A stretch of DNA of 64,000 nt from Sumerlaeia bacterium (lineage in GTDB: Bacteria > Sumerlaeota > Sumerlaeia > SLMS01 > JAHLLQ01), in the NCBI GenBank assembly GCA_040219255.1, contig JAVJSW010000073.1, forward strand, positions 10,621-74,620. The letters are read 5' to 3'. Made by a program: the position numbers and the translations under genes. This document shows, one piece after another, positions 1-64,000 of this stretch (positions are counted from its first letter, which is position 1; every line of letters starts with the position of its first letter). The notes under the pieces are model-generated. The model made no database searches. It worked only from the letters and a program-made list of their open reading frames with translations, and had not been told where the DNA came from.

Positions 1-1
1 C

Positions 2-412
2 CTGATCGGCACCGCGCGCGGCCATTCCGTCGAGACCGTGGACCGGGTTTCCCGCGAGATTGAGGAGGTCGCCCGCGCCATCGCCGGGGCGCATGGGTGC
101 TCGGTGGCGTGCGAGACAATTTTCGGTGGGCCGCCGCTGCAAAACGACCCGCAGGCCATCGCCGCGCTGACGGCTGCGGGGCGGGCCGTTCTGGGCGAGG
201 AGAATGTCCTGGAAGCGCCGCGCCGCATGGGGGGCGAGGACTTCGCCTTTATCGCGCAGGAGCGGCCGAGCGCGTTCGGTCTGCTGGGCGGAGCACGCCC
301 GGATCGGGAAAATCCGCCGCTCCATCATCCGCGCTTCGATCCGGACGAGGAAGCGCTCTGGCGCGGGGCGGCGATCCTCGCCACGGTGGCGCTGCGGGGT
401 GGCGCCACCTGA
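2..412 (+). CDS. M20 family amidohydrolase, C-terminal part (5' truncated by window edge)
   Basis: Frame is open from base 2; motifs GTARG, MGGEDFAF and PLHHPRFDPDEEAL typical of M20D amidohydrolases. Confidence 0.88.
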   Translation: MIGTARGHSVETVDRVSREIEEVARAIAGAHGCSVACETIFGGPPLQNDPQAIAALTAAGRAVLGEENVLEAPRRMGGEDFAFIAQERPSAFGLLGGARPDRENPPLHHPRFDPDEEALWRGAAILATVALRGGAT

Positions 413-992
413 TCCAAAGTTCCACCGCCGCCAGCGGCACCACCCAACACCCCCACGCCGCCACGCGATAGAGCACCGTGTAATCCCAACCGGCGTACAC
501 CCCGACGTTCAGCGCCAGCCGCAGAGTGACCGCCGCGAAGGTCAGCGCGTAATTGCGCATCATCCACAGCCGGTGTTCGGCGAACCGCCGCCCGCGCGCC
601 GACCGATACGCCCACCATCCGGTCCAGGCCCAGAGGATCGCCAGGACGCTGAGGCCCACCTGAGCCACTGGCCCGCCGAAGGCCATCGCCGCCATGTAGA
701 GGCCGGTGGGGGCTCCGAGGGCGACGGCGAGCATGTAAGTTCTGCCGACGTAGCGATGCACGACCCGCCACCGCCCCCGAAACGTCAGGAAGGCCACCGG
801 CCCCAGCGCCAACGCCGCAATGCCGCAGACAGCGTGCACGAGGATGACGGGCAGGTGGGCGGCGTACTTGGCGCGAAAGAGGGGGTCGAAGACTTCCGTG
901 TCGAACGTGACGAACTGCACCGACGTCCAGGCCGTGCGAACGGCGAGGGCGGCCATGAGGGCGAAAGCGGTGGTGCGGAGGAGGTCTTTCAT
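249..992 (-). CDS. DUF2306-like predicted membrane protein
   Basis: About 5-6 TM segments; HRYVGRTY and HRLWMMRNYALTFAAVTLR motifs; low-complexity C-terminal tail overlaps the convergent amidohydrolase. Confidence 0.8.
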   Translation of the reverse strand: MKDLLRTTAFALMAALAVRTAWTSVQFVTFDTEVFDPLFRAKYAAHLPVILVHAVCGIAALALGPVAFLTFRGRWRVVHRYVGRTYMLAVALGAPTGLYMAAMAFGGPVAQVGLSVLAILWAWTGWWAYRSARGRRFAEHRLWMMRNYALTFAAVTLRLALNVGVYAGWDYTVLYRVAAWGCWVVPLAAVELWIRWRHPAAPPWRGSPPRARALPRPDRSADDGAADFPDPGVLRPADRTRSAAPAR

Positions 993-1002
993 GAGCTTTA
1001 TT

Positions 1003-1034
1003 TTAACGCGAAGGTGCGAAGGTGAGAAGGGGGT
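1003..1034. repeat. Short 8-nt-period repeat element, copy 1
   Basis: TTAAC GCGAAGGT GCGAAGGT GAGAAGGG GGT read directly from sequence. Confidence 0.7.
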
Positions 1035-1570
1035 TACTGATCTTCTGAATGGAGTGGCCTCCGATAATGAAACATATCGCCGACGCTGGTCATGCCGTTC
1101 GTTGGATCGTAGCGATAGCGCTCTACGTCGTCATTACTTTGCATATAATTCAATAAATCCTGGGGTTTGAGTTGCCACGTGTTGTCCGGGCCGATGCTCA
1201 TGATGACGAAGGATTCCTCGGACGCCGCATAAGCGAGGCGGCGGTCGTCTCCCTTCTGAAAGGCATCCGTTCCAATTCCTTCTTCAAGTCCGGCAGGGAG
1301 CCTGTGGGGCGTGGCGGAAGTGTCGGGTGGGGGAAATTGAACTTGCTTCTTGTGGTATTGGTCGAGAAATCCCGCCGTGGCTCGTAGCGAATGTGTGACG
1401 TCCTTCCGCCTGTTGTAGGCGATGTTCTCCGGAATTCGGGAGACTTGCATCAACAAAAAGACCAATGCGATAAACAAAAGGACGCCAAAGGTTGACCATC
1501 GCTCGCGCTTGCGGCTCGGCTTGGCGGGATAGCTTTTGAGGATGTCGTTCATTTCCGGGAGCTGTGGCAT
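1034..1570 (-). CDS. Pilin/GspG-like protein with YDPTNG C-terminal motif (paralogue 1)
   Basis: One N-terminal TM; LDQY...FPP, SIGPD and RYDPTNGMTSVGD motifs shared with the two upstream genes. Confidence 0.7.
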   Translation of the reverse strand: MPQLPEMNDILKSYPAKPSRKRERWSTFGVLLFIALVFLLMQVSRIPENIAYNRRKDVTHSLRATAGFLDQYHKKQVQFPPPDTSATPHRLPAGLEEGIGTDAFQKGDDRRLAYAASEESFVIMSIGPDNTWQLKPQDLLNYMQSNDDVERYRYDPTNGMTSVGDMFHYRRPLHSEDQ

Positions 1571-1589
1571 TTAAGGCTGTCTTTTTAAA

Positions 1590-1709
1590 TTAACGCAAAG
1601 GTGCAAAGAGGCAAAGGTGCAAAGGGGGTGGTGATGTTTTGGCAAGGGTGGTGTAAAACAATTATTAATCCCTCCGTGTAACCTCTGTCCTCTGTGCCCT
1701 CTCTGGTTA
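1590..1709. repeat. Short-period repeat element, copy 2, with opposite-orientation arm
   Basis: TTAAC GCAAAGGT GCAAAGAG GCAAAGGT GCAAAGGG GGT at 1590-1629; CCTCTGTCCTCTGTGCCCTCTCTGGTT at about 1682-1708. Confidence 0.7.
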
Positions 1710-1710
1710 T

Positions 1711-2229
1711 TTATTCCAGCCGCTCCCCGCCACCCACAAACACATAGTCCCCGAGGCTGAAAAGTCCGTTCGTTGGATCGTAGCGTACATCGGCCGCCCT
1801 TGGCAGATCGCTCTCCAGCTTTTCGATGCCCAGACCAAGCCATTCGTCGGCGCGCACTTCGTATTCGCCGTTGGGGCCTTGGGCGTGGAGGACGTAGCGC
1901 TGGCCGTCGGTGAAGTAGGCGATGGGCAGGCGGTCGAGGTAGGAACTGGTGTCGATGGGCAGTTCGTCCATAACGCCTGGCGGGAGCTTATAGATGTAGG
2001 TGCCTTGCGGGGAAATGATTTCGCCGGGGGGGTAAAACCCATGGTCGGCGTGATAGTTCTCCAGGGCATTGGCCATGGCAGCCATGCCGGTTTCAATGGC
2101 GTCGCGGCTGGAGCGGGCGCCTTCGGCGGGGGAGAGGAGGACGAGGTAGCCGAAGGCCCCTGCAAAGCCGGCGAGAACGGCGGCTCCGGCAGCGATTTCG
2201 GCCCAGGCGGCGGGGGAGCGGCGGGTCAT
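1711..2229 (-). CDS. Pilin/GspG-like protein with YDPTNG motif (paralogue 2)
   Basis: N-terminal TM; ALENYHADHGFYPP, YFTDG, QGPNG and RYDPTNGLFSLGD motifs; 4-nt overlap with upstream gene. Confidence 0.72.
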   Translation of the reverse strand: MTRRSPAAWAEIAAGAAVLAGFAGAFGYLVLLSPAEGARSSRDAIETGMAAMANALENYHADHGFYPPGEIISPQGTYIYKLPPGVMDELPIDTSSYLDRLPIAYFTDGQRYVLHAQGPNGEYEVRADEWLGLGIEKLESDLPRAADVRYDPTNGLFSLGDYVFVGGGERLE

Positions 2230-2846
2230 GGCTGGGGGGCCTTGGGTTGCGGACCCCAGTGGATCAGGTCGCCGGGGCTGATAATCCCATTGGTGGGGTC
2301 GTAAGATCGGTTCAGATTTTCCGGTCGCCGAAAGGGCACACGAAGACTTGAAATACCCGGCTGAAAGTCCGCTGCCGAAAGCTCATCGAGGGCGGCCGCC
2401 AGATCCATCTCATACCGCTCGTCGGGCCCGGGTGAACTGAGCACCCAGTGCGCGCCATCGGTGGCGTAGAGCATCGGGTAATCGCCGCCGGGTGAGAAGG
2501 GATCGCGCGGCACGCCGTATTGCTCGCTTCCGGGCGGCAAGACAAGGGGGCTGGCAAACTCGGCGGTCGTGGCGCCCGCGTCGGCAAGCAATTTGAGGCT
2601 CAGGCTGGTGTCCGCTGCCGCCTGGATAGGAGGATAGACGCCGTGGATCTCGCGATAGCCTTCGAGCCACGTACCCATGGCGCGGGCGTCGGCGCGAAAG
2701 CGCGAGACTTTGGAGCGCGGCACGGCATCCTGTCCTCGCAGAAGGAAGCTGGGAGCGACGACGATCGCGACCACCGCAAGCACAAGAAAGACGACAATCC
2801 CCTCGATCAAGGTCAGGGCGCGGGCGGTTTTTCGAAGACGGCGCAT
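2226..2846 (-). CDS. Prepilin-like (type II secretion G-like) protein with YDPTNG motif (paralogue 3)
   Basis: Basic leader then ARA|LTLIEGIVVFLVLAVVAIVVAP (class III signal-like, Glu at +5); LEGY...GVYPP, DPF, SPGPD and SYDPTNGIISPGD motifs. Confidence 0.78.
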   Translation of the reverse strand: MRRLRKTARALTLIEGIVVFLVLAVVAIVVAPSFLLRGQDAVPRSKVSRFRADARAMGTWLEGYREIHGVYPPIQAAADTSLSLKLLADAGATTAEFASPLVLPPGSEQYGVPRDPFSPGGDYPMLYATDGAHWVLSSPGPDERYEMDLAAALDELSAADFQPGISSLRVPFRRPENLNRSYDPTNGIISPGDLIHWGPQPKAPQP

Positions 2847-2899
2847 AATTTGTCTCCCGGGTTCTGCAAAGCATTCTGCCCTTAAGTATGCTGCCGCGT

Positions 2900-2946
2900 C
2901 GAGGTGGTTTCCCGGCGAAATGGACCACCGAGGTGGTTTTCTGGCG
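2900..2946. promoter_or_regulatory. Imperfect direct repeat and palindrome in divergent intergenic region (putative operator)
   Basis: CGAGGTGGTTTCCCGGCG (2900) and CGAGGTGGTTTTCTGGCG (2929); palindrome ACCACC-GA-GGTGGT at 2924-2937. Confidence 0.35.
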
Positions 2947-3081
2947 GCCGACTGATGAATGCTTTACCAGATTGGGAAAGCTTTTTCCTATCATTGGCCT
3001 TGCGAGGAAACAGGCGGCGCTCCCATTTTCCGCGCACTATTTCGCGCGGTTTCGAAACCCGCCGCGCCAGGAGTTCGCCCT

Positions 3082-5139
3082 TTGTCCCGATCCCCGTCCC
3101 GCAGCCTCCTCCGGACTGTGGCGTTGTTTTGCCTGTGGGCGGCGGCGATGGGGGCGAGGCCGCCGGTGGCAGGGGCGCAATCCGGTTCGGCGAGCAAGTC
3201 GCTGGCGCCTGAGGCGAGCGCTGCTCAACCGGTCGAGTACCGAAGCGGCGGCCGCGGGATCCAGGCCTACGTGGCGCTCGACCGGTACGCGGTCGAGACG
3301 ACGGACGCGGACGGTTTGCGGACCTTCGAGGTGCTTTCCCCGGGCACGTCCGGGTCGCTGAAAGCGCTGGAGACGGCGGCTTCCGCACGGCGGAGCAAGC
3401 CGCTGGCGATCATCTACCCCACGGCCCGAGCGGCGCGCGATGGGAAGGGCGGCGTCCTGACGCGCCGCGTGGCGGTGAAGCCAAAGCCGGGGGTGGACGT
3501 GGGGGTGCTTGCGGCGCACCATGGCGCCCGCGTCGCCGGGCCGGTGGAGGCTGTACCAGGCGCCTGGACGCTGGAGCCCGCTTCGGGCGGATTGCTGGCG
3601 CCGCTGGATTTGGTGAATGCGCTGGCCGTGGATCGGGAAGCGGTGGAGTACGCCACGCCGCTCATCGCGCGCCAGCACGCGCCGCGCTTTGTGGCCAACG
3701 ATCCGCTCTTTCCGAATCAATGGTCGCTTCTCAACACCGGCCAGGGCGACGGCGTCGCCGGGGAAGATGCCAGGGTATCGCTGGCCTGGGCCGACGCCGA
3801 TGGCAACGGGGTCGTGGTGGCGATCACCGACGATGGCCTGGAATGGGATCATCCGGACTTGCGGACGCGCTACCGGCCGGATTTGAGCTACGATTTCAAC
3901 AGCAACGACGCGGACCCATCGCCGAAGTCCGAAGATGCCCACGGAACGTCCTGCGCCGGCGTCGCGGCGGCCACGGGGGGCAACGGCCAAGGGATTTCAG
4001 GCGCCGCTCCCTTCGCCGATCTGGCGGGCATTCGCCTCATCGCCGCGCCCACGACAGACGAACAAGACGCCGCCGCCTTTGCCTTTGGCACCACCGATAC
4101 CCTCCGCCAAATCCACATCAAATCCAACAGTTGGGGCCCCGAGGACGACGGGCAGACGCTCAACGGGCCTGAACCCCTGGCGATGGATGCCCTCCTCGGC
4201 GCCATCCGCGAAGGGCGCGGTGGCCGGGGGACGATCTTCATGTGGGCGGCTGGCAACGGGCGAGCTTTCTCCGATTCGATCAACGCCGATGGCTTCGCCT
4301 CGAGCCGCTATACGCTCGCGGTTGGGGCCTCGACGAACCGCGGGGGCGTGGCGAGCTATGGCGAAATGGGCGCCGCCATCGTGGTGAACGCGCCCAGCAG
4401 CGGCGGGTCGCTGGCGATGACGACGACCGACCTGACGGGCCGCGACGGCATCGACCGCACCGATTACCGCAGCAATTTCGGCGGCACGTCGGCGGCCTGT
4501 CCGCTGGCGGCGGGGGTGGTGGCGCTCATGCTCCAGGTCAACCCGGAGCTGACCTGGCGCGATGTGCAGCATCTCCTGATCGTGACCGCCACGCAAAACG
4601 ACCCCGCCAATCCCAGCTGGTTCACCAACGGCGCCGGGCTGCATTTCAGCCACGATTTCGGCTTCGGCCGAATCGACGCCCAGGCGGCGGTGGCGATGGC
4701 GCGCGACTGGCCGGGCCTGCGGCCCGAGGCCGAGCCGCTGATCGAGGTCGAACAGTTGGCCTTCGCCATTCCCGACAACTCGGCCGAAGGGATCACCCGC
4801 CCCGCCAACGTCGAGGCCCCGCCGGGTTTTGTGATCGAGCATGTCGAGGTCGTCGGCGATATCCTCCACACTTTTCGTGGCGATCTGCGGATCGAGCTCA
4901 CATCGCCCCAGGGTACGACCTCCACCCTGATGATCCCGCGCGAGGACGGCGGCAGCAACTACATGGGCTGGACCTTCACCAGCGTCGCCCATTGGGGCGA
5001 GGACCCGGCGGGCGAGTGGCGCCTGCGCATCGCCGACGAACAGGCGATGGACGTGGGAGCGTTACAACGCTGGGAACTCAGGATTTACGGCCGGCGCGAA
5101 CCGGTGCCTCAGAAATCCACCTGGGCGATTCTGGGGTAG
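3082..5139 (+). CDS. Secreted S8 (kexin/furin-like) serine protease with proprotein-convertase P-domain
   Basis: Catalytic motifs ITDDG, HGTSCAG, WAAGNG, GTSAACP; P-domain HTFRGDL...WGEDPAGEWRL; TTG start at 3082 with AGGAG at 3069-3073, followed by a signal peptide. Confidence 0.92.
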   Translation: MSRSPSRSLLRTVALFCLWAAAMGARPPVAGAQSGSASKSLAPEASAAQPVEYRSGGRGIQAYVALDRYAVETTDADGLRTFEVLSPGTSGSLKALETAASARRSKPLAIIYPTARAARDGKGGVLTRRVAVKPKPGVDVGVLAAHHGARVAGPVEAVPGAWTLEPASGGLLAPLDLVNALAVDREAVEYATPLIARQHAPRFVANDPLFPNQWSLLNTGQGDGVAGEDARVSLAWADADGNGVVVAITDDGLEWDHPDLRTRYRPDLSYDFNSNDADPSPKSEDAHGTSCAGVAAATGGNGQGISGAAPFADLAGIRLIAAPTTDEQDAAAFAFGTTDTLRQIHIKSNSWGPEDDGQTLNGPEPLAMDALLGAIREGRGGRGTIFMWAAGNGRAFSDSINADGFASSRYTLAVGASTNRGGVASYGEMGAAIVVNAPSSGGSLAMTTTDLTGRDGIDRTDYRSNFGGTSAACPLAAGVVALMLQVNPELTWRDVQHLLIVTATQNDPANPSWFTNGAGLHFSHDFGFGRIDAQAAVAMARDWPGLRPEAEPLIEVEQLAFAIPDNSAEGITRPANVEAPPGFVIEHVEVVGDILHTFRGDLRIELTSPQGTTSTLMIPREDGGSNYMGWTFTSVAHWGEDPAGEWRLRIADEQAMDVGALQRWELRIYGRREPVPQKSTWAILG

Positions 5140-5720
5140 GCGGCGGGCGTCACCAGGAACCGTCGGGGCCATTCGGCGGCCTTCTTGATGCCGATGCGCG
5201 GGGTGACCTGGATGTCTTCCAGGGGAGCGCGGTGCCCCTTCAGGAGCCGAAGCGGGCTCGCTGGATCGAGCAAATCCGTGCGGTCGAGTTCCATGCCGAA
5301 GGCAAGGGCTTGCGTGAGTTTGCCGGGGCCATCGGTCAGGCCTTTGACAGGCTTGGGCTCGGGCCAGGTGCGGGTCTGCCGCATCGCTTCGATGCCCGCG
5401 ATGGGCCACAGCGCCCGCAGCAGAACGCCCTGGCCGTGGCCTTCCGGGCCGGTGACCACGTTCAAGCAGCGGTGGATTCCGTAATTGATGTGGATGTACG
5501 CCAAGCCAGCGCGGCCGAACATGGCGCCGTTGCGGCGAGTTTCGCCGCGAAAGCAGTGCGACGCCGGGTCGTCTTCAGTATAGGCCTCCGTTTCCACGAC
5601 GATTCCGGCGCGAACGACCCGGTCGTCCGGCGAGACCCGCAACAGAATCGCCCCCAGCAGAGCCGGAGCGGCCTCCATGGCGCCAGCCTCCAAGACTTCC
5701 CGATCGAAAGCCTCTCGCAT
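5109..5720 (-). CDS. mpg: 3-methyladenine DNA glycosylase (MPG/AAG family)
   Basis: IVVETEAY, DPASH, YIHINYGIHRCLNVVT, VLLRAL, GPGKLTQAL and TPRIGI motifs; start 5720 or 5741. Confidence 0.92.
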   Translation of the reverse strand: MREAFDREVLEAGAMEAAPALLGAILLRVSPDDRVVRAGIVVETEAYTEDDPASHCFRGETRRNGAMFGRAGLAYIHINYGIHRCLNVVTGPEGHGQGVLLRALWPIAGIEAMRQTRTWPEPKPVKGLTDGPGKLTQALAFGMELDRTDLLDPASPLRLLKGHRAPLEDIQVTPRIGIKKAAEWPRRFLVTPAAYPRIAQVDF

Positions 5721-5739
5721 GACCCAACCGTCTTCGTCC

Positions 5740-6681
5740 ATGTCCGTTCCTCGGGGAAAGTGGGTCGGCGTGCCCCTTGGGGCCATCGCCATCGTGGCCG
5801 GAGCCATCCTGTGGAGCACCGGCGGCGTCAGCGTCAAATGGCTCCAGGCGGACGCACCGCACGTTTCAGGCCTCGCCGTCAGCAGCGGCCGCGCCATTTT
5901 TACGGCACTATTCTTTCTCGCTCTCGCCCGGGGGCGCATTGGCATGCCGCGCCGGGGCAGGGGCTGGTTTCTGGCGGGGGTGCTGACGTATGCTTATGTG
6001 GTGACGAGCTTCGTGCTCTCGACGCGCCTGACCACCGCCGCGAACGCGATTCTGCTGCAATACACGGCGCCGATTTGGGTCATGCTGGTGGGCTGGCCGC
6101 TGCTGGGCGAGAAGCCCTCGCCGCGCGATGGGCTGGCTCTGTTCCTTGGGGGCATCGGCGTGGTGCTTTGCTGCCAGGAGGGCCTGCGGCTGCCAGGCCA
6201 AGGCGGCTCGGGCTTCAGCCGTCAGGCTCTCGGCGATCTGATGGGCCTCAGCAGTGGCGTGGCGTTCGGACTTTTCTCCGTGGTGCTGCGGTTTCTCAGG
6301 CGCGACGAGGGCGCGGGCGTGCGCCCGGCCACATCGCTGGCGATTCTGTTCTGGGGCAATGCGCTGGCGGCTCTCATCGGCGGACCGGCCCTCGTCGCCG
6401 CGTGGGCCGAATCGCCCCTTCCGGCCGCCGCTGTGGGCGTGCTGATCTGGCTCGGCGTGGGGCAGCTGGGGCTGGGTTATTACCTGTTCCAGCGCGGCCT
6501 TCGCAGCGTCACCGCGCTCCACGCCAACATGCTTTCGCTGATCGAGCCGGTGTTGAACCCGGTCTGGGTGGCCTGGGCGGTGCATGAAATCCCCAGCCGG
6601 GGCACTCTCCTGGGCGGGGCTTTCGTGCTGGGGGCGATGGTGCTCAGCGCGTTGCCGGGTCGTTCGCGGCGACCACGATGA
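5740..6681 (+). CDS. EamA/DMT family transporter
   Basis: About 10 TM; LTTAANAILLQYTAPIWV and LIEPVLNPVWV motifs; start 5719 or 5740. Confidence 0.88.
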   Translation: MSVPRGKWVGVPLGAIAIVAGAILWSTGGVSVKWLQADAPHVSGLAVSSGRAIFTALFFLALARGRIGMPRRGRGWFLAGVLTYAYVVTSFVLSTRLTTAANAILLQYTAPIWVMLVGWPLLGEKPSPRDGLALFLGGIGVVLCCQEGLRLPGQGGSGFSRQALGDLMGLSSGVAFGLFSVVLRFLRRDEGAGVRPATSLAILFWGNALAALIGGPALVAAWAESPLPAAAVGVLIWLGVGQLGLGYYLFQRGLRSVTALHANMLSLIEPVLNPVWVAWAVHEIPSRGTLLGGAFVLGAMVLSALPGRSRRPR

Positions 6682-7345
6682 GACCGAAGAGTTCGGCGGT
6701 GTCTTTCGCGACATAGCCGAAGGCGGAAAGTTCCTGGCGCGAACCCGTGCCCCAGTTCACCCCGACAAACGGCACGCCGGCCCGCCTCGCCGCTTCGGCG
6801 TCGGGCAGGCTGTCGCCCACCATCACCGCGCGCTCGGTACCCGCAGCCTGGCGCAGGCGCTCGATTCCGCCGGGGTCGGGTTTCAGGGGAATTTCCTGGC
6901 TGTTCAATTCGGCCCCGGCGCCCACCACAAAATCCACCAGCGGCGTCAGGCCCGTGCCCTCCGCCACCAGGGTTGTCAGGCCGTGCGCTTTGTTGCTGAG
7001 GACGGCGAGTTGGAAGCCCCAGGACCGCAGCTTCTGGAGAACGACGTCGATGCCGTCGAAGAACCTTGCATGATCGACCGGATGGGCTTCGTAATAGGCG
7101 AAGGTGTCGGCGACGAAGGCCTCGAAGGCGGCGGCGTCACTGTGCTCTGGCGCGCTTGTTGGCAAGGCCCGTTCGCAGAGCTTTCGTAAACCGTTGCCCA
7201 CCATGCCATGGATGGCGTCATGATCGTGCTCCGGATATTCGCGCCGGGCGAGCGCGTGGTTGACGGCGGCACGAATGTCGCCGAAGGCATCGACCAGCGT
7301 TCCATCGAGATCGAAAACAATCAGCGCGTTCGGCGAATCTCTCAC
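6644..7345 (-). CDS. HAD family hydrolase (phosphoglycolate phosphatase-like)
   Basis: FDLDGTLVD, LSNK, KPDP and MVGDS..D motifs; GTG start at 7345. Confidence 0.9.
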   Translation of the reverse strand: MRDSPNALIVFDLDGTLVDAFGDIRAAVNHALARREYPEHDHDAIHGMVGNGLRKLCERALPTSAPEHSDAAAFEAFVADTFAYYEAHPVDHARFFDGIDVVLQKLRSWGFQLAVLSNKAHGLTTLVAEGTGLTPLVDFVVGAGAELNSQEIPLKPDPGGIERLRQAAGTERAVMVGDSLPDAEAARRAGVPFVGVNWGTGSRQELSAFGYVAKDTAELFGLIVVAANDPATR

Positions 7346-7375
7346 GGAAGAACCCCTTTTCCCGCAGTGTCTCAC

Positions 7376-8335
7376 ATGCCCGCCCACCAGATTCCGGACG
7401 AAGCGACGTCACCGGAGCCGTCACCGGCGCCCGCGTCAACGGAGGTTTCCCCCGCCGAGGCGGGATGGCGCAGCCCGGTGCTGACGGCGCGTTTCGTCCT
7501 GAACCCGCTGATCGCGGCGGAAATCCGCCGCTGGCGCGCCCGGCCCTTCAGCTATGGCGGCATGCTGGTGTTCGTGTTCGTCAGCATTTGCCTTCTGCTC
7601 TATAGCCAGCAGATCGGCGGCTGGTTTTCCCGCGTCTTCGGGGCCCGGGGTGGCGGACTTTTCGGGGCCCTGCCGAGCGCCGACAATCTGCGCCAGGCCT
7701 TTGGCGGCGACCTCGGCCGCATCGTCTCCTCGCTCTGGCAACTCATCATCCGCCCCAGCACGCTTCTGCCCGTGATGATGGTCTGGCGGGCGCTGGTCAG
7801 CCTGCGCGAGCCCGGGCTCTACGAGCCCTTCCGGCTCACCTACCTTTCGCCCGCCGAATTTCTCTGGGGCATCGTGGCGGTGCCGTTCTTCATCTCCTCG
7901 CTGATCCTCATCGGCTACACTGGCATCGTCATCGGCCCGCGGATCATCGACAGCTACTACTACTCCATTCCGGGCTCGCAGGGCACGCTCTTCTACACCC
8001 AGATCGTCGCCGGAATCCTGCTCGAGGGGTCCGCCAATGGCGCCCTCATTTCCTTTGTGGCACTGTTCTACGGCATTCGGGGAAAGGCGAGGTTGTCGGC
8101 CTTGATGCCGCTCGTCGTGGCGGTCTTCGTGATTCAGTTGGCCCAGGCGCTCGCCTTCATCCACTGGGACCACATCCAGCAGTTCCTCCGGCTGCCCCGG
8201 TTGCCCTTCGCAGAAATCCCCAAGGACTTCGATCAACGCTGGCGTTATTTACTCATCGGCGCCGTCAAGCTGGTACTGGCCATCGGGCTCTACGGGATCA
8301 CGCTGCAGCGCCTCTCCCATCCGCCGGAGCGATAA
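7376..8335 (+). CDS. Multi-TM protein, ABC-2 permease-like (A)
   Basis: NPLIAAEIRR and EPFRLTYLSPAEFLWG motifs; about 6 TM. Confidence 0.55.
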   Translation: MPAHQIPDEATSPEPSPAPASTEVSPAEAGWRSPVLTARFVLNPLIAAEIRRWRARPFSYGGMLVFVFVSICLLLYSQQIGGWFSRVFGARGGGLFGALPSADNLRQAFGGDLGRIVSSLWQLIIRPSTLLPVMMVWRALVSLREPGLYEPFRLTYLSPAEFLWGIVAVPFFISSLILIGYTGIVIGPRIIDSYYYSIPGSQGTLFYTQIVAGILLEGSANGALISFVALFYGIRGKARLSALMPLVVAVFVIQLAQALAFIHWDHIQQFLRLPRLPFAEIPKDFDQRWRYLLIGAVKLVLAIGLYGITLQRLSHPPER

Positions 8336-8341
8336 CGGGTA

Positions 8342-9205
8342 ATGGCTTGGCTTCACCGGTCGCGGGCGTCGCGCAGACGGTTTCTGAAGGAATTCCGCGA
8401 GAACCCCGTGCTCGCCCGCGAGGGCCGCATGCTTCGCCGGGGCTGGCTCCAATGGCTCCTGATCGTCGCCGGCGTCTGGTTGCCGGTGGCGCTGCTGACG
8501 CGGGTGTTTCTGTACACTCTCACCGGTGGCGCGATGGCCGGCTTGCCGTTGGTCCTCCTGATGGTTGTGGACACCCTGGGTCTCGTCTTCCGTCCCGATA
8601 TTTTCCTCGGATTTTTCGTCGTGTACCGTATGGCGGCGAACGAGGGCTGGGAGCAAATGCGCGAACCGCTCGCCCTCACCTTCCTCGGCGAGCGCCAGAT
8701 CGCCGTCAGCAAATTCGCCGTGCCCTTCGCCCTGCTGGCGGGCCTGAACCTGCTCGCGGCACCGTTCTATTACTGGCAGTTCTTCGCCACCGAGCAATAC
8801 TTCGTTCCTATCGAACGGTGGGGCATCGGCGAGATTTCCACTGGCGCGCTCCTGGTGCCTTTCGCCGTGTGCGAGGACATTTTCTTCGCCGCCCTGGTGG
8901 TGCTGGTGGCGATGAACGCCTACCTGTTCCGGCATCAGCCCCTTTGGGAAACCATCAAAGGCGTCGGCGTGATGGCGCTCGTGGGGCTGGCGGCGTCGCT
9001 CGCTTCGCTGGTCACCCTCTTCATCCCGGTGCAGTGGTACCTCAGCGTCGGCCGCCACTGGGGCTGGGTCCATCTCATGGAGAACGCCGTTTTTTTCGCC
9101 GTCGTGTTCCCGGTTCAGTGGCTTCTGATTCTGTACTTTTGGCGGCGGACGGTGCGGAACCTGGGGCGGTGGCTGCACGAGGAACCGGGCGGGGGCGGGG
9201 GCTAA
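8342..9205 (+). CDS. Multi-TM protein, ABC-2 permease-like (B)
   Basis: NPVLAREGR and EPLALTFLGERQIAVSK motifs; about 6 TM. Confidence 0.55.
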   Translation: MAWLHRSRASRRRFLKEFRENPVLAREGRMLRRGWLQWLLIVAGVWLPVALLTRVFLYTLTGGAMAGLPLVLLMVVDTLGLVFRPDIFLGFFVVYRMAANEGWEQMREPLALTFLGERQIAVSKFAVPFALLAGLNLLAAPFYYWQFFATEQYFVPIERWGIGEISTGALLVPFAVCEDIFFAALVVLVAMNAYLFRHQPLWETIKGVGVMALVGLAASLASLVTLFIPVQWYLSVGRHWGWVHLMENAVFFAVVFPVQWLLILYFWRRTVRNLGRWLHEEPGGGGG

Positions 9206-10821
9206 TTCGGCGGCGCGGTCCAGACCTCGCCGAAGGGCAGCCCGCGGACGGTGCGCTCGAAGATCGACTGCCAGAGGGCGGGGGTGGCGTAGAGGAGGAC
9301 GATGAAGGCGAGGTAAAGGGGCGGGGGGATGTCGTCATACTGGACTGTCAAGACCATGGGGAGCCAGCAAGCGACAGCCACACCGGAATGCACCAAGGCA
9401 ACGAGGCGGCCGCGAACCGCGATATGACTCCAGATCGCGAAGGCGGCGCTGGCCCAGAGAAGACCCGCCAGGGCCATGCTCCAGCCGGTCAGTTCGCGGC
9501 GGCCAAAGAATTCCCAGATGCCCAGGTCGGCTTCCCGGAGGACCACCAGGGACAGTGCGAAGAACCCCACATAGATCAGCCCGGGAAGCCAGAGCACCGC
9601 CAGGAACGTCCCGATGGGCGCGCCGCTTACGATGAGTAATCGCTTTTCTTTTCTGGCTTTGCGGAGGAAGGTCTGCACAAACAGAAAGAAGCTGAAGGCG
9701 AACAGCATCAGCGAACTCATCGGCAGAATATCGAGGCCGCTCCAAGCGAACCCGCTGAAAAGCCAGGGCGGTAGTACGGCACACACGAGGGCGGTGTACA
9801 GGGCCCAGAATCCCGCCGGGACGGCCAGGCGCAGCCGGAAGCGGCGGGGAAAGGCCGCCCTCAGGATCTCGCTGACTTGGGTCCGCAGTTCCCTCCGATA
9901 CCACCGGATGCCCTCGTGCCCCACGATCGTGTATCGGATGTAGGGCTCGAGATCGAAATTGCGCAAGAACAGCGTCGGCGCGAATCGGCCTGCCGACACC
10001 ATCAGGTGGAGCACCAGAAGCCCCGTCAGGAAGTACTGGGCGAAATAGAGAGCGGTCAGGGGAGCTTCCGGCCCGACGCTGGCATGATCGAACGGCTGCC
10101 CGATAAACATCAGGTAGCACAGGAAGTAGGCCAGGAAAATCGCCGGCCCCGCCACCAGGATCAGCACCCGGTTGCTCCACAGATAGAACCACACCTTCAG
10201 CGTCACGCAGACCGCCGCCACGGCCCACAGCACCAGCAAACCGGACAGCAGCACATTCTGCGCGCCCGTGGCTTCGAGGGTCTGTGACAGGCTGCGGATC
10301 GAGTCTTGCAGCAACGATGGCGGCACGTTGGCGCCGTAAGCCTCGTAGTAATCCACCGCCACCCGTCTCGCCAGCAGATGGCCACAAAGGCCGAACAGCG
10401 CGTGCGCCAGGGCCAGACCCAGCGGCACGATCATCGAGACGCCAACCGCCGTGGCGACGGAACCGTAGGCCATCTCGCGGGGCGTCAGACGCGTCAGGAT
10501 CAAGTCCTCGAGCCAGCGGCGGCTACGCCAGCGCCTGGAAAAGACCAGCAGGTTCAGCGGCGGCAGGAGCAGGATACTGGCGAACCAGGCGCCGCGCAGC
10601 ATTTCCGCGACGGGATGGCTGGCGGTGAAACTGGAGGCGGGGGAGAGGTAGAGGGCGAGAACCGTCAGATTCGCCCCGCCGGCGGCGAACCATTGGAGAA
10701 TGACCCAAGCGCGCACAATCCCGGACGAGCGCCAGAAGGACGTCGCCACGGCGAGCGGATTGTCGCCGCGCCCGCGGTCGAGCGCCCACACCGCGCGCAG
10801 TCTCGCGAATGCCGAAATCAA
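9202..10821 (-). CDS. Large multi-TM protein, ABC-2 permease-like (C)
   Basis: TTG start overlapping upstream stop (TTGA); DNPLAV and LEDLILTRLTPREMAYG motifs; about 12 TM. Confidence 0.55.
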   Translation of the reverse strand: MISAFARLRAVWALDRGRGDNPLAVATSFWRSSGIVRAWVILQWFAAGGANLTVLALYLSPASSFTASHPVAEMLRGAWFASILLLPPLNLLVFSRRWRSRRWLEDLILTRLTPREMAYGSVATAVGVSMIVPLGLALAHALFGLCGHLLARRVAVDYYEAYGANVPPSLLQDSIRSLSQTLEATGAQNVLLSGLLVLWAVAAVCVTLKVWFYLWSNRVLILVAGPAIFLAYFLCYLMFIGQPFDHASVGPEAPLTALYFAQYFLTGLLVLHLMVSAGRFAPTLFLRNFDLEPYIRYTIVGHEGIRWYRRELRTQVSEILRAAFPRRFRLRLAVPAGFWALYTALVCAVLPPWLFSGFAWSGLDILPMSSLMLFAFSFFLFVQTFLRKARKEKRLLIVSGAPIGTFLAVLWLPGLIYVGFFALSLVVLREADLGIWEFFGRRELTGWSMALAGLLWASAAFAIWSHIAVRGRLVALVHSGVAVACWLPMVLTVQYDDIPPPLYLAFIVLLYATPALWQSIFERTVRGLPFGEVWTAPPN

Positions 10822-11672
10822 TGCCGCGCACGCGCCTCCGCGAGGCGGTTGCTCAGATGCTCGAAGAACCCGCCGGCCATGCCGAGCTTGAGAAGCGTCA
10901 GCAGCGGCAGAATGATCAGGGCGCTCGCCGGCCAAGCCAGGACCCCCAGAATCAACAGTGGAATCCAGAGCAGCACGCCCAGAAACATCAGCACGACAGC
11001 GATGCGGGGAAGAGGGCTGTCGCCCCTGCCGTAGGTCATGGCGATCGCCAGAGCACCCGTACTGAGGATGCTCGCGGCCAGGTGAGGGAAATGGAGCAAC
11101 GCCAGCGGAATCAAGAAGCCGGACGGCAGGACCGGGTCCTCCGGAAAGAACAGCGACCAGATCACGAGGCTTGGCCATAGGGTCAGCGACGCGCACAGGA
11201 TGGGGAGCAAGGAACCGGTCAACAGGCCCCAGGCGATTTCGTCGGGCTTGAGCGGCGTGACCGCCAGTTCCTCCATCAGGCCCGGCTGAGTCGCCTTCTG
11301 GGTTGCGGAGATTCCCGCCAGCAGCGCCCAGAGCACCGCGATGAAATGACTGAAGACGATGACGCCGAGGATCAGACCGCGGCCGAGCCAGACATCCTGC
11401 TTGCCCAGGAGCAGGCCCGCGGGCGGCAGCAGCAACCCGAAGAAGAGCCCCAGAAACAACGCCCACAGCCACAGGTGCGAGGCGAAGGGACCGAGCCGGC
11501 GCCGCGTCCGGGCCCAGAGGCGGAAGAACATGGGGTTGGAGGAGGGGTCGCGCAGAAAGAGCGAGACGAAATGGCTGAACTCGCCCGAGAAAACGCTGGG
11601 GATGGCGTTGTCGCGCTCGAAGTCGCCGGGGATCGACCGGATCGGTTCGTAGACGCCGCTTTCCGAATACAT
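10818..11672 (-). CDS. Multi-TM protein, ABC-2 permease-like (D)
   Basis: SNPMFFR and MEELAVTPLKPDEIAWG motifs; about 6 TM. Confidence 0.55.
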   Translation of the reverse strand: MYSESGVYEPIRSIPGDFERDNAIPSVFSGEFSHFVSLFLRDPSSNPMFFRLWARTRRRLGPFASHLWLWALFLGLFFGLLLPPAGLLLGKQDVWLGRGLILGVIVFSHFIAVLWALLAGISATQKATQPGLMEELAVTPLKPDEIAWGLLTGSLLPILCASLTLWPSLVIWSLFFPEDPVLPSGFLIPLALLHFPHLAASILSTGALAIAMTYGRGDSPLPRIAVVLMFLGVLLWIPLLILGVLAWPASALIILPLLTLLKLGMAGGFFEHLSNRLAEARARH

Positions 11673-11791
11673 GAGACCCGGCCCCGCTCCTGCCTAGAGA
11701 GTCGAATAGATGACGAAACAAGTGGGGTGCAGGTGTCGAGGGAAATGGGGGCGGAGGAGAAGCGTCCGAATTCTTCTGGTCAGCATGACTA

Positions 11792-11905
11792 AATTAGACC
11801 GGTCTTGTGCAGCGCTTCGAATACTTTCTGTACAAAAAAAGCCACCTTGTTTGAAAGGGCGCTTCAGGGAGATTTTTTGATTCGAGTCTGAATTAGTCTG
11901 GTTTT
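11792..11905. promoter_or_regulatory. Putative operator sites in AT-rich divergent intergenic region
   Basis: Palindrome AGACCGGTCT at 11796-11805; AATTAGACCGGTCTT (11792) resembles AATTAGTCTGGTTTT (11891). Confidence 0.35.
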
Positions 11906-12072
11906 CCATAGAGAAGATTGAAAAACATGGCGTTGTGCTATGTCAAAAACAACAACCCGTTACAAACGGAGAATGGCACGTCTTTCGAGTAAGGGAGGGC
12001 ATCAGTCAGAGCGGCTCCCCATCGAGCCCCTGCACCTTGAGAGTTTGATTGTGAAATCAGGAGATTACGACC

Positions 12073-12330
12073 ATGTCGAAGCTTGCAAACAACGGCGGAC
12101 TGACCATTCGCGACATCGCCCGCATTACGGGCTATAGCCGTTCCACGGTTTCTCTGGCCATCAACGATAGCGACAAGATCAACGTCGAGACGAAGAAGCT
12201 GATCATGGAAACGATCGGCCGTGTCGGCTACAGCCCCAACCCCGCCGCCCGCGCCCTGGGTATCCGCAGCCGCCAGGTTGTGGCCGCCCGCAAGGCCCAG
12301 ACCGGTCCGTCCCTCAGCCACGTCGCCTGA
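12073..12330 (+). CDS. Stand-alone LacI-family HTH DNA-binding protein (85 aa)
   Basis: TIRDIARITGYSRSTVSLAIN...GYSPNPAARAL; AGGAG RBS upstream; no effector domain. Confidence 0.85.
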   Translation: MSKLANNGGLTIRDIARITGYSRSTVSLAINDSDKINVETKKLIMETIGRVGYSPNPAARALGIRSRQVVAARKAQTGPSLSHVA

Positions 12331-12398
12331 GAACCGCCGCCTCCGGGAAGGCTCTTCTTCCTAAAGGCCCCATGACTGAGCCCGGGCCCGGGTCCTTT

Positions 12399-12968
12399 TC
12401 AGCTGTTCTTCAACACGGCCATACAGGCCCGGGTCACTGGTGAGCTTTGCGCGCGCAGCTTGCCCTTGATCCGCCCGTAACGATGGCCCACCGCCGCATG
12501 CATAACCATTCCCATCAGTAAATGCGTAGTCAGGATCGCGTCCTGTTCGGGGATTTCCCCGGACGTGATGGCGTCCCGAAGCACATCCAGGAGCACGTCG
12601 GTCGGGTTCGCCATATCCCGGCGGACGTCTTCCAGGAGTACGTGACGGACGTTCATGACGAAGAGGAAACTCTTCGGATCGCGGTCGTACTCGGTGTAGA
12701 ATCCTTCGATCATGGCGCCGAGCTTGCTTTCCATTGTGCCAGCGCCCTCTGCGGCGTGACGGAGAAGTTCGGCGTAATTTTCAAAATAATGAAAAAATAG
12801 CGCCCGCACCAGATCGTTTTTGCTGGCGTGGTGCCGATAGAGAGCGCCTTCCGTGACCCCCGCGCGCCGGGCGATGTCGCGGATGCTGGTGCCGTCGATT
12901 CCCTTTTCGACGAACAGTTCAAGGGCGGAGCGCTCGATCGCGTCCTTCTTCACGGCCGGTCTTGGCAC
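12399..12968 (-). CDS. TetR/AcrR family transcriptional regulator
   Basis: ALELFVEKGIDGTSIRDIARRAGVTEGALYRHH.SKNDL. Confidence 0.93.
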   Translation of the reverse strand: MPRPAVKKDAIERSALELFVEKGIDGTSIRDIARRAGVTEGALYRHHASKNDLVRALFFHYFENYAELLRHAAEGAGTMESKLGAMIEGFYTEYDRDPKSFLFVMNVRHVLLEDVRRDMANPTDVLLDVLRDAITSGEIPEQDAILTTHLLMGMVMHAAVGHRYGRIKGKLRAQSSPVTRACMAVLKNS

Positions 12969-13080
12969 AGGCGCTTACTCCGTTCATTGCGGGAGCCGAT
13001 TCCCAGATACAAGACCACAGCCTAGGGTGACGGACCCGTCCCGTCGCAAATGAAAAAACGAGCGTTCCTTTACTAATGCG

Positions 13081-14610
13081 TCACTGCGACGATTCTGAGG
13101 CCGTGGGCACGGGTCCCTCGTTCAGATTCACCAGGCGCATGGTCATCCAGACATTGAGGAAGAGCAGGATCGCGAGGGCAACGAAGACCGCGGCGGTCAG
13201 AGTTCGGCGCCAAGCGTTGCGGCGCCGCGTGGTGCTCTCCGCGCCTTCCACCATGGCCACCAGTTCGTCGCGGGCCGTGCCATCGGGAAGGACTTCGGCC
13301 TCGATGCGGGCAAGGGCGATGTCGCCATTGACGATGGCGTCGCGGATCAGGTTTTCGCGGGCGCGCAGCAGCAGCACGCGGGCTTCCATGTTCCCGGGCC
13401 AGAGTTGGAGCGCGTGGTTGAGGTCGTAGATCAGGCGGGCGTGGTCGCGATAGCTCATTTCGGACCCGGTTCCGACGCGGTCTTGCAGGTTCTGGACGAG
13501 GGCCATCGATTCCTGGCGCCGCGCGGTGCCACGCAGGTAGTCTTGGAGGCGGTCGACGAATTCGGCGGCGGTCAATTTGCGTTCGCTGTGCTCGGCCACC
13601 ATGGCTTTCAGGGCCAAATCCACGAGGTCTCGCGGGCTGTCGGCGCCGAGAGTCTTGGTGATGGGCCGGATTTCGCCCAGGGCGGCCTTGTAGAAGATCG
13701 AGCGGCTGTCCTCGCCCGGGTGGGGCGGCTGCTTGCTCAGCACATAGAACAGCGTTGCCCCCAGAAGGTAAACATCCGTCCATGGCCCCAGATCGCAGGC
13801 CGTGTCGGTGGTTTGCTCAGGCGCCATAAAGGCCAGGGTGCCGGAGGGATTTTGCGATCGGCGGCAATTGGGCAGGGGATCCTCCAGAAGCGACGGCAGC
13901 TTTTCCGCCAGCAGTTCCTCGTCGAAGACCATGGCCAGACCCCAATCCATCAGGACCACTTCGCCGAATTCACCGACGGCCACCTGGTGGGGTTTGATGT
14001 CGCGGTGAATGATGCCTCGGCTGTGGGCAAAGGCCACCGCCTGGGCCACCTGGACCATGATGGGGAGGTGCTTCTCCAGGTAAGCGTCGCGCGAGAGCGT
14101 TTCGTATTCCGCCTTGATGAGTTCGTTCCACGGTTTGCCGCGGATGTACTTCATCGCGATGGCGGGGCGGTCGTCCCCGTCGCGCACCAGGTCATAGACG
14201 GGCACGATGTTGGGGTGCTCCAGCGCCGCCAGCGTCAGGGCTTCGTACTCGAAGCTTTCCTCCAGTTCCCGCAGCCGTTCCGGCGAATCGGCGACGGATG
14301 CGGTGATGTCCGGGCGGATCGCTTTGAGCGCGACGAGACGTCCCAGGCTGGCCTGCCGGGCCGCCCAGACTTCGCCAAAGCCGCCTTCGCCGATCACGTC
14401 GCGGTTCTTGAAGGTGCCCGAACCGCGGGCGATCCAGCCCGGCTCGCGCGTTGCCGCCATGGCGGGTAGCTCACTGGCCGAGGGCGGCAAGTCCAGCGAA
14501 TCGCTCAGCGTCTCGGCATGCTTCGCCAGCCACGTGCGGCTCGCCCTCAGGGTCCGTCCCTCGGGGTCGGTGGGCAGATCGTCTGGCGTTTGAATGTCCG
14601 GTCGGGTCAT
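13081..14610 (-). CDS. Hanks-type Ser/Thr protein kinase with C-terminal TM anchor
   Basis: GEGGFG, VALK, HPNIVPVYD, HRDIKPHQV, DWGLA, GTLAFMAPEQ and DVYLLG motifs; TM near C-terminus. Confidence 0.9.
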   Translation of the reverse strand: MTRPDIQTPDDLPTDPEGRTLRASRTWLAKHAETLSDSLDLPPSASELPAMAATREPGWIARGSGTFKNRDVIGEGGFGEVWAARQASLGRLVALKAIRPDITASVADSPERLRELEESFEYEALTLAALEHPNIVPVYDLVRDGDDRPAIAMKYIRGKPWNELIKAEYETLSRDAYLEKHLPIMVQVAQAVAFAHSRGIIHRDIKPHQVAVGEFGEVVLMDWGLAMVFDEELLAEKLPSLLEDPLPNCRRSQNPSGTLAFMAPEQTTDTACDLGPWTDVYLLGATLFYVLSKQPPHPGEDSRSIFYKAALGEIRPITKTLGADSPRDLVDLALKAMVAEHSERKLTAAEFVDRLQDYLRGTARRQESMALVQNLQDRVGTGSEMSYRDHARLIYDLNHALQLWPGNMEARVLLLRARENLIRDAIVNGDIALARIEAEVLPDGTARDELVAMVEGAESTTRRRNAWRRTLTAAVFVALAILLFLNVWMTMRLVNLNEGPVPTASESSQ

Positions 14611-14809
14611 GGACGGGGGCAACCTGTGGGCCGGGGATGTGGTGCGCAATCTGCGGAGCAGAAGAAAGGCCGGGGGCCTCGCGCGGCAAGCCCGAGTTCG
14701 TGGATCCGGGCTTGCAACGCTCCGGCCCGGCCCTTTGAAATGCGCCCCGCAAGTCAGCGGCTTGCGCTAAGCCCAATTCTTCCAACTTCCCGTTAGGACT
14801 CCGCGATCC

Positions 14810-16333
14810 ATGGACAAACCCTCCGCGCCCGGCCCCGTCTGGGCGAAACGCGTCGCTCACGAAGAGCGCGAAACGGCCGCTCTGAACGTCGCCTACTGCG
14901 CCGGCCGCGACGTCAAGACGCGCCCCATGGCGGACGAAGCGCTGATTCCCTACGATCTGGCGACCAACACGGCCCACGCGCTGATGCTGGCCGAACGCGG
15001 CATCCTGAGTTCCACCGAAGCCGAGGCCATTCTGCGGGGCCTGGCGGAGGTCAAGCGGCGCTTCGAAGCGGGCGACCCGGTCCTCGACCCGGCCTGTGAA
15101 GACGTGCACATGAGCAGCGAGGTTATTGTCACCGAAATCGCCGGACCGGAAGCCGGCGGCAGGCTGCACACGGGGCGCAGCCGCAACGATCAGGTGGCCA
15201 CTGACATGCGCCTTTGGCTGCGGGAACGGCTGGTGGCATTGGCCGGCGAGATCGCTGTCCTGACGCGGGTCCTCGCCGATCACGCCAAACGCCACGCCAA
15301 CACCGTCTGCCCCGGCTTCACCCACATGCAGCCCGCGATGGTCACCACCTGGGGACATTGGGTCGCGGCCTACCTGCCGCGTTTCCTGCGCGATCTGCGC
15401 GCCATCGAGGCACTCCTCGCCGAGTGCGACGAGTGCCCCCTGGGCGCCGCCGCGTCCTATGGCACCTCCTGGCCAATCGACCGCAACCGCACGGCGGAAC
15501 TGCTGGGCTTCAAGCGCCCTGCACCCTCGACTATCGATGCGATCTGGAGCCGGGGCGAGCTGGAGAGCCGATTCGCCGCCATTGTTGCCCAGGTTCTCAG
15601 CCATTTGTCTGGCATCGGGCAGGACCTCATTCTGTTTTCCACGCCGCCGCGGGAATGGCTGCGCCTTCCCGATGGCTGCGTTACCGGCAGCAGCATCATG
15701 CCTCAGAAGCGGAACCCGGATTTCGCGGAAGTCACCCGCTCGAAAGCCGCCGTCGCCGCCGGTCATGTGCAGCAACTGCTCGGCATCGCCCACGCCTTGC
15801 CGGGCGGCTACAATCGCGACACACAATGGACGAAGTACATCGCGATGGACGTGGCGGAGGAAGTGCGCAATGGCCCGTTGCTGTTCGCGGCGGCCTTTGA
15901 GGGCCTGAAGGTCAACACGGAGGAGATGCGCGAGGCGTGCCGCGAGGGCTTCCTGAACGCGACGGACGTGGCGGATTTCCTGGCTCGTAGCCGCAAGCTG
16001 CCCTTCCGCTCCTGCTATCGCGTGGTCGGCGCGGCGGTGAAGGCCTCCGAGGCAGAGGGCGAACTGACCCTGGAAGCGTTGAACGACGCGCTGGCCGAGG
16101 TGGCGCCGGACGCGCGGCCGCTGGAGCTGGAGGAGTGGCTGGGTCTGTCGGAGCCGGAGCGGCTGTTGTCGCAGCGCACCCAAACCGGCGGCCCGCATCC
16201 CGACGCGGTGGCGGGCGACGCGGTGGCGCTGGGCGAGGAATGCCAAGCGGTGACCCGGCGCATTCAACGCGCCGCCGAGCGATGGCAGGGGGCGATGACG
16301 ATGCTGATGGGGCGGCTCGATTCCGCGAAATAA
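14810..16333 (+). CDS. argH: Argininosuccinate lyase
   Basis: EDVH, LHTGRSRNDQVATD, PGFTHMQPA, GSSIMPQKRNPD and GYNRD motifs. Confidence 0.93.
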   Translation: MDKPSAPGPVWAKRVAHEERETAALNVAYCAGRDVKTRPMADEALIPYDLATNTAHALMLAERGILSSTEAEAILRGLAEVKRRFEAGDPVLDPACEDVHMSSEVIVTEIAGPEAGGRLHTGRSRNDQVATDMRLWLRERLVALAGEIAVLTRVLADHAKRHANTVCPGFTHMQPAMVTTWGHWVAAYLPRFLRDLRAIEALLAECDECPLGAAASYGTSWPIDRNRTAELLGFKRPAPSTIDAIWSRGELESRFAAIVAQVLSHLSGIGQDLILFSTPPREWLRLPDGCVTGSSIMPQKRNPDFAEVTRSKAAVAAGHVQQLLGIAHALPGGYNRDTQWTKYIAMDVAEEVRNGPLLFAAAFEGLKVNTEEMREACREGFLNATDVADFLARSRKLPFRSCYRVVGAAVKASEAEGELTLEALNDALAEVAPDARPLELEEWLGLSEPERLLSQRTQTGGPHPDAVAGDAVALGEECQAVTRRIQRAAERWQGAMTMLMGRLDSAK

Positions 16334-16393
16334 AACTTTATCGGATTGGCCGTGTCCAAACTGTCATGGATTCATGAGGCCACGAGGCCGGGG

Positions 16394-16421
16394 TTGACGC
16401 CCGGCGCAAACCGCTCTTAAT
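16394..16421 (+). promoter_or_regulatory. Putative sigma70-type promoter
   Basis: TTGACG-N16-CTTAAT about 40 nt upstream of the pyruvyl transferase start. Confidence 0.3.
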
Positions 16422-16461
16422 CCCCGCCATTGCTTGTTTTCCGGAGGCCCCGCCCGCTCCC

Positions 16462-17517
16462 ATGCGCATCGGCATCGTCACTTTTCACCGCGTCGTGAAC
16501 GCCGGCGGGTTCCTTCAGGCCTATGCGCTTCAGCAGTTTCTGCGCAACGCCGGCCACGACGCCATGATCGCCAACCACATCGACCGCGGCGTTCTCAAGC
16601 AGGAGATGAAATCGGCCATCCATCGCGCCAAAGGCTTCAAGCGCTTCGCCGAGCTGCTGCCCATCTGGCGCTATCGCCAACTCCAGCAGAAGCACTTCCA
16701 CCTCTCGCCCCCCATCAAGGACCCGGCCAGCTATGACTGGTCTTATTTCGACGTGGTGGTCTTCGGCAGCGACGAGCTGTGGAACTACGAGAACTTCTTC
16801 TATGGTCTGAAACCGTTCTTCTTCGGCCACGGCATCGAGGGGCCACGAAAAGTCTCCTACGCCCCCAGTTTCGGCGAGATCAAGCCGACGGACAAACTGC
16901 CCGAGCAGGTCGTCTCTGGAATCAAGAGCCTGGACGCGGTGGCCGTGCGCGATCACAACTCGGTCGAGGTCGTGAAGACCCAAACCGGCATCACGCCCGA
17001 GCTGGTGCTGGACCCGACGCTGATCTACGATTTCGAAGGCGATGTGGTGGCGGATAACGCCCGCGACGACGCCCTGATCGTGTACGCGACCAGCGTCAGC
17101 GAACCGCACCGCGAGCAGCTTCGGGCGTTCGCCAAGGACAAGGGACTGCGGCTGGTGTCGCTCGGCACCCGCCAGTGGTGGTGCGACGAAGGCTACGACA
17201 AGATTTCTCCCTTCGAGGTGCTCGGCTGGTTCTCGAAGGCGCCCTACGTTTTCACGAACACCTTCCACGGAACGATTTTCGCCACGAAGTTCGGTGCCAC
17301 GAGCTGCATCAACATCGGCCACGGCAAGGCCAACAAGATCCTGTCGCTCTCCAGGACGCTGGGCCTTGAGAATCGCATCCTGAAACCGGGCGAGAGCTGC
17401 GCCGACATCTTCGAGCGCCCCGTCGCCAGCCAGGCGATTCAGGAGCGGCTCGCCGATTCCATCGCCGCCTCGCGCAACTATCTGCTTACCCAATGCGCCG
17501 CGGCGCGGGAGAAGTAA
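16462..17517 (+). CDS. Polysaccharide pyruvyl transferase family protein
   Basis: TFHRVVNAGGFLQAYAL, VFGSDELWN, SYAPSFG, VAVRD, VLDPTL and TNTFHGTIF motifs. Confidence 0.9.
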   Translation: MRIGIVTFHRVVNAGGFLQAYALQQFLRNAGHDAMIANHIDRGVLKQEMKSAIHRAKGFKRFAELLPIWRYRQLQQKHFHLSPPIKDPASYDWSYFDVVVFGSDELWNYENFFYGLKPFFFGHGIEGPRKVSYAPSFGEIKPTDKLPEQVVSGIKSLDAVAVRDHNSVEVVKTQTGITPELVLDPTLIYDFEGDVVADNARDDALIVYATSVSEPHREQLRAFAKDKGLRLVSLGTRQWWCDEGYDKISPFEVLGWFSKAPYVFTNTFHGTIFATKFGATSCINIGHGKANKILSLSRTLGLENRILKPGESCADIFERPVASQAIQERLADSIAASRNYLLTQCAAAREK

Positions 17518-17519
17518 CC

Positions 17520-18374
17520 ATGGCGACGCGCCTGGAAAACGAACCGCTTTCCAAACATACGACGCTCAAGATCGGCGGCCCCGCCGAGGTGCTCTCCATC
17601 CCGGATGACCTCGACGATCTGTTGGCCGAGATCCGTCACTGTCAGGAAAACGGCATCACCTATCGCATCCTGGGCCGAGGTTCGAACCTGCTGGTGAACG
17701 ACAAAGGTGTTAAGGGCTTCGTGATCAAGCTGTCGAAAGCTTGCTCCGAACTGACCTTCGAGGGCGACGGCCGCGTCATCTGCGGCGCCAGCGTGACCTT
17801 TCAGAAGTTCATCAAGTTCTGTATCGAGAACGATTTGTATGGGAATGAAAACCTGCAATCGGTGCCCGGAGCGATGGGCGGCGGGATTTTCATGAACGCC
17901 GGCACCTGGACGGATAAGAATCTTTACTTGTCCGACTACCTGGTGAAAGTGAAATATTTCGACGGCAAAGAAATCCGCGAGATCGCCAAGGAAGACTGCC
18001 GCTTCGGTTATCGCTCTTCGATCTTCCAGGAAAAGCCTGAGTGGGTGATTCTTTCCGCGGAGTTCAAACTGCCCCACCAGCCCAAGGAAGTGGGCGAGAA
18101 AGCCAAGCGCGACCGCGTCGAGTGGTCCAAAGGCTATCAGGACATCACCTATGCCAACGCGGGCTCGGTTTTCCGGGCGGGGCACGGCCGAGCCTACAAC
18201 TGGGTCAAGGGCATGAAAATCGGCGGAGCCGGGTGGTCCGAACGGACCGGCAACTGGATCAACAACTACGGCAGCGCCAAGTGCAGTGACGTGCTTTGGC
18301 TGATCCGCATCGTCAAAGTTCTGAGCTTTCTGATGGGGCGGAAAGCCTCGATCGAGTGGATTTACTGGAAGTAG
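17520..18374 (+). CDS. Divergent MurB-like FAD-dependent enolpyruvyl reductase
   Basis: HTTLKIGGPAE, LGRGSNLLV.D.G, VPG.MGG.IFMNAG, FGYRSSIF, NAGSVF and terminal Glu motif; HANF replaced by TGNW. Confidence 0.85.
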   Translation: MATRLENEPLSKHTTLKIGGPAEVLSIPDDLDDLLAEIRHCQENGITYRILGRGSNLLVNDKGVKGFVIKLSKACSELTFEGDGRVICGASVTFQKFIKFCIENDLYGNENLQSVPGAMGGGIFMNAGTWTDKNLYLSDYLVKVKYFDGKEIREIAKEDCRFGYRSSIFQEKPEWVILSAEFKLPHQPKEVGEKAKRDRVEWSKGYQDITYANAGSVFRAGHGRAYNWVKGMKIGGAGWSERTGNWINNYGSAKCSDVLWLIRIVKVLSFLMGRKASIEWIYWK

Positions 18375-18379
18375 CAGGC

Positions 18380-19567
18380 TCAGAGCCCGCGGCGATAAGT
18401 CTTCAACAGTTCTCCGCCATACGTCCGGACGAGCCGAATGGGACGCCAGAGGTAGAGCAACGGCGCGAAGATTCTCGGCAGCGGGAACGTGGCCCGATCC
18501 TTCTCGGAAGGATGGGCGCGAGCCATCGCGTACCTGGCCAGTTCCATGCGCTTGGTCGTCTGATCGCGAAGAAGGCTGCTGGGCCCGTAGCAAATCCACT
18601 CTGGCAGGGGCGGCGCATTGCCCAGCAGGTACCGGCGGATCGCGCGCGCGTACCAGCGATCCAGCCGGCGGCACTCCACCCGGTCCGTCATGGCATCGGG
18701 CACATCGTAACCGAGGACGTCGCGAAGCAGCCGCAGGCTGATCTGGCAGATGCGCAGCAGCCCTTTGCTGCGGGCTTCCTGGGCCAGAAGGTCCCAGTCG
18801 ATGGGAAATTTGCAGGTCATCAGGCCGACATCACACAACCATCCAAGGCGCGCCCAGCCGTGCTTGAAGCCATGGGCGCAGAGCGCGATGATGGTGTGTT
18901 CGGGTTTGAGGAAGAGGAACTTCCACCCCTGGAGCCGAATCTCCAGGGCCTGCGCGATCCAGTCGCGATCCAGGGGAAAATCGTAGGCTTCCGAACCGAA
19001 GGAGTGATGCAACTCGAGGTGGGCCTTCGTCCGCGAGCAGACCAGGCTGCGGTGAAAACGTGTGTCGCTCTGCGACGGCGCGATGGCGAAACCGCCTTCC
19101 GACGCCAGAACCCGGACCGCTTCCTCGAAGGCCTCGGGCAGCACGAGCAAGTCGATGTCGGCGCTGTATCGTTCGCTCAATCCGCCATAGAGCACGTGTG
19201 AAAGCAGCATGCCCTTGTAGGGCACGGCCGCGATGCCGTGGGTCTTGAGAAGTTTGACGACTTCGCCCAGCACGTGGACCTGCACCAGATTGCGGCGGGC
19301 GGTGTGCTCGGCCCATTGGCGCAGAGCCTTGGCGATTTGAGTGCTGGGGAATAGAGCTGGCCGGGCCTGGAAGTGCCGATGGGCGAGGCCCGCGAGGCCG
19401 TGCGAGCGGCACAGGTGGACGAAGGCCTCCCAGTCGAACCCTTCGGCGGCCGTAAGTCTGCGGACGCGCTCTTCCAGTTCGCCGGAGAGCATTTCCGGCG
19501 GCCGCGCGAGGCAAAACATCAGCCGCCTCTCGCGCGAAGGTTCCCGGTCCTCAGCAGCGCCCGGCAT
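18380..19567 (-). CDS. Uncharacterised nucleotidyltransferase family (NTP_transf_5-like)
   Basis: PYKG..L...LY....R...DIDLLV, LELH and HGFKHGW.RL.WL.D motifs. Confidence 0.82.
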   Translation of the reverse strand: MPGAAEDREPSRERRLMFCLARPPEMLSGELEERVRRLTAAEGFDWEAFVHLCRSHGLAGLAHRHFQARPALFPSTQIAKALRQWAEHTARRNLVQVHVLGEVVKLLKTHGIAAVPYKGMLLSHVLYGGLSERYSADIDLLVLPEAFEEAVRVLASEGGFAIAPSQSDTRFHRSLVCSRTKAHLELHHSFGSEAYDFPLDRDWIAQALEIRLQGWKFLFLKPEHTIIALCAHGFKHGWARLGWLCDVGLMTCKFPIDWDLLAQEARSKGLLRICQISLRLLRDVLGYDVPDAMTDRVECRRLDRWYARAIRRYLLGNAPPLPEWICYGPSSLLRDQTTKRMELARYAMARAHPSEKDRATFPLPRIFAPLLYLWRPIRLVRTYGGELLKTYRRGL

Positions 19568-20609
19568 AATTCAGGTCGTAGTACTCGCGATATTCCCCGC
19601 TGCGGCAGGACGCCAGCCAGCCCTCGTGGTCGAGGTACCACTGCACGGTTTGGCGCAGGGCGCCGCGGAAGTCGTGCCGGGGGCGCCAGCCGAGTTCCCT
19701 TTCGATTTTTGAAAAGTCGATCGCGTACCGCCGGTCGTGGCCGGGGCGGTCCTTCACGTAAGTCACCAGTCCGCGGCGCGGACCGTTCGCAAGGGGCGCA
19801 ACCATTTCGTCGATCAGGTCGCAGAGGGCGTGGACCAATTCGATGTTGGGGACTTCGTTGTCGCCGCCGATGCAGTAGGTTTCCCCGCCGCGGCCCTTGA
19901 GGAAAGCGGTGAGGAGCGCTTCGCAGTGGTCCTCGACGTAGAGCCAGTCGCGCACGTTCATGCCATCGCCATAGACCGGCAGCTTTTTGCCTTCGATAGC
20001 GTTGCAGATCATGACCGGGATCATTTTCTCGGGGAACTGCCAGGGGCCGAAATTGTTCGAGCAGTTCGTCGTCACCGTGTCCATGCCGTGGGTGTGGTGG
20101 CAAGCGCGGACGAGGTGGTCGCTGGCGGCTTTGCTGGCGGAGTAAGGGGAGTTGGGGGCGTAGTTCGTGGTCTCGCTGAAGGGCGGATCGGCAGGGCCGA
20201 GGGACCCGAAGACTTCGTCGGTGGAGACATGAAGGAAACGGCCCTTGATCGACTGCTCCACCCAAGCCTTGCGGGCGGCTTCGAGGAGGGCGTGGGTGCC
20301 TTCCACGTTGGTCTTGATAAAGGCTCCCGCGTCAAGGATCGAGCGGTCCACGTGGCTCTCGGCGGCCAGATGGAAAACACCGTCGATGGAGACCTCGGCG
20401 AAGAGGGAGTCGAGGAGGTCGCGGTCTGTGATGTCGCCGCGGACGAATCGGAAACGGGGGTTATCGCGGGCCTGCTCGAGATTCGCCAGATTTCCAGCGT
20501 AAGTCAAAGCGTCGAGGACAACGATGTCTTGCTCCGGCAGTTCCCGGAGGATTCGGTGGACAAGGTTCGAACCGATGAAGCCGGCCCCGCCGGTGATCAG
20601 CCATGCCAT
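19551..20609 (-). CDS. rfbB: dTDP-glucose 4,6-dehydratase
   Basis: TGGAGFIGS, LTYAGN, HLAAESHVDRSI, STDEV, PYSASKA and DRPGHDRRYA motifs. Confidence 0.96.
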   Translation of the reverse strand: MAWLITGGAGFIGSNLVHRILRELPEQDIVVLDALTYAGNLANLEQARDNPRFRFVRGDITDRDLLDSLFAEVSIDGVFHLAAESHVDRSILDAGAFIKTNVEGTHALLEAARKAWVEQSIKGRFLHVSTDEVFGSLGPADPPFSETTNYAPNSPYSASKAASDHLVRACHHTHGMDTVTTNCSNNFGPWQFPEKMIPVMICNAIEGKKLPVYGDGMNVRDWLYVEDHCEALLTAFLKGRGGETYCIGGDNEVPNIELVHALCDLIDEMVAPLANGPRRGLVTYVKDRPGHDRRYAIDFSKIERELGWRPRHDFRGALRQTVQWYLDHEGWLASCRSGEYREYYDLNYAGRC

Positions 20610-20982
20610 AAGAGTGCCCTTTCCTATGGGCGCGCTCGCCCCGGGTCTCAATAGACGAGGGGTTGGGGATGCCGGTCAAGGCGACTTGCGCTTTATTAGA
20701 GCCACCTATTTCGGACGGCCAACCTCTCTTGACACTTGCTCGTCAATTCCCGCAATCACACGCGTCCGCCTCATTTTCCCCGGAACGCCAGACGGTGCCG
20801 AGAGGCCCGGCCAGCGGGGGGGACGATGGGGGGCGACCGATGAATCGCCAGCCGGCGCTCTTGGGCTGTGAGCCGAACTGTGGCTCTCTCCCCCGCGCCG
20901 GCGATAAAAAAATTATTCGATTGGCCTCCGCGGTCATATCCCCGCGGCCTGGAGCCCATCCAGCGTCTAAAGGACCCCCTTC

Positions 20983-21762
20983 ATGAAAACAGTTATTCTC
21001 GCCGGTGGCTTGGGAACGCGACTCAGCGAAGAAACCGTTTTGCGCCCCAAACCCATGGTGGAGGTCGGCGGCAAGCCCATCCTCTGGCACATTCTCAACA
21101 TTTACGCCGCCCACAACTTCACGGAATTCATCATCGCACTTGGCTACAAGGCGGAGTTCGTGAAGGAGTACTTCCTGAATTTCTACGCTCTGAACAACGA
21201 TCTGACGGTGGACCTCGCCGCCGGCCAGACCAAGGTCCATGACGGCAAGCAGCCCAACTGGAAGATTCACCTGAAGGACACGGGCCTGCACACCATGACT
21301 GGCGGCCGCATCAAGCGCCTGCGCGATTGGATCGGCGACGAAACCTTTATGGTCACCTATGGCGACGGCCTCGCCAACGTGGATATCGGCAAGCTGGTGG
21401 AATTCCACAAGGCCCACGGCAAGCTGGCCACCCTGACCGCCGTTCGCCCCCCGGCCCGCTTCGGCGGTCTGCGGTTCGAGGGCGACCGCATCGCCGAGTT
21501 CCTGGAGAAGCCCCAGACCGGCGAAGGCTGGATCAATGGCGGCTTCTTCGTGCTCGAGCCGGGCGTGTTCGACTACATCGCCGACGACACGATTTCCTGG
21601 GAGCGCGAACCCCTGGAAGCCATCGCCAATGCGGGCCAACTGATGGCCTTCCGCCACGAGGGCTTCTTCCAGCCGATGGACACGATCCGCGAGAAGACCA
21701 TGCTCGATAAGATGTGGAACAGCGGGAACGCGCCCTGGAAGGTCTGGGGCGACCAGAGCTGA
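20983..21762 (+). CDS. rfbF: Glucose-1-phosphate cytidylyltransferase
   Basis: LAGGLGTRLSEET..RPKPMVEVG, DTG..TMTGGRIKR, TYGDG, WINGGFFV and MDT.RE motifs. Confidence 0.96.
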   Translation: MKTVILAGGLGTRLSEETVLRPKPMVEVGGKPILWHILNIYAAHNFTEFIIALGYKAEFVKEYFLNFYALNNDLTVDLAAGQTKVHDGKQPNWKIHLKDTGLHTMTGGRIKRLRDWIGDETFMVTYGDGLANVDIGKLVEFHKAHGKLATLTAVRPPARFGGLRFEGDRIAEFLEKPQTGEGWINGGFFVLEPGVFDYIADDTISWEREPLEAIANAGQLMAFRHEGFFQPMDTIREKTMLDKMWNSGNAPWKVWGDQS

Positions 21763-21824
21763 GGGCTGCTCATCCCGAACGTCCGATCGACCCAATTGAC
21801 GATACGAAAGAGGTTTAGGCAGCG

Positions 21825-22964
21825 ATGAAAGACTTCAAGACAACGTATGCGGGGCAGTCCGTCTTTCTGACGGGCCACACGGGTTTCAAAGGCTCCTGGA
21901 TGGCGCTCTGGCTTTCTCAGCTGGGGGCTTCGGTGCATGGCTATTCCCTGCCGGCGCCGACGGATCCAAGCAACTTCGCCGTCTCTCGGATCGAAGACGC
22001 CATCGCCAGTCACACCGTCGGCGACATTCGCGATCTGGACAAAATGACCGCCGCGCTTCGCCAGGCCAAACCCCGCTTCGTCTTCCATCTCGCCGCCCAG
22101 CCCCTGGTGCGCCTCAGCTATCGCGAACCGCGCGAGACCTACGAAACCAACGTCATGGGCACCGTCAATCTGCTGGAAGCCGTGAGAGCCTATGCGGCGG
22201 AGACGAATGAGCCCGTGACCTGTGTGGTAATCACCAGCGACAAGTGCTACGAAAACCGCGAGCACGTCTGGGGTTACCGCGAATGCGACGCCATGGGCGG
22301 CCACGATCCCTACAGTTGCAGCAAAGGCGTCGCGGAACTTGTGACGTCGTCGTACCGCCGCAGCTTTTTCGACCCGGCCCATTTCTCCGAGCATGGCGTG
22401 AAGTTGGCTTCGGCCCGCGCCGGCAACGTGATCGGCGGGGGCGACTGGGCGCTCGACCGGATCGTGACCGACATTGTGCGCACCCTGGCCGCGGGCGACG
22501 CGGTGCCGGTTCGCAACCCCAAGGCGATCCGCCCCTGGCAGCATGTGCTCGAGCCCATCAGCGGCTACATGACATTGGCGGCCGCGATGGCGGACTCGGA
22601 GCCGAAGGCGGAAGGCGCCAAGTTCTGCGACGGCTGGAATTTCGGCCCCCGCAGCGGCGACGAACGCTGCGTCGGCGATCTTGTGGAGGAATTCATCTCG
22701 GCCTGGGGGAGCGGCTCCTGGGACGACCTGAGTGACCCGAACGCGCTGCACGAGGCGAAGATCCTGCGCCTGTCGATCGACAAGGCGGTCTCCATCCTGA
22801 ATTGGCGCCCGCGCTGGGATTTTCCCGAAACGATCAGCCGCACCGCTAACTGGTATCGCCTTTATCACGAAACCCGCGCGGAAGGCGCCTCGATGCGCGA
22901 GGCCTGCCTGGAAGACATTGCCGCCTACACCGGTCAACTGACCGCCGAACCCGCCCAAGTCTAA
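21825..22964 (+). CDS. rfbG: CDP-glucose 4,6-dehydratase
   Basis: TGHTGFKGSW, HLAAQPLVR.SY, TSDKCY, ARAGNVIGGGDW and RPWQHVLEP motifs. Confidence 0.96.
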   Translation: MKDFKTTYAGQSVFLTGHTGFKGSWMALWLSQLGASVHGYSLPAPTDPSNFAVSRIEDAIASHTVGDIRDLDKMTAALRQAKPRFVFHLAAQPLVRLSYREPRETYETNVMGTVNLLEAVRAYAAETNEPVTCVVITSDKCYENREHVWGYRECDAMGGHDPYSCSKGVAELVTSSYRRSFFDPAHFSEHGVKLASARAGNVIGGGDWALDRIVTDIVRTLAAGDAVPVRNPKAIRPWQHVLEPISGYMTLAAAMADSEPKAEGAKFCDGWNFGPRSGDERCVGDLVEEFISAWGSGSWDDLSDPNALHEAKILRLSIDKAVSILNWRPRWDFPETISRTANWYRLYHETRAEGASMREACLEDIAAYTGQLTAEPAQV

Positions 22965-22979
22965 GAAAAGGAAGCCTAC

Positions 22980-23936
22980 ATGGCCGACTCAAAAGCGATC
23001 TTAGTCACCGGAGCGGGCGGTTTCCTCGGCAAACGCGTTTGCCGCCGACTCCTGGCCGATGGCCACACCGTTCACGCGCTGGAGTTTCGCGAGGACGCGA
23101 TTCGCAGCATCCCCATCCCTGAGGGTGCGCCGGGAACTCTGGTTCCCCAGATTCTCGATCTCACCAACGCCACCTCCCTCGACAATCTTTTCGAGGCCGC
23201 TCCGATCCAAAGCGTCATCCACCTGGCGGCTTACGGCGTGCGCGCCGACCGCCTCGAAGTGGACAAAATGCTCAACGTGAACGCCACCGCCACGGCGATG
23301 CTGGCGCACGCGGCCAAGAAGGCCGGCATCGAGCGCTTCCTTCTGATCGGCTCCGGCTCGGAATATCTGCCGGTGGCGCGTCCCACGACCGAAAGCGATG
23401 TGATGGGGGCGATCAACCTCTACGGCGCGTCGAAGATCAGCGCGTGGTACACGCTCGATTATCTTCGGCGCATGGAATCCTTCCCCCTCGTGACGCTGCG
23501 GCCGTTCGGATTTTACGGGATCGGGGAAGTCGTTCCGCGCCTGGTGCCCTACGTTCTGGAGCAGGCGAAGGCCGGCCAGACCATGGAGTTCACGGAAGGC
23601 ACACAGATTCGCGACTGGTTGTTTGTCGACGATCTTGTCGACGCGATCGTGCGGGCGTTGCTGATGCCTCAGGCGCTGGGCGAAGTTTTCAACATCGGTT
23701 ACGGTCCTTCCGGGGCCTGCACGGTGCGCGAAGCGGTGGAGACCGCGGTCCGTGTGGCCGGGGGCGATCTGTCGCTGGCGAAGTTCGGCGCCATCGTGCG
23801 CGAGCGCGCCGAACCGCCGTACTTCGTCTGCGATCCATCGAAGGCCATGACGCTGCTGAAGTGGCGGCCGAAGACGGGCCTGCGCGAAGGCCTTGAGCTG
23901 ACCGCGGAGTCCCTTTGGGGAGCGAAGGACAGCTAA
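22980..23936 (+). CDS. NAD(P)-dependent NDP-sugar reductase/epimerase
   Basis: TGAGGFLG, HLAA, GSGSEY, YGASK and QIRDW..VDD motifs. Confidence 0.85.
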   Translation: MADSKAILVTGAGGFLGKRVCRRLLADGHTVHALEFREDAIRSIPIPEGAPGTLVPQILDLTNATSLDNLFEAAPIQSVIHLAAYGVRADRLEVDKMLNVNATATAMLAHAAKKAGIERFLLIGSGSEYLPVARPTTESDVMGAINLYGASKISAWYTLDYLRRMESFPLVTLRPFGFYGIGEVVPRLVPYVLEQAKAGQTMEFTEGTQIRDWLFVDDLVDAIVRALLMPQALGEVFNIGYGPSGACTVREAVETAVRVAGGDLSLAKFGAIVRERAEPPYFVCDPSKAMTLLKWRPKTGLREGLELTAESLWGAKDS

Positions 23937-23941
23937 CCCCC

Positions 23942-25549
23942 ATGAGCGACGACGCACGGAAAAATGCCTCACGGCGGGTGAACTTCGCCGTTATGGTTTC
24001 CTTCCTGGGGCGGACGATGGGGATTCTCTCCAGTCTGTTCCTGCTACCCGTGCTGTTCCGCTTTCTCAGCGATGAAGAAATCGGCCTGTGGTTCCTGCTG
24101 CTCAGCAGCCAGACGTTCCTCGGGCTCCTGGGTTTTGGCGTGGCGCCCACAATGGCGCGCCATATCGCTTTCGCAAAAGGCCTGAGCGGCCCTGACCCGG
24201 AAGTCGAACTGACGGGCGAAAGCCGCGAGCGCATCGCGAATCTGGTCACGACGGGGCGGTACATCCTCTTTGGTGTCGCCGCGCTTGTCTTGTTGGTGGC
24301 GCTGCCTATCGGGTACTTCGCGATCAAGGGGCTCGATCTGGTCGAGGTCCCCTACAGCACGGCGAATATGGCCTGGCTCATCGTCTGCATCGGTTATTCC
24401 ATTGGTGTTTATATTCAGTATCTCAGTTCGTACCTCATCGGCATCGGCTATGTGGGCTGGGACACGACGATCCGGATTCTGGTGGAGTTCGTGGCTCTGG
24501 GGGCCAAATTCCTGATCGTGATTTTCGGCGGTGGCATCGTCGGCCTCGCCATCGCCCAGGTTGCAACCGCGGTGGTCAACCGGGCCCTGGTCGTGGCGTT
24601 TATTCGCAAGCGCCGGCCCGATCTGTTCCATCTTAAGGGGCGTTGGCAGAGAAGCCTGGTGCAAGAGACCTGGCGCCCGGCGATTTCCTACTGGGTCATG
24701 ATGCTGGGGGCGTTCATGCTCAGCAAGACCGACGCCTACTTCATCGCGTTCTTCAAGGGCGTCAACGAACTGCCGCTGTACCAGGCGGCCTATCGGCTTT
24801 TCGAGAACGTGATGGATATCGCCATCTTGTTCACCACCACATCGGCGACTTTCATCAGCCAAGCCTGGAAAGCGGAGGACATGCGCGGCGTGCATGCTCT
24901 GTCCTTTCGTTCCTGGCGCATCGGTGTGGTTGTGATGGCCACGGGGGCGGCTTTCCTGCTGACCGGGGGAAACGATTTCCTGCATCTTTGGCTAAAGACC
25001 GAAGACCAGTTGCCGATGCTGGTTCTGGTGATGATCGCTTGTCTGTTCGGCATGCGGGTGAATTTCAAGTTGCTCAGCATGGCCGCCCGGGCGACGGACT
25101 TCGAGCGCTGGGCCGTGACAAGTGTGATCGCTGGCATCCTCAATCTGGGTCTGACCTGGTGGCTAATCCAGGAGCTTGGCTTGTGGGGCGTTCCCTTGAG
25201 CACGTTGATTGCTGTCACGGTGACGAACGGATGGTACGTCACCTATCACTCGCTCAAGCGTCTCAAGGTCTCGTTCGGCCGGTACCTGTTGAACATGCCG
25301 CTTTTCGGGGCTGGAATTTTTCTGGTCTGCTTCCTGAGTATCGAGGGGCTCTTCGACGCGGCTTCTCATCTGACTTTCTATCAGGAGCAGACCGATTGGG
25401 CGCGGGTCGCGATTTCCAGCGGCGTTTGCGCGATAGTGGGGGGATCGGCGTTCATCGCCGTCTCCTTCAGCCGGGTCACCGGCCAACTCCGCCGTGTGTC
25501 CCGCCGGATGCACGGCATGGTTCGAAAGCAACCTTCACCCTCCGTCTAA
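23942..25549 (+). CDS. wzx: Wzx-type polysaccharide flippase
   Basis: About 13-14 TM MOP-like pattern, LS.EEIGLW and KTD motifs, located in the polysaccharide locus. Confidence 0.75.
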   Translation: MSDDARKNASRRVNFAVMVSFLGRTMGILSSLFLLPVLFRFLSDEEIGLWFLLLSSQTFLGLLGFGVAPTMARHIAFAKGLSGPDPEVELTGESRERIANLVTTGRYILFGVAALVLLVALPIGYFAIKGLDLVEVPYSTANMAWLIVCIGYSIGVYIQYLSSYLIGIGYVGWDTTIRILVEFVALGAKFLIVIFGGGIVGLAIAQVATAVVNRALVVAFIRKRRPDLFHLKGRWQRSLVQETWRPAISYWVMMLGAFMLSKTDAYFIAFFKGVNELPLYQAAYRLFENVMDIAILFTTTSATFISQAWKAEDMRGVHALSFRSWRIGVVVMATGAAFLLTGGNDFLHLWLKTEDQLPMLVLVMIACLFGMRVNFKLLSMAARATDFERWAVTSVIAGILNLGLTWWLIQELGLWGVPLSTLIAVTVTNGWYVTYHSLKRLKVSFGRYLLNMPLFGAGIFLVCFLSIEGLFDAASHLTFYQEQTDWARVAISSGVCAIVGGSAFIAVSFSRVTGQLRRVSRRMHGMVRKQPSPSV

Positions 25550-25603
25550 GGCGCCCATTGCCGGCCTGGCGGGTTTATCATTCTCAAGGGAGACCTCAAG
25601 ATC

Positions 25604-26365
25604 ATGGCTCTCATGCTCAAATGCGGCGCAGTTTTCCTTCACGTCCCCAAGACCGGTGGATCGTGGGTCACGGAAGTTCTTCAGGGGTGCGATCTGGTCG
25701 CCTACGAGGTCGGCGCCAAGCACGGTTATCTCGACCAGGTGCTCGAGTACCCGAAAATCTTCTCGCAACAGAATTTCAAGCGCTGTCTCAAGCGCGGCCC
25801 TTTCTGGCATCAGGAGGTGATGCAGGCCTTCAAGTTCGGCATCGTCCGCCACCCGCTCAAGTGGTACGAGTCCTGGTTCAAGTACCTGGGCGGCCGATGG
25901 GAGATTCATACTCAGAATCGCAACAATTGTCACAAGTGGAGCATGAACCTCCTGATCGAGGAAAGCGCCGATGACGACTTCAACGCTTTCGTGCGCAAGC
26001 TCAACGAGCGGTGCCCGGGTTTCGCCACTCGCTGCTTCGATCGCTACTTCGGCCCGGAAGTGAACTTTGTCGGGCGCTGCGAGAACCTGGTGGACGATTT
26101 GATTTCCGCTCTGGATTTGTGCAACGCGAGCTATGACGAGGACCGCATCCGCAACTGGCCGCGGGTCAACGAGAGCCCGTGCCTGGCCGGCAAGCCGAAG
26201 TGGGACCCGGAACTGAAAGTCCTGGTGGAGCGTCTGGAAGCCCCTGGTTTCATCAAGTATGGGTACGAACTCGAGCGCTTCCTGCCGCCCCTGCCGGGCG
26301 CCTCCCCCGCGGCTGCCGGCGCTAACGGTAGCACTGCCGCGCAATCGCTCGCCACAACCAACTGA
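25604..26365 (+). CDS. Sulfotransferase family 2-like protein
   Basis: FLHVPKTGGSW, VRHPLKWYESW and VGRCENL..D motifs. Confidence 0.75.
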   Translation: MALMLKCGAVFLHVPKTGGSWVTEVLQGCDLVAYEVGAKHGYLDQVLEYPKIFSQQNFKRCLKRGPFWHQEVMQAFKFGIVRHPLKWYESWFKYLGGRWEIHTQNRNNCHKWSMNLLIEESADDDFNAFVRKLNERCPGFATRCFDRYFGPEVNFVGRCENLVDDLISALDLCNASYDEDRIRNWPRVNESPCLAGKPKWDPELKVLVERLEAPGFIKYGYELERFLPPLPGASPAAAGANGSTAAQSLATTN

Positions 26366-26397
26366 ATGCACCAGCGGGACCCGATCCAGGAGGAGAG

Positions 26398-27357
26398 ATG
26401 ATGACCTTAGCCGAACCCAAAGCCGAAATGGAGTCCTCCGGGGACACTCCGCCAGCGGCGCTGCCTAACTTCATCATGGTCGGCGCGCCCAAGTGCGGCA
26501 CCACGGCCATGTTTCGATACCTGAGCGCTCATCCCGAGGTCTTCATGTCCGATCCCAAGGAGCCGATGTACTTCAATTACATGGGCGACGGCAGCGGTTC
26601 GGACGAGGCGACCTACGTGACGAACTGGACGGAATACCGCAACCTCTTCTCCGGGGCCGCTGGCAAGGCGGCCATCGGCGAGGCGTCCACCTGGTATCTC
26701 TACAGCCCCGCCGCCGCCAAGCGCATCCACGATCGCCTGCCGGACGCGAAGATCATCGCTTTCCTGCGCCAGCCGGTGGATCGCGCATGGTCTTTGTATA
26801 ACTTCAACATTCAGCGCCGCAAAGGCGAGTTGGCGACGTTTGAGGAGGAGTTGGCCCGCGAACCCGAGTTCGTGGAAAAGCGCTCGTCCTGGGAGCGGCA
26901 TTACTTGGGTTTCGGGCGCTATGGCGAGCAGCTCGAGCGCTACTATACGCTCTTCCCGCGAGAAAACATTCGTGTCTACCTGATGGACGAAATCCAGGCC
27001 GACTCGGTGGCCGTGGCCCGCGATCTGCTCCAATTCATCGGGGTGGACCCTTCCTTCGCCAAAGACGCCGTGAAGGGCGCGAACGTGACCTTCGTTCCCA
27101 AGAACAAGGCGATCCACAAGTTTTTCGGAAACCAGGGTCTGCGCGCCCTGACGGCCAAAATCCTTCCGGAAGCCATCAAGCGCCGCATCCGCAAGGTGGA
27201 GCGAGACAACATGACTCGGCCGCCCAAGCTGGACCCGGCTCTGCGCGAGAAACTGACGCGGCCCTTCCACGACGATTTCCGCAAAATCGAGGAACTGACC
27301 GGCAAGGACTTGTCCGCCTGGTACGCCAAGGATTCGGCCGGAGCGGCCAAAGGATGA
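26398..27357 (+). CDS. Sulfotransferase
   Basis: PNFIMVGAPKCGTT, KEP.YF, GEAS..Y and LRQPVDRAWS motifs. Confidence 0.9.
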   Translation: MMTLAEPKAEMESSGDTPPAALPNFIMVGAPKCGTTAMFRYLSAHPEVFMSDPKEPMYFNYMGDGSGSDEATYVTNWTEYRNLFSGAAGKAAIGEASTWYLYSPAAAKRIHDRLPDAKIIAFLRQPVDRAWSLYNFNIQRRKGELATFEEELAREPEFVEKRSSWERHYLGFGRYGEQLERYYTLFPRENIRVYLMDEIQADSVAVARDLLQFIGVDPSFAKDAVKGANVTFVPKNKAIHKFFGNQGLRALTAKILPEAIKRRIRKVERDNMTRPPKLDPALREKLTRPFHDDFRKIEELTGKDLSAWYAKDSAGAAKG

Positions 27358-27360
27358 CCT

Positions 27361-28290
27361 ATGAGTAAGCGTCTGACCGTTGCCCTGCCCACCTACAACC
27401 GCGAGTCGATGCTGCGCCCCGCCATCGAGAGCGTCCTCAAGTGTCCCCGCCAGGACTTCGAACTCCTCATCGTGGACAACGCCAGCAAGGACAAGACCGG
27501 CGAACTGGTGGCCTCCTTCGACGATCCCCGCATCGTGTACAAGCGCTACGATGAAGTGGTCAGCATGTACGCCAACCACAACCGCTGCATTCGAGACGCG
27601 AATTCGGAGTGGGTGGCGTTCCTTCACAGCGACGACAAATTCAGCGACCTGGAAAACGCCTTCAAGCTCCTTGACGAGCACGGCGAGAGCGCTGACGTGG
27701 TCTGGACTCATTCCTACATCCCGGCGCGCCACAACCACCAGCGGCTGACCTGGCGGGAAATCCTCAAGATGCTCAACGGCTACTCGCCCTGCGGAAAGCT
27801 CTATCGGGCTTCGGCGGTCGAGAACGCCGGGTTTTTCGCCGAGGACAATATCATCTCCGACTGGGAAACCTGCCTGCATATCGCCTATGGCGGCGGGACC
27901 ATCGTGGTGGATCAGGACAAGCCGTTCGTGGAGCGCGTTTTCCATGAGGGCCAATCGCAGGTTGGCATCAAGTACGACGGCACCTTCTACACGCACCGGG
28001 CCCGATGCGTGAAACGCTTCTTCGCCAGCATCCGGCCCGAAGATCGCGAGGCGCTGCTCGACGAAATCGCGTCCGATTGGGACGGGGTCAAGTCTCGAGA
28101 ACTGGCGCTGCTGTTGAACCTGGCGGGTCGCCGCGGCGACGCCCGCGAAGTCATCGCCCGCTCAACCGAAAGCGGCCGCCTGAAGCTCTCCGCCAAGGCG
28201 AAGTTCAAGAACCTGATCGCTTCCGCTCTGGGCGAGCGGCATTATGAAAAAGTCTACTGGATTCTCGGCCCGATGACCCGGCCCCGCTAA
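27361..28290 (+). CDS. Glycosyltransferase family 2
   Basis: LPTYNR, VDNASKD and FLHSDD motifs. Confidence 0.9.
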   Translation: MSKRLTVALPTYNRESMLRPAIESVLKCPRQDFELLIVDNASKDKTGELVASFDDPRIVYKRYDEVVSMYANHNRCIRDANSEWVAFLHSDDKFSDLENAFKLLDEHGESADVVWTHSYIPARHNHQRLTWREILKMLNGYSPCGKLYRASAVENAGFFAEDNIISDWETCLHIAYGGGTIVVDQDKPFVERVFHEGQSQVGIKYDGTFYTHRARCVKRFFASIRPEDREALLDEIASDWDGVKSRELALLLNLAGRRGDAREVIARSTESGRLKLSAKAKFKNLIASALGERHYEKVYWILGPMTRPR

Positions 28291-28306
28291 GGAGAACGCT
28301 GTCGTT

Positions 28307-29500
28307 TTGGAAACGCTCACCGAGCCAGAAACGAATTCGACCCCGGCGTCTGACGAAATCGCCAGAGCGCCGCGCGTGGCGTTTTACCTGCCGTCGCTGG
28401 CTGGCGGGGGAGCGGAACGGACCATTCTCAAACTGGCGGCGCGATTCTCCGAAATCGGCATCCCTACCGATTTGGTTCTGGCTAAGGTCAAGGGGGCCTA
28501 CACCGGCGATGTGCCGGAAGCGATACGCGTACTGGAAATCGGCTCCACGTCGGTCAAGCAGCGCCTGCCCTGGCTGATGAAGTACCTGCGGCGCGAGCGG
28601 CCCCACGCTATGATCACGGCCCTGGATCACGGAAATGTAGCGGGCATCGCCAAGAAGCTGAGCCTTTCCAGGACGCGCGTTATCTACACGATTCGCAATC
28701 AGTTGTCCTTGGAACTGGGCCCCAATCGCGTGGCCAAAGAGCAGGCCCGCAGCTTTCATATCGCCAAGCGCTTCTTTCGCTGGGCCGACGCGGTGGTGGG
28801 CGTGTCCGACGGCGTTTGCGACGATTTCGCCGACTTCGCCGATTTTCCCCGCCATCGAATCCAGACGATCTACAACCCGATCGTGACGCCGCTCCTGCTC
28901 GAGCAGGCGGAGGCGGGTGTGCCGGACCATCCGTTCTTTCATCGCGAGGACCGCCAGCCGATCATCGTCGGCGCCGGGAGGCTGTCTTCCCAGAAGAACT
29001 TCCCCTGCCTGATGAAGGCCTTCGCGAAGATGCGTCGGGAAATGCCGAGCCGGCTGCTCATTCTCGGCAAGGGAGAATTGCTCGAGAAGCTAGAGAGTCT
29101 CGGGAAGGACCTCGGCCTGGGTCCGGACGATTTCGATCTGCCGGGATTTCAGGCCAATCCCTACCGGTATTTCCGTCATGCCGATCTGTTCGTTTTGTCG
29201 TCGAACTTCGAGGGCCTCCCCGGCGCCCTGAGCGAAGCGCTGGCCTGCGGTTGCCCGGTGGTCTCGACCGATTGCCCAAGCGGTCCGAGGGAAATTCTCG
29301 AGGACGGGCGATGGGGCGAACTGGTGCCGGTCGACGATCCGGATGCCTTGGCCGCCGCGATGCTGCGAACGCTTCGCAATCCGCCGAAGCGCGAGATCTG
29401 CCGCGCCCGGGGCATGGCTTTTTCCCAGGACCGCTCGGTGGCGAATTATCTGAAGATCATCGGGCTCGGCCAGTTCGCTCCGGAGAACTCGCCGTCATGA
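28307..29500 (+). CDS. Glycosyltransferase family 4
   Basis: GGGAER, GRL..QK, SNFEGLPGALSEALACG and STDCPSGPREIL motifs. Confidence 0.93.
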   Translation: METLTEPETNSTPASDEIARAPRVAFYLPSLAGGGAERTILKLAARFSEIGIPTDLVLAKVKGAYTGDVPEAIRVLEIGSTSVKQRLPWLMKYLRRERPHAMITALDHGNVAGIAKKLSLSRTRVIYTIRNQLSLELGPNRVAKEQARSFHIAKRFFRWADAVVGVSDGVCDDFADFADFPRHRIQTIYNPIVTPLLLEQAEAGVPDHPFFHREDRQPIIVGAGRLSSQKNFPCLMKAFAKMRREMPSRLLILGKGELLEKLESLGKDLGLGPDDFDLPGFQANPYRYFRHADLFVLSSNFEGLPGALSEALACGCPVVSTDCPSGPREILEDGRWGELVPVDDPDALAAAMLRTLRNPPKREICRARGMAFSQDRSVANYLKIIGLGQFAPENSPS

Positions 29501-30759
29501 CCAAGCGCAAGATCCTCATCAGTGGCGGGCTCGCCGGGGGCGGCATCAAGACCATCGTCAAGAACGTCCTCCAACTGCTCGCGCGGGAAGACGCCGAAGT
29601 CACGGTGCTCTCTCTGCAAAGCCATTGGACGCCCGAGGATTTCCGCGACGTCGAGGGCAGCGGGGCCCGATTCGTTTATCCAAAGAGCCCGCTTCTCAAA
29701 CTGCCCCACGGAGCCAAAATCGAAGCGATTCTGACCTGGCCCCTGAGGCTTCGCCGAGACTTCGATGTGCTCTACTGCATCGGCCATTCGAAAGTCCACG
29801 CCCCACTGCGCAAGTTTCTCGGGCCCGGGGGCCTCAGCATCTATCACGAGGTGGTGGAAGCGCCCCATCCGGACGTTCGCGATGGCTCGGCGAAAATCCG
29901 CGACATCATGGTACACGATGGTATTGTGGCGACATCGCGCGATATCGCCGAGCGGATGCGCCCCTTCTTTCCCGCCAAACCGATGACGGTGATTCCATCG
30001 CTTCTGGAGCACGTCCCCGCCCCCGTGAATCGCAGGCCGGGCCCCGTTTCCGCCGACGGCAAGCTCAACGTGGCCTATCTGAGCCGCATCGCGAAGCAGA
30101 AGTTTCCCCACTGGCTGGTGGCGCGATGGAAGGAATGGACCGAACGGCCCGGGCCTTTGCAGGGTGCTCGGCTGAACCTCTATGCCAGTACCAAGGCCAA
30201 TGAAACCAAGGACTCGGCTCTTGTGCTCGATCAAATTCTGCGGACCATTCAGAAGGACGATCTGGCTGGCCAGGTGATCCTCCACCGCACGGAGTTCCGA
30301 GGCGAGGACCGGATGGAAAAGCTCCGCGCCGTTTTTGCCGAATCCGACCTGATCGCGTTGCCCTCGTTTTACGAGGGCCTGCCACTTAGCCTGGTGGAAG
30401 CGATGCTCCATGGCGTGCCCATCGTGGCCCTGGCTTCAGGGGGAATTGCCGAATTGGGCGATGACAATCCGGATGCGGAAATCGCCGATTTCCTCCTGTC
30501 CGACGGGCACGATCCGAACTTCGCCCGCTTCGAGGCGGCGCTGTTCCGCATCGCCGAACGCATCCAATCCGGGGAAAACGATCCCCAGCGCCTCCACAAA
30601 TGGACTAACGAGCGCTACGGGTACGAGGTGGCCCGGGCGAGATGGGTCCGGGCTTTCTTCGAGACCGATGAGTTTCTGGCGGCACTGCGAAATGAGCCGG
30701 TCAGGCAAGCTTCCAAGTCCGGCGACGAGTCCTCCGCGGCGGCGGCCAGCGTTTCGTGA
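29497..30759 (+). CDS. Glycosyltransferase family 4 (divergent)
   Basis: LPSFYEGLPLSLVEAM..GVP motif; ATGA overlap with upstream gene. Confidence 0.85.
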   Translation: MTKRKILISGGLAGGGIKTIVKNVLQLLAREDAEVTVLSLQSHWTPEDFRDVEGSGARFVYPKSPLLKLPHGAKIEAILTWPLRLRRDFDVLYCIGHSKVHAPLRKFLGPGGLSIYHEVVEAPHPDVRDGSAKIRDIMVHDGIVATSRDIAERMRPFFPAKPMTVIPSLLEHVPAPVNRRPGPVSADGKLNVAYLSRIAKQKFPHWLVARWKEWTERPGPLQGARLNLYASTKANETKDSALVLDQILRTIQKDDLAGQVILHRTEFRGEDRMEKLRAVFAESDLIALPSFYEGLPLSLVEAMLHGVPIVALASGGIAELGDDNPDAEIADFLLSDGHDPNFARFEAALFRIAERIQSGENDPQRLHKWTNERYGYEVARARWVRAFFETDEFLAALRNEPVRQASKSGDESSAAAASVS

Positions 30760-32018
30760 CCCCGACCTCGCCTCCGCGGTTTCTCCTGGCAATGCTCGGC
30801 GCGCGGCGGCACTATGCGGTGCCGCAAATCCTCCACCGGGCCGGCATGCTGTCCCACTTCGTTACGGATCTGACGAGCGCCCGGGGGTTGCCTTCCCTGC
30901 TGACCCATTTGCCCCAGCGCCTCCTTCCCGCATCCCTGCGCCGCATCGCCCAGCGCCGACCCAAGTCCATCCCCTCAAGCCACATCACCGCCTTCAATGG
31001 CTTCGGGTTGGAGTATGCCCGGCGTCTCAAAGCTGCCCGGACTCCCGGCGACCGCACCGCCGCCTTCCTTTGGAGCGGCAGGAAGTTCACCTCACTCATT
31101 TTGGAAAAGGGGCTGCTCGATCGGCGGCGCGGTGGCGGCACAAACGCCGTCTATACCTTCAACAGCGCCGGCCTCGAGCTTCTCCACGCCGCCCGGCAGC
31201 GCGGCCTGCTCGCCGTGATGGACCAAACGATTGCCCCGAAAGCCTACGAATCCTATTTGCTGCACCTCGCACACGACCGTTTTCCCGAATGGGATGTGGC
31301 GTTGGCGGAGGACCCGCTGCGGGGCGAGTACGCCGAGCGCGAAAAGGCCGAGTGGGACGCGGCGGATTGGATCGTCTGCGGCTCGGAATTCGTGCGCCAG
31401 GGCATCGTCTGGTCCGGCGGGGCCGAAGGCAAGTGTCTCGTCGTTCCTTACGGCACCAGCCACGCCCATCCGGGGATCGAGCCCCGCCGGCGTCCGGAGG
31501 GCCGCAAGCTGCGGGTGCTTTTCCTGGGCCAGGTGAACCTGCGAAAAGGCATTCCGGTGGTATACGACGCCGCCCGCTCCCTGGCAGGAAAAGCGGAATT
31601 CCGCGTCGTCGGCCCTGTTCTCGTTCCTGACGGGGCCCGCGAGAAGTTGTCCCAGGTGGCCGAAGTGCTTGGATCGGTTCCCCGCTCTGATGTTCATCGG
31701 CACTACGAATGGGCCGACGTGTTTGTTTTTCCCTCGCTTTGCGAGGGCTCCGCGGGGGTGACTTACGAGGCCTTGGCCTGTGGCCTGCCGCTGATCACGA
31801 CGGAGAATTCCGGCAGCATCGTCCGCGACGGAGAGGATGGGTTCATCGTTCCGGTCATGGAAAGCGAACCGGTCGTCGCGGCGCTGGAGCGCCTCCTGTC
31901 GGAGCCGGGCCTGTTGGAGACGATGAGCCGAGGTGCGCTGGAGCGAGCCGCACACGGAACGTCCGCTTCCTATCAGGGGCGGCTGGTCTGCGAATTGGCG
32001 GGATTGGCGAATCGCTGA
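30756..32018 (+). CDS. Glycosyltransferase family 4
   Basis: GARRHY, RKG and FPSLCEGSAGVTYEALACGLP motifs. Confidence 0.9.
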   Translation: MTPTSPPRFLLAMLGARRHYAVPQILHRAGMLSHFVTDLTSARGLPSLLTHLPQRLLPASLRRIAQRRPKSIPSSHITAFNGFGLEYARRLKAARTPGDRTAAFLWSGRKFTSLILEKGLLDRRRGGGTNAVYTFNSAGLELLHAARQRGLLAVMDQTIAPKAYESYLLHLAHDRFPEWDVALAEDPLRGEYAEREKAEWDAADWIVCGSEFVRQGIVWSGGAEGKCLVVPYGTSHAHPGIEPRRRPEGRKLRVLFLGQVNLRKGIPVVYDAARSLAGKAEFRVVGPVLVPDGAREKLSQVAEVLGSVPRSDVHRHYEWADVFVFPSLCEGSAGVTYEALACGLPLITTENSGSIVRDGEDGFIVPVMESEPVVAALERLLSEPGLLETMSRGALERAAHGTSASYQGRLVCELAGLANR

Positions 32019-32078
32019 AGGGGGCGTCAGCGCGCTCTCTCGGCTCAAGCATTACACGTTTCGAGGTCGAATAGTCGT

Positions 32079-33209
32079 ATGAAAGTCTTACTGTCTTGCA
32101 CGGGCGTCGGGATTATGACCCGGGGCATCGAAACCTTTGCCAGAGAATGCTTCGACGGCCTGCATGGGATGCAGGGTCTGAACATCAAGCTCGTTAGGGG
32201 CCGGGGCGAAGGAGGGGAGGATGAAATTCGCGTGCGCTGTATTCGGCGCGACAACCCGGTGGCGGACCGGTTGGCTAAGCTGACCGGCCGCAACGGCTAT
32301 GTGGTCGAGCAGTTGAGTTCCCTTCCCGCCATTATCAAGGTCATCCGCGAGTTCCAGCCCGACGTGGTCTTCAGCAGCGAAGCCAACCTGTTGTTCCAAC
32401 TCTATAAACGGCGCGCCAAGATCGGCGTGCCTTACCGGACGCTGTTTTCGAACGGCGGGCCGACGCATCCGCCCTTTGTCCGGCGCGATCACGTTCAGCA
32501 GGTGGCTCCGTTCTACCTCGAGGAGGCCCTCGAGGCGGGCGAACCGGAAGCCAAGCACACGCTCGTTCCCTACGGCATCAAGGTTCCTTCCGGCGTCCTG
32601 GAACCGGTGGGGGTGGAAGAAAAAGCCGCTCTCCGGAAACGGCTCGGATTGCCGGGGGACCGGCCCGTCGTTCTCTCGGTGGGCTGGATCAGCACCAAGT
32701 CCCACAAGCGCCCCCAGTACCTGATCCGCGAAATGGCGAAGCTGGGCCAGCCACGCCCCTTCCTGATGATGCTGGGTCATCTGGACGAAGATTCGGAAAC
32801 CGTTCTGGCGGAGGCCCGCGACCTGCTGGGCGAGGAGAATTTCCTGGCGCGCTCCGTTCCCTACGAAGAAGTGAACGATTACTATCGCTGCTCCGACGTT
32901 TTTGCCCTGGCGAGTCTCTCCGAAGGCTTCGGAAGGGTTTACCTCGAGGCCATGATCAACGGCCTGCCAATCGTCTGCCACGATCACCCCGTGATGCGGT
33001 ACGTGGTCGGTGACGGAGGGCACTTCGGTGACTTCAACGAGCCGGAGGGTATGGCCCCGATCCTGCGGAAGTTGATGGACGGCGGGGCTCCGATCGGCCA
33101 GGACCCGGCTCTTCGCGAGTCGGTAAGGAAGCGCTTTTCATGGGAAACTCTCCAACCGCGCTATTTGGAGATGTTTCATCGTTGCGCGGCGATGCCACTC
33201 CCCGCATAG
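32079..33209 (+). CDS. Glycosyltransferase family 4
   Basis: RGIETF and ASLSEGFGRVYLEAM..GLP motifs. Confidence 0.9.
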   Translation: MKVLLSCTGVGIMTRGIETFARECFDGLHGMQGLNIKLVRGRGEGGEDEIRVRCIRRDNPVADRLAKLTGRNGYVVEQLSSLPAIIKVIREFQPDVVFSSEANLLFQLYKRRAKIGVPYRTLFSNGGPTHPPFVRRDHVQQVAPFYLEEALEAGEPEAKHTLVPYGIKVPSGVLEPVGVEEKAALRKRLGLPGDRPVVLSVGWISTKSHKRPQYLIREMAKLGQPRPFLMMLGHLDEDSETVLAEARDLLGEENFLARSVPYEEVNDYYRCSDVFALASLSEGFGRVYLEAMINGLPIVCHDHPVMRYVVGDGGHFGDFNEPEGMAPILRKLMDGGAPIGQDPALRESVRKRFSWETLQPRYLEMFHRCAAMPLPA

Positions 33210-33240
33210 TTATCAGAACCTCGACGAGGCACGAAATCGC

Positions 33241-34560
33241 ATGACGACCCTCCTCCTGGCGGTGCTCTTCCTCTCCAACTTCTCTGTGCTTGCCTGGTGT
33301 TTCATCAAGCGTGAGCGGATCTATGAGTACCCCTTCTTCCTGGGTGGCATCTTCGCCGTGTTCGTGCTTCCGCAGGCGTTGGCGCTGGCTCAAAATCCCG
33401 AACCGATGTCAACGCAGGCGGTGAATCGCATCTTCGTGGTGTCGATTCTGTGTCTCTTGGGCGGCTTCGCCGGCTACTTCGTCTATCGGCCCAAACCCTC
33501 CACGCTCAGCCGTTTCGACTCTCATCTTCATCCGGTCCGGGTGTTCCACGCAGGCATTCTGTTCCTCGTTGTCGGTCTCGTCAGCTTTCGACTGATGCTC
33601 CAATCCGCCACGGCGGGCTCCTCCAGCATCGGCAATTTCACGGGTTGGTCGACCAAGTTCCACTTCTTCAGCCAGCTCGTCTATCCGGCACTTGCCATCT
33701 TGATCTTCAACGCCATTCGCAAGAAAACGCTCGGGTCCTATATCCTGGTTCTCGCCGCGGCCGCCATGCCCTTGCGAAGCGCGATCAAATGGGGGCGGCG
33801 TGAAGACATGGCGACGCTGGCGCTGACGATCGGCATCGCACTTTTCTTCGAGAAGGGCTATAAGGTCAATCGTGCCGTGGCTTTGGGCGGCTTGCTCTTT
33901 GTCGCCGTCGCCATTCCCTTCACCACGATTTATCGCCAGTACTCCCGCGATGGCCGCTACTCCGAGATGCTCCAGTACAACCCCGTGGAGATTTTCATCG
34001 AGCACGTCAACGCTGGTGAGGTGCTCGAACTCAGAAATGCCGCCTATTACGCGGACACCGCTCTCGTGACCAATACCATCGCGTACGGCACCGGCTATTG
34101 GGACACGATGGTCTTCCGTTTTGTCCCGGCCCAGTTCGTCGGCGCCGAATTCAAGAACAGCCTCCGTTTCAAAATCGGCCGCGAAATCCACCCGGATATC
34201 AAGTACGCCATTCACCCTGGCACAACCAAGACCGGCATGGGCGATACCTTCGAGCAACTCGGTTACTTCGGCTTTGTCGTCTTCCTCATCATTGGTGCAA
34301 TCTTCCGGTTCGTGTGGAGCCTCGCCCGAGAACGGGAGAATGTCGCCGCCCAGGTCATGTACGTCACCCTCGTCCCATCCGCCATGACCTCCGTCACCCA
34401 CGGAACGATGCGCTTCTTTCCCGACTTCGTGTTCCTCCTCGTCTTCATCGGCATCATGGTGCTCCACGCCCGCACCCGCCGAGTCATCGTCATCCCCAAT
34501 TCGCGATCACGCCAACCCCAAGTCGCCGCCATGCAACCCCGATGGAACACGCCGCAATGA
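33241..34560 (+). CDS. wzy: Putative Wzy-type polysaccharide polymerase
   Basis: About 10-11 TM with a large periplasmic loop, GRR motif, embedded among glycosyltransferases. Confidence 0.65.
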   Translation: MTTLLLAVLFLSNFSVLAWCFIKRERIYEYPFFLGGIFAVFVLPQALALAQNPEPMSTQAVNRIFVVSILCLLGGFAGYFVYRPKPSTLSRFDSHLHPVRVFHAGILFLVVGLVSFRLMLQSATAGSSSIGNFTGWSTKFHFFSQLVYPALAILIFNAIRKKTLGSYILVLAAAAMPLRSAIKWGRREDMATLALTIGIALFFEKGYKVNRAVALGGLLFVAVAIPFTTIYRQYSRDGRYSEMLQYNPVEIFIEHVNAGEVLELRNAAYYADTALVTNTIAYGTGYWDTMVFRFVPAQFVGAEFKNSLRFKIGREIHPDIKYAIHPGTTKTGMGDTFEQLGYFGFVVFLIIGAIFRFVWSLARERENVAAQVMYVTLVPSAMTSVTHGTMRFFPDFVFLLVFIGIMVLHARTRRVIVIPNSRSRQPQVAAMQPRWNTPQ

Positions 34561-35825
34561 CCCTGAGCGCTCCCGCCTCCGACCCCACCTCGTCCTACGA
34601 GCCGGCCGCCGAGACAGTCGCCGCCGGGCCTCTAGCGATCCTGTTCCACCGCTTCGGCCCTTATCACCGGGCCCGCATCGAGGGCGCCGCCCAGTTCGGT
34701 CCGGTCCTCGCCATTGAAATGTCGAGCCGCACCAGCGTCTACGCCTGGGACCCGGTCGAGTTGAGCGGCGACGTGCGCCGCGAAACGCTCTTCAAGGACT
34801 CTGACTCGCGCGAGCAGGACTTCGCCACCCTTTACGCCCGCATCGACCAGGTTCTCTCCGAGGCCAGACCCTGCGCCGTCGCTGTCAATGGCTGGTCCGA
34901 CAACGGAGCGCTCGCGTCGCTCCTCTGGTGCCGCAAGAATGCCGTGCCAGCCATCGTGATGTCGGAAACGCAGGAGCGCGATTTCGCCCGCGTCGGCTGG
35001 AAAGAATGGATCAAGCGGCGCATCGTCGGCGGCTTCTCCGCCGGCTTCGGAGGCGGGCACAACCACACCGCTTACCTGGCCAAGCTCGGCCTGCCGCGGG
35101 ACTCGCTCTTCATCGGTTACGACGCCGTGGACAACGCCCATTTCCGCGAGAAATCCGCCGCCGCACGCCAGGACCCCGCCGCCGCCCGCGCCACACACGG
35201 TATCCCGGAACGCCCCTTTATTCTGACCTCCAATCGCTTCATCGAGAAAAAAAACCTCGCCCGCGTGCTCGACGCCTTCGCCCTCTATCGCAAGGAAGCC
35301 CCCCAAACCTCCCGCCTCTGGGACCTCGTGTTGCTCGGTGACGGAGACTTGCGAGCCGATTTGGAAGCCCGCGTCGCCGAGCACGGCCTGCAGGACCACG
35401 TCCACTTCTGTGGCTTTCGCCAGTACGACGAACTGCCCGCCTGGTACGGACTCACGGACCTCTTTCTTCACGCCAGCACCACCGAGCAATGGGGCCTCGT
35501 CGTCAACGAAGCCATGGCGGCTGGCCTGCCGGTCGTCGTTTCGGAAGCCTGCGGGTCCTCCGAACTGGTGGCCGACGGCGAAAGCGGTTACCGCTTCGAT
35601 CCCCTGGAAATGCGCCAGTTGGCGGACATTCTGCTCAAGATGGCTGCAGACCCGGAGAAGCTCTCCGCCATGGGCGAACGAGGTGCCGAGTTGATCGCCG
35701 ATTACTCGCCCGCAACCTTTGGCGAGGGCATCTGGCGCGCCGTCGAAGCCGCCCGCCGCAACGGAGCCAAGCCCCTCAATTTCCTCGATGCGCTGATCGT
35801 GCGCTACTGCCACCCGCGATCATGA
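34557..35825 (+). CDS. Glycosyltransferase family 4
   Basis: GPYHRAR, RFIEKKN and EQWGLVVNEAMAAGLP motifs. Confidence 0.92.
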   Translation: MTLSAPASDPTSSYEPAAETVAAGPLAILFHRFGPYHRARIEGAAQFGPVLAIEMSSRTSVYAWDPVELSGDVRRETLFKDSDSREQDFATLYARIDQVLSEARPCAVAVNGWSDNGALASLLWCRKNAVPAIVMSETQERDFARVGWKEWIKRRIVGGFSAGFGGGHNHTAYLAKLGLPRDSLFIGYDAVDNAHFREKSAAARQDPAAARATHGIPERPFILTSNRFIEKKNLARVLDAFALYRKEAPQTSRLWDLVLLGDGDLRADLEARVAEHGLQDHVHFCGFRQYDELPAWYGLTDLFLHASTTEQWGLVVNEAMAAGLPVVVSEACGSSELVADGESGYRFDPLEMRQLADILLKMAADPEKLSAMGERGAELIADYSPATFGEGIWRAVEAARRNGAKPLNFLDALIVRYCHPRS

Positions 35826-37078
35826 GATCCCCCGCCGCTCCGACCGAAGTCAACCCGGCGCCGGCTTCCCCCGCGCCGCCATCGCCGCTGACCGTGACCG
35901 TTCTGATGAGCGGTTGCTCGCGGCTCCAGGGCGGCATGTTCCATTCGATCCGGCGCCTGTGGCAAACGGCCCACGTCCGAGAAGGGATCGCCCCCCGCGT
36001 GCGCGCCGTGGCCGATCCTCACAGCGCCGAGGACAGCGCCACCTACGCCCCCATTCCCGTCGCGGTTTACCCCAGCACCTTCCCCCGCGTCGCTGCCTTC
36101 AGCAAACCGCTCGAAGCCGCCTGCCTCGCCGAGCCGCCCGCCCATGTCGTCTCCGTTCATGGCCTCTGGCAATACCACACGCGCGTCGCCCTGCGGCTCC
36201 AGCAAACCCATGGCACGCCCGTCATCGTGCATCCGCACGGCATGCTGGAGGAATGGGCGCTTCAGTTCTCCCGCTGGAAAAAGCGCCTCGTGGGCGGGCT
36301 CTGGCACGATCGATTCATGCGCGACGCCAACTGCTTCCGCGCCCTCACCCGCTCGGAGTGGCAAGACGTCCGCCGCCTTGGCCTGAAAACGCCGGTGGCT
36401 ATTATTCCGAACGGCATTTTGCTCGAGGACTACGCCGACCTGCCGGACGAGGATGCCTTCGCCGCCCGCTTTCCGGAAGCCGCCGGCCGCAAGCGACTCC
36501 TTTTCCTCTCGCGCATTCACCCGAAAAAAGGCCTGCCGCACCTGATCGAGGCGTGGAAGCAGGTCGCCGACGCGCGGGGCGACGACTGGGTCCTGATGAT
36601 CGCCGGACCGGACCAGTTGGGCCACGAGGCGGAGATGAGGACCCTCGCGGCGGACCTGGGAATCGCTGACGCCATTCATTTTACTGGGCCTCTTTACGAC
36701 GAAGACAAGCGCATCGCCCTCAGCGGCTCCCACGCCTTCGTCCTGCCGTCCTTCAGCGAAGGCTTCCCCGTGGCCGTGCTCGAAGCCTCCGCCTGTCGTC
36801 TGCCGATCGTGATGACGCCCCGATGCAATTTCCCCGAGTTGGAAGAAGCCGGCGGCGGTATCGTCTGCCAACCCGAGGTCGAATCGACCGCCGAGGCTCT
36901 GCGGCAGGTTCTCGCCATGTCCGACTCCGAGCGCGACGCCATGGGCGCGGCGGGCCGGCGCTTGGTCGAAGAACGATATAGCTGGGCGCAGGTTGCCCAC
37001 GCGATGGGCGGGGTGACGCGGTGGCTGGCGGCGGGGGCGAAAAAGGCTGAGGCGCCGGATTGCGTTGTCTTCGATTGA
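35822..37078 (+). CDS. Glycosyltransferase family 4
   Basis: HGLW, PHGML, SRIHPKKG and PSFSEGFPVAVLEA motifs. Confidence 0.92.
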   Translation: MRSPAAPTEVNPAPASPAPPSPLTVTVLMSGCSRLQGGMFHSIRRLWQTAHVREGIAPRVRAVADPHSAEDSATYAPIPVAVYPSTFPRVAAFSKPLEAACLAEPPAHVVSVHGLWQYHTRVALRLQQTHGTPVIVHPHGMLEEWALQFSRWKKRLVGGLWHDRFMRDANCFRALTRSEWQDVRRLGLKTPVAIIPNGILLEDYADLPDEDAFAARFPEAAGRKRLLFLSRIHPKKGLPHLIEAWKQVADARGDDWVLMIAGPDQLGHEAEMRTLAADLGIADAIHFTGPLYDEDKRIALSGSHAFVLPSFSEGFPVAVLEASACRLPIVMTPRCNFPELEEAGGGIVCQPEVESTAEALRQVLAMSDSERDAMGAAGRRLVEERYSWAQVAHAMGGVTRWLAAGAKKAEAPDCVVFD

Positions 37079-37159
37079 GTCGTAAGCGTAAAGAAACCAG
37101 CTCTGTGTAGCACTGGCGCCTCGCCCGTGACCAGCCAGCCTCCGCCTCCGGAACCCGCC

Positions 37160-38047
37160 CTACGCCCCTTCGTGCTTCAGCAAGCCCTGCAAGTACTGCG
37201 TATAGCTGGAGCCTTGCGGCATGCCCGCCAACAGCTCCGCGAACTCATCGCTGGAAATGAAACCCATGCGCCAGGCGACTTCCTCCGGGCAGCCGACTTT
37301 GAAGCCCTGACGCATCTCGATGGTTTCGATGAAGTTCGCCGCCGCCAGTAAGCTCTCGTGCGTGCCGGTGTCCAGCCACGCCACCCCGCGGCCCAGCTTC
37401 TGCACGCGTAACTTGCCTTCCCTCAGGTAATGGCGGTTGACGTCGGTGATTTCCAGTTCGCCCCGGGGAGAAGACTTCAGGTTGCGCGCTACTTCGACGA
37501 CATCGCCATCGTAAAAATACAGCCCCGGAACGGCGTAACGGCTCTTCGGAGCCCTGGGCTTTTCCTCGATCGAGATCGCATTGCCCGCGCTGTCGAAATC
37601 CACCACGCCGTAACGCTCCGGGTCGTTGACGGCGTAGGCGTAGACGACGCCGCCCTCGGTGAATTCGGTGGCGGCGCGGAAATCGCCGAGGCGCCCATAG
37701 AACATGTTGTCGCCCAGAATCAGGCTCACCCGGTCGTTTCCGATAAAGTGCTCGCCAATCAGGAAGGCTTGGGCGATGCCCTCCGGGGCCGGTTGTTCAG
37801 CATACTGGATCGAAAGGCCCCACTGCGAACCGTCGCCCAGCAACTCGTGAAAGCGCGGCAGATCGTGGGGCGTGGAAATCAGAAGGAAGTCACGAATGCC
37901 CAAGAGCATTTGGTGGCTCAGTGGGTAGTAGATCATCGGCTTGTCGTAAACCGGCATGAGTTGTTTGCTGGCCGACAGCGTCAGCGGATAGAGCCGCGTG
38001 CCCGAGCCACCGGCGAGCAGAATGCCTTTGAGAGTCGATGCGCACAT
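37160..38047 (-). CDS. rfbA: Glucose-1-phosphate thymidylyltransferase
   Basis: [16 protein letters not shown]...[24 protein letters not shown] and WLDTGT motifs. Confidence 0.97.
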
Positions 38048-38242
38048 GGGCCGTCGGTTTCCTTTGGCTTCGCGAGGTCGGCGCCGCACGGGCGCGAGGC
38101 CTGGATAAAGCACCCCGCTGGCGGCTCCGCAACAGGCGACTGTGTGTTTGCGTCAGTCGCCGCAAAACCTTTTGCCCCGCAGCGCGGGAGCCCCGCTTCA
38201 TCGTCCGCCCGTCTCGACCGCAAACGCTTGGAAAGGCCCCTC

Positions 38243-38707
38243 ATGCGCATCCTGATCCAGAGAGTCCGCTGCGCCGCCGTCCGTGTGGACGGCGAAACCG
38301 TCGGCGAAATCGGACCCGGATTGCTGCTCTTCGTGGGGTTGGGTGGCGAGGACTCGGCCTCCGCTTTTCCTAAGATCATCGAGAAGGTCACAAAGCTGCG
38401 TATCTTCCCCGACGACGAAGACCGGTTCGATCGATCCGTCGAAGACATCGGCGGCGGGATTTTGACCGTCAGTCAGTTCACCCTCTATGGCGATCTGCGT
38501 CGCGGCCGGCGGCCTAGTTTTTCCGCCGCCATGCCACCCGCCCAAGCGCGCGCTCTTTACGCCGAGTGGGTCGGAGCGCTACGCTTGGCCTACACCGCCG
38601 GGCCGGTGGCGGACGGCCAATTCGCCGCCATGATGGACGTGGACTTGGTGAACGATGGGCCCGTGACGCTTTGGCTCGATACTCGCGAATTCAATCCTTC
38701 TGAATAA
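38243..38707 (+). CDS. dtd: D-aminoacyl-tRNA deacylase
   Basis: MRILIQRV, LRIFPD, SQFTL and NDGPVT motifs. Confidence 0.95.
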   Translation: MRILIQRVRCAAVRVDGETVGEIGPGLLLFVGLGGEDSASAFPKIIEKVTKLRIFPDDEDRFDRSVEDIGGGILTVSQFTLYGDLRRGRRPSFSAAMPPAQARALYAEWVGALRLAYTAGPVADGQFAAMMDVDLVNDGPVTLWLDTREFNPSE

Positions 38708-38731
38708 TCTCTCGCCGATCTGGAGCACTTC

Positions 38732-39262
38732 ATGCCGAAACGTATCGCTGTTTTGATCGCTGATATCTTTGAAGATATGGAAGCGATGTACCCCATCTTC
38801 CGCCTCCGCGAGGCGGGCTTCGAGGTCGTCACCATCGGCCTCGAAGCAGGCAAGACCTACACCAGCAAGCACCAGTATCCCCTGACCAGCGACGCGGGGC
38901 CAAAGGCCGCCAAGGCGGCGGATTTCGACGGCGTTTACATCCCCGGTGGCTACGCACCCGATAAGTTCCGCCGTGACAAGGACCTGGTGCAATTCGTCGC
39001 CGATATGGACAAAGCTGGCAAGATGATCGGCAGCATTTGCCACGGCCCCTGGATGCTGTGCGAAGCGGACGTGCTGCGCGGCAAGAACTTCACCTCTGTC
39101 GGGGCGATCCGTAGAGACTGCGAGAATGCCGGTGGCACCTATCACGATCAGGCGGTCGTTCAGGACGGCCACCTGTTCACCAGCCGAACGCCCCCGGACC
39201 TGCCGGCGCAGATGCGTGCCATCCTCAAGTGGTTTGGCGTCGACTCGCCCCAAGTCAACTAA
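38732..39262 (+). CDS. PfpI/DJ-1 family (type 1 glutamine amidotransferase-like) protein
   Basis: FEDME, IPGGYAPD, ICHGPW and TSRTP.DL motifs. Confidence 0.93.
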   Translation: MPKRIAVLIADIFEDMEAMYPIFRLREAGFEVVTIGLEAGKTYTSKHQYPLTSDAGPKAAKAADFDGVYIPGGYAPDKFRRDKDLVQFVADMDKAGKMIGSICHGPWMLCEADVLRGKNFTSVGAIRRDCENAGGTYHDQAVVQDGHLFTSRTPPDLPAQMRAILKWFGVDSPQVN

Positions 39263-39310
39263 CTCCCCGTTCCTCCTCTCGAACCGATCCTCGGAAGGCA
39301 TCTCATCGCC

Positions 39311-40267
39311 ATGGCCCCAGAAAATCACTCCCGGCATCGTCCCCTCGCCGAGTTGACGCCGCTGCGCTTTACGCAATTCCGGCGCGCGTTGGCGCGGCTG
39401 ACCACCTCTCCGGTTGCCGAGGACTGGTTCGAGGCGACGGAAATGGCGGCGCCCATCGCGGCCGATCTCGCCGGGGATATGACGTTACTCAAGGCCCTGC
39501 GCGGGCCGACCATTACCATCCACGAATTCCTCGTCGGCGTGGAATTCGCCATCGGGCGCCAGATCCCGTTCCACGATGGCGGGGGCGGCGTCGAAATCGG
39601 CGAGCTGCGCCACGGCCTCGAAATCATCCTGCGCGCGGCGGTTATCGCCGGGCCATCGGCCACGGCGCTTCTGGCGCAGGAAGGGCCGGAGCTTGGAGTC
39701 GGCAAGATCCTCGACCTCTTCGATCGGGGCCCCGAACGCTTCGCCTCGCGCCGCTACTACGGCCAGACGGTCCCAGCCCAGCGCCTCCGCCATCTGCTCG
39801 AAACGCCACTCGAAATGCCGGATCATGTCGATGACCTGCTGGGCGAGGCGGCCGTCGGCGCCATGCCCGTACAGTTCGCTTGGCTGCCCGGCGAGGTGCG
39901 CCTCCCGCGGACGCTGGAGGGCAACATCGCCCTGTTCTTAAGCCTGCTGCCGCCGACCTACTCACCGGATCAGGCGGTCCGCCTGCTCAATGCGCTCTGC
40001 GCGGCGAACAAGCTGCCGCAGCCCCCCAGCATCGGGCCGCTCTTCGCGGATTTGCGCGGCCTGCCCGCGGATCGCGAGTGGGCGCCGCGCCGGGTGGCCC
40101 GCCTCCTGGAGTGGTTGCAAGACAACCTGCCGCCCCAGCCGGACCTGGGCCTGTCGGCGGTCGAGCAGCTCGAGGCGGGCGCCGAACGCGAGAAAGCCCT
40201 TGTGCGGCTTTTATCGAAAGCGGAGCGAATGGCCCTTGAACTGACCCCCGCTTCTTCCTCAACCTGA
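39311..40267 (+). CDS. Hypothetical soluble, probably helical protein
   Basis: Long ORF with host-like codon usage filling the gap between pfpI and the cNMP gene; no recognised motif. Confidence 0.6.
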   Translation: MAPENHSRHRPLAELTPLRFTQFRRALARLTTSPVAEDWFEATEMAAPIAADLAGDMTLLKALRGPTITIHEFLVGVEFAIGRQIPFHDGGGGVEIGELRHGLEIILRAAVIAGPSATALLAQEGPELGVGKILDLFDRGPERFASRRYYGQTVPAQRLRHLLETPLEMPDHVDDLLGEAAVGAMPVQFAWLPGEVRLPRTLEGNIALFLSLLPPTYSPDQAVRLLNALCAANKLPQPPSIGPLFADLRGLPADREWAPRRVARLLEWLQDNLPPQPDLGLSAVEQLEAGAEREKALVRLLSKAERMALELTPASSST

Positions 40268-40421
40268 CGTATATCATCCCGGTGGATGACCGAAAACGTT
40301 GCTTGCCAACAGGCTTTTGAATAGCGACGATGCGGGGACGTAGAGTCCTTGGCCGCGCCGGTAGGGGCGGCGCCAAGGGCGTTCCCGGACCCGCCATGGC
40401 CCGGTAGAGGTAGAGGTTCCC

Positions 40422-41021
40422 ATGATTGCCCCCGAACGGTGGAAACGGCTGCATCCGGTGCGAGACGTGGGGGCTTCCTTATCCGATGCTTCGGAAGGCG
40501 AATTGGTGCGTCGCGAGATGATGGAACGCAACGAACCGGACACGCGGATTCGCGACATATTGCGAGCCTGCCCTCTTTTTCTCGAGGTGCCCGTGCGGGA
40601 CCTCGACCGAATCGCCGCGTCCTGCCAACTCTTTCGCACGTATCGCGGCCAGACCTTGATGGAGGAAGGCGATGAGGACAACGACGTCTTCCTGATTCTG
40701 TCGGGACGGGCGACGGTATCGGTCGAGTCCATCTCCCCCTTCATCCAGGTTTCCCTCTCGCGCCTCAATCCCGGCGAAGTGGCCGGGGAGATGTCCCTCG
40801 TCAGCGACGACGTGCGCTCCGCCACGGTGGTGGCCGAAACGCCCGGCGACGTGCTTCAGGTCAAGGGTGAGGAACTGAAGGCGATGATGAAGGACGACCC
40901 CCAATTCGGCTACCTGATGATGCGCAACGTGGCGTCGATCCTCTCTCGCCGCGTTCGCCAGATGAATCGCCGGCTGACGAATCTGGTCAAGGGCCCCTAT
41001 TTTCAAACGGAAGAAGGCTGA
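40422..41021 (+). CDS. Cyclic nucleotide-binding domain protein (no obvious HTH)
   Basis: EEGD...VFLILSG, GEVAGEMSL....RSATVVA; true start may be about 40518. Confidence 0.85.
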   Translation: MIAPERWKRLHPVRDVGASLSDASEGELVRREMMERNEPDTRIRDILRACPLFLEVPVRDLDRIAASCQLFRTYRGQTLMEEGDEDNDVFLILSGRATVSVESISPFIQVSLSRLNPGEVAGEMSLVSDDVRSATVVAETPGDVLQVKGEELKAMMKDDPQFGYLMMRNVASILSRRVRQMNRRLTNLVKGPYFQTEEG

Positions 41022-41189
41022 GCGGCCGGGCGTTCTGGCCGAATTTTCGCTCTTTCCCGGACAGGCGGGTGCCGGGGGCTTGGAACGTGCCGGCGCTGGC
41101 CGCTTCGCTCCTGGATTGACAGCCTTTGCCGCCCGCGAGACGCTGATTTTCAGGAAATCACGCGCAAGGCCGGGAGGGCCACGTATCGT

Positions 41190-42314
41190 ATGGCAGAACG
41201 CGAAGAGCGGGTTATCACCCTGAGTCAATCCGAGGCCATGGAATTGGCCGGCGCCCGGGACGAAAAACTGAGGCGATTGCAGGAGCACCTGGAGGCCAAG
41301 GTGGTCCTGCGGGGAAACCAGCTCAAAATCGTCGGCCAAAGCGATGAAGTCGAGCGCACCGCCCATGTGATCGAGGAAATTCTACACGTCGTGCGCAAAG
41401 GCGGCCGCCTCAGCGAGCAGCAGTTCCGCTCGGCCATGAGCTACGCGGCGGGCCGGGCGCGGTCGGGTCTCGATCCCAACGGTCCCGCCGACGCCCCCAT
41501 CGAGGCCCCCGCCACCGAAGCGGCCCGCTCGCCAAGCGCCTCCGTCACAGCCGCGCCCGTTGTGGCACCCGGTCCCGAAGGGGTGTCCAAGCGGGAAAGC
41601 ACGCTCAGCGAACTGTTCCTCGACGAAATTCCGGTGCCGCTCAAGCGCCGCCGCCTCTCGCCGCTGACAACGGCTCAGAAGCGTTACATCCAGGCGATCC
41701 GCAAGTACGACATCGTTTTCGGCGTCGGCCCCGCGGGCACCGGCAAGACATACCTGGCGATGGCGATGGCCGTGGGAGCGTTGATCGAGGGCAAGGTGAA
41801 CCGCATCATCCTCTGCCGCCCCGCTGTGGAAGCGGGCGAGCGGCTGGGCTTCCTGCCGGGCGACCTGGCGCAGAAGTTCGACCCCTACGTTCGCCCCCTG
41901 TGGGACGCGCTCTACGAAATGATGGATGCCGACAAAATCAAGTCCGCCATCGAAAGCGGCGTGATCGAAATCGCCCCGTTGGCCTACATGCGCGGCCGGA
42001 CGCTGAACAACGCGTTCGTGATCCTCGACGAAGGCCAGAACACCACCATCGAGCAGATGAAGATGTTCCTGACCCGCCTCGGCTTCGACGCCAAGGCCGT
42101 CATCACGGGCGATGTGACGCAGGTGGACCTGCCCCGGACCCAGCCTTCGGGACTGCTGCACGCGATGCGGGTCTTGAAGGACATCAAAGGCATCGAGCAT
42201 GTGCGCTTCTCGGGCCAGGACGTGGTGCGCCATCCGCTGATCATGAAGATCATCCAGGCCTATGAGCACGACAAGAACGGCCCAATGTCGAGCGACGCGG
42301 GGGAGGAAGAGTAG
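41190..42314 (+). CDS. phoH: PhoH family ATPase
   Basis: GPAGTGKT, RPAVEAGERLGFLPG, MRGRT, LDEGQN and DVVRHPL motifs. Confidence 0.95.
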   Translation: MAEREERVITLSQSEAMELAGARDEKLRRLQEHLEAKVVLRGNQLKIVGQSDEVERTAHVIEEILHVVRKGGRLSEQQFRSAMSYAAGRARSGLDPNGPADAPIEAPATEAARSPSASVTAAPVVAPGPEGVSKRESTLSELFLDEIPVPLKRRRLSPLTTAQKRYIQAIRKYDIVFGVGPAGTGKTYLAMAMAVGALIEGKVNRIILCRPAVEAGERLGFLPGDLAQKFDPYVRPLWDALYEMMDADKIKSAIESGVIEIAPLAYMRGRTLNNAFVILDEGQNTTIEQMKMFLTRLGFDAKAVITGDVTQVDLPRTQPSGLLHAMRVLKDIKGIEHVRFSGQDVVRHPLIMKIIQAYEHDKNGPMSSDAGEEE

Positions 42315-42346
42315 AAACGCCCCCGCCCTCCGGCGGGGCCGTTTCT
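42313..42346 (+). terminator. GC-rich stem-loop between phoH and the HD gene
   Basis: AGAAACG-C-CCCCGCC ctcc GGCGGGG-C-CGTTTCT; weak U-tail. Confidence 0.45.
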
Positions 42347-42356
42347 CCGATTGCCG

Positions 42357-44795
42357 ATGGAAGTCACGTCGCTAGTCAAGAAGGCGCGACAGTTTTCGAA
42401 AGGGTCGGAACTCTTCGAGTCCCGCCGTCAGCGGTCCACGCGTTGGTACGCGCTGACCGGGATTTTTATCGCGACGGTTTTCATCACCTCGCCGGCGGTG
42501 TGGCGAAAACACATCGAGGTGGAGGAGGGCGAGGTCCTGACGGCGCCCATCGTGGCCGAAATGGATTTCGACTATGTGCCGCCCGACGCCGAGGAAAAGT
42601 GGGAGGCGGCGCGTGAGCAATCGCATGCCCGGATTTACGTTTTCGACCCCCGGGTCGAGCGCCAGGCCATCGCCCGCGTCGAAAAGATCCTTGCCGCGGC
42701 CCGCCAACTCAAACCCGAAGCGGTGCAGGACCCGGAAGAATTGCGCATCGCTCTCGAGGCGGCGGACCCGCAGCTGGGCATTTGGACCACCGGTGAAATC
42801 GTTGGCCTGGCGGGTTTGTCCAAGGACGAACGGTTCGGCGAGCGCGTCCGCAACCTCCTCGAGAACTTTTATTTCCAATACGTCGTCGCCGACAGCGCGG
42901 TCAAGTACCGTTACCTCAGCGACTTCCGCCGCGCCCAAGTCATTTCGGCGCAGGAGGCGGAGCAGGTCGTCGAGACCGGCGGCGAGGCTTTGCGTTCCGA
43001 CGGGGTGCTGGATCGCAGCGCGATCGAACTGCACCGGGTCCTGGAATTCCCCAACGAGGTTCGGCCCCAGCTCCAGCGGCGCATCGATCAACTGATCCTC
43101 GATCTGGCCCGCGGCAATCCGAAGGCTTCGGTTCTCAGGCCGGGGCAGACGGAAGCCGCCAAGCGCCTGATCAACCTGGTGGTGAAGCCGAACCTGCGCT
43201 ATGACGCCGAAGCGACGGAACTGGCCAGGGAGAACTTCGAACGGCCCGCCACCTTCGCCCAACCGGTGCCCGAGGGCACTTATCTTGCCGGCAACGAGTC
43301 CACTTCGCCGCAAACCCCGCACGTCATCTCGGCCCGCGAGTCGACGCTGCTGCACGATTACCGCCGCACGTTGCGCCAATGGACCCTGATGCAACTCGGC
43401 GCCCAGGCCATTTTCGTCCTCATCGCCTTCATTATCGTCGCCTTCTTCGTCCGCAAATCGAGCACCGATCTGAAGTTCAACTCGCGCACCATCTACCTGC
43501 TTTCCATGCCGGTGCTACTGGCTCTGGGCCTGGGGCGCGTGTTCCTGCTGCTCGGCGACGTTCCCTACATCGGCTACGCCTTCCCAGCCGGCCTGATCGG
43601 CATCCTGGCGGTCTTGCTGATGGATGTCCGGATGGCGCTTTTGCTGGTCACTTGGGGATGCTTGCTGTTCGGGCTGGAGACGCGTTTCGAATTCGACTTC
43701 GTGCTCGTCGGCCTCTTCGGCGGCTATACCGCGGTGGCTGCGTTGTATACCTTCCGCGAACGGCGCGAGGTCCTTTATGCCGGGGCCCTGATCGGTGTGG
43801 TCAACGCAGCGACGATCACGATCGTCCACCTGATCAACGGCAAGACGGGGACCATTGTGCCGGCGGCGGCGGTGGGCGCGTTTTCCGGCATGCTGAGCGC
43901 TCTGATCGCCTACGCCGTGGCGCCACTTTTCGAATCCGCCTTCCGCATCACGACGGACCTGCGGCTGCTCGAACTCTCCGGCCTCCAGCACCCGCTGCTT
44001 CGGCGCCTGGAGGAAGAAGCCCCCGGCACCTGGCAGCACACGCTCAACGTGACGAAGCTGGCCGAGCCGGCGGCCCAGGCCATCGGCGCCAACTACCTGC
44101 TGGTGCGCGCCGCGTGCCTGTACCACGACATCGGCAAACTCAGCAAACCGGGCTATTTCACGGAAAATCAAACCACGGCGGAGGAAAAACGCCGGCACGC
44201 CCAGCTCTCGCCCCACATCTCGACGCTGGTGATTCTCAACCACGTCAAGGAAGGGGTCGAAATGGCGAGGAAGGCGAGCCTGCCCAACGCCATCATCGAT
44301 CACATCCAGCAGCACCACGGCTCGAGCCGCGTGAACTACTTCTACCTGAAGGCCATCAACGAATTCGAGGAAGGCAAGACCAAGGACCCGGTGCGCGAAG
44401 AAGATTACCGCTACCCCGGCCCCAAGCCCCAATCCATCGAAGCCGCTATCATCATGCTGGCGGACACTGTGGAGGCCACCGCCACGGCCAAATTGTCCAG
44501 CCGCTCTGTCCGCGAAGACGACATTCAGTTGCTGGTGCGCAACGCCATCACCGAGAAATTCAACGATGGGCAGTTCGACAGTTGCCGCCTGACGATGCAG
44601 GACTTGAACGTGATTCGCGAGTCGCTGATCCGGACGCTGAGAAGCCGCTTCCACACGCGGATCGACTATCCGCCCAAGAGCGGTGGCACGGCAAAAGCGA
44701 AAGGCGGAGCGAAGGCTCCCGGCGCGGACGGCCGGGACGGACAGAGCAAAGCGACCCCGCAGAAGGCTCGTAAGGAAATCGCCACGGCGGGCTGA
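42357..44795 (+). CDS. 7TM-HDIG phosphohydrolase (PgpH-like cyclic-dinucleotide phosphodiesterase)
   Basis: Extracytoplasmic domain plus 7TM; T..RLLELS...HPLL..L..EAPGTW.H, YHDIGK, YF.ENQ, YPGPKP and MLAD motifs; usual position after phoH. Confidence 0.9.
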   Translation: MEVTSLVKKARQFSKGSELFESRRQRSTRWYALTGIFIATVFITSPAVWRKHIEVEEGEVLTAPIVAEMDFDYVPPDAEEKWEAAREQSHARIYVFDPRVERQAIARVEKILAAARQLKPEAVQDPEELRIALEAADPQLGIWTTGEIVGLAGLSKDERFGERVRNLLENFYFQYVVADSAVKYRYLSDFRRAQVISAQEAEQVVETGGEALRSDGVLDRSAIELHRVLEFPNEVRPQLQRRIDQLILDLARGNPKASVLRPGQTEAAKRLINLVVKPNLRYDAEATELARENFERPATFAQPVPEGTYLAGNESTSPQTPHVISARESTLLHDYRRTLRQWTLMQLGAQAIFVLIAFIIVAFFVRKSSTDLKFNSRTIYLLSMPVLLALGLGRVFLLLGDVPYIGYAFPAGLIGILAVLLMDVRMALLLVTWGCLLFGLETRFEFDFVLVGLFGGYTAVAALYTFRERREVLYAGALIGVVNAATITIVHLINGKTGTIVPAAAVGAFSGMLSALIAYAVAPLFESAFRITTDLRLLELSGLQHPLLRRLEEEAPGTWQHTLNVTKLAEPAAQAIGANYLLVRAACLYHDIGKLSKPGYFTENQTTAEEKRRHAQLSPHISTLVILNHVKEGVEMARKASLPNAIIDHIQQHHGSSRVNYFYLKAINEFEEGKTKDPVREEDYRYPGPKPQSIEAAIIMLADTVEATATAKLSSRSVREDDIQLLVRNAITEKFNDGQFDSCRLTMQDLNVIRESLIRTLRSRFHTRIDYPPKSGGTAKAKGGAKAPGADGRDGQSKATPQKARKEIATAG

Positions 44796-44914
44796 GATTT
44801 CCGGCCTATCGCGGTAAATCCGATTGTCCCCCCGCTTTTTCGCCTCCAGCGTTTGCTATCCCATTTCCCGGGTGCCGGAACCCGAAATCCGAACCGCCAC
44901 CAGCCGAGACGCGA

Positions 44915-45787
44915 TTGAATACTCCTGACCCGAGCGAATCCACCCGCGAGCAGCAAGAGCCCAAGAGCCCGGGCCATGTCTCGCCCTGGACCGAAGACGA
45001 CGCCCGCGCCACCGCGCCCCGCGTCAGCTCGGCCCTCGACGACCCGCCCCGCGGCGCCAGCCTCTTCGAAGTCTTCCGCAATCGCTTCATCGCCGGTCTG
45101 GTGACCATCGTCCCCATCGTCATGACTGTCTGGGCCGTGACGGTGATTCTGGGTCTGACGGAGCAGGCCTTCGGCGGCGTGATCCGCAAGCCGGTCCGCG
45201 AATTCCTCGCCAGCGTCAACCTGCCCACTCAACTGACCGACACCCTTGTCGTGTTCTTCAGCTTGTTCGTGGCCATCATCACCATCGTGGCGGTGGGCTA
45301 TTTGTCGCGCTTCTTCCTGGTGCGGCGGGTGATTTCGCTCGGCGAAGCCATCGTGACCCGAGTGCCCTTCATCAAGTTTTTCTACGGCTGGCCCAAGGAA
45401 GTCATCAGCACCCTGGCCCAGAAGCGCGAAGGCACCAAACGCGTCGTGATGGTCGAGTACCCCCGAAAAGGCGTTTGGGTGTTGGCCTATGCCACCGGCG
45501 AGATTCGCATGAAGCCGGAAAACAAGACCTTGGTGACGGTGTTCCTGCCGACCACACCGAACCCGACAAGCGGTTTTCTGCTCCTGGTGCCCGCCGATGA
45601 AGTGCGCGACGTCAATGTGGCCGTGGAGGATGCGGTGCGACTGATTATTTCCGCCGGTATTTTGGCCCCGCGCAAGGTCTCCACGGCGCCCTTCACGGGG
45701 CTGGAACACGCGCCCCAGCTCCCCCCGCCGGTGTCCCTGACGCCTCCTGACAACACGGGGACATTCCCCGATTCGTCCGCGCGCTGA
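44915..45787 (+). CDS. DUF502 family membrane protein
   Basis: F.AGL...VP...T, VEYPRKG and VFLPTTPNPTSGFL motifs. Confidence 0.9.
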   Translation: MNTPDPSESTREQQEPKSPGHVSPWTEDDARATAPRVSSALDDPPRGASLFEVFRNRFIAGLVTIVPIVMTVWAVTVILGLTEQAFGGVIRKPVREFLASVNLPTQLTDTLVVFFSLFVAIITIVAVGYLSRFFLVRRVISLGEAIVTRVPFIKFFYGWPKEVISTLAQKREGTKRVVMVEYPRKGVWVLAYATGEIRMKPENKTLVTVFLPTTPNPTSGFLLLVPADEVRDVNVAVEDAVRLIISAGILAPRKVSTAPFTGLEHAPQLPPPVSLTPPDNTGTFPDSSAR

Positions 45788-45896
45788 GGTCGGAACGCAA
45801 ATCAAGGTGCCATCACCGGTTGCCCACCAGTTGGCGCCGGTTTTTGCTATCCCCAGACCGATAGCAAACCCCGAATCGATTGGCGAATCCTCTTTC

Positions 45897-47258
45897 ATGA
45901 CAGCAAATCTCCTCCTCGTTGACGATCAGCCGGAAGTTCTCGAGGGCCTGGAAATGGCCTTTAACCGCACTGATAACAACGTGATAACGGCCAGCAGCGG
46001 CGAAGAAGCGATCCACGTTCTCAACAGCCAGGAAGTCGATGTCGTCGTCACCGACCTGAAAATGGACGGCGTCGACGGCTTTGGCGTACTGCGTCACGCG
46101 TTATCGCTCAGCCCCTCGCCAGCGGTCATTATGTTGACCGCCCATGGCACGATCGAGGGCGCCGTGGATGCGCTGAAGGAGGGGGCGTTCCACTATCTGA
46201 CCAAGCCGGTGAACGTCAAGGAGCTGCGCGTCCTGGTGGACAAGGCGGCGCAGCACCGCAGTCTGATCCGCGAAAACGTGCAACTGCGCCAGCAGCTCGA
46301 CAAGCGCTTCGGACTCGAAGGCATGGTTGGCGACTCGTCCGACATGCACCAACTCTACGACATGATTCGTCAGGTCGGACCGACCCGCGCCACGGTTCTG
46401 ATCACCGGCGAGAGCGGCACTGGCAAGGAAGTGGTCGCGAAGGCGCTGCACAAGAGCAGCCCAAGGGCCAAAAAGGACTTCGTGGCGGTGCACTGTGCCG
46501 CACTGCCGGAGACCCTTTTGGAAAGCGAACTGTTCGGTCACGAACGGGGCGCCTTCACGGGCGCGGTGAGCCGCCGGCCGGGGCGCTTCGAAATCGCCAG
46601 CGGAGGCACACTGTTCCTCGACGAAATCGGCGAAATCCCGCTGTCGATGCAGGTGAAGCTGCTGCGCGTCCTGGAAATGAGAGAGATCACCCGCGTCGGC
46701 GGGAACGAATCGCTCAAGGTGGACGTGCGGCTGGTCGCCGCGACGAACCGCGATTTGGAGGAAGAAGTCGCGGAAGGACGGTTCCGGGAGGATCTCTACT
46801 ACCGCCTCAAAGTCGTCCAGATCGTGCTGCCCCCCTTGCGCAAGCGGCGGAGCGACATCCCCCTGCTGGCTCAACACTTCCTCAAAGAGTTCTCCAAAGA
46901 GAACGGCCGGCCCGTGCCGGTGCTCAGCAAAGAAGCCAACGAGAAGTTGCAGACATGGCATTGGCCAGGAAATGTGCGCGAACTGCGGAACATCATGGAG
47001 AACACCTTTGTCTTCCTCAAGGGTGACGAAGTGGGGGCGGACGACCTGCCGCAGTCGCTGCGCGGCGACCGAGAGAAGGTCGAAGACGGGATTATGATGC
47101 CGCTTGGCATGCCTCTTGAGGAGGTGGAGACCCGATATTTGAAGCGGACGCTCAATTCCGTCGATGGAAACCGTACCCGGGCCGCCGAGATTTTGGGAAT
47201 CAGCCGCCGGACCTTGCAGCGCCGCATCAAAGAACTCGGGATCGACAGCGGAGGATAA
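45897..47258 (+). CDS. Sigma-54-dependent response regulator (NtrC/AtoC family)
   Basis: Receiver (VDD, TDLKM, KP); [30 protein letters not shown] and Fis HTH. Confidence 0.95.
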
Positions 47259-47352
47259 AGTGCCGAAGCGTCGGCGCCATCCCCCCATTCCGATCACCAC
47301 GAACGAGTCGCTTCCAGCGATTCTATAAATCTTTCTACCTAAAGGACCTTCT

Positions 47353-49176
47353 ATGAGTCGATTTGTCTCACAATTTTCCGCCGTGGCCTTGGCAGCGGGT
47401 CTGACCGCTCCCGCCATCGCGCAAAAAGACGTTGCCGAAAAAGACGTCACCCTGACCAACGTTCCCTTGTCCCAGTGGGACATCACGCCGGAAACGAACC
47501 CTGTCACCGGCTTTGCCCGCGGCCGGGTTTCCTTCAACCAGGACCAGACCGAGATCATCTTCCAGCCCAACGCCACGACGCCCGGCAACACGTTCGCCTT
47601 CATCAGTTCGCCGGTGCTCGACGCCCCGCCCATGGTGGAGCCGGACAAGCCCGGCACGATGGCCGTGGGCATGCGTCTTCTTTATGAAGCCGACGCCGTG
47701 GCCCAAGGCCAATTCGCGCCGTTTATCCGGCTCCGCGCCGGATTGGGCGACAACTTGGGCACCGCGCCCGTCTTCGATACCTTCGCCGAATCCCAAGCCA
47801 CGCAGAACCGCATCGGCGCCGGCGGCAGCGGCCAGCTCGTCGTACTCGTCGATCAGAGCCAGCTCATCAACGGCACCGACGGCGACATCCGCTACTTCAT
47901 CGATTTCATCGCCTTTGGCGAACCGGTCGATCCCAACTACACCGTTCGGATCGTCGGCACCGACCTGCTGGAAATCGAAGCCGGCGACATCGTCAACTCC
48001 GACTCCTCGGTGATTCGCGCCGCTTATGTGGACGACGACCGCCTCTACGTTCACGTCAACGATCTGAGCGACAACCGCATCGAAGTGGTCAGCGGCTCCG
48101 ATGTCGACGATTACGCCTACCGGGGCCGGTTCCTGGTGGTGATCAACGACGACGGCGAACTGTTCGGCTATGACGCCGCCGTGGGCTTCAACTCGGGCGA
48201 CCGCTTCGACATCGAAGTGGACTCGGGCGACGAAGTCGTCGGCGCCGCCATCTCGGGCAACTTCGTCTCCTACGTTGAGGAAGGCGGCCGCACCCGCGTC
48301 TTCAACCTCGACAGCAAAACCCAGACGGCCACCATCATCGATCAGGACACGCCGGACATTTCGCCCGACGAAGTCTTCGGCATCACCGCCGGCGGCGTTC
48401 CCGGGTCCTTCATCCTGGTTCTCGAAGACAACGAGAACGATATCGGCGAACGCGATCTCTTCGCCTTCGACGCCAACAACCTCGGCGCCGGCGTTCCTCC
48501 CATCGCCTCCGATGTGGAACTCGATTACATCCGCACCCTGACCACCAACAACTCCCGCAACGCGAACGATATCGGGTTCTTGAAGGGCGCCACCCAGGAC
48601 AGCACGGTCTTCGCGGCCTACGTCGCCGACGACGTCCTTTATGTCCACCTGGACGCGCCCACCAGCACCCGCAACGATATCGCCGAAGCGGACGAATTGA
48701 CGGACTACGTTTACAACGGAGCCTTCATCGCCATCGTCGATAATGACGGCGCCCTAGGCTTCTACGACGCCACGGAAGGGTTCGCCGATTCGGACTTCAC
48801 AGAGATCGAGCCCGACGGCGGCGTCCTCGCCGTGGCTATCGGTCAAGACTATTTGGTCTACACGGACGACGATAACCGCGCCCGCCTCGTGAATCTGGCG
48901 ACCTTCCCGCAGACCCCCGCCGGTTCCAGCACCAACCGCCCGGTTCTGATCTCCTCCGACGATCTCTATGGCATCGGCGTCGGCGGCGACGGCAGCACCT
49001 TCCTCGTGTTCACCGATGAAGGCAGCGGCGATGTGGGCATCCAGGCCTACGACGCCGAGACCGGCGATCCGGCGAACCCGAGTCTTGTCACGCTGACGGA
49101 CTCGGCGGACCTGAACCTAGTTCGCTACAACACCACGGGCGCCTCCTACAACGCCCGCGGGAGCTTCTTCCGCTAA
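47353..49176 (+). CDS. Secreted acidic protein with two ~195-aa tandem beta-rich repeats
   Basis: Signal peptide (AVALAAGLTAPAIA-Q), AAAGGA RBS, strong C-ending codon bias; repeats start near 48001 and 48598. Confidence 0.8.
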   Translation: MSRFVSQFSAVALAAGLTAPAIAQKDVAEKDVTLTNVPLSQWDITPETNPVTGFARGRVSFNQDQTEIIFQPNATTPGNTFAFISSPVLDAPPMVEPDKPGTMAVGMRLLYEADAVAQGQFAPFIRLRAGLGDNLGTAPVFDTFAESQATQNRIGAGGSGQLVVLVDQSQLINGTDGDIRYFIDFIAFGEPVDPNYTVRIVGTDLLEIEAGDIVNSDSSVIRAAYVDDDRLYVHVNDLSDNRIEVVSGSDVDDYAYRGRFLVVINDDGELFGYDAAVGFNSGDRFDIEVDSGDEVVGAAISGNFVSYVEEGGRTRVFNLDSKTQTATIIDQDTPDISPDEVFGITAGGVPGSFILVLEDNENDIGERDLFAFDANNLGAGVPPIASDVELDYIRTLTTNNSRNANDIGFLKGATQDSTVFAAYVADDVLYVHLDAPTSTRNDIAEADELTDYVYNGAFIAIVDNDGALGFYDATEGFADSDFTEIEPDGGVLAVAIGQDYLVYTDDDNRARLVNLATFPQTPAGSSTNRPVLISSDDLYGIGVGGDGSTFLVFTDEGSGDVGIQAYDAETGDPANPSLVTLTDSADLNLVRYNTTGASYNARGSFFR

Positions 49177-49217
49177 GACCGAGCAAGGACATCACGGGCT
49201 CCAGCAGCCCGAAGACC

Positions 49218-49245
49218 GAGCCGCCTCGTACAACCGGGGCGGCTC
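49218..49245. terminator. Stem-loop between convergent genes
   Basis: GAGCCGCCTCG tacaac CGGGGCGGCTC. Confidence 0.45.
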
Positions 49246-50803
49246 AGTCTATTTTACCCCAACCGCCGCCGCCAGGGGTCTCGACCCGCAGGCGGTCGCC
49301 GGGGCCCAGCTCCAGCGTCGCGCAGCCCTCCACCGGCTCCTCTCGCCCCCCGGCCCGGCGCACGGTCTGGCGCCCCACGGCCCCCGGCTCGCCCCCGTCG
49401 GCGCCATAGGGCGCCTCGCCGCGGTGCTGCGTGATGAGCGAAATGGAAACCGGTTCGAGGAACTCGTACTCGCGCACGAGGCCCTCTCCGCCGCGCCAGC
49501 GCCCCGCCCCGCCCGAGCCCTCGCGCAGATGGAACGCCCGCAGCCGCACGGGAAAGCGCTGCTCCAGGACCTCTGGATCCGTGATCTTCGTGTTCGTCAT
49601 GTGGACCTGAACGCCGTCGGCGCCGCGGAATCCGCCCCCCGCTCCGGCGCCGCCCCCGATGGTTTCGTAGTAGCCGAACCGTGCGTTGCCGAACAAGACG
49701 TTGTTCATCGTTCCCTGGCCACAGGCGCCCAGCCCCAGCGCTCGGATCAGCGCATCCACGAGGCGCTGGCTCACTTCCGTATTGCCACCGCCGACAGCCG
49801 GCGCGCCGGCGGGGTCCGTGAACCCGGGATTGAGCAAGCAGCCCGGTGGCAGGGCGAGCTGGACCGGGTGGAGAAAGCCCTCGTTCAGCGGCAGGTCTTC
49901 GCGCACCATCAGCCGCAGTACGTAGACCACGGCGCTGCTGACGATGGCTGGTGTGGCGTTGAGGTTGCGCGGATGGACGGCGCCGGTGCCGGCGAAGTCG
50001 AAACGCGCGGACCCATCGGCCTCAAAGGCAATGGCCACCGCGATGGGCGAGCCATCGTCCAACCGCTCGACGGCTTCGGCGCGCATTCCGGCGCGCATTC
50101 CGGCGCGCTCGGCCAGCACGGCCCGCACGCGGCGCTCCGAGAGGGCCTTCAGGTCCTCCATGCGCCGGTGGATTTCGGCGGTTCCGAACTCGCGGCAGAG
50201 GGCGCGCAGAGCCGCTTCGCCCCGCTTGTTGGCGGCAACGGCGGAGCGCAAGTCGGCGAGGTTCTGCTCTGGAGCGCGGCTGGGCCAGGGCCCGGCCCGG
50301 AGGAGGTGCTCCATTTTGTCCCACTGAGGTGCGCCGCCCTCGATCAGGCGAAAGGGCGCGATGGCGATGCCTTCCTCGCTAAGGCGGGTGGCGTCTGGGG
50401 GCATGGACCCGGGGCGAGTGCCGCCCAGCTCGGCATGATGGGCGCGGTTCGCGACGATGCCAAGGAGGGCGCCGCCCGCTTCGTCGAACACTGGCGTAAT
50501 GACTGTAATATCAGGCAAATGCGATCCGCCAAAGGCGGGGTGGTTGGTGACGAAAACATCGCCCGGATGGGGCTCCAATTCGGCCAGGACCCGCCGCACA
50601 CAAAGGCTCATGGCGCCGAGATGCACCGGAATATGCGGCGCGTTGGCGATCAGTTCCCCCGCCGGATCGAGCAGCGCGCAGGAATAATCCAGCCGCTCCT
50701 TGATATTCGTCGAGATGGCGGTGCGCCGCAGTTGCTCGCCCATCTCCTCGGCGATGGCGCGGAAGCGATTGGTGAACAATTCCAGCTCGACGGCTTCGAT
50801 CAT
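49244..50803 (-). CDS. Hydantoinase B / 5-oxoprolinase C-terminal subunit
   Basis: [54 protein letters not shown] and TPGGGGWG motifs. Confidence 0.92.
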
Positions 50804-51585
50804 TTCGGTTTGAGCATCTTCCCGGCAACGTTGCGGATCCAGGGCTTGGGAAAGAACCGCAGGGAAAACGCCCGCAGGTTCGCGAAGAGCCCATCGGTGC
50901 GTACCACGCGGCCCGCCTCGTAGGCATCCAGCGCCCGCCGCACGCAGTCTTCCGCGGGCACGAGCCGGCGCTTGCGGAATTGCGTCGGGCTGTCGGCTTT
51001 CTCGTGGAATTCGCTCTCCGTGGGGCCGGGGCAGAGCGCCATGACGCGCACGTTGTAGGGCCGCATCTCGACCGCCATGGCTTCGGAAAAGCTCGTCAGA
51101 TAGGCCTTCGTCGCCCCGTACACGGCCAGGTAAGGGCAGGGCTGGAATCCGGTGATCGAGGACACGTTGATGATGCCACCGGCCTGATGGCGCGCCATCA
51201 TCTTGCCGATCTCGTGCGACAAAATGGTCGCCGTCTCGACGTTCAGCCGCACCATATCGACCAGCGTCATCAGGTCCTGCTCGACCACGGCGCCATACTG
51301 GCCAAAGCCCGCATTGTTCACCAGCAGCGCCGGGATCAGCCGGTGCTCCTCCAGGTAGTCCAGCAGCGTTTTCGGCCCGCCCTGGGCCACCAGGTCCGTG
51401 GCGAGGACGTGGACGGTGCGGCCCTGCTCGGCCCGCAGCCGCTCCGCCAGTTCCTCCAGCCGTTCCTTGCGCCGCGCCACGATCAGCAAATCGTAACCCC
51501 GCGCCGCCAAATCCCGCGCGAACGCGTGCCCCAGGCCCGAGGACGCCCCCGTCACGACTGCCAAGCCTTTGTCCTCATTTGCCAT
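50800..51585 (-). CDS. SDR family oxidoreductase (DltE-like)
   Basis: TGASSGLG, LVNNAGFG, YGATKAY and LCPGPT.SEF motifs. Confidence 0.92.
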   Translation of the reverse strand: MANEDKGLAVVTGASSGLGHAFARDLAARGYDLLIVARRKERLEELAERLRAEQGRTVHVLATDLVAQGGPKTLLDYLEEHRLIPALLVNNAGFGQYGAVVEQDLMTLVDMVRLNVETATILSHEIGKMMARHQAGGIINVSSITGFQPCPYLAVYGATKAYLTSFSEAMAVEMRPYNVRVMALCPGPTESEFHEKADSPTQFRKRRLVPAEDCVRRALDAYEAGRVVRTDGLFANLRAFSLRFFPKPWIRNVAGKMLKPK

Positions 51586-53830
51586 CTTCCGTTGTCCTTT
51601 CGCGGGTCAGCACCAGGGTGCGGCGGCCGTCAAGCCGGCCGGCCCAGCCGGGCTCGACGAGCAGCGCGCTGTGGGAATCGAAAACAAGAGCCGGGCCTGA
51701 CAGTTCGCCGCCGGGCGTCATGGCGCCGCGTTCGAAAACCGGGATGTCGCTCCAGCCGGTGGCAGCGAAGTACACGGGCCGATGGCGCAGCGGCTCGGCG
51801 CGTTGGGGGCGAGTAGGTTCCTCCGGCATGGCGAGAGGCGCTTCCGCCGACTTGGCCACCACGCGGAGGGACTCGGCCTCTATGGAGGCGTCTTCCGGGC
51901 AATGGCCGAAAATCTCGGCGTAGAGCCCGCGGAATGCGGCGACGGTATCGACGCCAGGCGACCACTCGACGGCAAGCGTGGCGTCCTGGCCCAGAAAGCG
52001 GAGACTCGCGATGCGGCGGGTGATTTCCGCGCGGCCGCGGGGAATGCCTTCGCTGGCCAGGCGGTCGATGGCTTCCTCGTCGGCTTCGGCGAAGGCTCCG
52101 GCGAGGTCCAGCTCGGCGAGCAAGCGCAGAATCTGGCGCTCCGCCATGGCCGTAAAGCGTGCCAAGCCAACGCCATAGGCGCTCAGCAAGCCCGCGTCGG
52201 CGGGGGAGAGGACGGTGCGGATCGCCAGCAGCCCGGCCAACGCGCACGCATGCTGGCCCCCCGCGCCGCCAAAGGAAACCAGCGCGTGACTGGCGGGGTC
52301 GTAGCCCTTGCGCAGAGAAATGCGCCGCACCGTGTCGGCCATACGCTCGTTGGCGATGCGCAGGAACCCGGCGGCGAGGGCTTCGCGGGCTGGGGCGCTC
52401 TGGCCCGCCTCCTCCATTGCGCCGCGGATGGCATCGATGCGGGCGCTGGAGGCTTCGACGGAAACGGGGAAAGGGAAGGCTTCGGGATCGAGGCGCCCCA
52501 GCAGCAAATTCGCGTCGGTAATCGTCAGCGGCCCGCCCGCGCCATAGCACGCGGGCCCGGGAGACGCCCCGGCGCTTTCCGGCCCCACCAGGAGGCGGTC
52601 GCCATCGAAGCGGCAGATCGACCCCCCGCCCGCCGCCACCGTCTCGATAGCCAGTGCCGGGGCGGAAAGCAGCGCGTCGCCGACCCGGTGCTCGAACACA
52701 TAGTCGAAGGCGTCAGCGTAGCGCGAGACGTCGGTGCTCGTCCCACCCATGTCGAAGCCGATCAGCCGCGTGAACCCGGCGGCCCGGCCCACCGCCGCCA
52801 TGCCCGCCACTCCGCCCGCGGGGCCGCTGAGGAGCGAGTCCTTGGGCTGATAGCGATCGGCGTGCACCAGGCCTCCGGCGCTCGTCATCATCGCGGTCGA
52901 GGAGCCCTCGCGGCGGCCCGCGCCCGCCCCCACCCGGTCCAAGTACCCCCCGATGATCGGCGCTAGGTACGCGTTCACCACGGCCGTTTGGGCGCGCGGA
53001 AGAATCTGAATCAGCGGCGACAAGTGGCTGGAGAGCGAAACGTGATCGAAGCCTTCCTCGCGCAGCATCGCTGCCAGCGCGTCCTCGTGCGCCGGGTTGC
53101 GGTAGCTGTGGAGCAACGCCACGGCGGCCGTCTCGTGTCCCTCAGCGCGCAGTGCGCGAACGCGCGGGCGCAGGGCCTCCACGTTCAGGGGCTCGATCTC
53201 AGCGCCGGTGGCGTCCAGGCGGCCGGGGACCTCGACGACAGGACCGTGGAGCGGCTCGGGCTTCTCGATGGCCAGGGCGAAAATGTCGGGGCGCCGCTGA
53301 TCGCCCACACGGAGCAGATCGCGAAAGCCCTCGGTCACGAAGAACACCGGCGGTGTGCCCTTGCGCTCCAGCAGCGCGTTTGTCCCGCGCGTGGTGGCGA
53401 GGCGTAACTCCATAATCGGCAGCGCTTCTCCCGCCGGAGTTCGAGTCACCAACCGCGCGGCGAGAAGGGGCGCTTCCTCCGGCGATTCGAGCACGCAGGG
53501 GAAGGAGGCACCGGTCGAGGCAGGCCGGTTGAGGCGGAGGAACTGCCCGGCGGAGTCCTCGACCGTTGAAGCGAAAAGTTGGTTTCCATCGCCATGGAAC
53601 GCGCGAAAGGCAAAGCCGCTGAAGAAGCCATCGGGCAGCTCGGGAAAGCCTTGGAGCCGCACGGAATATCGATCCTCCGCAACCTCAGCCGTGCCGCGCA
53701 GCGCACTGTGGCTGAGGACCTTGGCGCGGTGAAACGCGCCTGCCGGGTCGATGGCGATGCAGTCGGTGAAGGTGCCGCCGGTGTCGATCCAGACGCGCCA
53801 GAGCGGAGCCGGGGCGCTATTGGCCGACAT
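51575..53830 (-). CDS. Hydantoinase A / 5-oxoprolinase N-terminal subunit
   Basis: DTGGTFTD, TTRGTNALLERKG, SGPAGG, FDMGGTSTDV, TVAAGGGS, GPESAGA.PGPACY and FGGAGGQH motifs. Confidence 0.93.
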   Translation of the reverse strand: MSANSAPAPLWRVWIDTGGTFTDCIAIDPAGAFHRAKVLSHSALRGTAEVAEDRYSVRLQGFPELPDGFFSGFAFRAFHGDGNQLFASTVEDSAGQFLRLNRPASTGASFPCVLESPEEAPLLAARLVTRTPAGEALPIMELRLATTRGTNALLERKGTPPVFFVTEGFRDLLRVGDQRRPDIFALAIEKPEPLHGPVVEVPGRLDATGAEIEPLNVEALRPRVRALRAEGHETAAVALLHSYRNPAHEDALAAMLREEGFDHVSLSSHLSPLIQILPRAQTAVVNAYLAPIIGGYLDRVGAGAGRREGSSTAMMTSAGGLVHADRYQPKDSLLSGPAGGVAGMAAVGRAAGFTRLIGFDMGGTSTDVSRYADAFDYVFEHRVGDALLSAPALAIETVAAGGGSICRFDGDRLLVGPESAGASPGPACYGAGGPLTITDANLLLGRLDPEAFPFPVSVEASSARIDAIRGAMEEAGQSAPAREALAAGFLRIANERMADTVRRISLRKGYDPASHALVSFGGAGGQHACALAGLLAIRTVLSPADAGLLSAYGVGLARFTAMAERQILRLLAELDLAGAFAEADEEAIDRLASEGIPRGRAEITRRIASLRFLGQDATLAVEWSPGVDTVAAFRGLYAEIFGHCPEDASIEAESLRVVAKSAEAPLAMPEEPTRPQRAEPLRHRPVYFAATGWSDIPVFERGAMTPGGELSGPALVFDSHSALLVEPGWAGRLDGRRTLVLTRERTTEDGK

Positions 53831-54224
53831 GGATGGCGACGTTGCGGGTGCCCCGGTGGTACCGGTGTTCCCACAGGTAAATGCCCTGCCAGGTGCCGAG
53901 CGCCAGCCGGCCGTCCATCACCGGAATCGACAGCGTGGTCGAGGTCAGCGCGGCCTTGATGTGGGCCGGCATATCGTCCGGCCCCTCGGCGGTGTGCGTA
54001 TAGAGCGGGTCGTTTTCCTTCACCAGCCGGTTGAGCCAGTTTTCCAGATCGTGGCGAGCGGAGGGATCGGCGTTTTCCTGAATCGTCAGGCTGGCCGATG
54101 TGTGCTGGACAAAGACGGTGCAAAGCCCGTCGCGAACACCCGATTCGCGCACGGCGGCGGCGACCTGCGAAGTGAATTCATGGAGCCCCTGGCCCCGGGA
54201 TTCGACTCGGATTTGTTTCACCAC
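53817..54224 (-). CDS. yjbQ: YjbQ family (UPF0047) protein
   Basis: HTSASL.IQENADP, EGPDDMPAHIK and LGTWQGIYLWEHR motifs. Confidence 0.92.
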   Translation of the reverse strand: MVKQIRVESRGQGLHEFTSQVAAAVRESGVRDGLCTVFVQHTSASLTIQENADPSARHDLENWLNRLVKENDPLYTHTAEGPDDMPAHIKAALTSTTLSIPVMDGRLALGTWQGIYLWEHRYHRGTRNVAIHVGQ

Positions 54225-54254
54225 GGCGGCGGTTCCTCCTGGGCGGCGGGCATG

Positions 54255-54283
54255 AAAAAAGCCTCTCGCGGTGGAGAGGCTTT
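54255..54283 (-). terminator. Rho-independent terminator after tRNA-Val
   Basis: Minus strand AAAGCCTCTC-caccgc-GAGAGGCTTTTTT. Confidence 0.85.
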
Positions 54284-54294
54284 CCTCAAGGCCA

Positions 54295-54371
54295 TGGTGG
54301 GCGATACTAGACTCGAACTAGTGACCTCTGGTATGTGAGACCAGCGCTCTAACCACCTGAGCTAATCACCC
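54295..54371 (-). tRNA. tRNA-Val(CAC)
   Basis: Minus strand GGGTGATTAGCTCAGGTGGTTAGAGCG-CTGGT CTCACAT ACCAG-AGGTCACTAGTTCGAGTCTAGTATCGCCCACCA; 77 nt with encoded CCA. Confidence 0.96.
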
Positions 54372-54384
54372 ACAGGAGTCAGGG

Positions 54385-54412
54385 AGTGTACGGACGGGCG
54401 GGGCGATTGCAA
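54385..54412 (-). promoter_or_regulatory. Sigma70-type promoter of tRNA-Val
   Basis: TTGCAA-N16-TACACT ending 13 nt upstream of the tRNA 5' end. Confidence 0.6.
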
Positions 54413-54595
54413 GGGGATTCTGAGCCTCGGGAAATTTTCGCGCCTGTGCGCCCGGCCCCGCAGACCCGATCCCATTCGACTCTCTGCATCGGCGGCCAAA
54501 TCCTCCGCCCCGCGATTTGTGTTGCCCTGATTGGCGCGGGGGGCGGAAACAAGGTTCGATCTCTGAGAACACGCCCGAGGAAGGAATCCGAGGCC

Positions 54596-55015
54596 ATGGC
54601 CGAGATGAGCCGTCTGGAACTGACAAAGAAAATCCAGGAAATCGACCGAGAACTGGGCAAGGAAATCGCCACCACCCAGGGCCGATCCCGCCACATCGAC
54701 CCGCGCGATTTCCACTTCCCTTGGGTCAGTGTCATCATCACCCTGGCGACCTTCGGGTTCTGGATGTTTGGCGGGGCGATCCTGCCTGGGATTCACGGAC
54801 CCTACGCCTTCTACATCTTCATCGCGGCGTGCGTGTTCGCGCTCATCAGCCTCTGGCGGATCTTCCGCTGGCTCAAGAACGGCGTCTTCGGCAAGAGCAA
54901 GCCCCTGATGAGCGGCGACGAATCGGACCGCGCCCGTCAGCTCCGCATGGAGCGCGACGCCCTCCGCGCGCAGTTGGAAGAGATCAAGCGCAAGGAAGAG
55001 CACGGCGGGGTCTGA
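54596..55015 (+). CDS. Hypothetical 2-TM protein with coiled-coil termini
   Basis: AAGGA/GAGG RBS; charged helix, two TM, charged helix; strong codon bias. Confidence 0.7.
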   Translation: MAEMSRLELTKKIQEIDRELGKEIATTQGRSRHIDPRDFHFPWVSVIITLATFGFWMFGGAILPGIHGPYAFYIFIAACVFALISLWRIFRWLKNGVFGKSKPLMSGDESDRARQLRMERDALRAQLEEIKRKEEHGGV

Positions 55016-55077
55016 CGCGACTCCCCGCCAATCCCCACTTGCCCGCTGGGGGCGTCCCGGCCTGAGATCGCGGCGCT

Positions 55078-57099
55078 ATGTCGCTGCTCTTCGCCGTCAT
55101 CCTGTTTCTCTTCGCCTACGGCTGCGGCGCCTCACTCTGGAGGCTCCTCGACCGCAGCGGCGCCGTCGCGCGCGCCATCGGGCCGCTGCCGGGCCGGTTG
55201 CTGGCGACCCTTCTCGGCGCCTCCGCCGTCGGCACAGTGACAATGCCCCTGGCGGCCCTGGGATTGGGCAAGCTCCCGCGCGCTGTCCTTATCGGTGTGG
55301 TGCTCAGTGGCGCCGCCTGGGGAGCCTGGTGCTTCTGGCGCGACCGCCGGCTCTGGCTTCCGGCCGGCCGGTGGTCGGTCTCGTGGGCCGATGGGGTGGG
55401 GGCTTGCGGGTTCCTGGCGGCCACGCTCCTGACCCTCTTCTTCGCCTGGCGGCCGACGCTGACGGTGGACGACTGGATGTACCACTACACGGTGCCGCGC
55501 CAGTGGCTGATCCAGGGCACGGTGCCCGATGTGCCCTACGAAATCCACGCCCACTTCTATCTGCTGGCCGAGAGTTGGTCTTTATGGGGACTGGTGCTGG
55601 CGCCGAGGGATTTCCTTCTGACCAAGCTGACGCAGGTGTTCGCCGCCGTGGCCGGCGGGCTCCTGATCGCGTGGCTGGGCCGGCGGCACCTGGGCATCGG
55701 CATTGGATGGTTCGCCGGGACGTGGTGGCTGCTGATGCGCAAGACCATCGAGCACAGCGCTTCGAACTATATCGACGTCGCCCACGCGGCCTTGGTGATC
55801 GGTGCCTACGCGGTCCTGAGTTCCGCCGTGCGGCTCCCGGACTGGAAAGAGCGCCGCCCGCTCCTGGTGCTCGGCGGGCTGTTTCTCGGCTTCGCGGTCA
55901 GCACCAAGGTCAGCGCCCTGACCGTCGCGGTCGCCACGACGATCGCCTATGGTATCGCGGTCCTTCATCGCCGCGAGTTCGGTCTCCGGGCAATTGGGGC
56001 GCAGGTGGCGCTGATCGCGGCTCCGGCGCTTCTCGTGACTCTGCCTTGGATGATCAAGAACAGGCTCTTCGCATGGAACCCGTTCTATCCGTTCCTGATG
56101 GACAAGTTCGGCGCCCGGCCCGAACTCAGGCAGGTCGCCCTGGATTTCATGGCGTATTACAACAACTTCGAAATTCTCGAGTGGTCCGCCGACGGCCTGG
56201 CGAATTTCTTCCCGTACTGGCATGCGTTCCTGAACAACGTCTGGCACCTGGATCAGAATCGCATTGTGATGCTGTTCGCGGCGGCCATTCCGCTGTGGCT
56301 GCTGCCAGGGAGCAGGGACACGTGGCAGGCCCGGCCCATGCCGGGCGAGATGCTGCGCCGCGATCCCGCGCTCGCGTTCCTGGCGGTTCTGTCGCTGGCG
56401 TTCTGGGTGCCGTCGTTCTTGACCCCCACGCCGCGCTTCATTCTCGGGTCCGTGGCCTTGCTCGTCTTGATCGCCTTCGGGGTCATTGCCCGCTTCGTCC
56501 TGACCCGGAGGTGGGGGCGGGAAATCCTGTGGGTTCTGGCCATTCCGCTTTTCGTCTATCAGATGATCGCCGCCTTCCATTGGAGCCATCCCGCCATCCC
56601 TGGCCGCGACGTGGTGGCGCCGGGGCTTTGGCCGACTCAGCGCCGGATGTGGGATCGCTATTACGCCGTAGCCTTTCCCCATATGGAACTGCTGCCCGAT
56701 TTGAACGCGCGGGTCGAGGAATCGGGCGGGAAACTGTTGCTGACGGAAAACTGGGAAATCGCGCTCTTCCTCGACGTCCCCATTGTGCAAAACCCGCACA
56801 TGCACAACAAGACCATCCTGCGCATCTGGGCCGAGGACGAAGGCCTTTCCGCGGATGTGATCGCAGAGGAGCTTCGCGCGCTTGATGTGACTTACCTGAT
56901 GACTTTGCCGCCACCCTTCGATGGCCGCCACGGCGTCTCCACGGCGGAAGCCTGGAGCAAGGGCCGGACGCGGGCCGAGCTGATGGAAGACCCGGAGGCG
57001 GAGGCCTTGGGCGAGATCCGCGCCCGCTGGCTCGAGCCGGTGGTGCAGGGGCAGTACGCTTGGTTGTGGAGATTGCGCCAGGAGCCGTTGGCCCCCTAG
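55078..57099 (+). CDS. GT-C-like (ArnT/PMT-related) polytopic membrane protein
   Basis: DDWMYH..VP loop motif, YID, G.A...K and PW..KN....NP.YPF motifs; more than 12 TM. Confidence 0.65.
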   Translation: MSLLFAVILFLFAYGCGASLWRLLDRSGAVARAIGPLPGRLLATLLGASAVGTVTMPLAALGLGKLPRAVLIGVVLSGAAWGAWCFWRDRRLWLPAGRWSVSWADGVGACGFLAATLLTLFFAWRPTLTVDDWMYHYTVPRQWLIQGTVPDVPYEIHAHFYLLAESWSLWGLVLAPRDFLLTKLTQVFAAVAGGLLIAWLGRRHLGIGIGWFAGTWWLLMRKTIEHSASNYIDVAHAALVIGAYAVLSSAVRLPDWKERRPLLVLGGLFLGFAVSTKVSALTVAVATTIAYGIAVLHRREFGLRAIGAQVALIAAPALLVTLPWMIKNRLFAWNPFYPFLMDKFGARPELRQVALDFMAYYNNFEILEWSADGLANFFPYWHAFLNNVWHLDQNRIVMLFAAAIPLWLLPGSRDTWQARPMPGEMLRRDPALAFLAVLSLAFWVPSFLTPTPRFILGSVALLVLIAFGVIARFVLTRRWGREILWVLAIPLFVYQMIAAFHWSHPAIPGRDVVAPGLWPTQRRMWDRYYAVAFPHMELLPDLNARVEESGGKLLLTENWEIALFLDVPIVQNPHMHNKTILRIWAEDEGLSADVIAEELRALDVTYLMTLPPPFDGRHGVSTAEAWSKGRTRAELMEDPEAEALGEIRARWLEPVVQGQYAWLWRLRQEPLAP

Positions 57100-57380
57100 A
57101 CACCCAAACGCAGAATCGCTCCCCCCATTCCCGTGAAGGCCAATCCCCCGAAGAGCGCGATCAGCACCGCCATCTTGTAGCGCGACTCGTACTCCGCCAG
57201 CGCGTAGTACAGCGGATAGGGAAAGAAGATGCAGAACATCGGGAGGCACAGGAGCATGATGAAACCCTTGAGGTAACTCTCCTCGAAGGCATCGACGAAG
57301 AGAAAAATCCAGGCCATGATCATCGCGTTGCAGCCCAGCATGGCGAGGAGGACGCCCGAGATCTGGAGAAAATTCGACAT
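57096..57380 (-). CDS. Small hypothetical membrane protein
   Basis: 3 TM, W...AF.ES...G pattern. Confidence 0.55.
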   Translation of the reverse strand: MSNFLQISGVLLAMLGCNAMIMAWIFLFVDAFEESYLKGFIMLLCLPMFCIFFPYPLYYALAEYESRYKMAVLIALFGGLAFTGMGGAILRLGV

Positions 57381-57505
57381 CGTGCCGCGAGCGATCCTCC
57401 GCTGGAATTGCGTCTGGTGAGCGCGCTCTTTCCTTGGCCCGGATCCCCGTCAAAGGTCAAGAGTGGCCGGAGCCCGATGGCCACTTTTCGAGACAGCCCG
57501 CCCCG

Positions 57506-59365
57506 ATGCCCGAATCCGAGTCCTCTGTTTCCATCCCGCGCAAGCCCGCGATTCTGGCCGGGCTGGCGATATTCGCTCTGCTTTTCGCCATCTACATGGC
57601 CTCGCCGGCGACCCAGATCGCGGACTCGCGCTATACGATTCTGCTGAGCCATAACTTGCTTTCCGGTCAGGGAACGAATCTGGCCCCCTATTTCCTGCCG
57701 CCCCTTTCCCCTGAAGACCATGAAATCTCCGTGCCGGGAGCCTTGCCCCGCCAGGTCTATCCCGATGGCATGGCCGGCATGAAGCGCCTCGGCGGCAAGA
57801 AACCCAGCCCTCCCGAGGAAGTGCGCCGGCCCGGAGCGAAGCGCGTTCTGCTCTGGTACAGCCACGGACCCTCCTGGGCGGCCCTGCCCTTTGTCGCTCT
57901 GCTGCAGTCGGCCGGTTTGCAGACGGTCGATCCACGCGGCGAGTATCGCCATGCCGGGGAGGTGTGGAGCCAACGCTGGATCGCGGCCTTCCTGATGGCT
58001 GGCCTGGGGGTCGTGTTCCTCGCGATGGGCCGGGCGGCGGGGTTGAACCTTCGCTGGGCGGTGGGCGTGGCGCTGCTTCTGGCGTTGGCGACTTCGGTTT
58101 ATAGCACGGCGTCGCGGGGACTCTGGAGCCACACCTGGGGCATGGTCTTCTGCGGCTTGGCCTTGCTGCGGCTTCTCAAGTTCGAGCAGGGCCTCGCGCC
58201 GCTCCAGCCCTGGCTCGTGGCGACGCTCCTGTCCTGGGCGTTCTTCATGAGGCCGACCTACGCGGTGATGGCGGTGGCGGTGGCCGTCTACCTCCTGGTC
58301 AAGGACCGGCGCGCGTTCGGCGTGCTGGCGGCAGTGGGGGCCGGTTGGTTCGTCGTCTTCGCCGCTTATTCCAAGGCCGTGTTCGGTCAATGGGTGCCGG
58401 ACTACTACCTCCTTTTACCGGGCGGAAACGACGCGTACTTCACGGCGCTGCTGGCGAACCTGCTGAGCCCGTCGCGCGGGCTGCTGGTTTATACGCCGTG
58501 GCTGGCGTTTCTTGTCTATTTGCTCGTGCGGCATTGGAGGGTCCTGCGGGCGCGGGCGCTGGCGGTGCTATGTCTGGCGGTTGCGGGGGGACAGTTCGTG
58601 CTGGTTGCGCGCTGGCAGGACTGGCACGGAGGAGGCGGTTATGGGCCCCGCCTCCTGGTTGACCTTGTGCCGTGGTTCGCGGTGCTGGCGGTGCTGGCTG
58701 CCGATGCCTGGCGCCGTGCCGGATTTCGCCGGGGCGAGCGCCCCGCCGCCGCGCTGCTGGCGGTCTGGGGCCTCGCCATCCACACGATCGGCGCCACCTC
58801 GCAAGCCACCTTCGCCTGGGACGTGGTCCCGGCTCACTCGTCCCGTTTCCAGGAGCGCTTCTGGTCCTGGCGCGATCCCCAGTTTCTCCGCTTCCTGCCC
58901 GACGAAGCCCGCCCCTACCCGATGGCGACGCTGCCTTGCGATCTGACGCTGGCCGTCGGCAGCCGCCACCCGCACTCGCGGCTTTATTTGGCGGAGGGTT
59001 GGCACATGTGGCAAGAGACCGACTGGACCTGGGCCGGGGAGCGGGCGGTCATCACGTTCCGCCCCGAACGCGGAAGCCAGCCCCGCGAGCTGGTCCTGAC
59101 CGGTTGGCCCTATCAGCCCTCCGCCAACGAACGCCCCCAGCCGCTGCGCGCGACGCTCAACGGCCAGGAAATCGCCGCCTTCGACCTGACCGGCCGCCAT
59201 CAGCGGCAAGTGGTGTTCGCCCTGCCGGAGGAGGCCCTGAAGCGCAATAACGTCTTCGTCCTCGAATTTCCGGGTGCCGTTTCGCCGCTGGAGGACGAGG
59301 GCCTGCCGGACGGGCGCGTCATGGGTTTCGCACTCCTGGCCATGGATCTGCGATGCAAACCATAA
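57506..59365 (+). CDS. GT-C-like membrane protein with C-terminal beta-sandwich (paralogue 1)
   Basis: ADS.YT, STASRGLWSH, RPT, SPSRG and WHGG.GYGPRLL.D motifs; C-terminal GW...E...W and DGR..G. Confidence 0.65.
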   Translation: MPESESSVSIPRKPAILAGLAIFALLFAIYMASPATQIADSRYTILLSHNLLSGQGTNLAPYFLPPLSPEDHEISVPGALPRQVYPDGMAGMKRLGGKKPSPPEEVRRPGAKRVLLWYSHGPSWAALPFVALLQSAGLQTVDPRGEYRHAGEVWSQRWIAAFLMAGLGVVFLAMGRAAGLNLRWAVGVALLLALATSVYSTASRGLWSHTWGMVFCGLALLRLLKFEQGLAPLQPWLVATLLSWAFFMRPTYAVMAVAVAVYLLVKDRRAFGVLAAVGAGWFVVFAAYSKAVFGQWVPDYYLLLPGGNDAYFTALLANLLSPSRGLLVYTPWLAFLVYLLVRHWRVLRARALAVLCLAVAGGQFVLVARWQDWHGGGGYGPRLLVDLVPWFAVLAVLAADAWRRAGFRRGERPAAALLAVWGLAIHTIGATSQATFAWDVVPAHSSRFQERFWSWRDPQFLRFLPDEARPYPMATLPCDLTLAVGSRHPHSRLYLAEGWHMWQETDWTWAGERAVITFRPERGSQPRELVLTGWPYQPSANERPQPLRATLNGQEIAAFDLTGRHQRQVVFALPEEALKRNNVFVLEFPGAVSPLEDEGLPDGRVMGFALLAMDLRCKP

Positions 59366-61188
59366 GCGAAGCGGCCCGCCGTTGCGCGCCGGAAGCCGCC
59401 GCATTCGCGGTCTTGCTCCTGATCTTCTGGCTCTCGCCGGTGGCGCAAATGGCGGACTCGCAGTTCACGCTGCTGCTGAGCCAGAACCTCGTCGAGGGCC
59501 GCGGGTTCGATCTCGCGCATTATTTCGCCGAGCCCCCGCCGGGCGCGCCGCCCGATCTCTCACTGATGCGCGGACTTCAGCCCGACGGAGCCTATCCGGC
59601 GCCGCGTCTGCTCCAGGATCCGGAAGCTCCCCGCCTCGAGCCCTTGCGCTACGGCGACAGCCCTGTGCGACTCTGGTACCCGCACGGCCCGGCGCTGCTG
59701 TCGTTGCCCTGGGTGGCGGCCCAGGAGCTGGCGGGCTTCCACACGGCGGCCGTGGAAGGGCGCCATGACTATCTGACGGAAGTGCGGTCGCAGCGACACC
59801 TGGCGGCGATTCTCGGCGCCGTTTTCGGGATGCTGGTGGTGCGAATGGCAAGAGCGCTGGGCTGGCGCGGCTGGGTGGCGGCGCTTTTCGCTGTCGTCTT
59901 CTGTCTCGCCACGCCGGTCTGGAGCACCGCCTCGCGGGCCGTCTGGAGTCATAGCTGGGGGATTGTGCTGGTGGGCGCGGCGCTCGCGCCGCTGCTTCGC
60001 TACGCCCGGGGCGAAGGCCCGGCGCGGCCGGTCCTGGTCGCCACGCTGTTGTCGTGGGCGGTGTTCTGCCGGCCGACTTACGCGCTGGCGGCGGCGGGGA
60101 TCACGATCTGGATTCTGGCGCGGAAGGACTGGCGAAGCGCCGGTTGGCTGATTGGCACGGGGGCGGTGTGGGGCGTGGCGTTCGTGGGGTATTCTCTGGC
60201 GGTATTCGGGCAGTGGTTGCCCGATTACTACCTGATGAGGCCCGGCGGGGGAGAGGCCTTCTGGGCGAACCTGTGGGCCGTGCTGGCGAGCCCAGCGCGC
60301 GGGGCATTCGTTTACGTCCCGTTCGCCCCGGTGGTCTTGCTCGGAGTTTGCTCGCGTTGGCGGACTTTGCCACAGCGAGGATTGGCAGTCTTGGCGTTAG
60401 GCGTCATGGCGGCGCAGGTTCTCCTGATCGCGCGATGGGAATTCTGGCACGGCGGCATCGGTTTCGGCCCCCGGCTCCTGACGGATCTGGTGCCTTGGCT
60501 GGCTGTGCTGACGCTTCTGGCGGCGGAGGACTGGCGTCTTCGCGACCCCCGCCCCCGCTGGCCCGCCGCGATTCTCGCAGTCGCGCTCGCCCTTAGCGCC
60601 GCCATCCAGTCCGCCGGCGCCTTCGTGCAGGAAACCTTCGACTGGGAGTCCCTCCCGGCACCCGCCACCCTTTTTCCTCAGCGGTACACCAACTGGCGCG
60701 ACATGCCGCTACTCCGGGTCCTGCCGCCGGACGCCCGGCCCGTCGCCGCCCCCGCCCCGCCCTTCGGTCGCGCGATGCCGGCGGGCGGGTGGTACGGCGA
60801 GTCGCGCCTCTACCTCGGGCCACATTGGGACTACTTCTCCGAACCGGAGCACACCTGGAGTCTGGGTGCGCGGCCTGAGATTCACTTTTCGCTCCCCGAT
60901 AGCGGCCCCACATCCATGACGCTGACGATCCAGGCGTTTCCATACTTGGCGGAGGGGCGGATCGGCTCACAGACAGTGCGGCCAGTTTTGAATGGCGAAG
61001 TGCTGGCCGAGCTGAAAGTCGCGGCGCCGGGCCACTATGGAATCCACCTCCCCGCCCAGGCCCTGCGCGGCGCCAACCGGCTTGTGCTCGAGCTTCCCGG
61101 CGCCGTCTCGCCCGCGGAAAGCGAGCATGCGCCCGACCGGCGGGTGCTCGGTATCGCGCTCCAGAGCCTGCGTTTCGACCGCGAGTAG
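59353..61188 (+). CDS. GT-C-like membrane protein with C-terminal beta-sandwich (paralogue 2)
   Basis: Same motifs in the same order as the upstream gene; 13-nt overlap. Confidence 0.65.
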   Translation: MQTISEAARRCAPEAAAFAVLLLIFWLSPVAQMADSQFTLLLSQNLVEGRGFDLAHYFAEPPPGAPPDLSLMRGLQPDGAYPAPRLLQDPEAPRLEPLRYGDSPVRLWYPHGPALLSLPWVAAQELAGFHTAAVEGRHDYLTEVRSQRHLAAILGAVFGMLVVRMARALGWRGWVAALFAVVFCLATPVWSTASRAVWSHSWGIVLVGAALAPLLRYARGEGPARPVLVATLLSWAVFCRPTYALAAAGITIWILARKDWRSAGWLIGTGAVWGVAFVGYSLAVFGQWLPDYYLMRPGGGEAFWANLWAVLASPARGAFVYVPFAPVVLLGVCSRWRTLPQRGLAVLALGVMAAQVLLIARWEFWHGGIGFGPRLLTDLVPWLAVLTLLAAEDWRLRDPRPRWPAAILAVALALSAAIQSAGAFVQETFDWESLPAPATLFPQRYTNWRDMPLLRVLPPDARPVAAPAPPFGRAMPAGGWYGESRLYLGPHWDYFSEPEHTWSLGARPEIHFSLPDSGPTSMTLTIQAFPYLAEGRIGSQTVRPVLNGEVLAELKVAAPGHYGIHLPAQALRGANRLVLELPGAVSPAESEHAPDRRVLGIALQSLRFDRE

Positions 61189-61271
61189 GCCCCACAGCGG
61201 ATTTCCCTTGGCGTGGGGCCGCTCTGTGCTTCGGTTGGCGCGCGCGGATGCTTCCGCGGAATGGAACGATT

Positions 61272-62201
61272 ATGACTCTTTCGGCGGCTTCACCGAAACC
61301 CCTGCTGCGGCTCCTGCCTCAGACACAATTCCACACGCTGCTGGATTCCGGCGACGGCGAGCGCCTCGAGCGCCTTGGCAGCCGCACGTTCCGCCGCGCG
61401 GAAACGCAGGCCATCTGGCCCCGCAGTCTGGGCGACAAACCCTGGGACCGGGCAGATGCGGTGTACGTTCAGCAACCGGGGAGAAACCATGGGAAATGGC
61501 ACGGCGAGGGCGCTCAGGAAAGCGAAACCGTTCGCCATGGCGAACTGAGCTTTGCCGTCAACCCAATGAACTCCGGCCTGACCGGCGTTTTCCCAGAGCA
61601 GGAACCGGTCTGGCGCATGCTCGACCAGGTCCTCGCCGAAAACGGCGGCGAAGGCACGCGCGTTCTCAACCTGTTCGCCTTCACCGGCATCCCGAGCCTC
61701 ATCGCCGCACGCCATGGGGCCTCGATCACCCATGTCGATGCCTCGAAGCCGATCATCGAGAACGCGAAGGAAAACCAAGCCCTCAGCGACTTGCCCGATG
61801 ACTCGATCCGCTGGATTTGCGACGACGCGGTGAAGTTCGTCCAACGCGAAGCCCGGCGCAAGAATCAGTACGACATCGTGATCGTGGACCCGCCCAAGTT
61901 CGGCCGCGGCGTGAAGGGCGAAGTGTGGGACTTCTTCGCCGACATCCGGGACTTCCTGAACGATCTGGGGGCGATCATTTCCGACCGGCCCCTCATGGTG
62001 GCGCTCACCAGCTATGCGCTTCGCTTGTCGCCGTCGGCTCTGGCGCGCGTGTTCGATGGCACCCTGGGCGAACTGTTTCCCGACTACCAGCTCTGCGAAC
62101 TCGGCTTCCGCGAGGACGCCTCGGGCCAGTTCCTGCCCCAGTCCCAGTGCATTCTCTGGGCCGCTCCGCCCTTCGATGTGACCCGGCTGGCGGTCAACTG
62201 A
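61272..62201 (+). CDS. Class I SAM-dependent methyltransferase (RlmI/COG1092-like)
   Basis: LLDSG.GE.LER.G, GVFPEQ, VLNLFAFTG, VDAS and DPPKFGRG motifs; start 61248 or 61272. Confidence 0.87.
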   Translation: MTLSAASPKPLLRLLPQTQFHTLLDSGDGERLERLGSRTFRRAETQAIWPRSLGDKPWDRADAVYVQQPGRNHGKWHGEGAQESETVRHGELSFAVNPMNSGLTGVFPEQEPVWRMLDQVLAENGGEGTRVLNLFAFTGIPSLIAARHGASITHVDASKPIIENAKENQALSDLPDDSIRWICDDAVKFVQREARRKNQYDIVIVDPPKFGRGVKGEVWDFFADIRDFLNDLGAIISDRPLMVALTSYALRLSPSALARVFDGTLGELFPDYQLCELGFREDASGQFLPQSQCILWAAPPFDVTRLAVN

Positions 62202-62210
62202 GCCGGCCGC

Positions 62211-63167
62211 TCACTCTTCCTGCACAATGAAGAACCCGTCCTCGCCCTGCGCCTGATACAATGGCATCAGGATCAGGCCGTCGCGGGGGCTGGTGATGGC
62301 GCCGTAGCGATTGTCCGCCAGGATCTGGCCTTCGCGCACCGGGTCGAAATTGCGGAAGCCAGGCCGCATGGCGAAACCCGCCTCCGGCTTGATGGCGTAG
62401 CGATCCGTCAGGCGCAGGCGGCGGGGGAGGTCGCCGGGCAGGCGCGACACCAGCAGCCGCGAGCGTTCGACGGCGGCGTCCTCCGCCGGCACGCAACCCG
62501 CCGCGGCCAGCGTGAGCCAAATCGCCGCGATGGCGTAGGTGAGTGCCTCGCTCGAGTCATGCTGGCCCGATTCGACCACCAGGCAGGCGCAGTTTCTCGC
62601 GGACAATTCAAAGGCCGAGTCGAAAGTCATCCCGAACACGCCCTTCAGATGCCCCTCAAACCCCGTGACGGCGGGAAAGCCGAGGGCCTCGGCGAGGCGC
62701 CGGTTGTTCGCCGTCTGGCGGGCGATCAGGAAAGGAACGCTCGGCGCGGAGGACGTGTGCAGGTCCAGCACGTAGAGCCGGCCCGGCGGCCGCTCGGCCA
62801 GAACCGTCCCCACCGCATCGGTGAACTCGTGGATTTCGCAAGTTTCCGCGCCCGCCGACTCGGGCGGCAGGACCGGTTTGTTGCGGATGATGCGGATGCT
62901 TTCCGGCAGGAACAGCCGGTTCAGGTCGGACGAGACGTAGCGCACGCCCTGGGCCGTGGCGCGACAGTTGCCGATCAGGCCGGTGACCCGGCCGCGAAAG
63001 CTCTCGGCCCGGGCCGGGAGTTGCTCGAGAACCCGCTGGATCGCCACGATGCCCGCCGGTTCGTTGCCGTGCATCCCGCCCACCAGAAGCACCGTTGGGC
63101 CCTGAGAGGAATCGGACGTGAAGGTTCCGATCGCGCGCGGAAGGTGAGTCTTAACGATGCGTGGCAT
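62211..63167 (-). CDS. Succinylglutamate desuccinylase/aspartoacylase family protein
   Basis: GGMHGNEPAG, DLNR, LDLHTSS, ESGQH and MRPGF.NF motifs. Confidence 0.88.
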   Translation of the reverse strand: MPRIVKTHLPRAIGTFTSDSSQGPTVLLVGGMHGNEPAGIVAIQRVLEQLPARAESFRGRVTGLIGNCRATAQGVRYVSSDLNRLFLPESIRIIRNKPVLPPESAGAETCEIHEFTDAVGTVLAERPPGRLYVLDLHTSSAPSVPFLIARQTANNRRLAEALGFPAVTGFEGHLKGVFGMTFDSAFELSARNCACLVVESGQHDSSEALTYAIAAIWLTLAAAGCVPAEDAAVERSRLLVSRLPGDLPRRLRLTDRYAIKPEAGFAMRPGFRNFDPVREGQILADNRYGAITSPRDGLILMPLYQAQGEDGFFIVQEE

Positions 63168-63214
63168 AGCTGGCAAAATCCCGGGCCTCGTAAGCCGGAG
63201 AAGGTGAACCCGGC

Positions 63215-63251
63215 TTGACGCTTGCGGGCGGGACCGGTTGAATCGCTTCAA
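63215..63251 (+). promoter_or_regulatory. Putative promoter with overlapping LacI-type operator
   Basis: TTGACG-N17-TTGAAT; palindrome TTGAA-TCGC-TTCAA at 63238-63251. Confidence 0.55.
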
Positions 63252-63278
63252 TCTCACTCACGCGAGGAAGAAATTTCC

Positions 63279-64000
63279 ATGCCCGTTCGGATGTCAATCA
63301 CCCGTGCCCTGCTTGTCGCTTTGGCGGTTTTCTGTGGAGCCTGCTCCCAGGAATCCGGCGGCGGAGGCGAAGACGCGCCCGTGCGCTTGCGCGTCGCCAT
63401 GGACGACACCGGCGCGGCGGGGCGCCTCCACAAGGAAGCCTTCGCCGAATTCACCGCGCAAACCGGCATCGAGGTGGAACTTCTGACCATCCCCAAAGAC
63501 GCCACGGAAACGTTGTCGCAGTACCGCAACTACTTCAGCGCCAAGAGCGACGATATCGACGTCTATCAGATCGACGTCATCTGGCCCGGCACCCTCGGTT
63601 CGCACCTCGTCGATCTCACGGGCAAGGTGGACGCTGGCGCTTTCTTTCCGCCTCTGATCGAGAACAACACGGTCAAAGGCAAGCTGGTCGCCCTGCCTTG
63701 GTGGAGCGATGCCGGCCTGCTCTACTACCGCACCGATCTGCTGGAGAAGTACGGTTACGACGGCCCGCCCACGACCTGGGACGAGCTGGAAGAAATGAGT
63801 GCCACCATCCAGGCCGGCGAGCGCGAAGAGCGCGGCGACAACTCCTTCTGGGGCTATCTCTGGCAGGGCAAAGCCTACGAGGGCCTGACCTGCAACGGTC
63901 TCGAATGGGTCAAGAGCCACGGCGGCGGCACCATTGTGGATGGCGAAGGCAACGTGACGATCAACAACGAAGCGGCCGCCCAGGCGCTCGACCGCGCCGC
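63279..64000 (+). CDS. Sugar ABC transporter substrate-binding lipoprotein (trehalose/maltose ThuE-like), 3' truncated
   Basis: Not in the ORF track; my translation MPVRMSITRALLVALAVFCGAC (lipobox), DIDVYQIDVIWPG, LYYRTDLLEKYG, P.TWDEL and WQGKAYEGLTCN. Confidence 0.9.
   Translation, partial: MPVRMSITRALLVALAVFCGACSQESGGGGEDAPVRLRVAMDDTGAAGRLHKEAFAEFTAQTGIEVELLTIPKDATETLSQYRNYFSAKSDDIDVYQIDVIWPGTLGSHLVDLTGKVDAGAFFPPLIENNTVKGKLVALPWWSDAGLLYYRTDLLEKYGYDGPPTTWDELEEMSATIQAGEREERGDNSFWGYLWQGKAYEGLTCNGLEWVKSHGGGTIVDGEGNVTINNEAAAQALDRA

Follow-up and report, generated by a model that had tools for sequence, protein, structure and literature searches.

The gene pair and its locus

The window, a stretch of 64,000 nucleotides from a Sumerlaeia bacterium, contains a gene of the pyruvyl transferase family (hereafter PvT) that is followed on the same strand by a gene for a paralogue of the MurB-fold FAD flavoproteins (hereafter MurB-like; Table 1). 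The two are separated by only 2 nt (cc), the TAA stop codon of PvT ending at 17517 and the ATG of the MurB-like gene lying at 17520. The list of open reading frames offered a longer MurB-like start at 17493; this was dropped and the start at 17520 preferred, since the aligned relatives begin at the Met encoded there. PvT matches PF04230 with 88.4 bits (cut-off 25.3) over profile positions 1-270 of 280 and is the sole PF04230 match in the whole genome. The MurB-like protein matches FAD_binding_4 with an E-value of 9.7e-14 and MurB_C marginally, with 29.3 bits at a cut-off of 27. Hence the reading frames and the PF04230 and FAD_binding_4 matches bear out the original prediction of a pyruvyl transferase with a MurB-fold gene 2 nt on.

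Annotation with Pfam and NCBIfam models puts the pair on the margin of a Wzx/Wzy polysaccharide locus, and in the annotated part of the window there are no mur or fts genes, in agreement with the predicted absence of a dcw/mur cluster. A gap of 5 nt separates the MurB-like stop codon from the low-coordinate end (18380) of the neighbouring nucleotidyltransferase gene. Judged by their family matches, the genes at 20983..23936 are a CDP-6-deoxyhexose branch. A promoter and terminator scan of 16200-18700 gave nothing exceeding shuffles, an Rfam scan of 9000-20000 gave no match and a tandem-repeat search of 9000-12500 found no repeat.

Table 1. Features of the polysaccharide locus and its edge, in window coordinates.
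Feature	Position	Strand	Length, match and remarks
Argininosuccinate lyase, argH	14810..16333	+	TIGR00838, 351.5 bits (cut-off 279.5); housekeeping, marks locus edge
Pyruvyl transferase family gene (PvT)	16462..17517	+	351 aa; Pfam PS_pyruv_trans PF04230, E 1e-24
MurB-fold FAD flavoprotein paralogue (MurB-like)	17520..18374	+	284 aa; FAD_binding_4 and weak MurB_C
Uncharacterised nucleotidyltransferase, NTP_transf_5	18380..19567	-	Pfam PF14907, E 2.3e-52; convergent with the pair
dTDP-glucose 4,6-dehydratase, rmlB	19551..20651	-	TIGR01181, 467.8 bits (cut-off 365.1)
Glucose-1-phosphate cytidylyltransferase (rfbF)	20983..21762	+	TIGR02623, 384.9 bits
CDP-glucose 4,6-dehydratase (rfbG)	21825..22964	+	TIGR02622, 462 bits
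SDR epimerase/reductase	22980..23936	+	Pfam Epimerase
Wzx-like O-unit flippase	23915..25549	+	NF041503, E 6e-35, under its cut-off
Sulfotransferase-like gene, weak	25604..26365	+	Sulfotransfer_2, E 0.003, below cut-off
Sulfotransferase-like gene, clear	26398..27357	+	Sulfotransfer_1 and Sulfotransfer_3, E ~1e-11
GT2 glycosyltransferase	27361..28290	+	Pfam
GT4 glycosyltransferase	28307..29500	+	Pfam
ORF without family assignment	29446..30411	-	
GT4 glycosyltransferase	30756..32018	+	Pfam
GT4 glycosyltransferase	32079..33209	+	Pfam
Wzy-like oligosaccharide repeat-unit polymerase	33241..34560	+	TIGR04370, 40 bits, equal to its cut-off (40)
GT4 glycosyltransferase	35489..37078	+	Pfam Glycos_transf_1, E 9.4e-34
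Glucose-1-phosphate thymidylyltransferase, rmlA	37160..38113	-	TIGR01207, 445 bits (cut-off 360.65); far locus end as read

Paralogy and phylogeny of the MurB-like protein

The equivalog model for murB, TIGR00179, is passed barely by the MurB-like protein (146.9, cut-off 144.5). It scores 197.3 with NF010480, of which the cut-off is 259, and is also below the cut-off of five other matching NCBIfam MurB equivalog models; the genome's own dcw MurB is under the NF010480 cut-off as well (217.8 vs 259). A profile of the MurB-like subfamily matches the solved MurB structure 4pyt with an E-value of 4.6e-63 over positions 3-278, and further matches 3tx1, 1hsk and 2gqt. A PDB sequence search with the window PvT returned 0 matches at E <= 1.

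TIGR00179 matches at two places in the genome, which is a draft of uncultured type in 83 contigs. The second murB lies on contig C46 in the order murE-murF-mraY-murD-ftsW-murG-murC-murB-(unassigned ORF)-ftsA, so a separate canonical murB, for which the original prediction proposed to look, is indeed found in a dcw cluster. There is one murA, on contig C4.

In a phylogeny of 108 MurB-type rows, a branch with SH-aLRT 99 separates the 79 rows among which the window protein falls from every housekeeping row, the dcw MurB of this genome among them. The 79-row side also comprises the genes of Natrinema, Cetobacterium and Prevotella that neighbour a PvT, as well as the fusion proteins described below. 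The tree thereby answers the phylogenetic check that had been suggested: the window paralogue belongs to a clade of proteins of ~280 aa that is distinct from all housekeeping MurBs included. Of the 150 best representatives at 50% identity, 83 belong to this clade. Viral MurB-like proteins sit on long branches beyond the 79-row clade and may represent an independent recruitment. Matches were also obtained to 22 phage records, which are unannotated, match in the manner of housekeeping MurB and have coverage that ends near residue 266, and to 58 plasmid records, two of which are labelled FAD-binding protein; a third record, H8 (30% identity), also matched to the C-terminus.

Conserved and lost residues

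Active-site and motif residues were counted in 83 subfamily representatives, with 66 housekeeping representatives as comparison set. Arg165 and Ser167 are present in 83/83 subfamily members and Ser/Thr216 and Glu279 in 81/83 each, the window protein itself carrying R165, S216 and E279. In E. coli numbering, the catalytic Arg, Ser and Glu of MurB are R159, S229 and E325. The predicted FGYRSS, NAGSVF, TGNW and terminal Glu can all be read in the translation, the Glu five residues from the end.

Two C-domain motifs typical of housekeeping type II MurB were scored, G-S-x-F-K/R-N-P (hereafter KNP) and H-A-N/G-F (hereafter HANF), both of which presumably serve UDP binding. KNP is found in 37/66 and HANF in 46/66 housekeeping representatives, vs 0/83 subfamily members for either. 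At the two sites the window protein reads GSVFRAGHG and TGNW, and the alignment shows that the C-domain also has a deletion. The claim of preserved catalytic residues in a protein with a remodelled C-domain, TGNW replacing HANF, holds for the window protein; across the subfamily, each of the catalytic positions (Arg, Ser/Thr and Glu) is conserved in no fewer than 81 of the 83 members, and neither KNP nor HANF occurs.

Pairing with pyruvyl transferases elsewhere

A PvT is adjacent to the MurB-like gene or one gene off in all five clade members with readable context, the window included, which confirms that the pairing is conserved. On plasmid pNATPE01 of the haloarchaeon Natrinema pellirubrum the PvT is directly upstream with a 17-nt overlap and a flippase gene comes after; haloarchaea have no murein. 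On a replicon of Cetobacterium somerae the PvT is likewise directly upstream, here with an O-antigen polymerase gene after, as it is in a Clostridia genome, and in a Prevotella MAG the PvT is one gene off. Nine viral loci (L111-L119) have a MurB-like gene; six are distinct, L111-L114 encoding the same protein. A full-length PvT-family ORF is present in 5/9, adjacent in L115, L119, L117 and L112 and two genes off in L118, and a short PvT remnant lies directly downstream of the MurB-like gene in 4/9.

As a control, genome loci were fetched via a motif common to all MurBs (at least 80 loci, spanning up to 6 kb either side). A PvT was detected in 1/80, and that one is the Prevotella clade member. 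Screening with a diverse PvT profile and 22 phmmer queries (E <= 1e-3) found no PvT in the other 79, which look housekeeping; the dcw context was checked with Pfam for L005.

Full protein scans identified two fusions, P0281 (640 aa) and P0291 (645 aa), that consist of PS_pyruv_trans, FAD_binding_4 and MurB_C in this order, which is the gene order of the window. Three other long proteins, obtained by a word-index search, have Mur-ligase domains beside MurB domains.

Of the seven closest PvT relatives, five share the length of their longest contig (5787, 5751, 528968, 8888 and 3953) with a close MurB-like relative, which points indirectly to co-inheritance of PvT and MurB-like gene. In the PvT tree the window PvT belongs to an 8-row clade (SH-aLRT 99) together with those five size-matched PvTs, and both the MurB and the PvT tree put the size-matched partners in the window's own clade. 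Over the PvT tree as a whole, the MurB-linked transferases are scattered and do not form a single clade.

The module was not found in 74 other genomes of the phylum, 400 Bacteroidales and 398/399 Clostridia searched. Since it is rare, conservation of the pairing rests on few loci, a small context sample that was gathered through similarity to the window protein. A metagenome scan returned 80 stretches with no relative among them, and a second, with a degenerate pattern of the subfamily motif, gave 25 loci, none encoding a MurB-like or PvT protein. On the points at which sequence could contradict it, the reading given by the original prediction is supported: the gene is neither the sole murB of its genome nor grouped with housekeeping MurB, and its pairing with PvT recurs.

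Proposed function and alternatives

Muramic acid owes its D-lactyl ether to MurA (UDP-GlcNAc enolpyruvyl transferase, EC 2.5.1.7) and MurB (UDP-N-acetylenolpyruvoylglucosamine reductase, EC 1.3.1.98). We consider it probable, on the basis of sequence comparison, that the pair forms a self-contained, MurA-independent module that decorates the polysaccharide of the neighbouring Wzx/Wzy locus with a 1-carboxyethyl (lactyl) ether on one of its sugars. In a first step, the PF04230 enzyme would attach a sugar hydroxyl at the C2 position of PEP with loss of phosphate, which would yield an enolpyruvyl ether. Ketal-forming pyruvyl transferases are thought to pass through the same enol-ether stage, after which a second hydroxyl closes the ring. 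In the second step, as suggested by the conserved residues, the FAD-bound MurB paralogue would accept electrons from NAD(P)H or a different donor and then deliver hydride to the C3 position of the enol ether, while the conserved Arg and Glu would hold the carboxylate or enolate and the conserved Ser/Thr would protonate C2. The product would be a lactyl ether, probably of the (R)/D configuration made by MurB. The sequence of PvT, for its part, gives no clue as to whether it forms ethers or ketals.

Independence from MurA is proposed because the pair occurs on a haloarchaeal plasmid, because no murA or murB match reached its cut-off in the archaeal controls (TIGR01072 and TIGR00179, 0/4 genomes) and because murA was not found on the four viral records searched, which are fragments. 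As for the acceptor, we lean towards a lipid-linked unit or an oligosaccharide, since KNP and HANF are lost in the subfamily and PvTs that have been characterised, CsaB among them, use lipid-linked units.

The same chemistry might instead take place on a nucleotide sugar (a UDP-, dTDP- or CDP-hexose), which would be enolpyruvylated and reduced by the MurB-like protein before a glycosyltransferase installs the lactyl sugar. This is the MurA/MurB way, the E. coli literature supposes the same for UDP-GlcLA, MurB itself uses a UDP-sugar, and the locus has dTDP- and CDP-sugar enzymes. We nevertheless regard it as rather unlikely, given that KNP and HANF occur in 0/83 subfamily members, that the C-domain has a deletion and that the characterised PF04230 enzymes covered by the available part of PMC10435577 use lipid-linked or finished glycans.

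Recurrence of the adjacency in the same order in distant lineages, often with overlapping or nearly touching frames, argues against unrelated jobs for the two proteins, in which PvT would make an ordinary pyruvate ketal and the flavoprotein would catalyze another redox step of sugar synthesis or have no role there. It is true that the characterised PF04230 members are ketal formers in the sections of PMC10435577 at hand, that FAD_binding_4 is a broad oxidoreductase fold and that the MurB_C match is marginal (29.3 vs 27 bits). We deem such a division of labour improbable all the same, as two proteins fuse PvT and MurB-like domains, the MurB residues particular to enolpyruvyl reduction hardly vary across the subfamily and a PvT is near 0/79 housekeeping-type murB loci. 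Finally, it is most improbable that the gene is a second MurB serving the housekeeping MurA, as peptidoglycan back-up or for a muramic-acid-type sugar of the polysaccharide with PvT as a bystander: the catalytic triad is intact, a MurA is present in the genome and TIGR00179 is just passed, but the protein is below the cut-offs of six other matching NCBIfam MurB equivalog models, and its clade is separate from all housekeeping rows, has lost the housekeeping motifs, keeps the link to PvT and has a member on a plasmid of the murein-free haloarchaea.

A structure prediction of the PvT and MurB-like complex scored 0.00, which speaks neither for nor against binding.

The lactyl-ether module can be extended to a generalization that we offer tentatively and hold to be possible. 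The MurB fold may have a second widespread job, in which a clade found in bacteria and on a haloarchaeal plasmid, with more distant MurB-like proteins beside PvTs on viral contigs, would reduce enolpyruvyl ethers set directly by PF04230 enzymes on lipid-linked or finished glycans, giving (R)-lactyl ethers by a route that involves neither MurA nor a nucleotide-sugar intermediate. The default product of PF04230 enzymes would then be an enol ether, and its fate as a ketal or a lactyl ether would depend on whether it is intercepted by a reductase of the MurB, FrhB or nitroreductase type, types that are unrelated to each other.

Comparison with known systems

The module proposed here would follow the logic of MurA and MurB, enolpyruvyl transfer from PEP and then flavin-dependent reduction. 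Its reductase is a true type II MurB homologue that keeps Arg, Ser/Thr and Glu, whereas its first enzyme belongs to PF04230 and does not have the MurA/EPSP-synthase fold. Compared to MurB, the paralogue is shorter (~280 aa), forms a separate clade without KNP and HANF, is encoded in a polysaccharide locus and has archaeal relatives.

Beyond muramic acid, lactyl (1-carboxyethyl) ethers are present in numerous surface polysaccharides of bacteria. A glucolactilic-acid-type case in Shigella boydii type 17 is reportedly treated by Senchenkova (2006), and E. coli O69/O146 by Knirel (2017), in both instances going by the title. Excerpts of PMC7685785 list lactyl-ether sugars in the O antigens of E. 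coli O58, O69, O124, O146 and O150, and describe a frameshift in the pyruvyltransferase gene wfeP of O164, where Glc replaces the glucolactilic acid of O124. The O124/O164 clusters (wfeO-wfeP-wfeQ) and the window thus both have a pyruvyltransferase-family gene inside a Wzx/Wzy cluster, with wfeP tied to a lactyl-ether sugar; the comparison concerns the pyruvyltransferase gene only, and the putative reductase beside the window PvT is of the MurB type. Because wfeP is already tied to glucolactilic acid, the lactyl-ether idea is less new than the original prediction held. A literature search found no publication tying a pyruvyl transferase to a MurB-type reductase and, apart from the wfeP work, none tying one to lactyl ethers; it also found no enzyme assay for lactyl-ether biosynthesis, for which the wfeP genetics in O124/O164 is the only hold in the literature searched, and no biochemistry or structural chemistry for the window pair or any clade member.

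CsaB of Paenibacillus alvei, which acts on lipid-linked units, and Pvg1p of S. pombe are ketal formers, and WcaK of E. coli colanic acid is one by annotation, according to the accessible portion of PMC10435577, which further calls the mechanism of the PF04230 family little explored and reports a PEP-binding Arg and His in Pvg1p and CsaB. These enzymes are of the same family as the window PvT by Pfam, and Arg163 and His269 are invariant in the alignment of the latter, a correspondence of residue type. They differ in that they bridge two hydroxyls by a ketal, for which no reductase is needed; WcaK is far from the window PvT in the PvT tree.

A MurB paralogue with a PvT, sometimes fused, is a concrete two-protein system open to testing. 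Members of the clade are annotated as 'UDP-N-acetylmuramate dehydrogenase' or 'FAD-binding protein'. If the proposed function is true, this widespread misnaming would be corrected, MurB-like genes in murein-free archaea would be accounted for, and genomes could be used to predict lactyl-ether glycans, phage-encoded glycan modification included.

In the Klebsiella K8, K22, K37 and K66 loci, PvT genes are present although the capsules are not pyruvylated, and 79 Klebsiella cps loci together have two nitroreductase genes and one 'coenzyme F420 hydrogenase' gene, as stated in the available text of PMC4616057. The window reductase differs from these in being of the MurB type. In a separate observation, protein P0325 was found to combine a MurB-like domain from the window clade with 2x[4Fe-4S] and FrhB-like domains in a fusion, and so ties the FrhB-like and MurB-like reductase types in one protein.

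Gene pair and locus organization

The original prediction described a polysaccharide pyruvyl transferase family (PvT) gene followed after 2 nt by a gene for a MurB-fold flavoprotein. This pair is confirmed by the ORFs and Pfam: the PvT stop codon TAA is followed by two bases and then the ATG of the MurB-like ORF, and since relatives start at the same methionine the spacing is the real arrangement. The sequence motifs that had been quoted were all found in the MurB-like translation, which scores narrowly over the cut-off of the NCBIfam murB model TIGR00179 (146.9 against 144.5) and below that of NF010480 (197.3 against 259). In GC content the pair is ordinary for the window. With an argininosuccinate lyase gene upstream and a Wzx/Wzy-type polysaccharide locus downstream, reaching approximately 38.1 kb, the pair lies, as had been claimed, at the margin of a glycan locus.

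Features of the window and of the polysaccharide locus
Feature	Position	Strand	Remarks
PvT ORF, 351 aa	16462-17517	+	Pfam PF04230, E 1e-24, full-length member
MurB-like ORF, 284 aa	17520-18374	+	ATG 17520; FAD_binding_4 and marginal MurB_C
NTP_transf_5 gene; rmlB			downstream, polysaccharide locus; NTP_transf_5 convergent with the pair
rfbF, rfbG, SDR			polysaccharide locus
Wzx-like flippase			polysaccharide locus
One or two sulfotransferases	25604-27357		polysaccharide locus
GT2 (x1), GT4 (x4) glycosyltransferases			polysaccharide locus
Wzy-like polymerase; rmlA			polysaccharide locus
839-aa frame in strongly AT-skewed stretch	9202-11721	-	skew 0.286 at 10001-12000
ORFs of 375 and 287 aa in the AT-skewed stretch	7208-9205	+	
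Subtilase with P-domain	2959-5139		Peptidase_S8 and P_proprotein

One of the sulfotransferase genes is clear and the other weak. The glycan is probably sulfated in addition to being carboxyethylated, a combination that would render it strongly anionic.

Paralogy, phylogeny and active site

The genome (5.35 Mb, 83 contigs) matches TIGR00179 at two places, the window and contig C46, where the order is murE-murF-mraY-murD-ftsW-murG-murC-murB-(unassigned ORF)-ftsA. A separate canonical murB is thus present in the dcw cluster and the window gene is not the sole murB. The genome has one murA copy, on contig C4, and a single PF04230 gene, the window PvT. The dcw MurB itself (locus L004:9845-10849) has Cys at the catalytic Ser position (AGCIF), as do 14 of 67 rows of the housekeeping MurB alignment, and scores too low for NF010480 (217.8 against a cut-off of 259).

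A word-index search retrieved a set of relatives of about 280 aa with 38-60% identity, including proteins of a Nostocales cyanobacterium and of the haloarchaeon Natronorubrum texcoconense, followed by Firmicutes housekeeping MurBs at 39% or less. Of 1.84 billion representatives searched exhaustively, 400 matched at E <= 1e-30; the best 150 of these divide into 83 that scored more than 20 bits better on a subfamily profile, 66 that did so on a housekeeping profile and one ambiguous case, a split that is partly circular since both profiles were built from author-selected sequences. In an unrooted tree of 108 hand-picked rows (IQ-TREE quick search, LG+G4), the window protein is set apart from every housekeeping row, the own-genome dcw copy among them, by a branch with SH-aLRT 99. 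The window side holds 79 rows, comprising every close relative, the fusion proteins and, from Natrinema, Cetobacterium and Prevotella, the PvT-adjacent genes; viral MurB-like proteins form long branches on the housekeeping side.

The claims that catalytic residues are kept and that the C-domain is remodelled both hold across the 83 subfamily representatives. Near-invariant are Arg165 and Ser167 (both 83/83), Gly215, Ser or Thr216 and Glu279 (81/83 each) and Phe218 (80/83), and enolpyruvyl-reduction chemistry is therefore predicted to be retained. Of 66 housekeeping representatives, 37 have the housekeeping motif G-S-x-F-K/R-N-P and 46 have H-A-N/G-F, whereas neither is present in any of the 83; in the subfamily a shortened loop and N-W (Asn245 74/83, Trp246 72/83) take their place. 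The divergent part is presumably the one that holds the UDP moiety in MurB structures. Among solved structures, the subfamily profile comes closest to type II MurBs (4pyt, 3tx1, 1hsk and 2gqt).

Conservation of the pairing

A PvT gene lies beside or near the MurB-like gene in all five clade members with readable context, the window counted. Natrinema pellirubrum plasmid pNATPE01 has GT2, PvT, 'FAD-binding protein' (17-nt overlap), flippase, aglF and aglM; Cetobacterium somerae has GT4, PvT, 'FAD-binding protein' and O-antigen polymerase; a Clostridia genome (the sole match among 399) has PvT, a 14-nt gap and the MurB-like gene; and a Prevotella MAG has UDP-glucose dehydrogenase, MurB-like, GT4 and PvT. 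Two proteins, P0281 and P0291, are one-chain fusions of PS_pyruv_trans and then MurB-like domains. As a control, 80 loci among the matches listed were fetched by a motif common to all MurBs; because a narrower PvT profile overlooked three viral PvTs detected by Pfam, the control was redone with a diverse profile and 22 single-sequence queries (E <= 1e-3), and PvT was found in the Prevotella locus and in none of the other 79 listed. For five of the seven closest window-PvT relatives the longest contig has exactly the length of that of a close MurB-like relative, and the partners so matched fall in the window's own small clade in both trees; this indirectly suggests that the two genes are inherited together.

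Nine viral loci carry a full MurB-like gene. PvT is immediately upstream of it in L115 and L119 and two genes upstream in L118; a short PvT-family ORF is immediately downstream in L117 and L112, and a remnant is left in L111, L113, L114 and L116. The related contigs L111-L114, L116 and L117 share a glycan cassette adjoining a phage Mu F-like gene, which runs from KDO-8-P synthase-like (DAHP_synth_1/NeuB), GT29-like sialyltransferase and MurB-like genes to the short PvT-like ORF or remnant (in four of six a fragment some 60-100 residues long), GT2 and a CMP-KDO-synthetase-like cytidylyltransferase.

The Prevotella (L007:1296-2522) and Clostridia (L130:13552-14727) loci have a second PvT-family gene at a distance of a few kb from the MurB-linked PvT, so a single glycan locus may house both a ketal-forming and an ether-forming enzyme. 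Protein P0325 (674 aa) joins a 2x[4Fe-4S] ferredoxin and an FrhB-like (F420-hydrogenase beta type) module to a MurB-like domain of the window protein's clade; an FrhB-type module may supply the MurB-type flavoprotein with electrons.

None of 74 other genomes of the phylum (E <= 1e-40) and none of 400 sampled Bacteroidales (Prevotella query, E <= 1e-45) yielded the paralogue; it occurs in one of 399 sampled Clostridia (Cetobacterium query; two further genomes unscored). The module is a rare accessory, and its patchy distribution over very distant hosts suggests horizontal spread.

Proposed route and precedent

The lactyl ether of muramic acid is made by MurA and MurB through enolpyruvyl transfer from PEP and then flavin reduction. 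In the proposed module the PF04230 enzyme would take the place of MurA, and the MurB paralogue would reduce its enol-ether product to a 1-carboxyethyl ether. Such a reductase role most simply explains the intact catalytic triad and the tight coupling or fusion to PvT. MurA would be dispensable, because a haloarchaeal plasmid carries the pair, murA and murB models passed their cut-offs in none of four archaeal control genomes, and no murA was found on the four viral records (fragments) searched. The lactyl-ether reading is supported by comparative evidence. We lean towards a lipid-linked unit or oligosaccharide as acceptor and (R)-lactyl as product, both of which we infer. The reading would reassign a sizeable protein group now annotated as cell-wall MurB, and it provides a clean and testable way into a glycan modification long without assigned enzymes.

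A 2006 paper on Shigella boydii 17, by its title, reportedly confirmed two new genes that serve to make glucolactilic acid. A review of Escherichia coli O antigens traces the difference between O124, with glucolactilic acid, and O164, with glucose, to a wfeP frameshift (PMC7685785), and its supplement places this pyruvyltransferase gene between wfeO and wfeQ. A Klebsiella survey lists PvT genes in four capsule types without pyruvylation, and counts two genes for nitroreductases and one for an F420-hydrogenase in the cps loci (PMC4616057). In a 2026 preprint a sugar of 234 Da, put forward as glucolactilic acid, accompanies pgl operons that include a gene for a pyruvyl transferase. Genetic precedent therefore exists for a PF04230 enzyme as C3 source of a lactyl ether. 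The family uses PEP and presumably reaches the ketal via the same addition-elimination chemistry, its mechanism being termed little explored (PMC10435577). A search of full-text papers, with subscription journals mostly uncovered, found none linking a PF04230-type transferase to a MurB-type reductase or to lactyl ethers. The window pair would be a version of the two-gene lactyl-ether module that has a MurB-type reductase.

Other features of the window

The AT-skewed stretch holds an 839-aa minus-strand frame and two ORFs on the plus strand, 375 and 287 aa long, with no Pfam or NCBIfam match; tandem repeats and Rfam matches were looked for in it and none found. The subtilase carries a proprotein-convertase P-domain, a combination more familiar in eukaryotic kexin/furin-type proteases.
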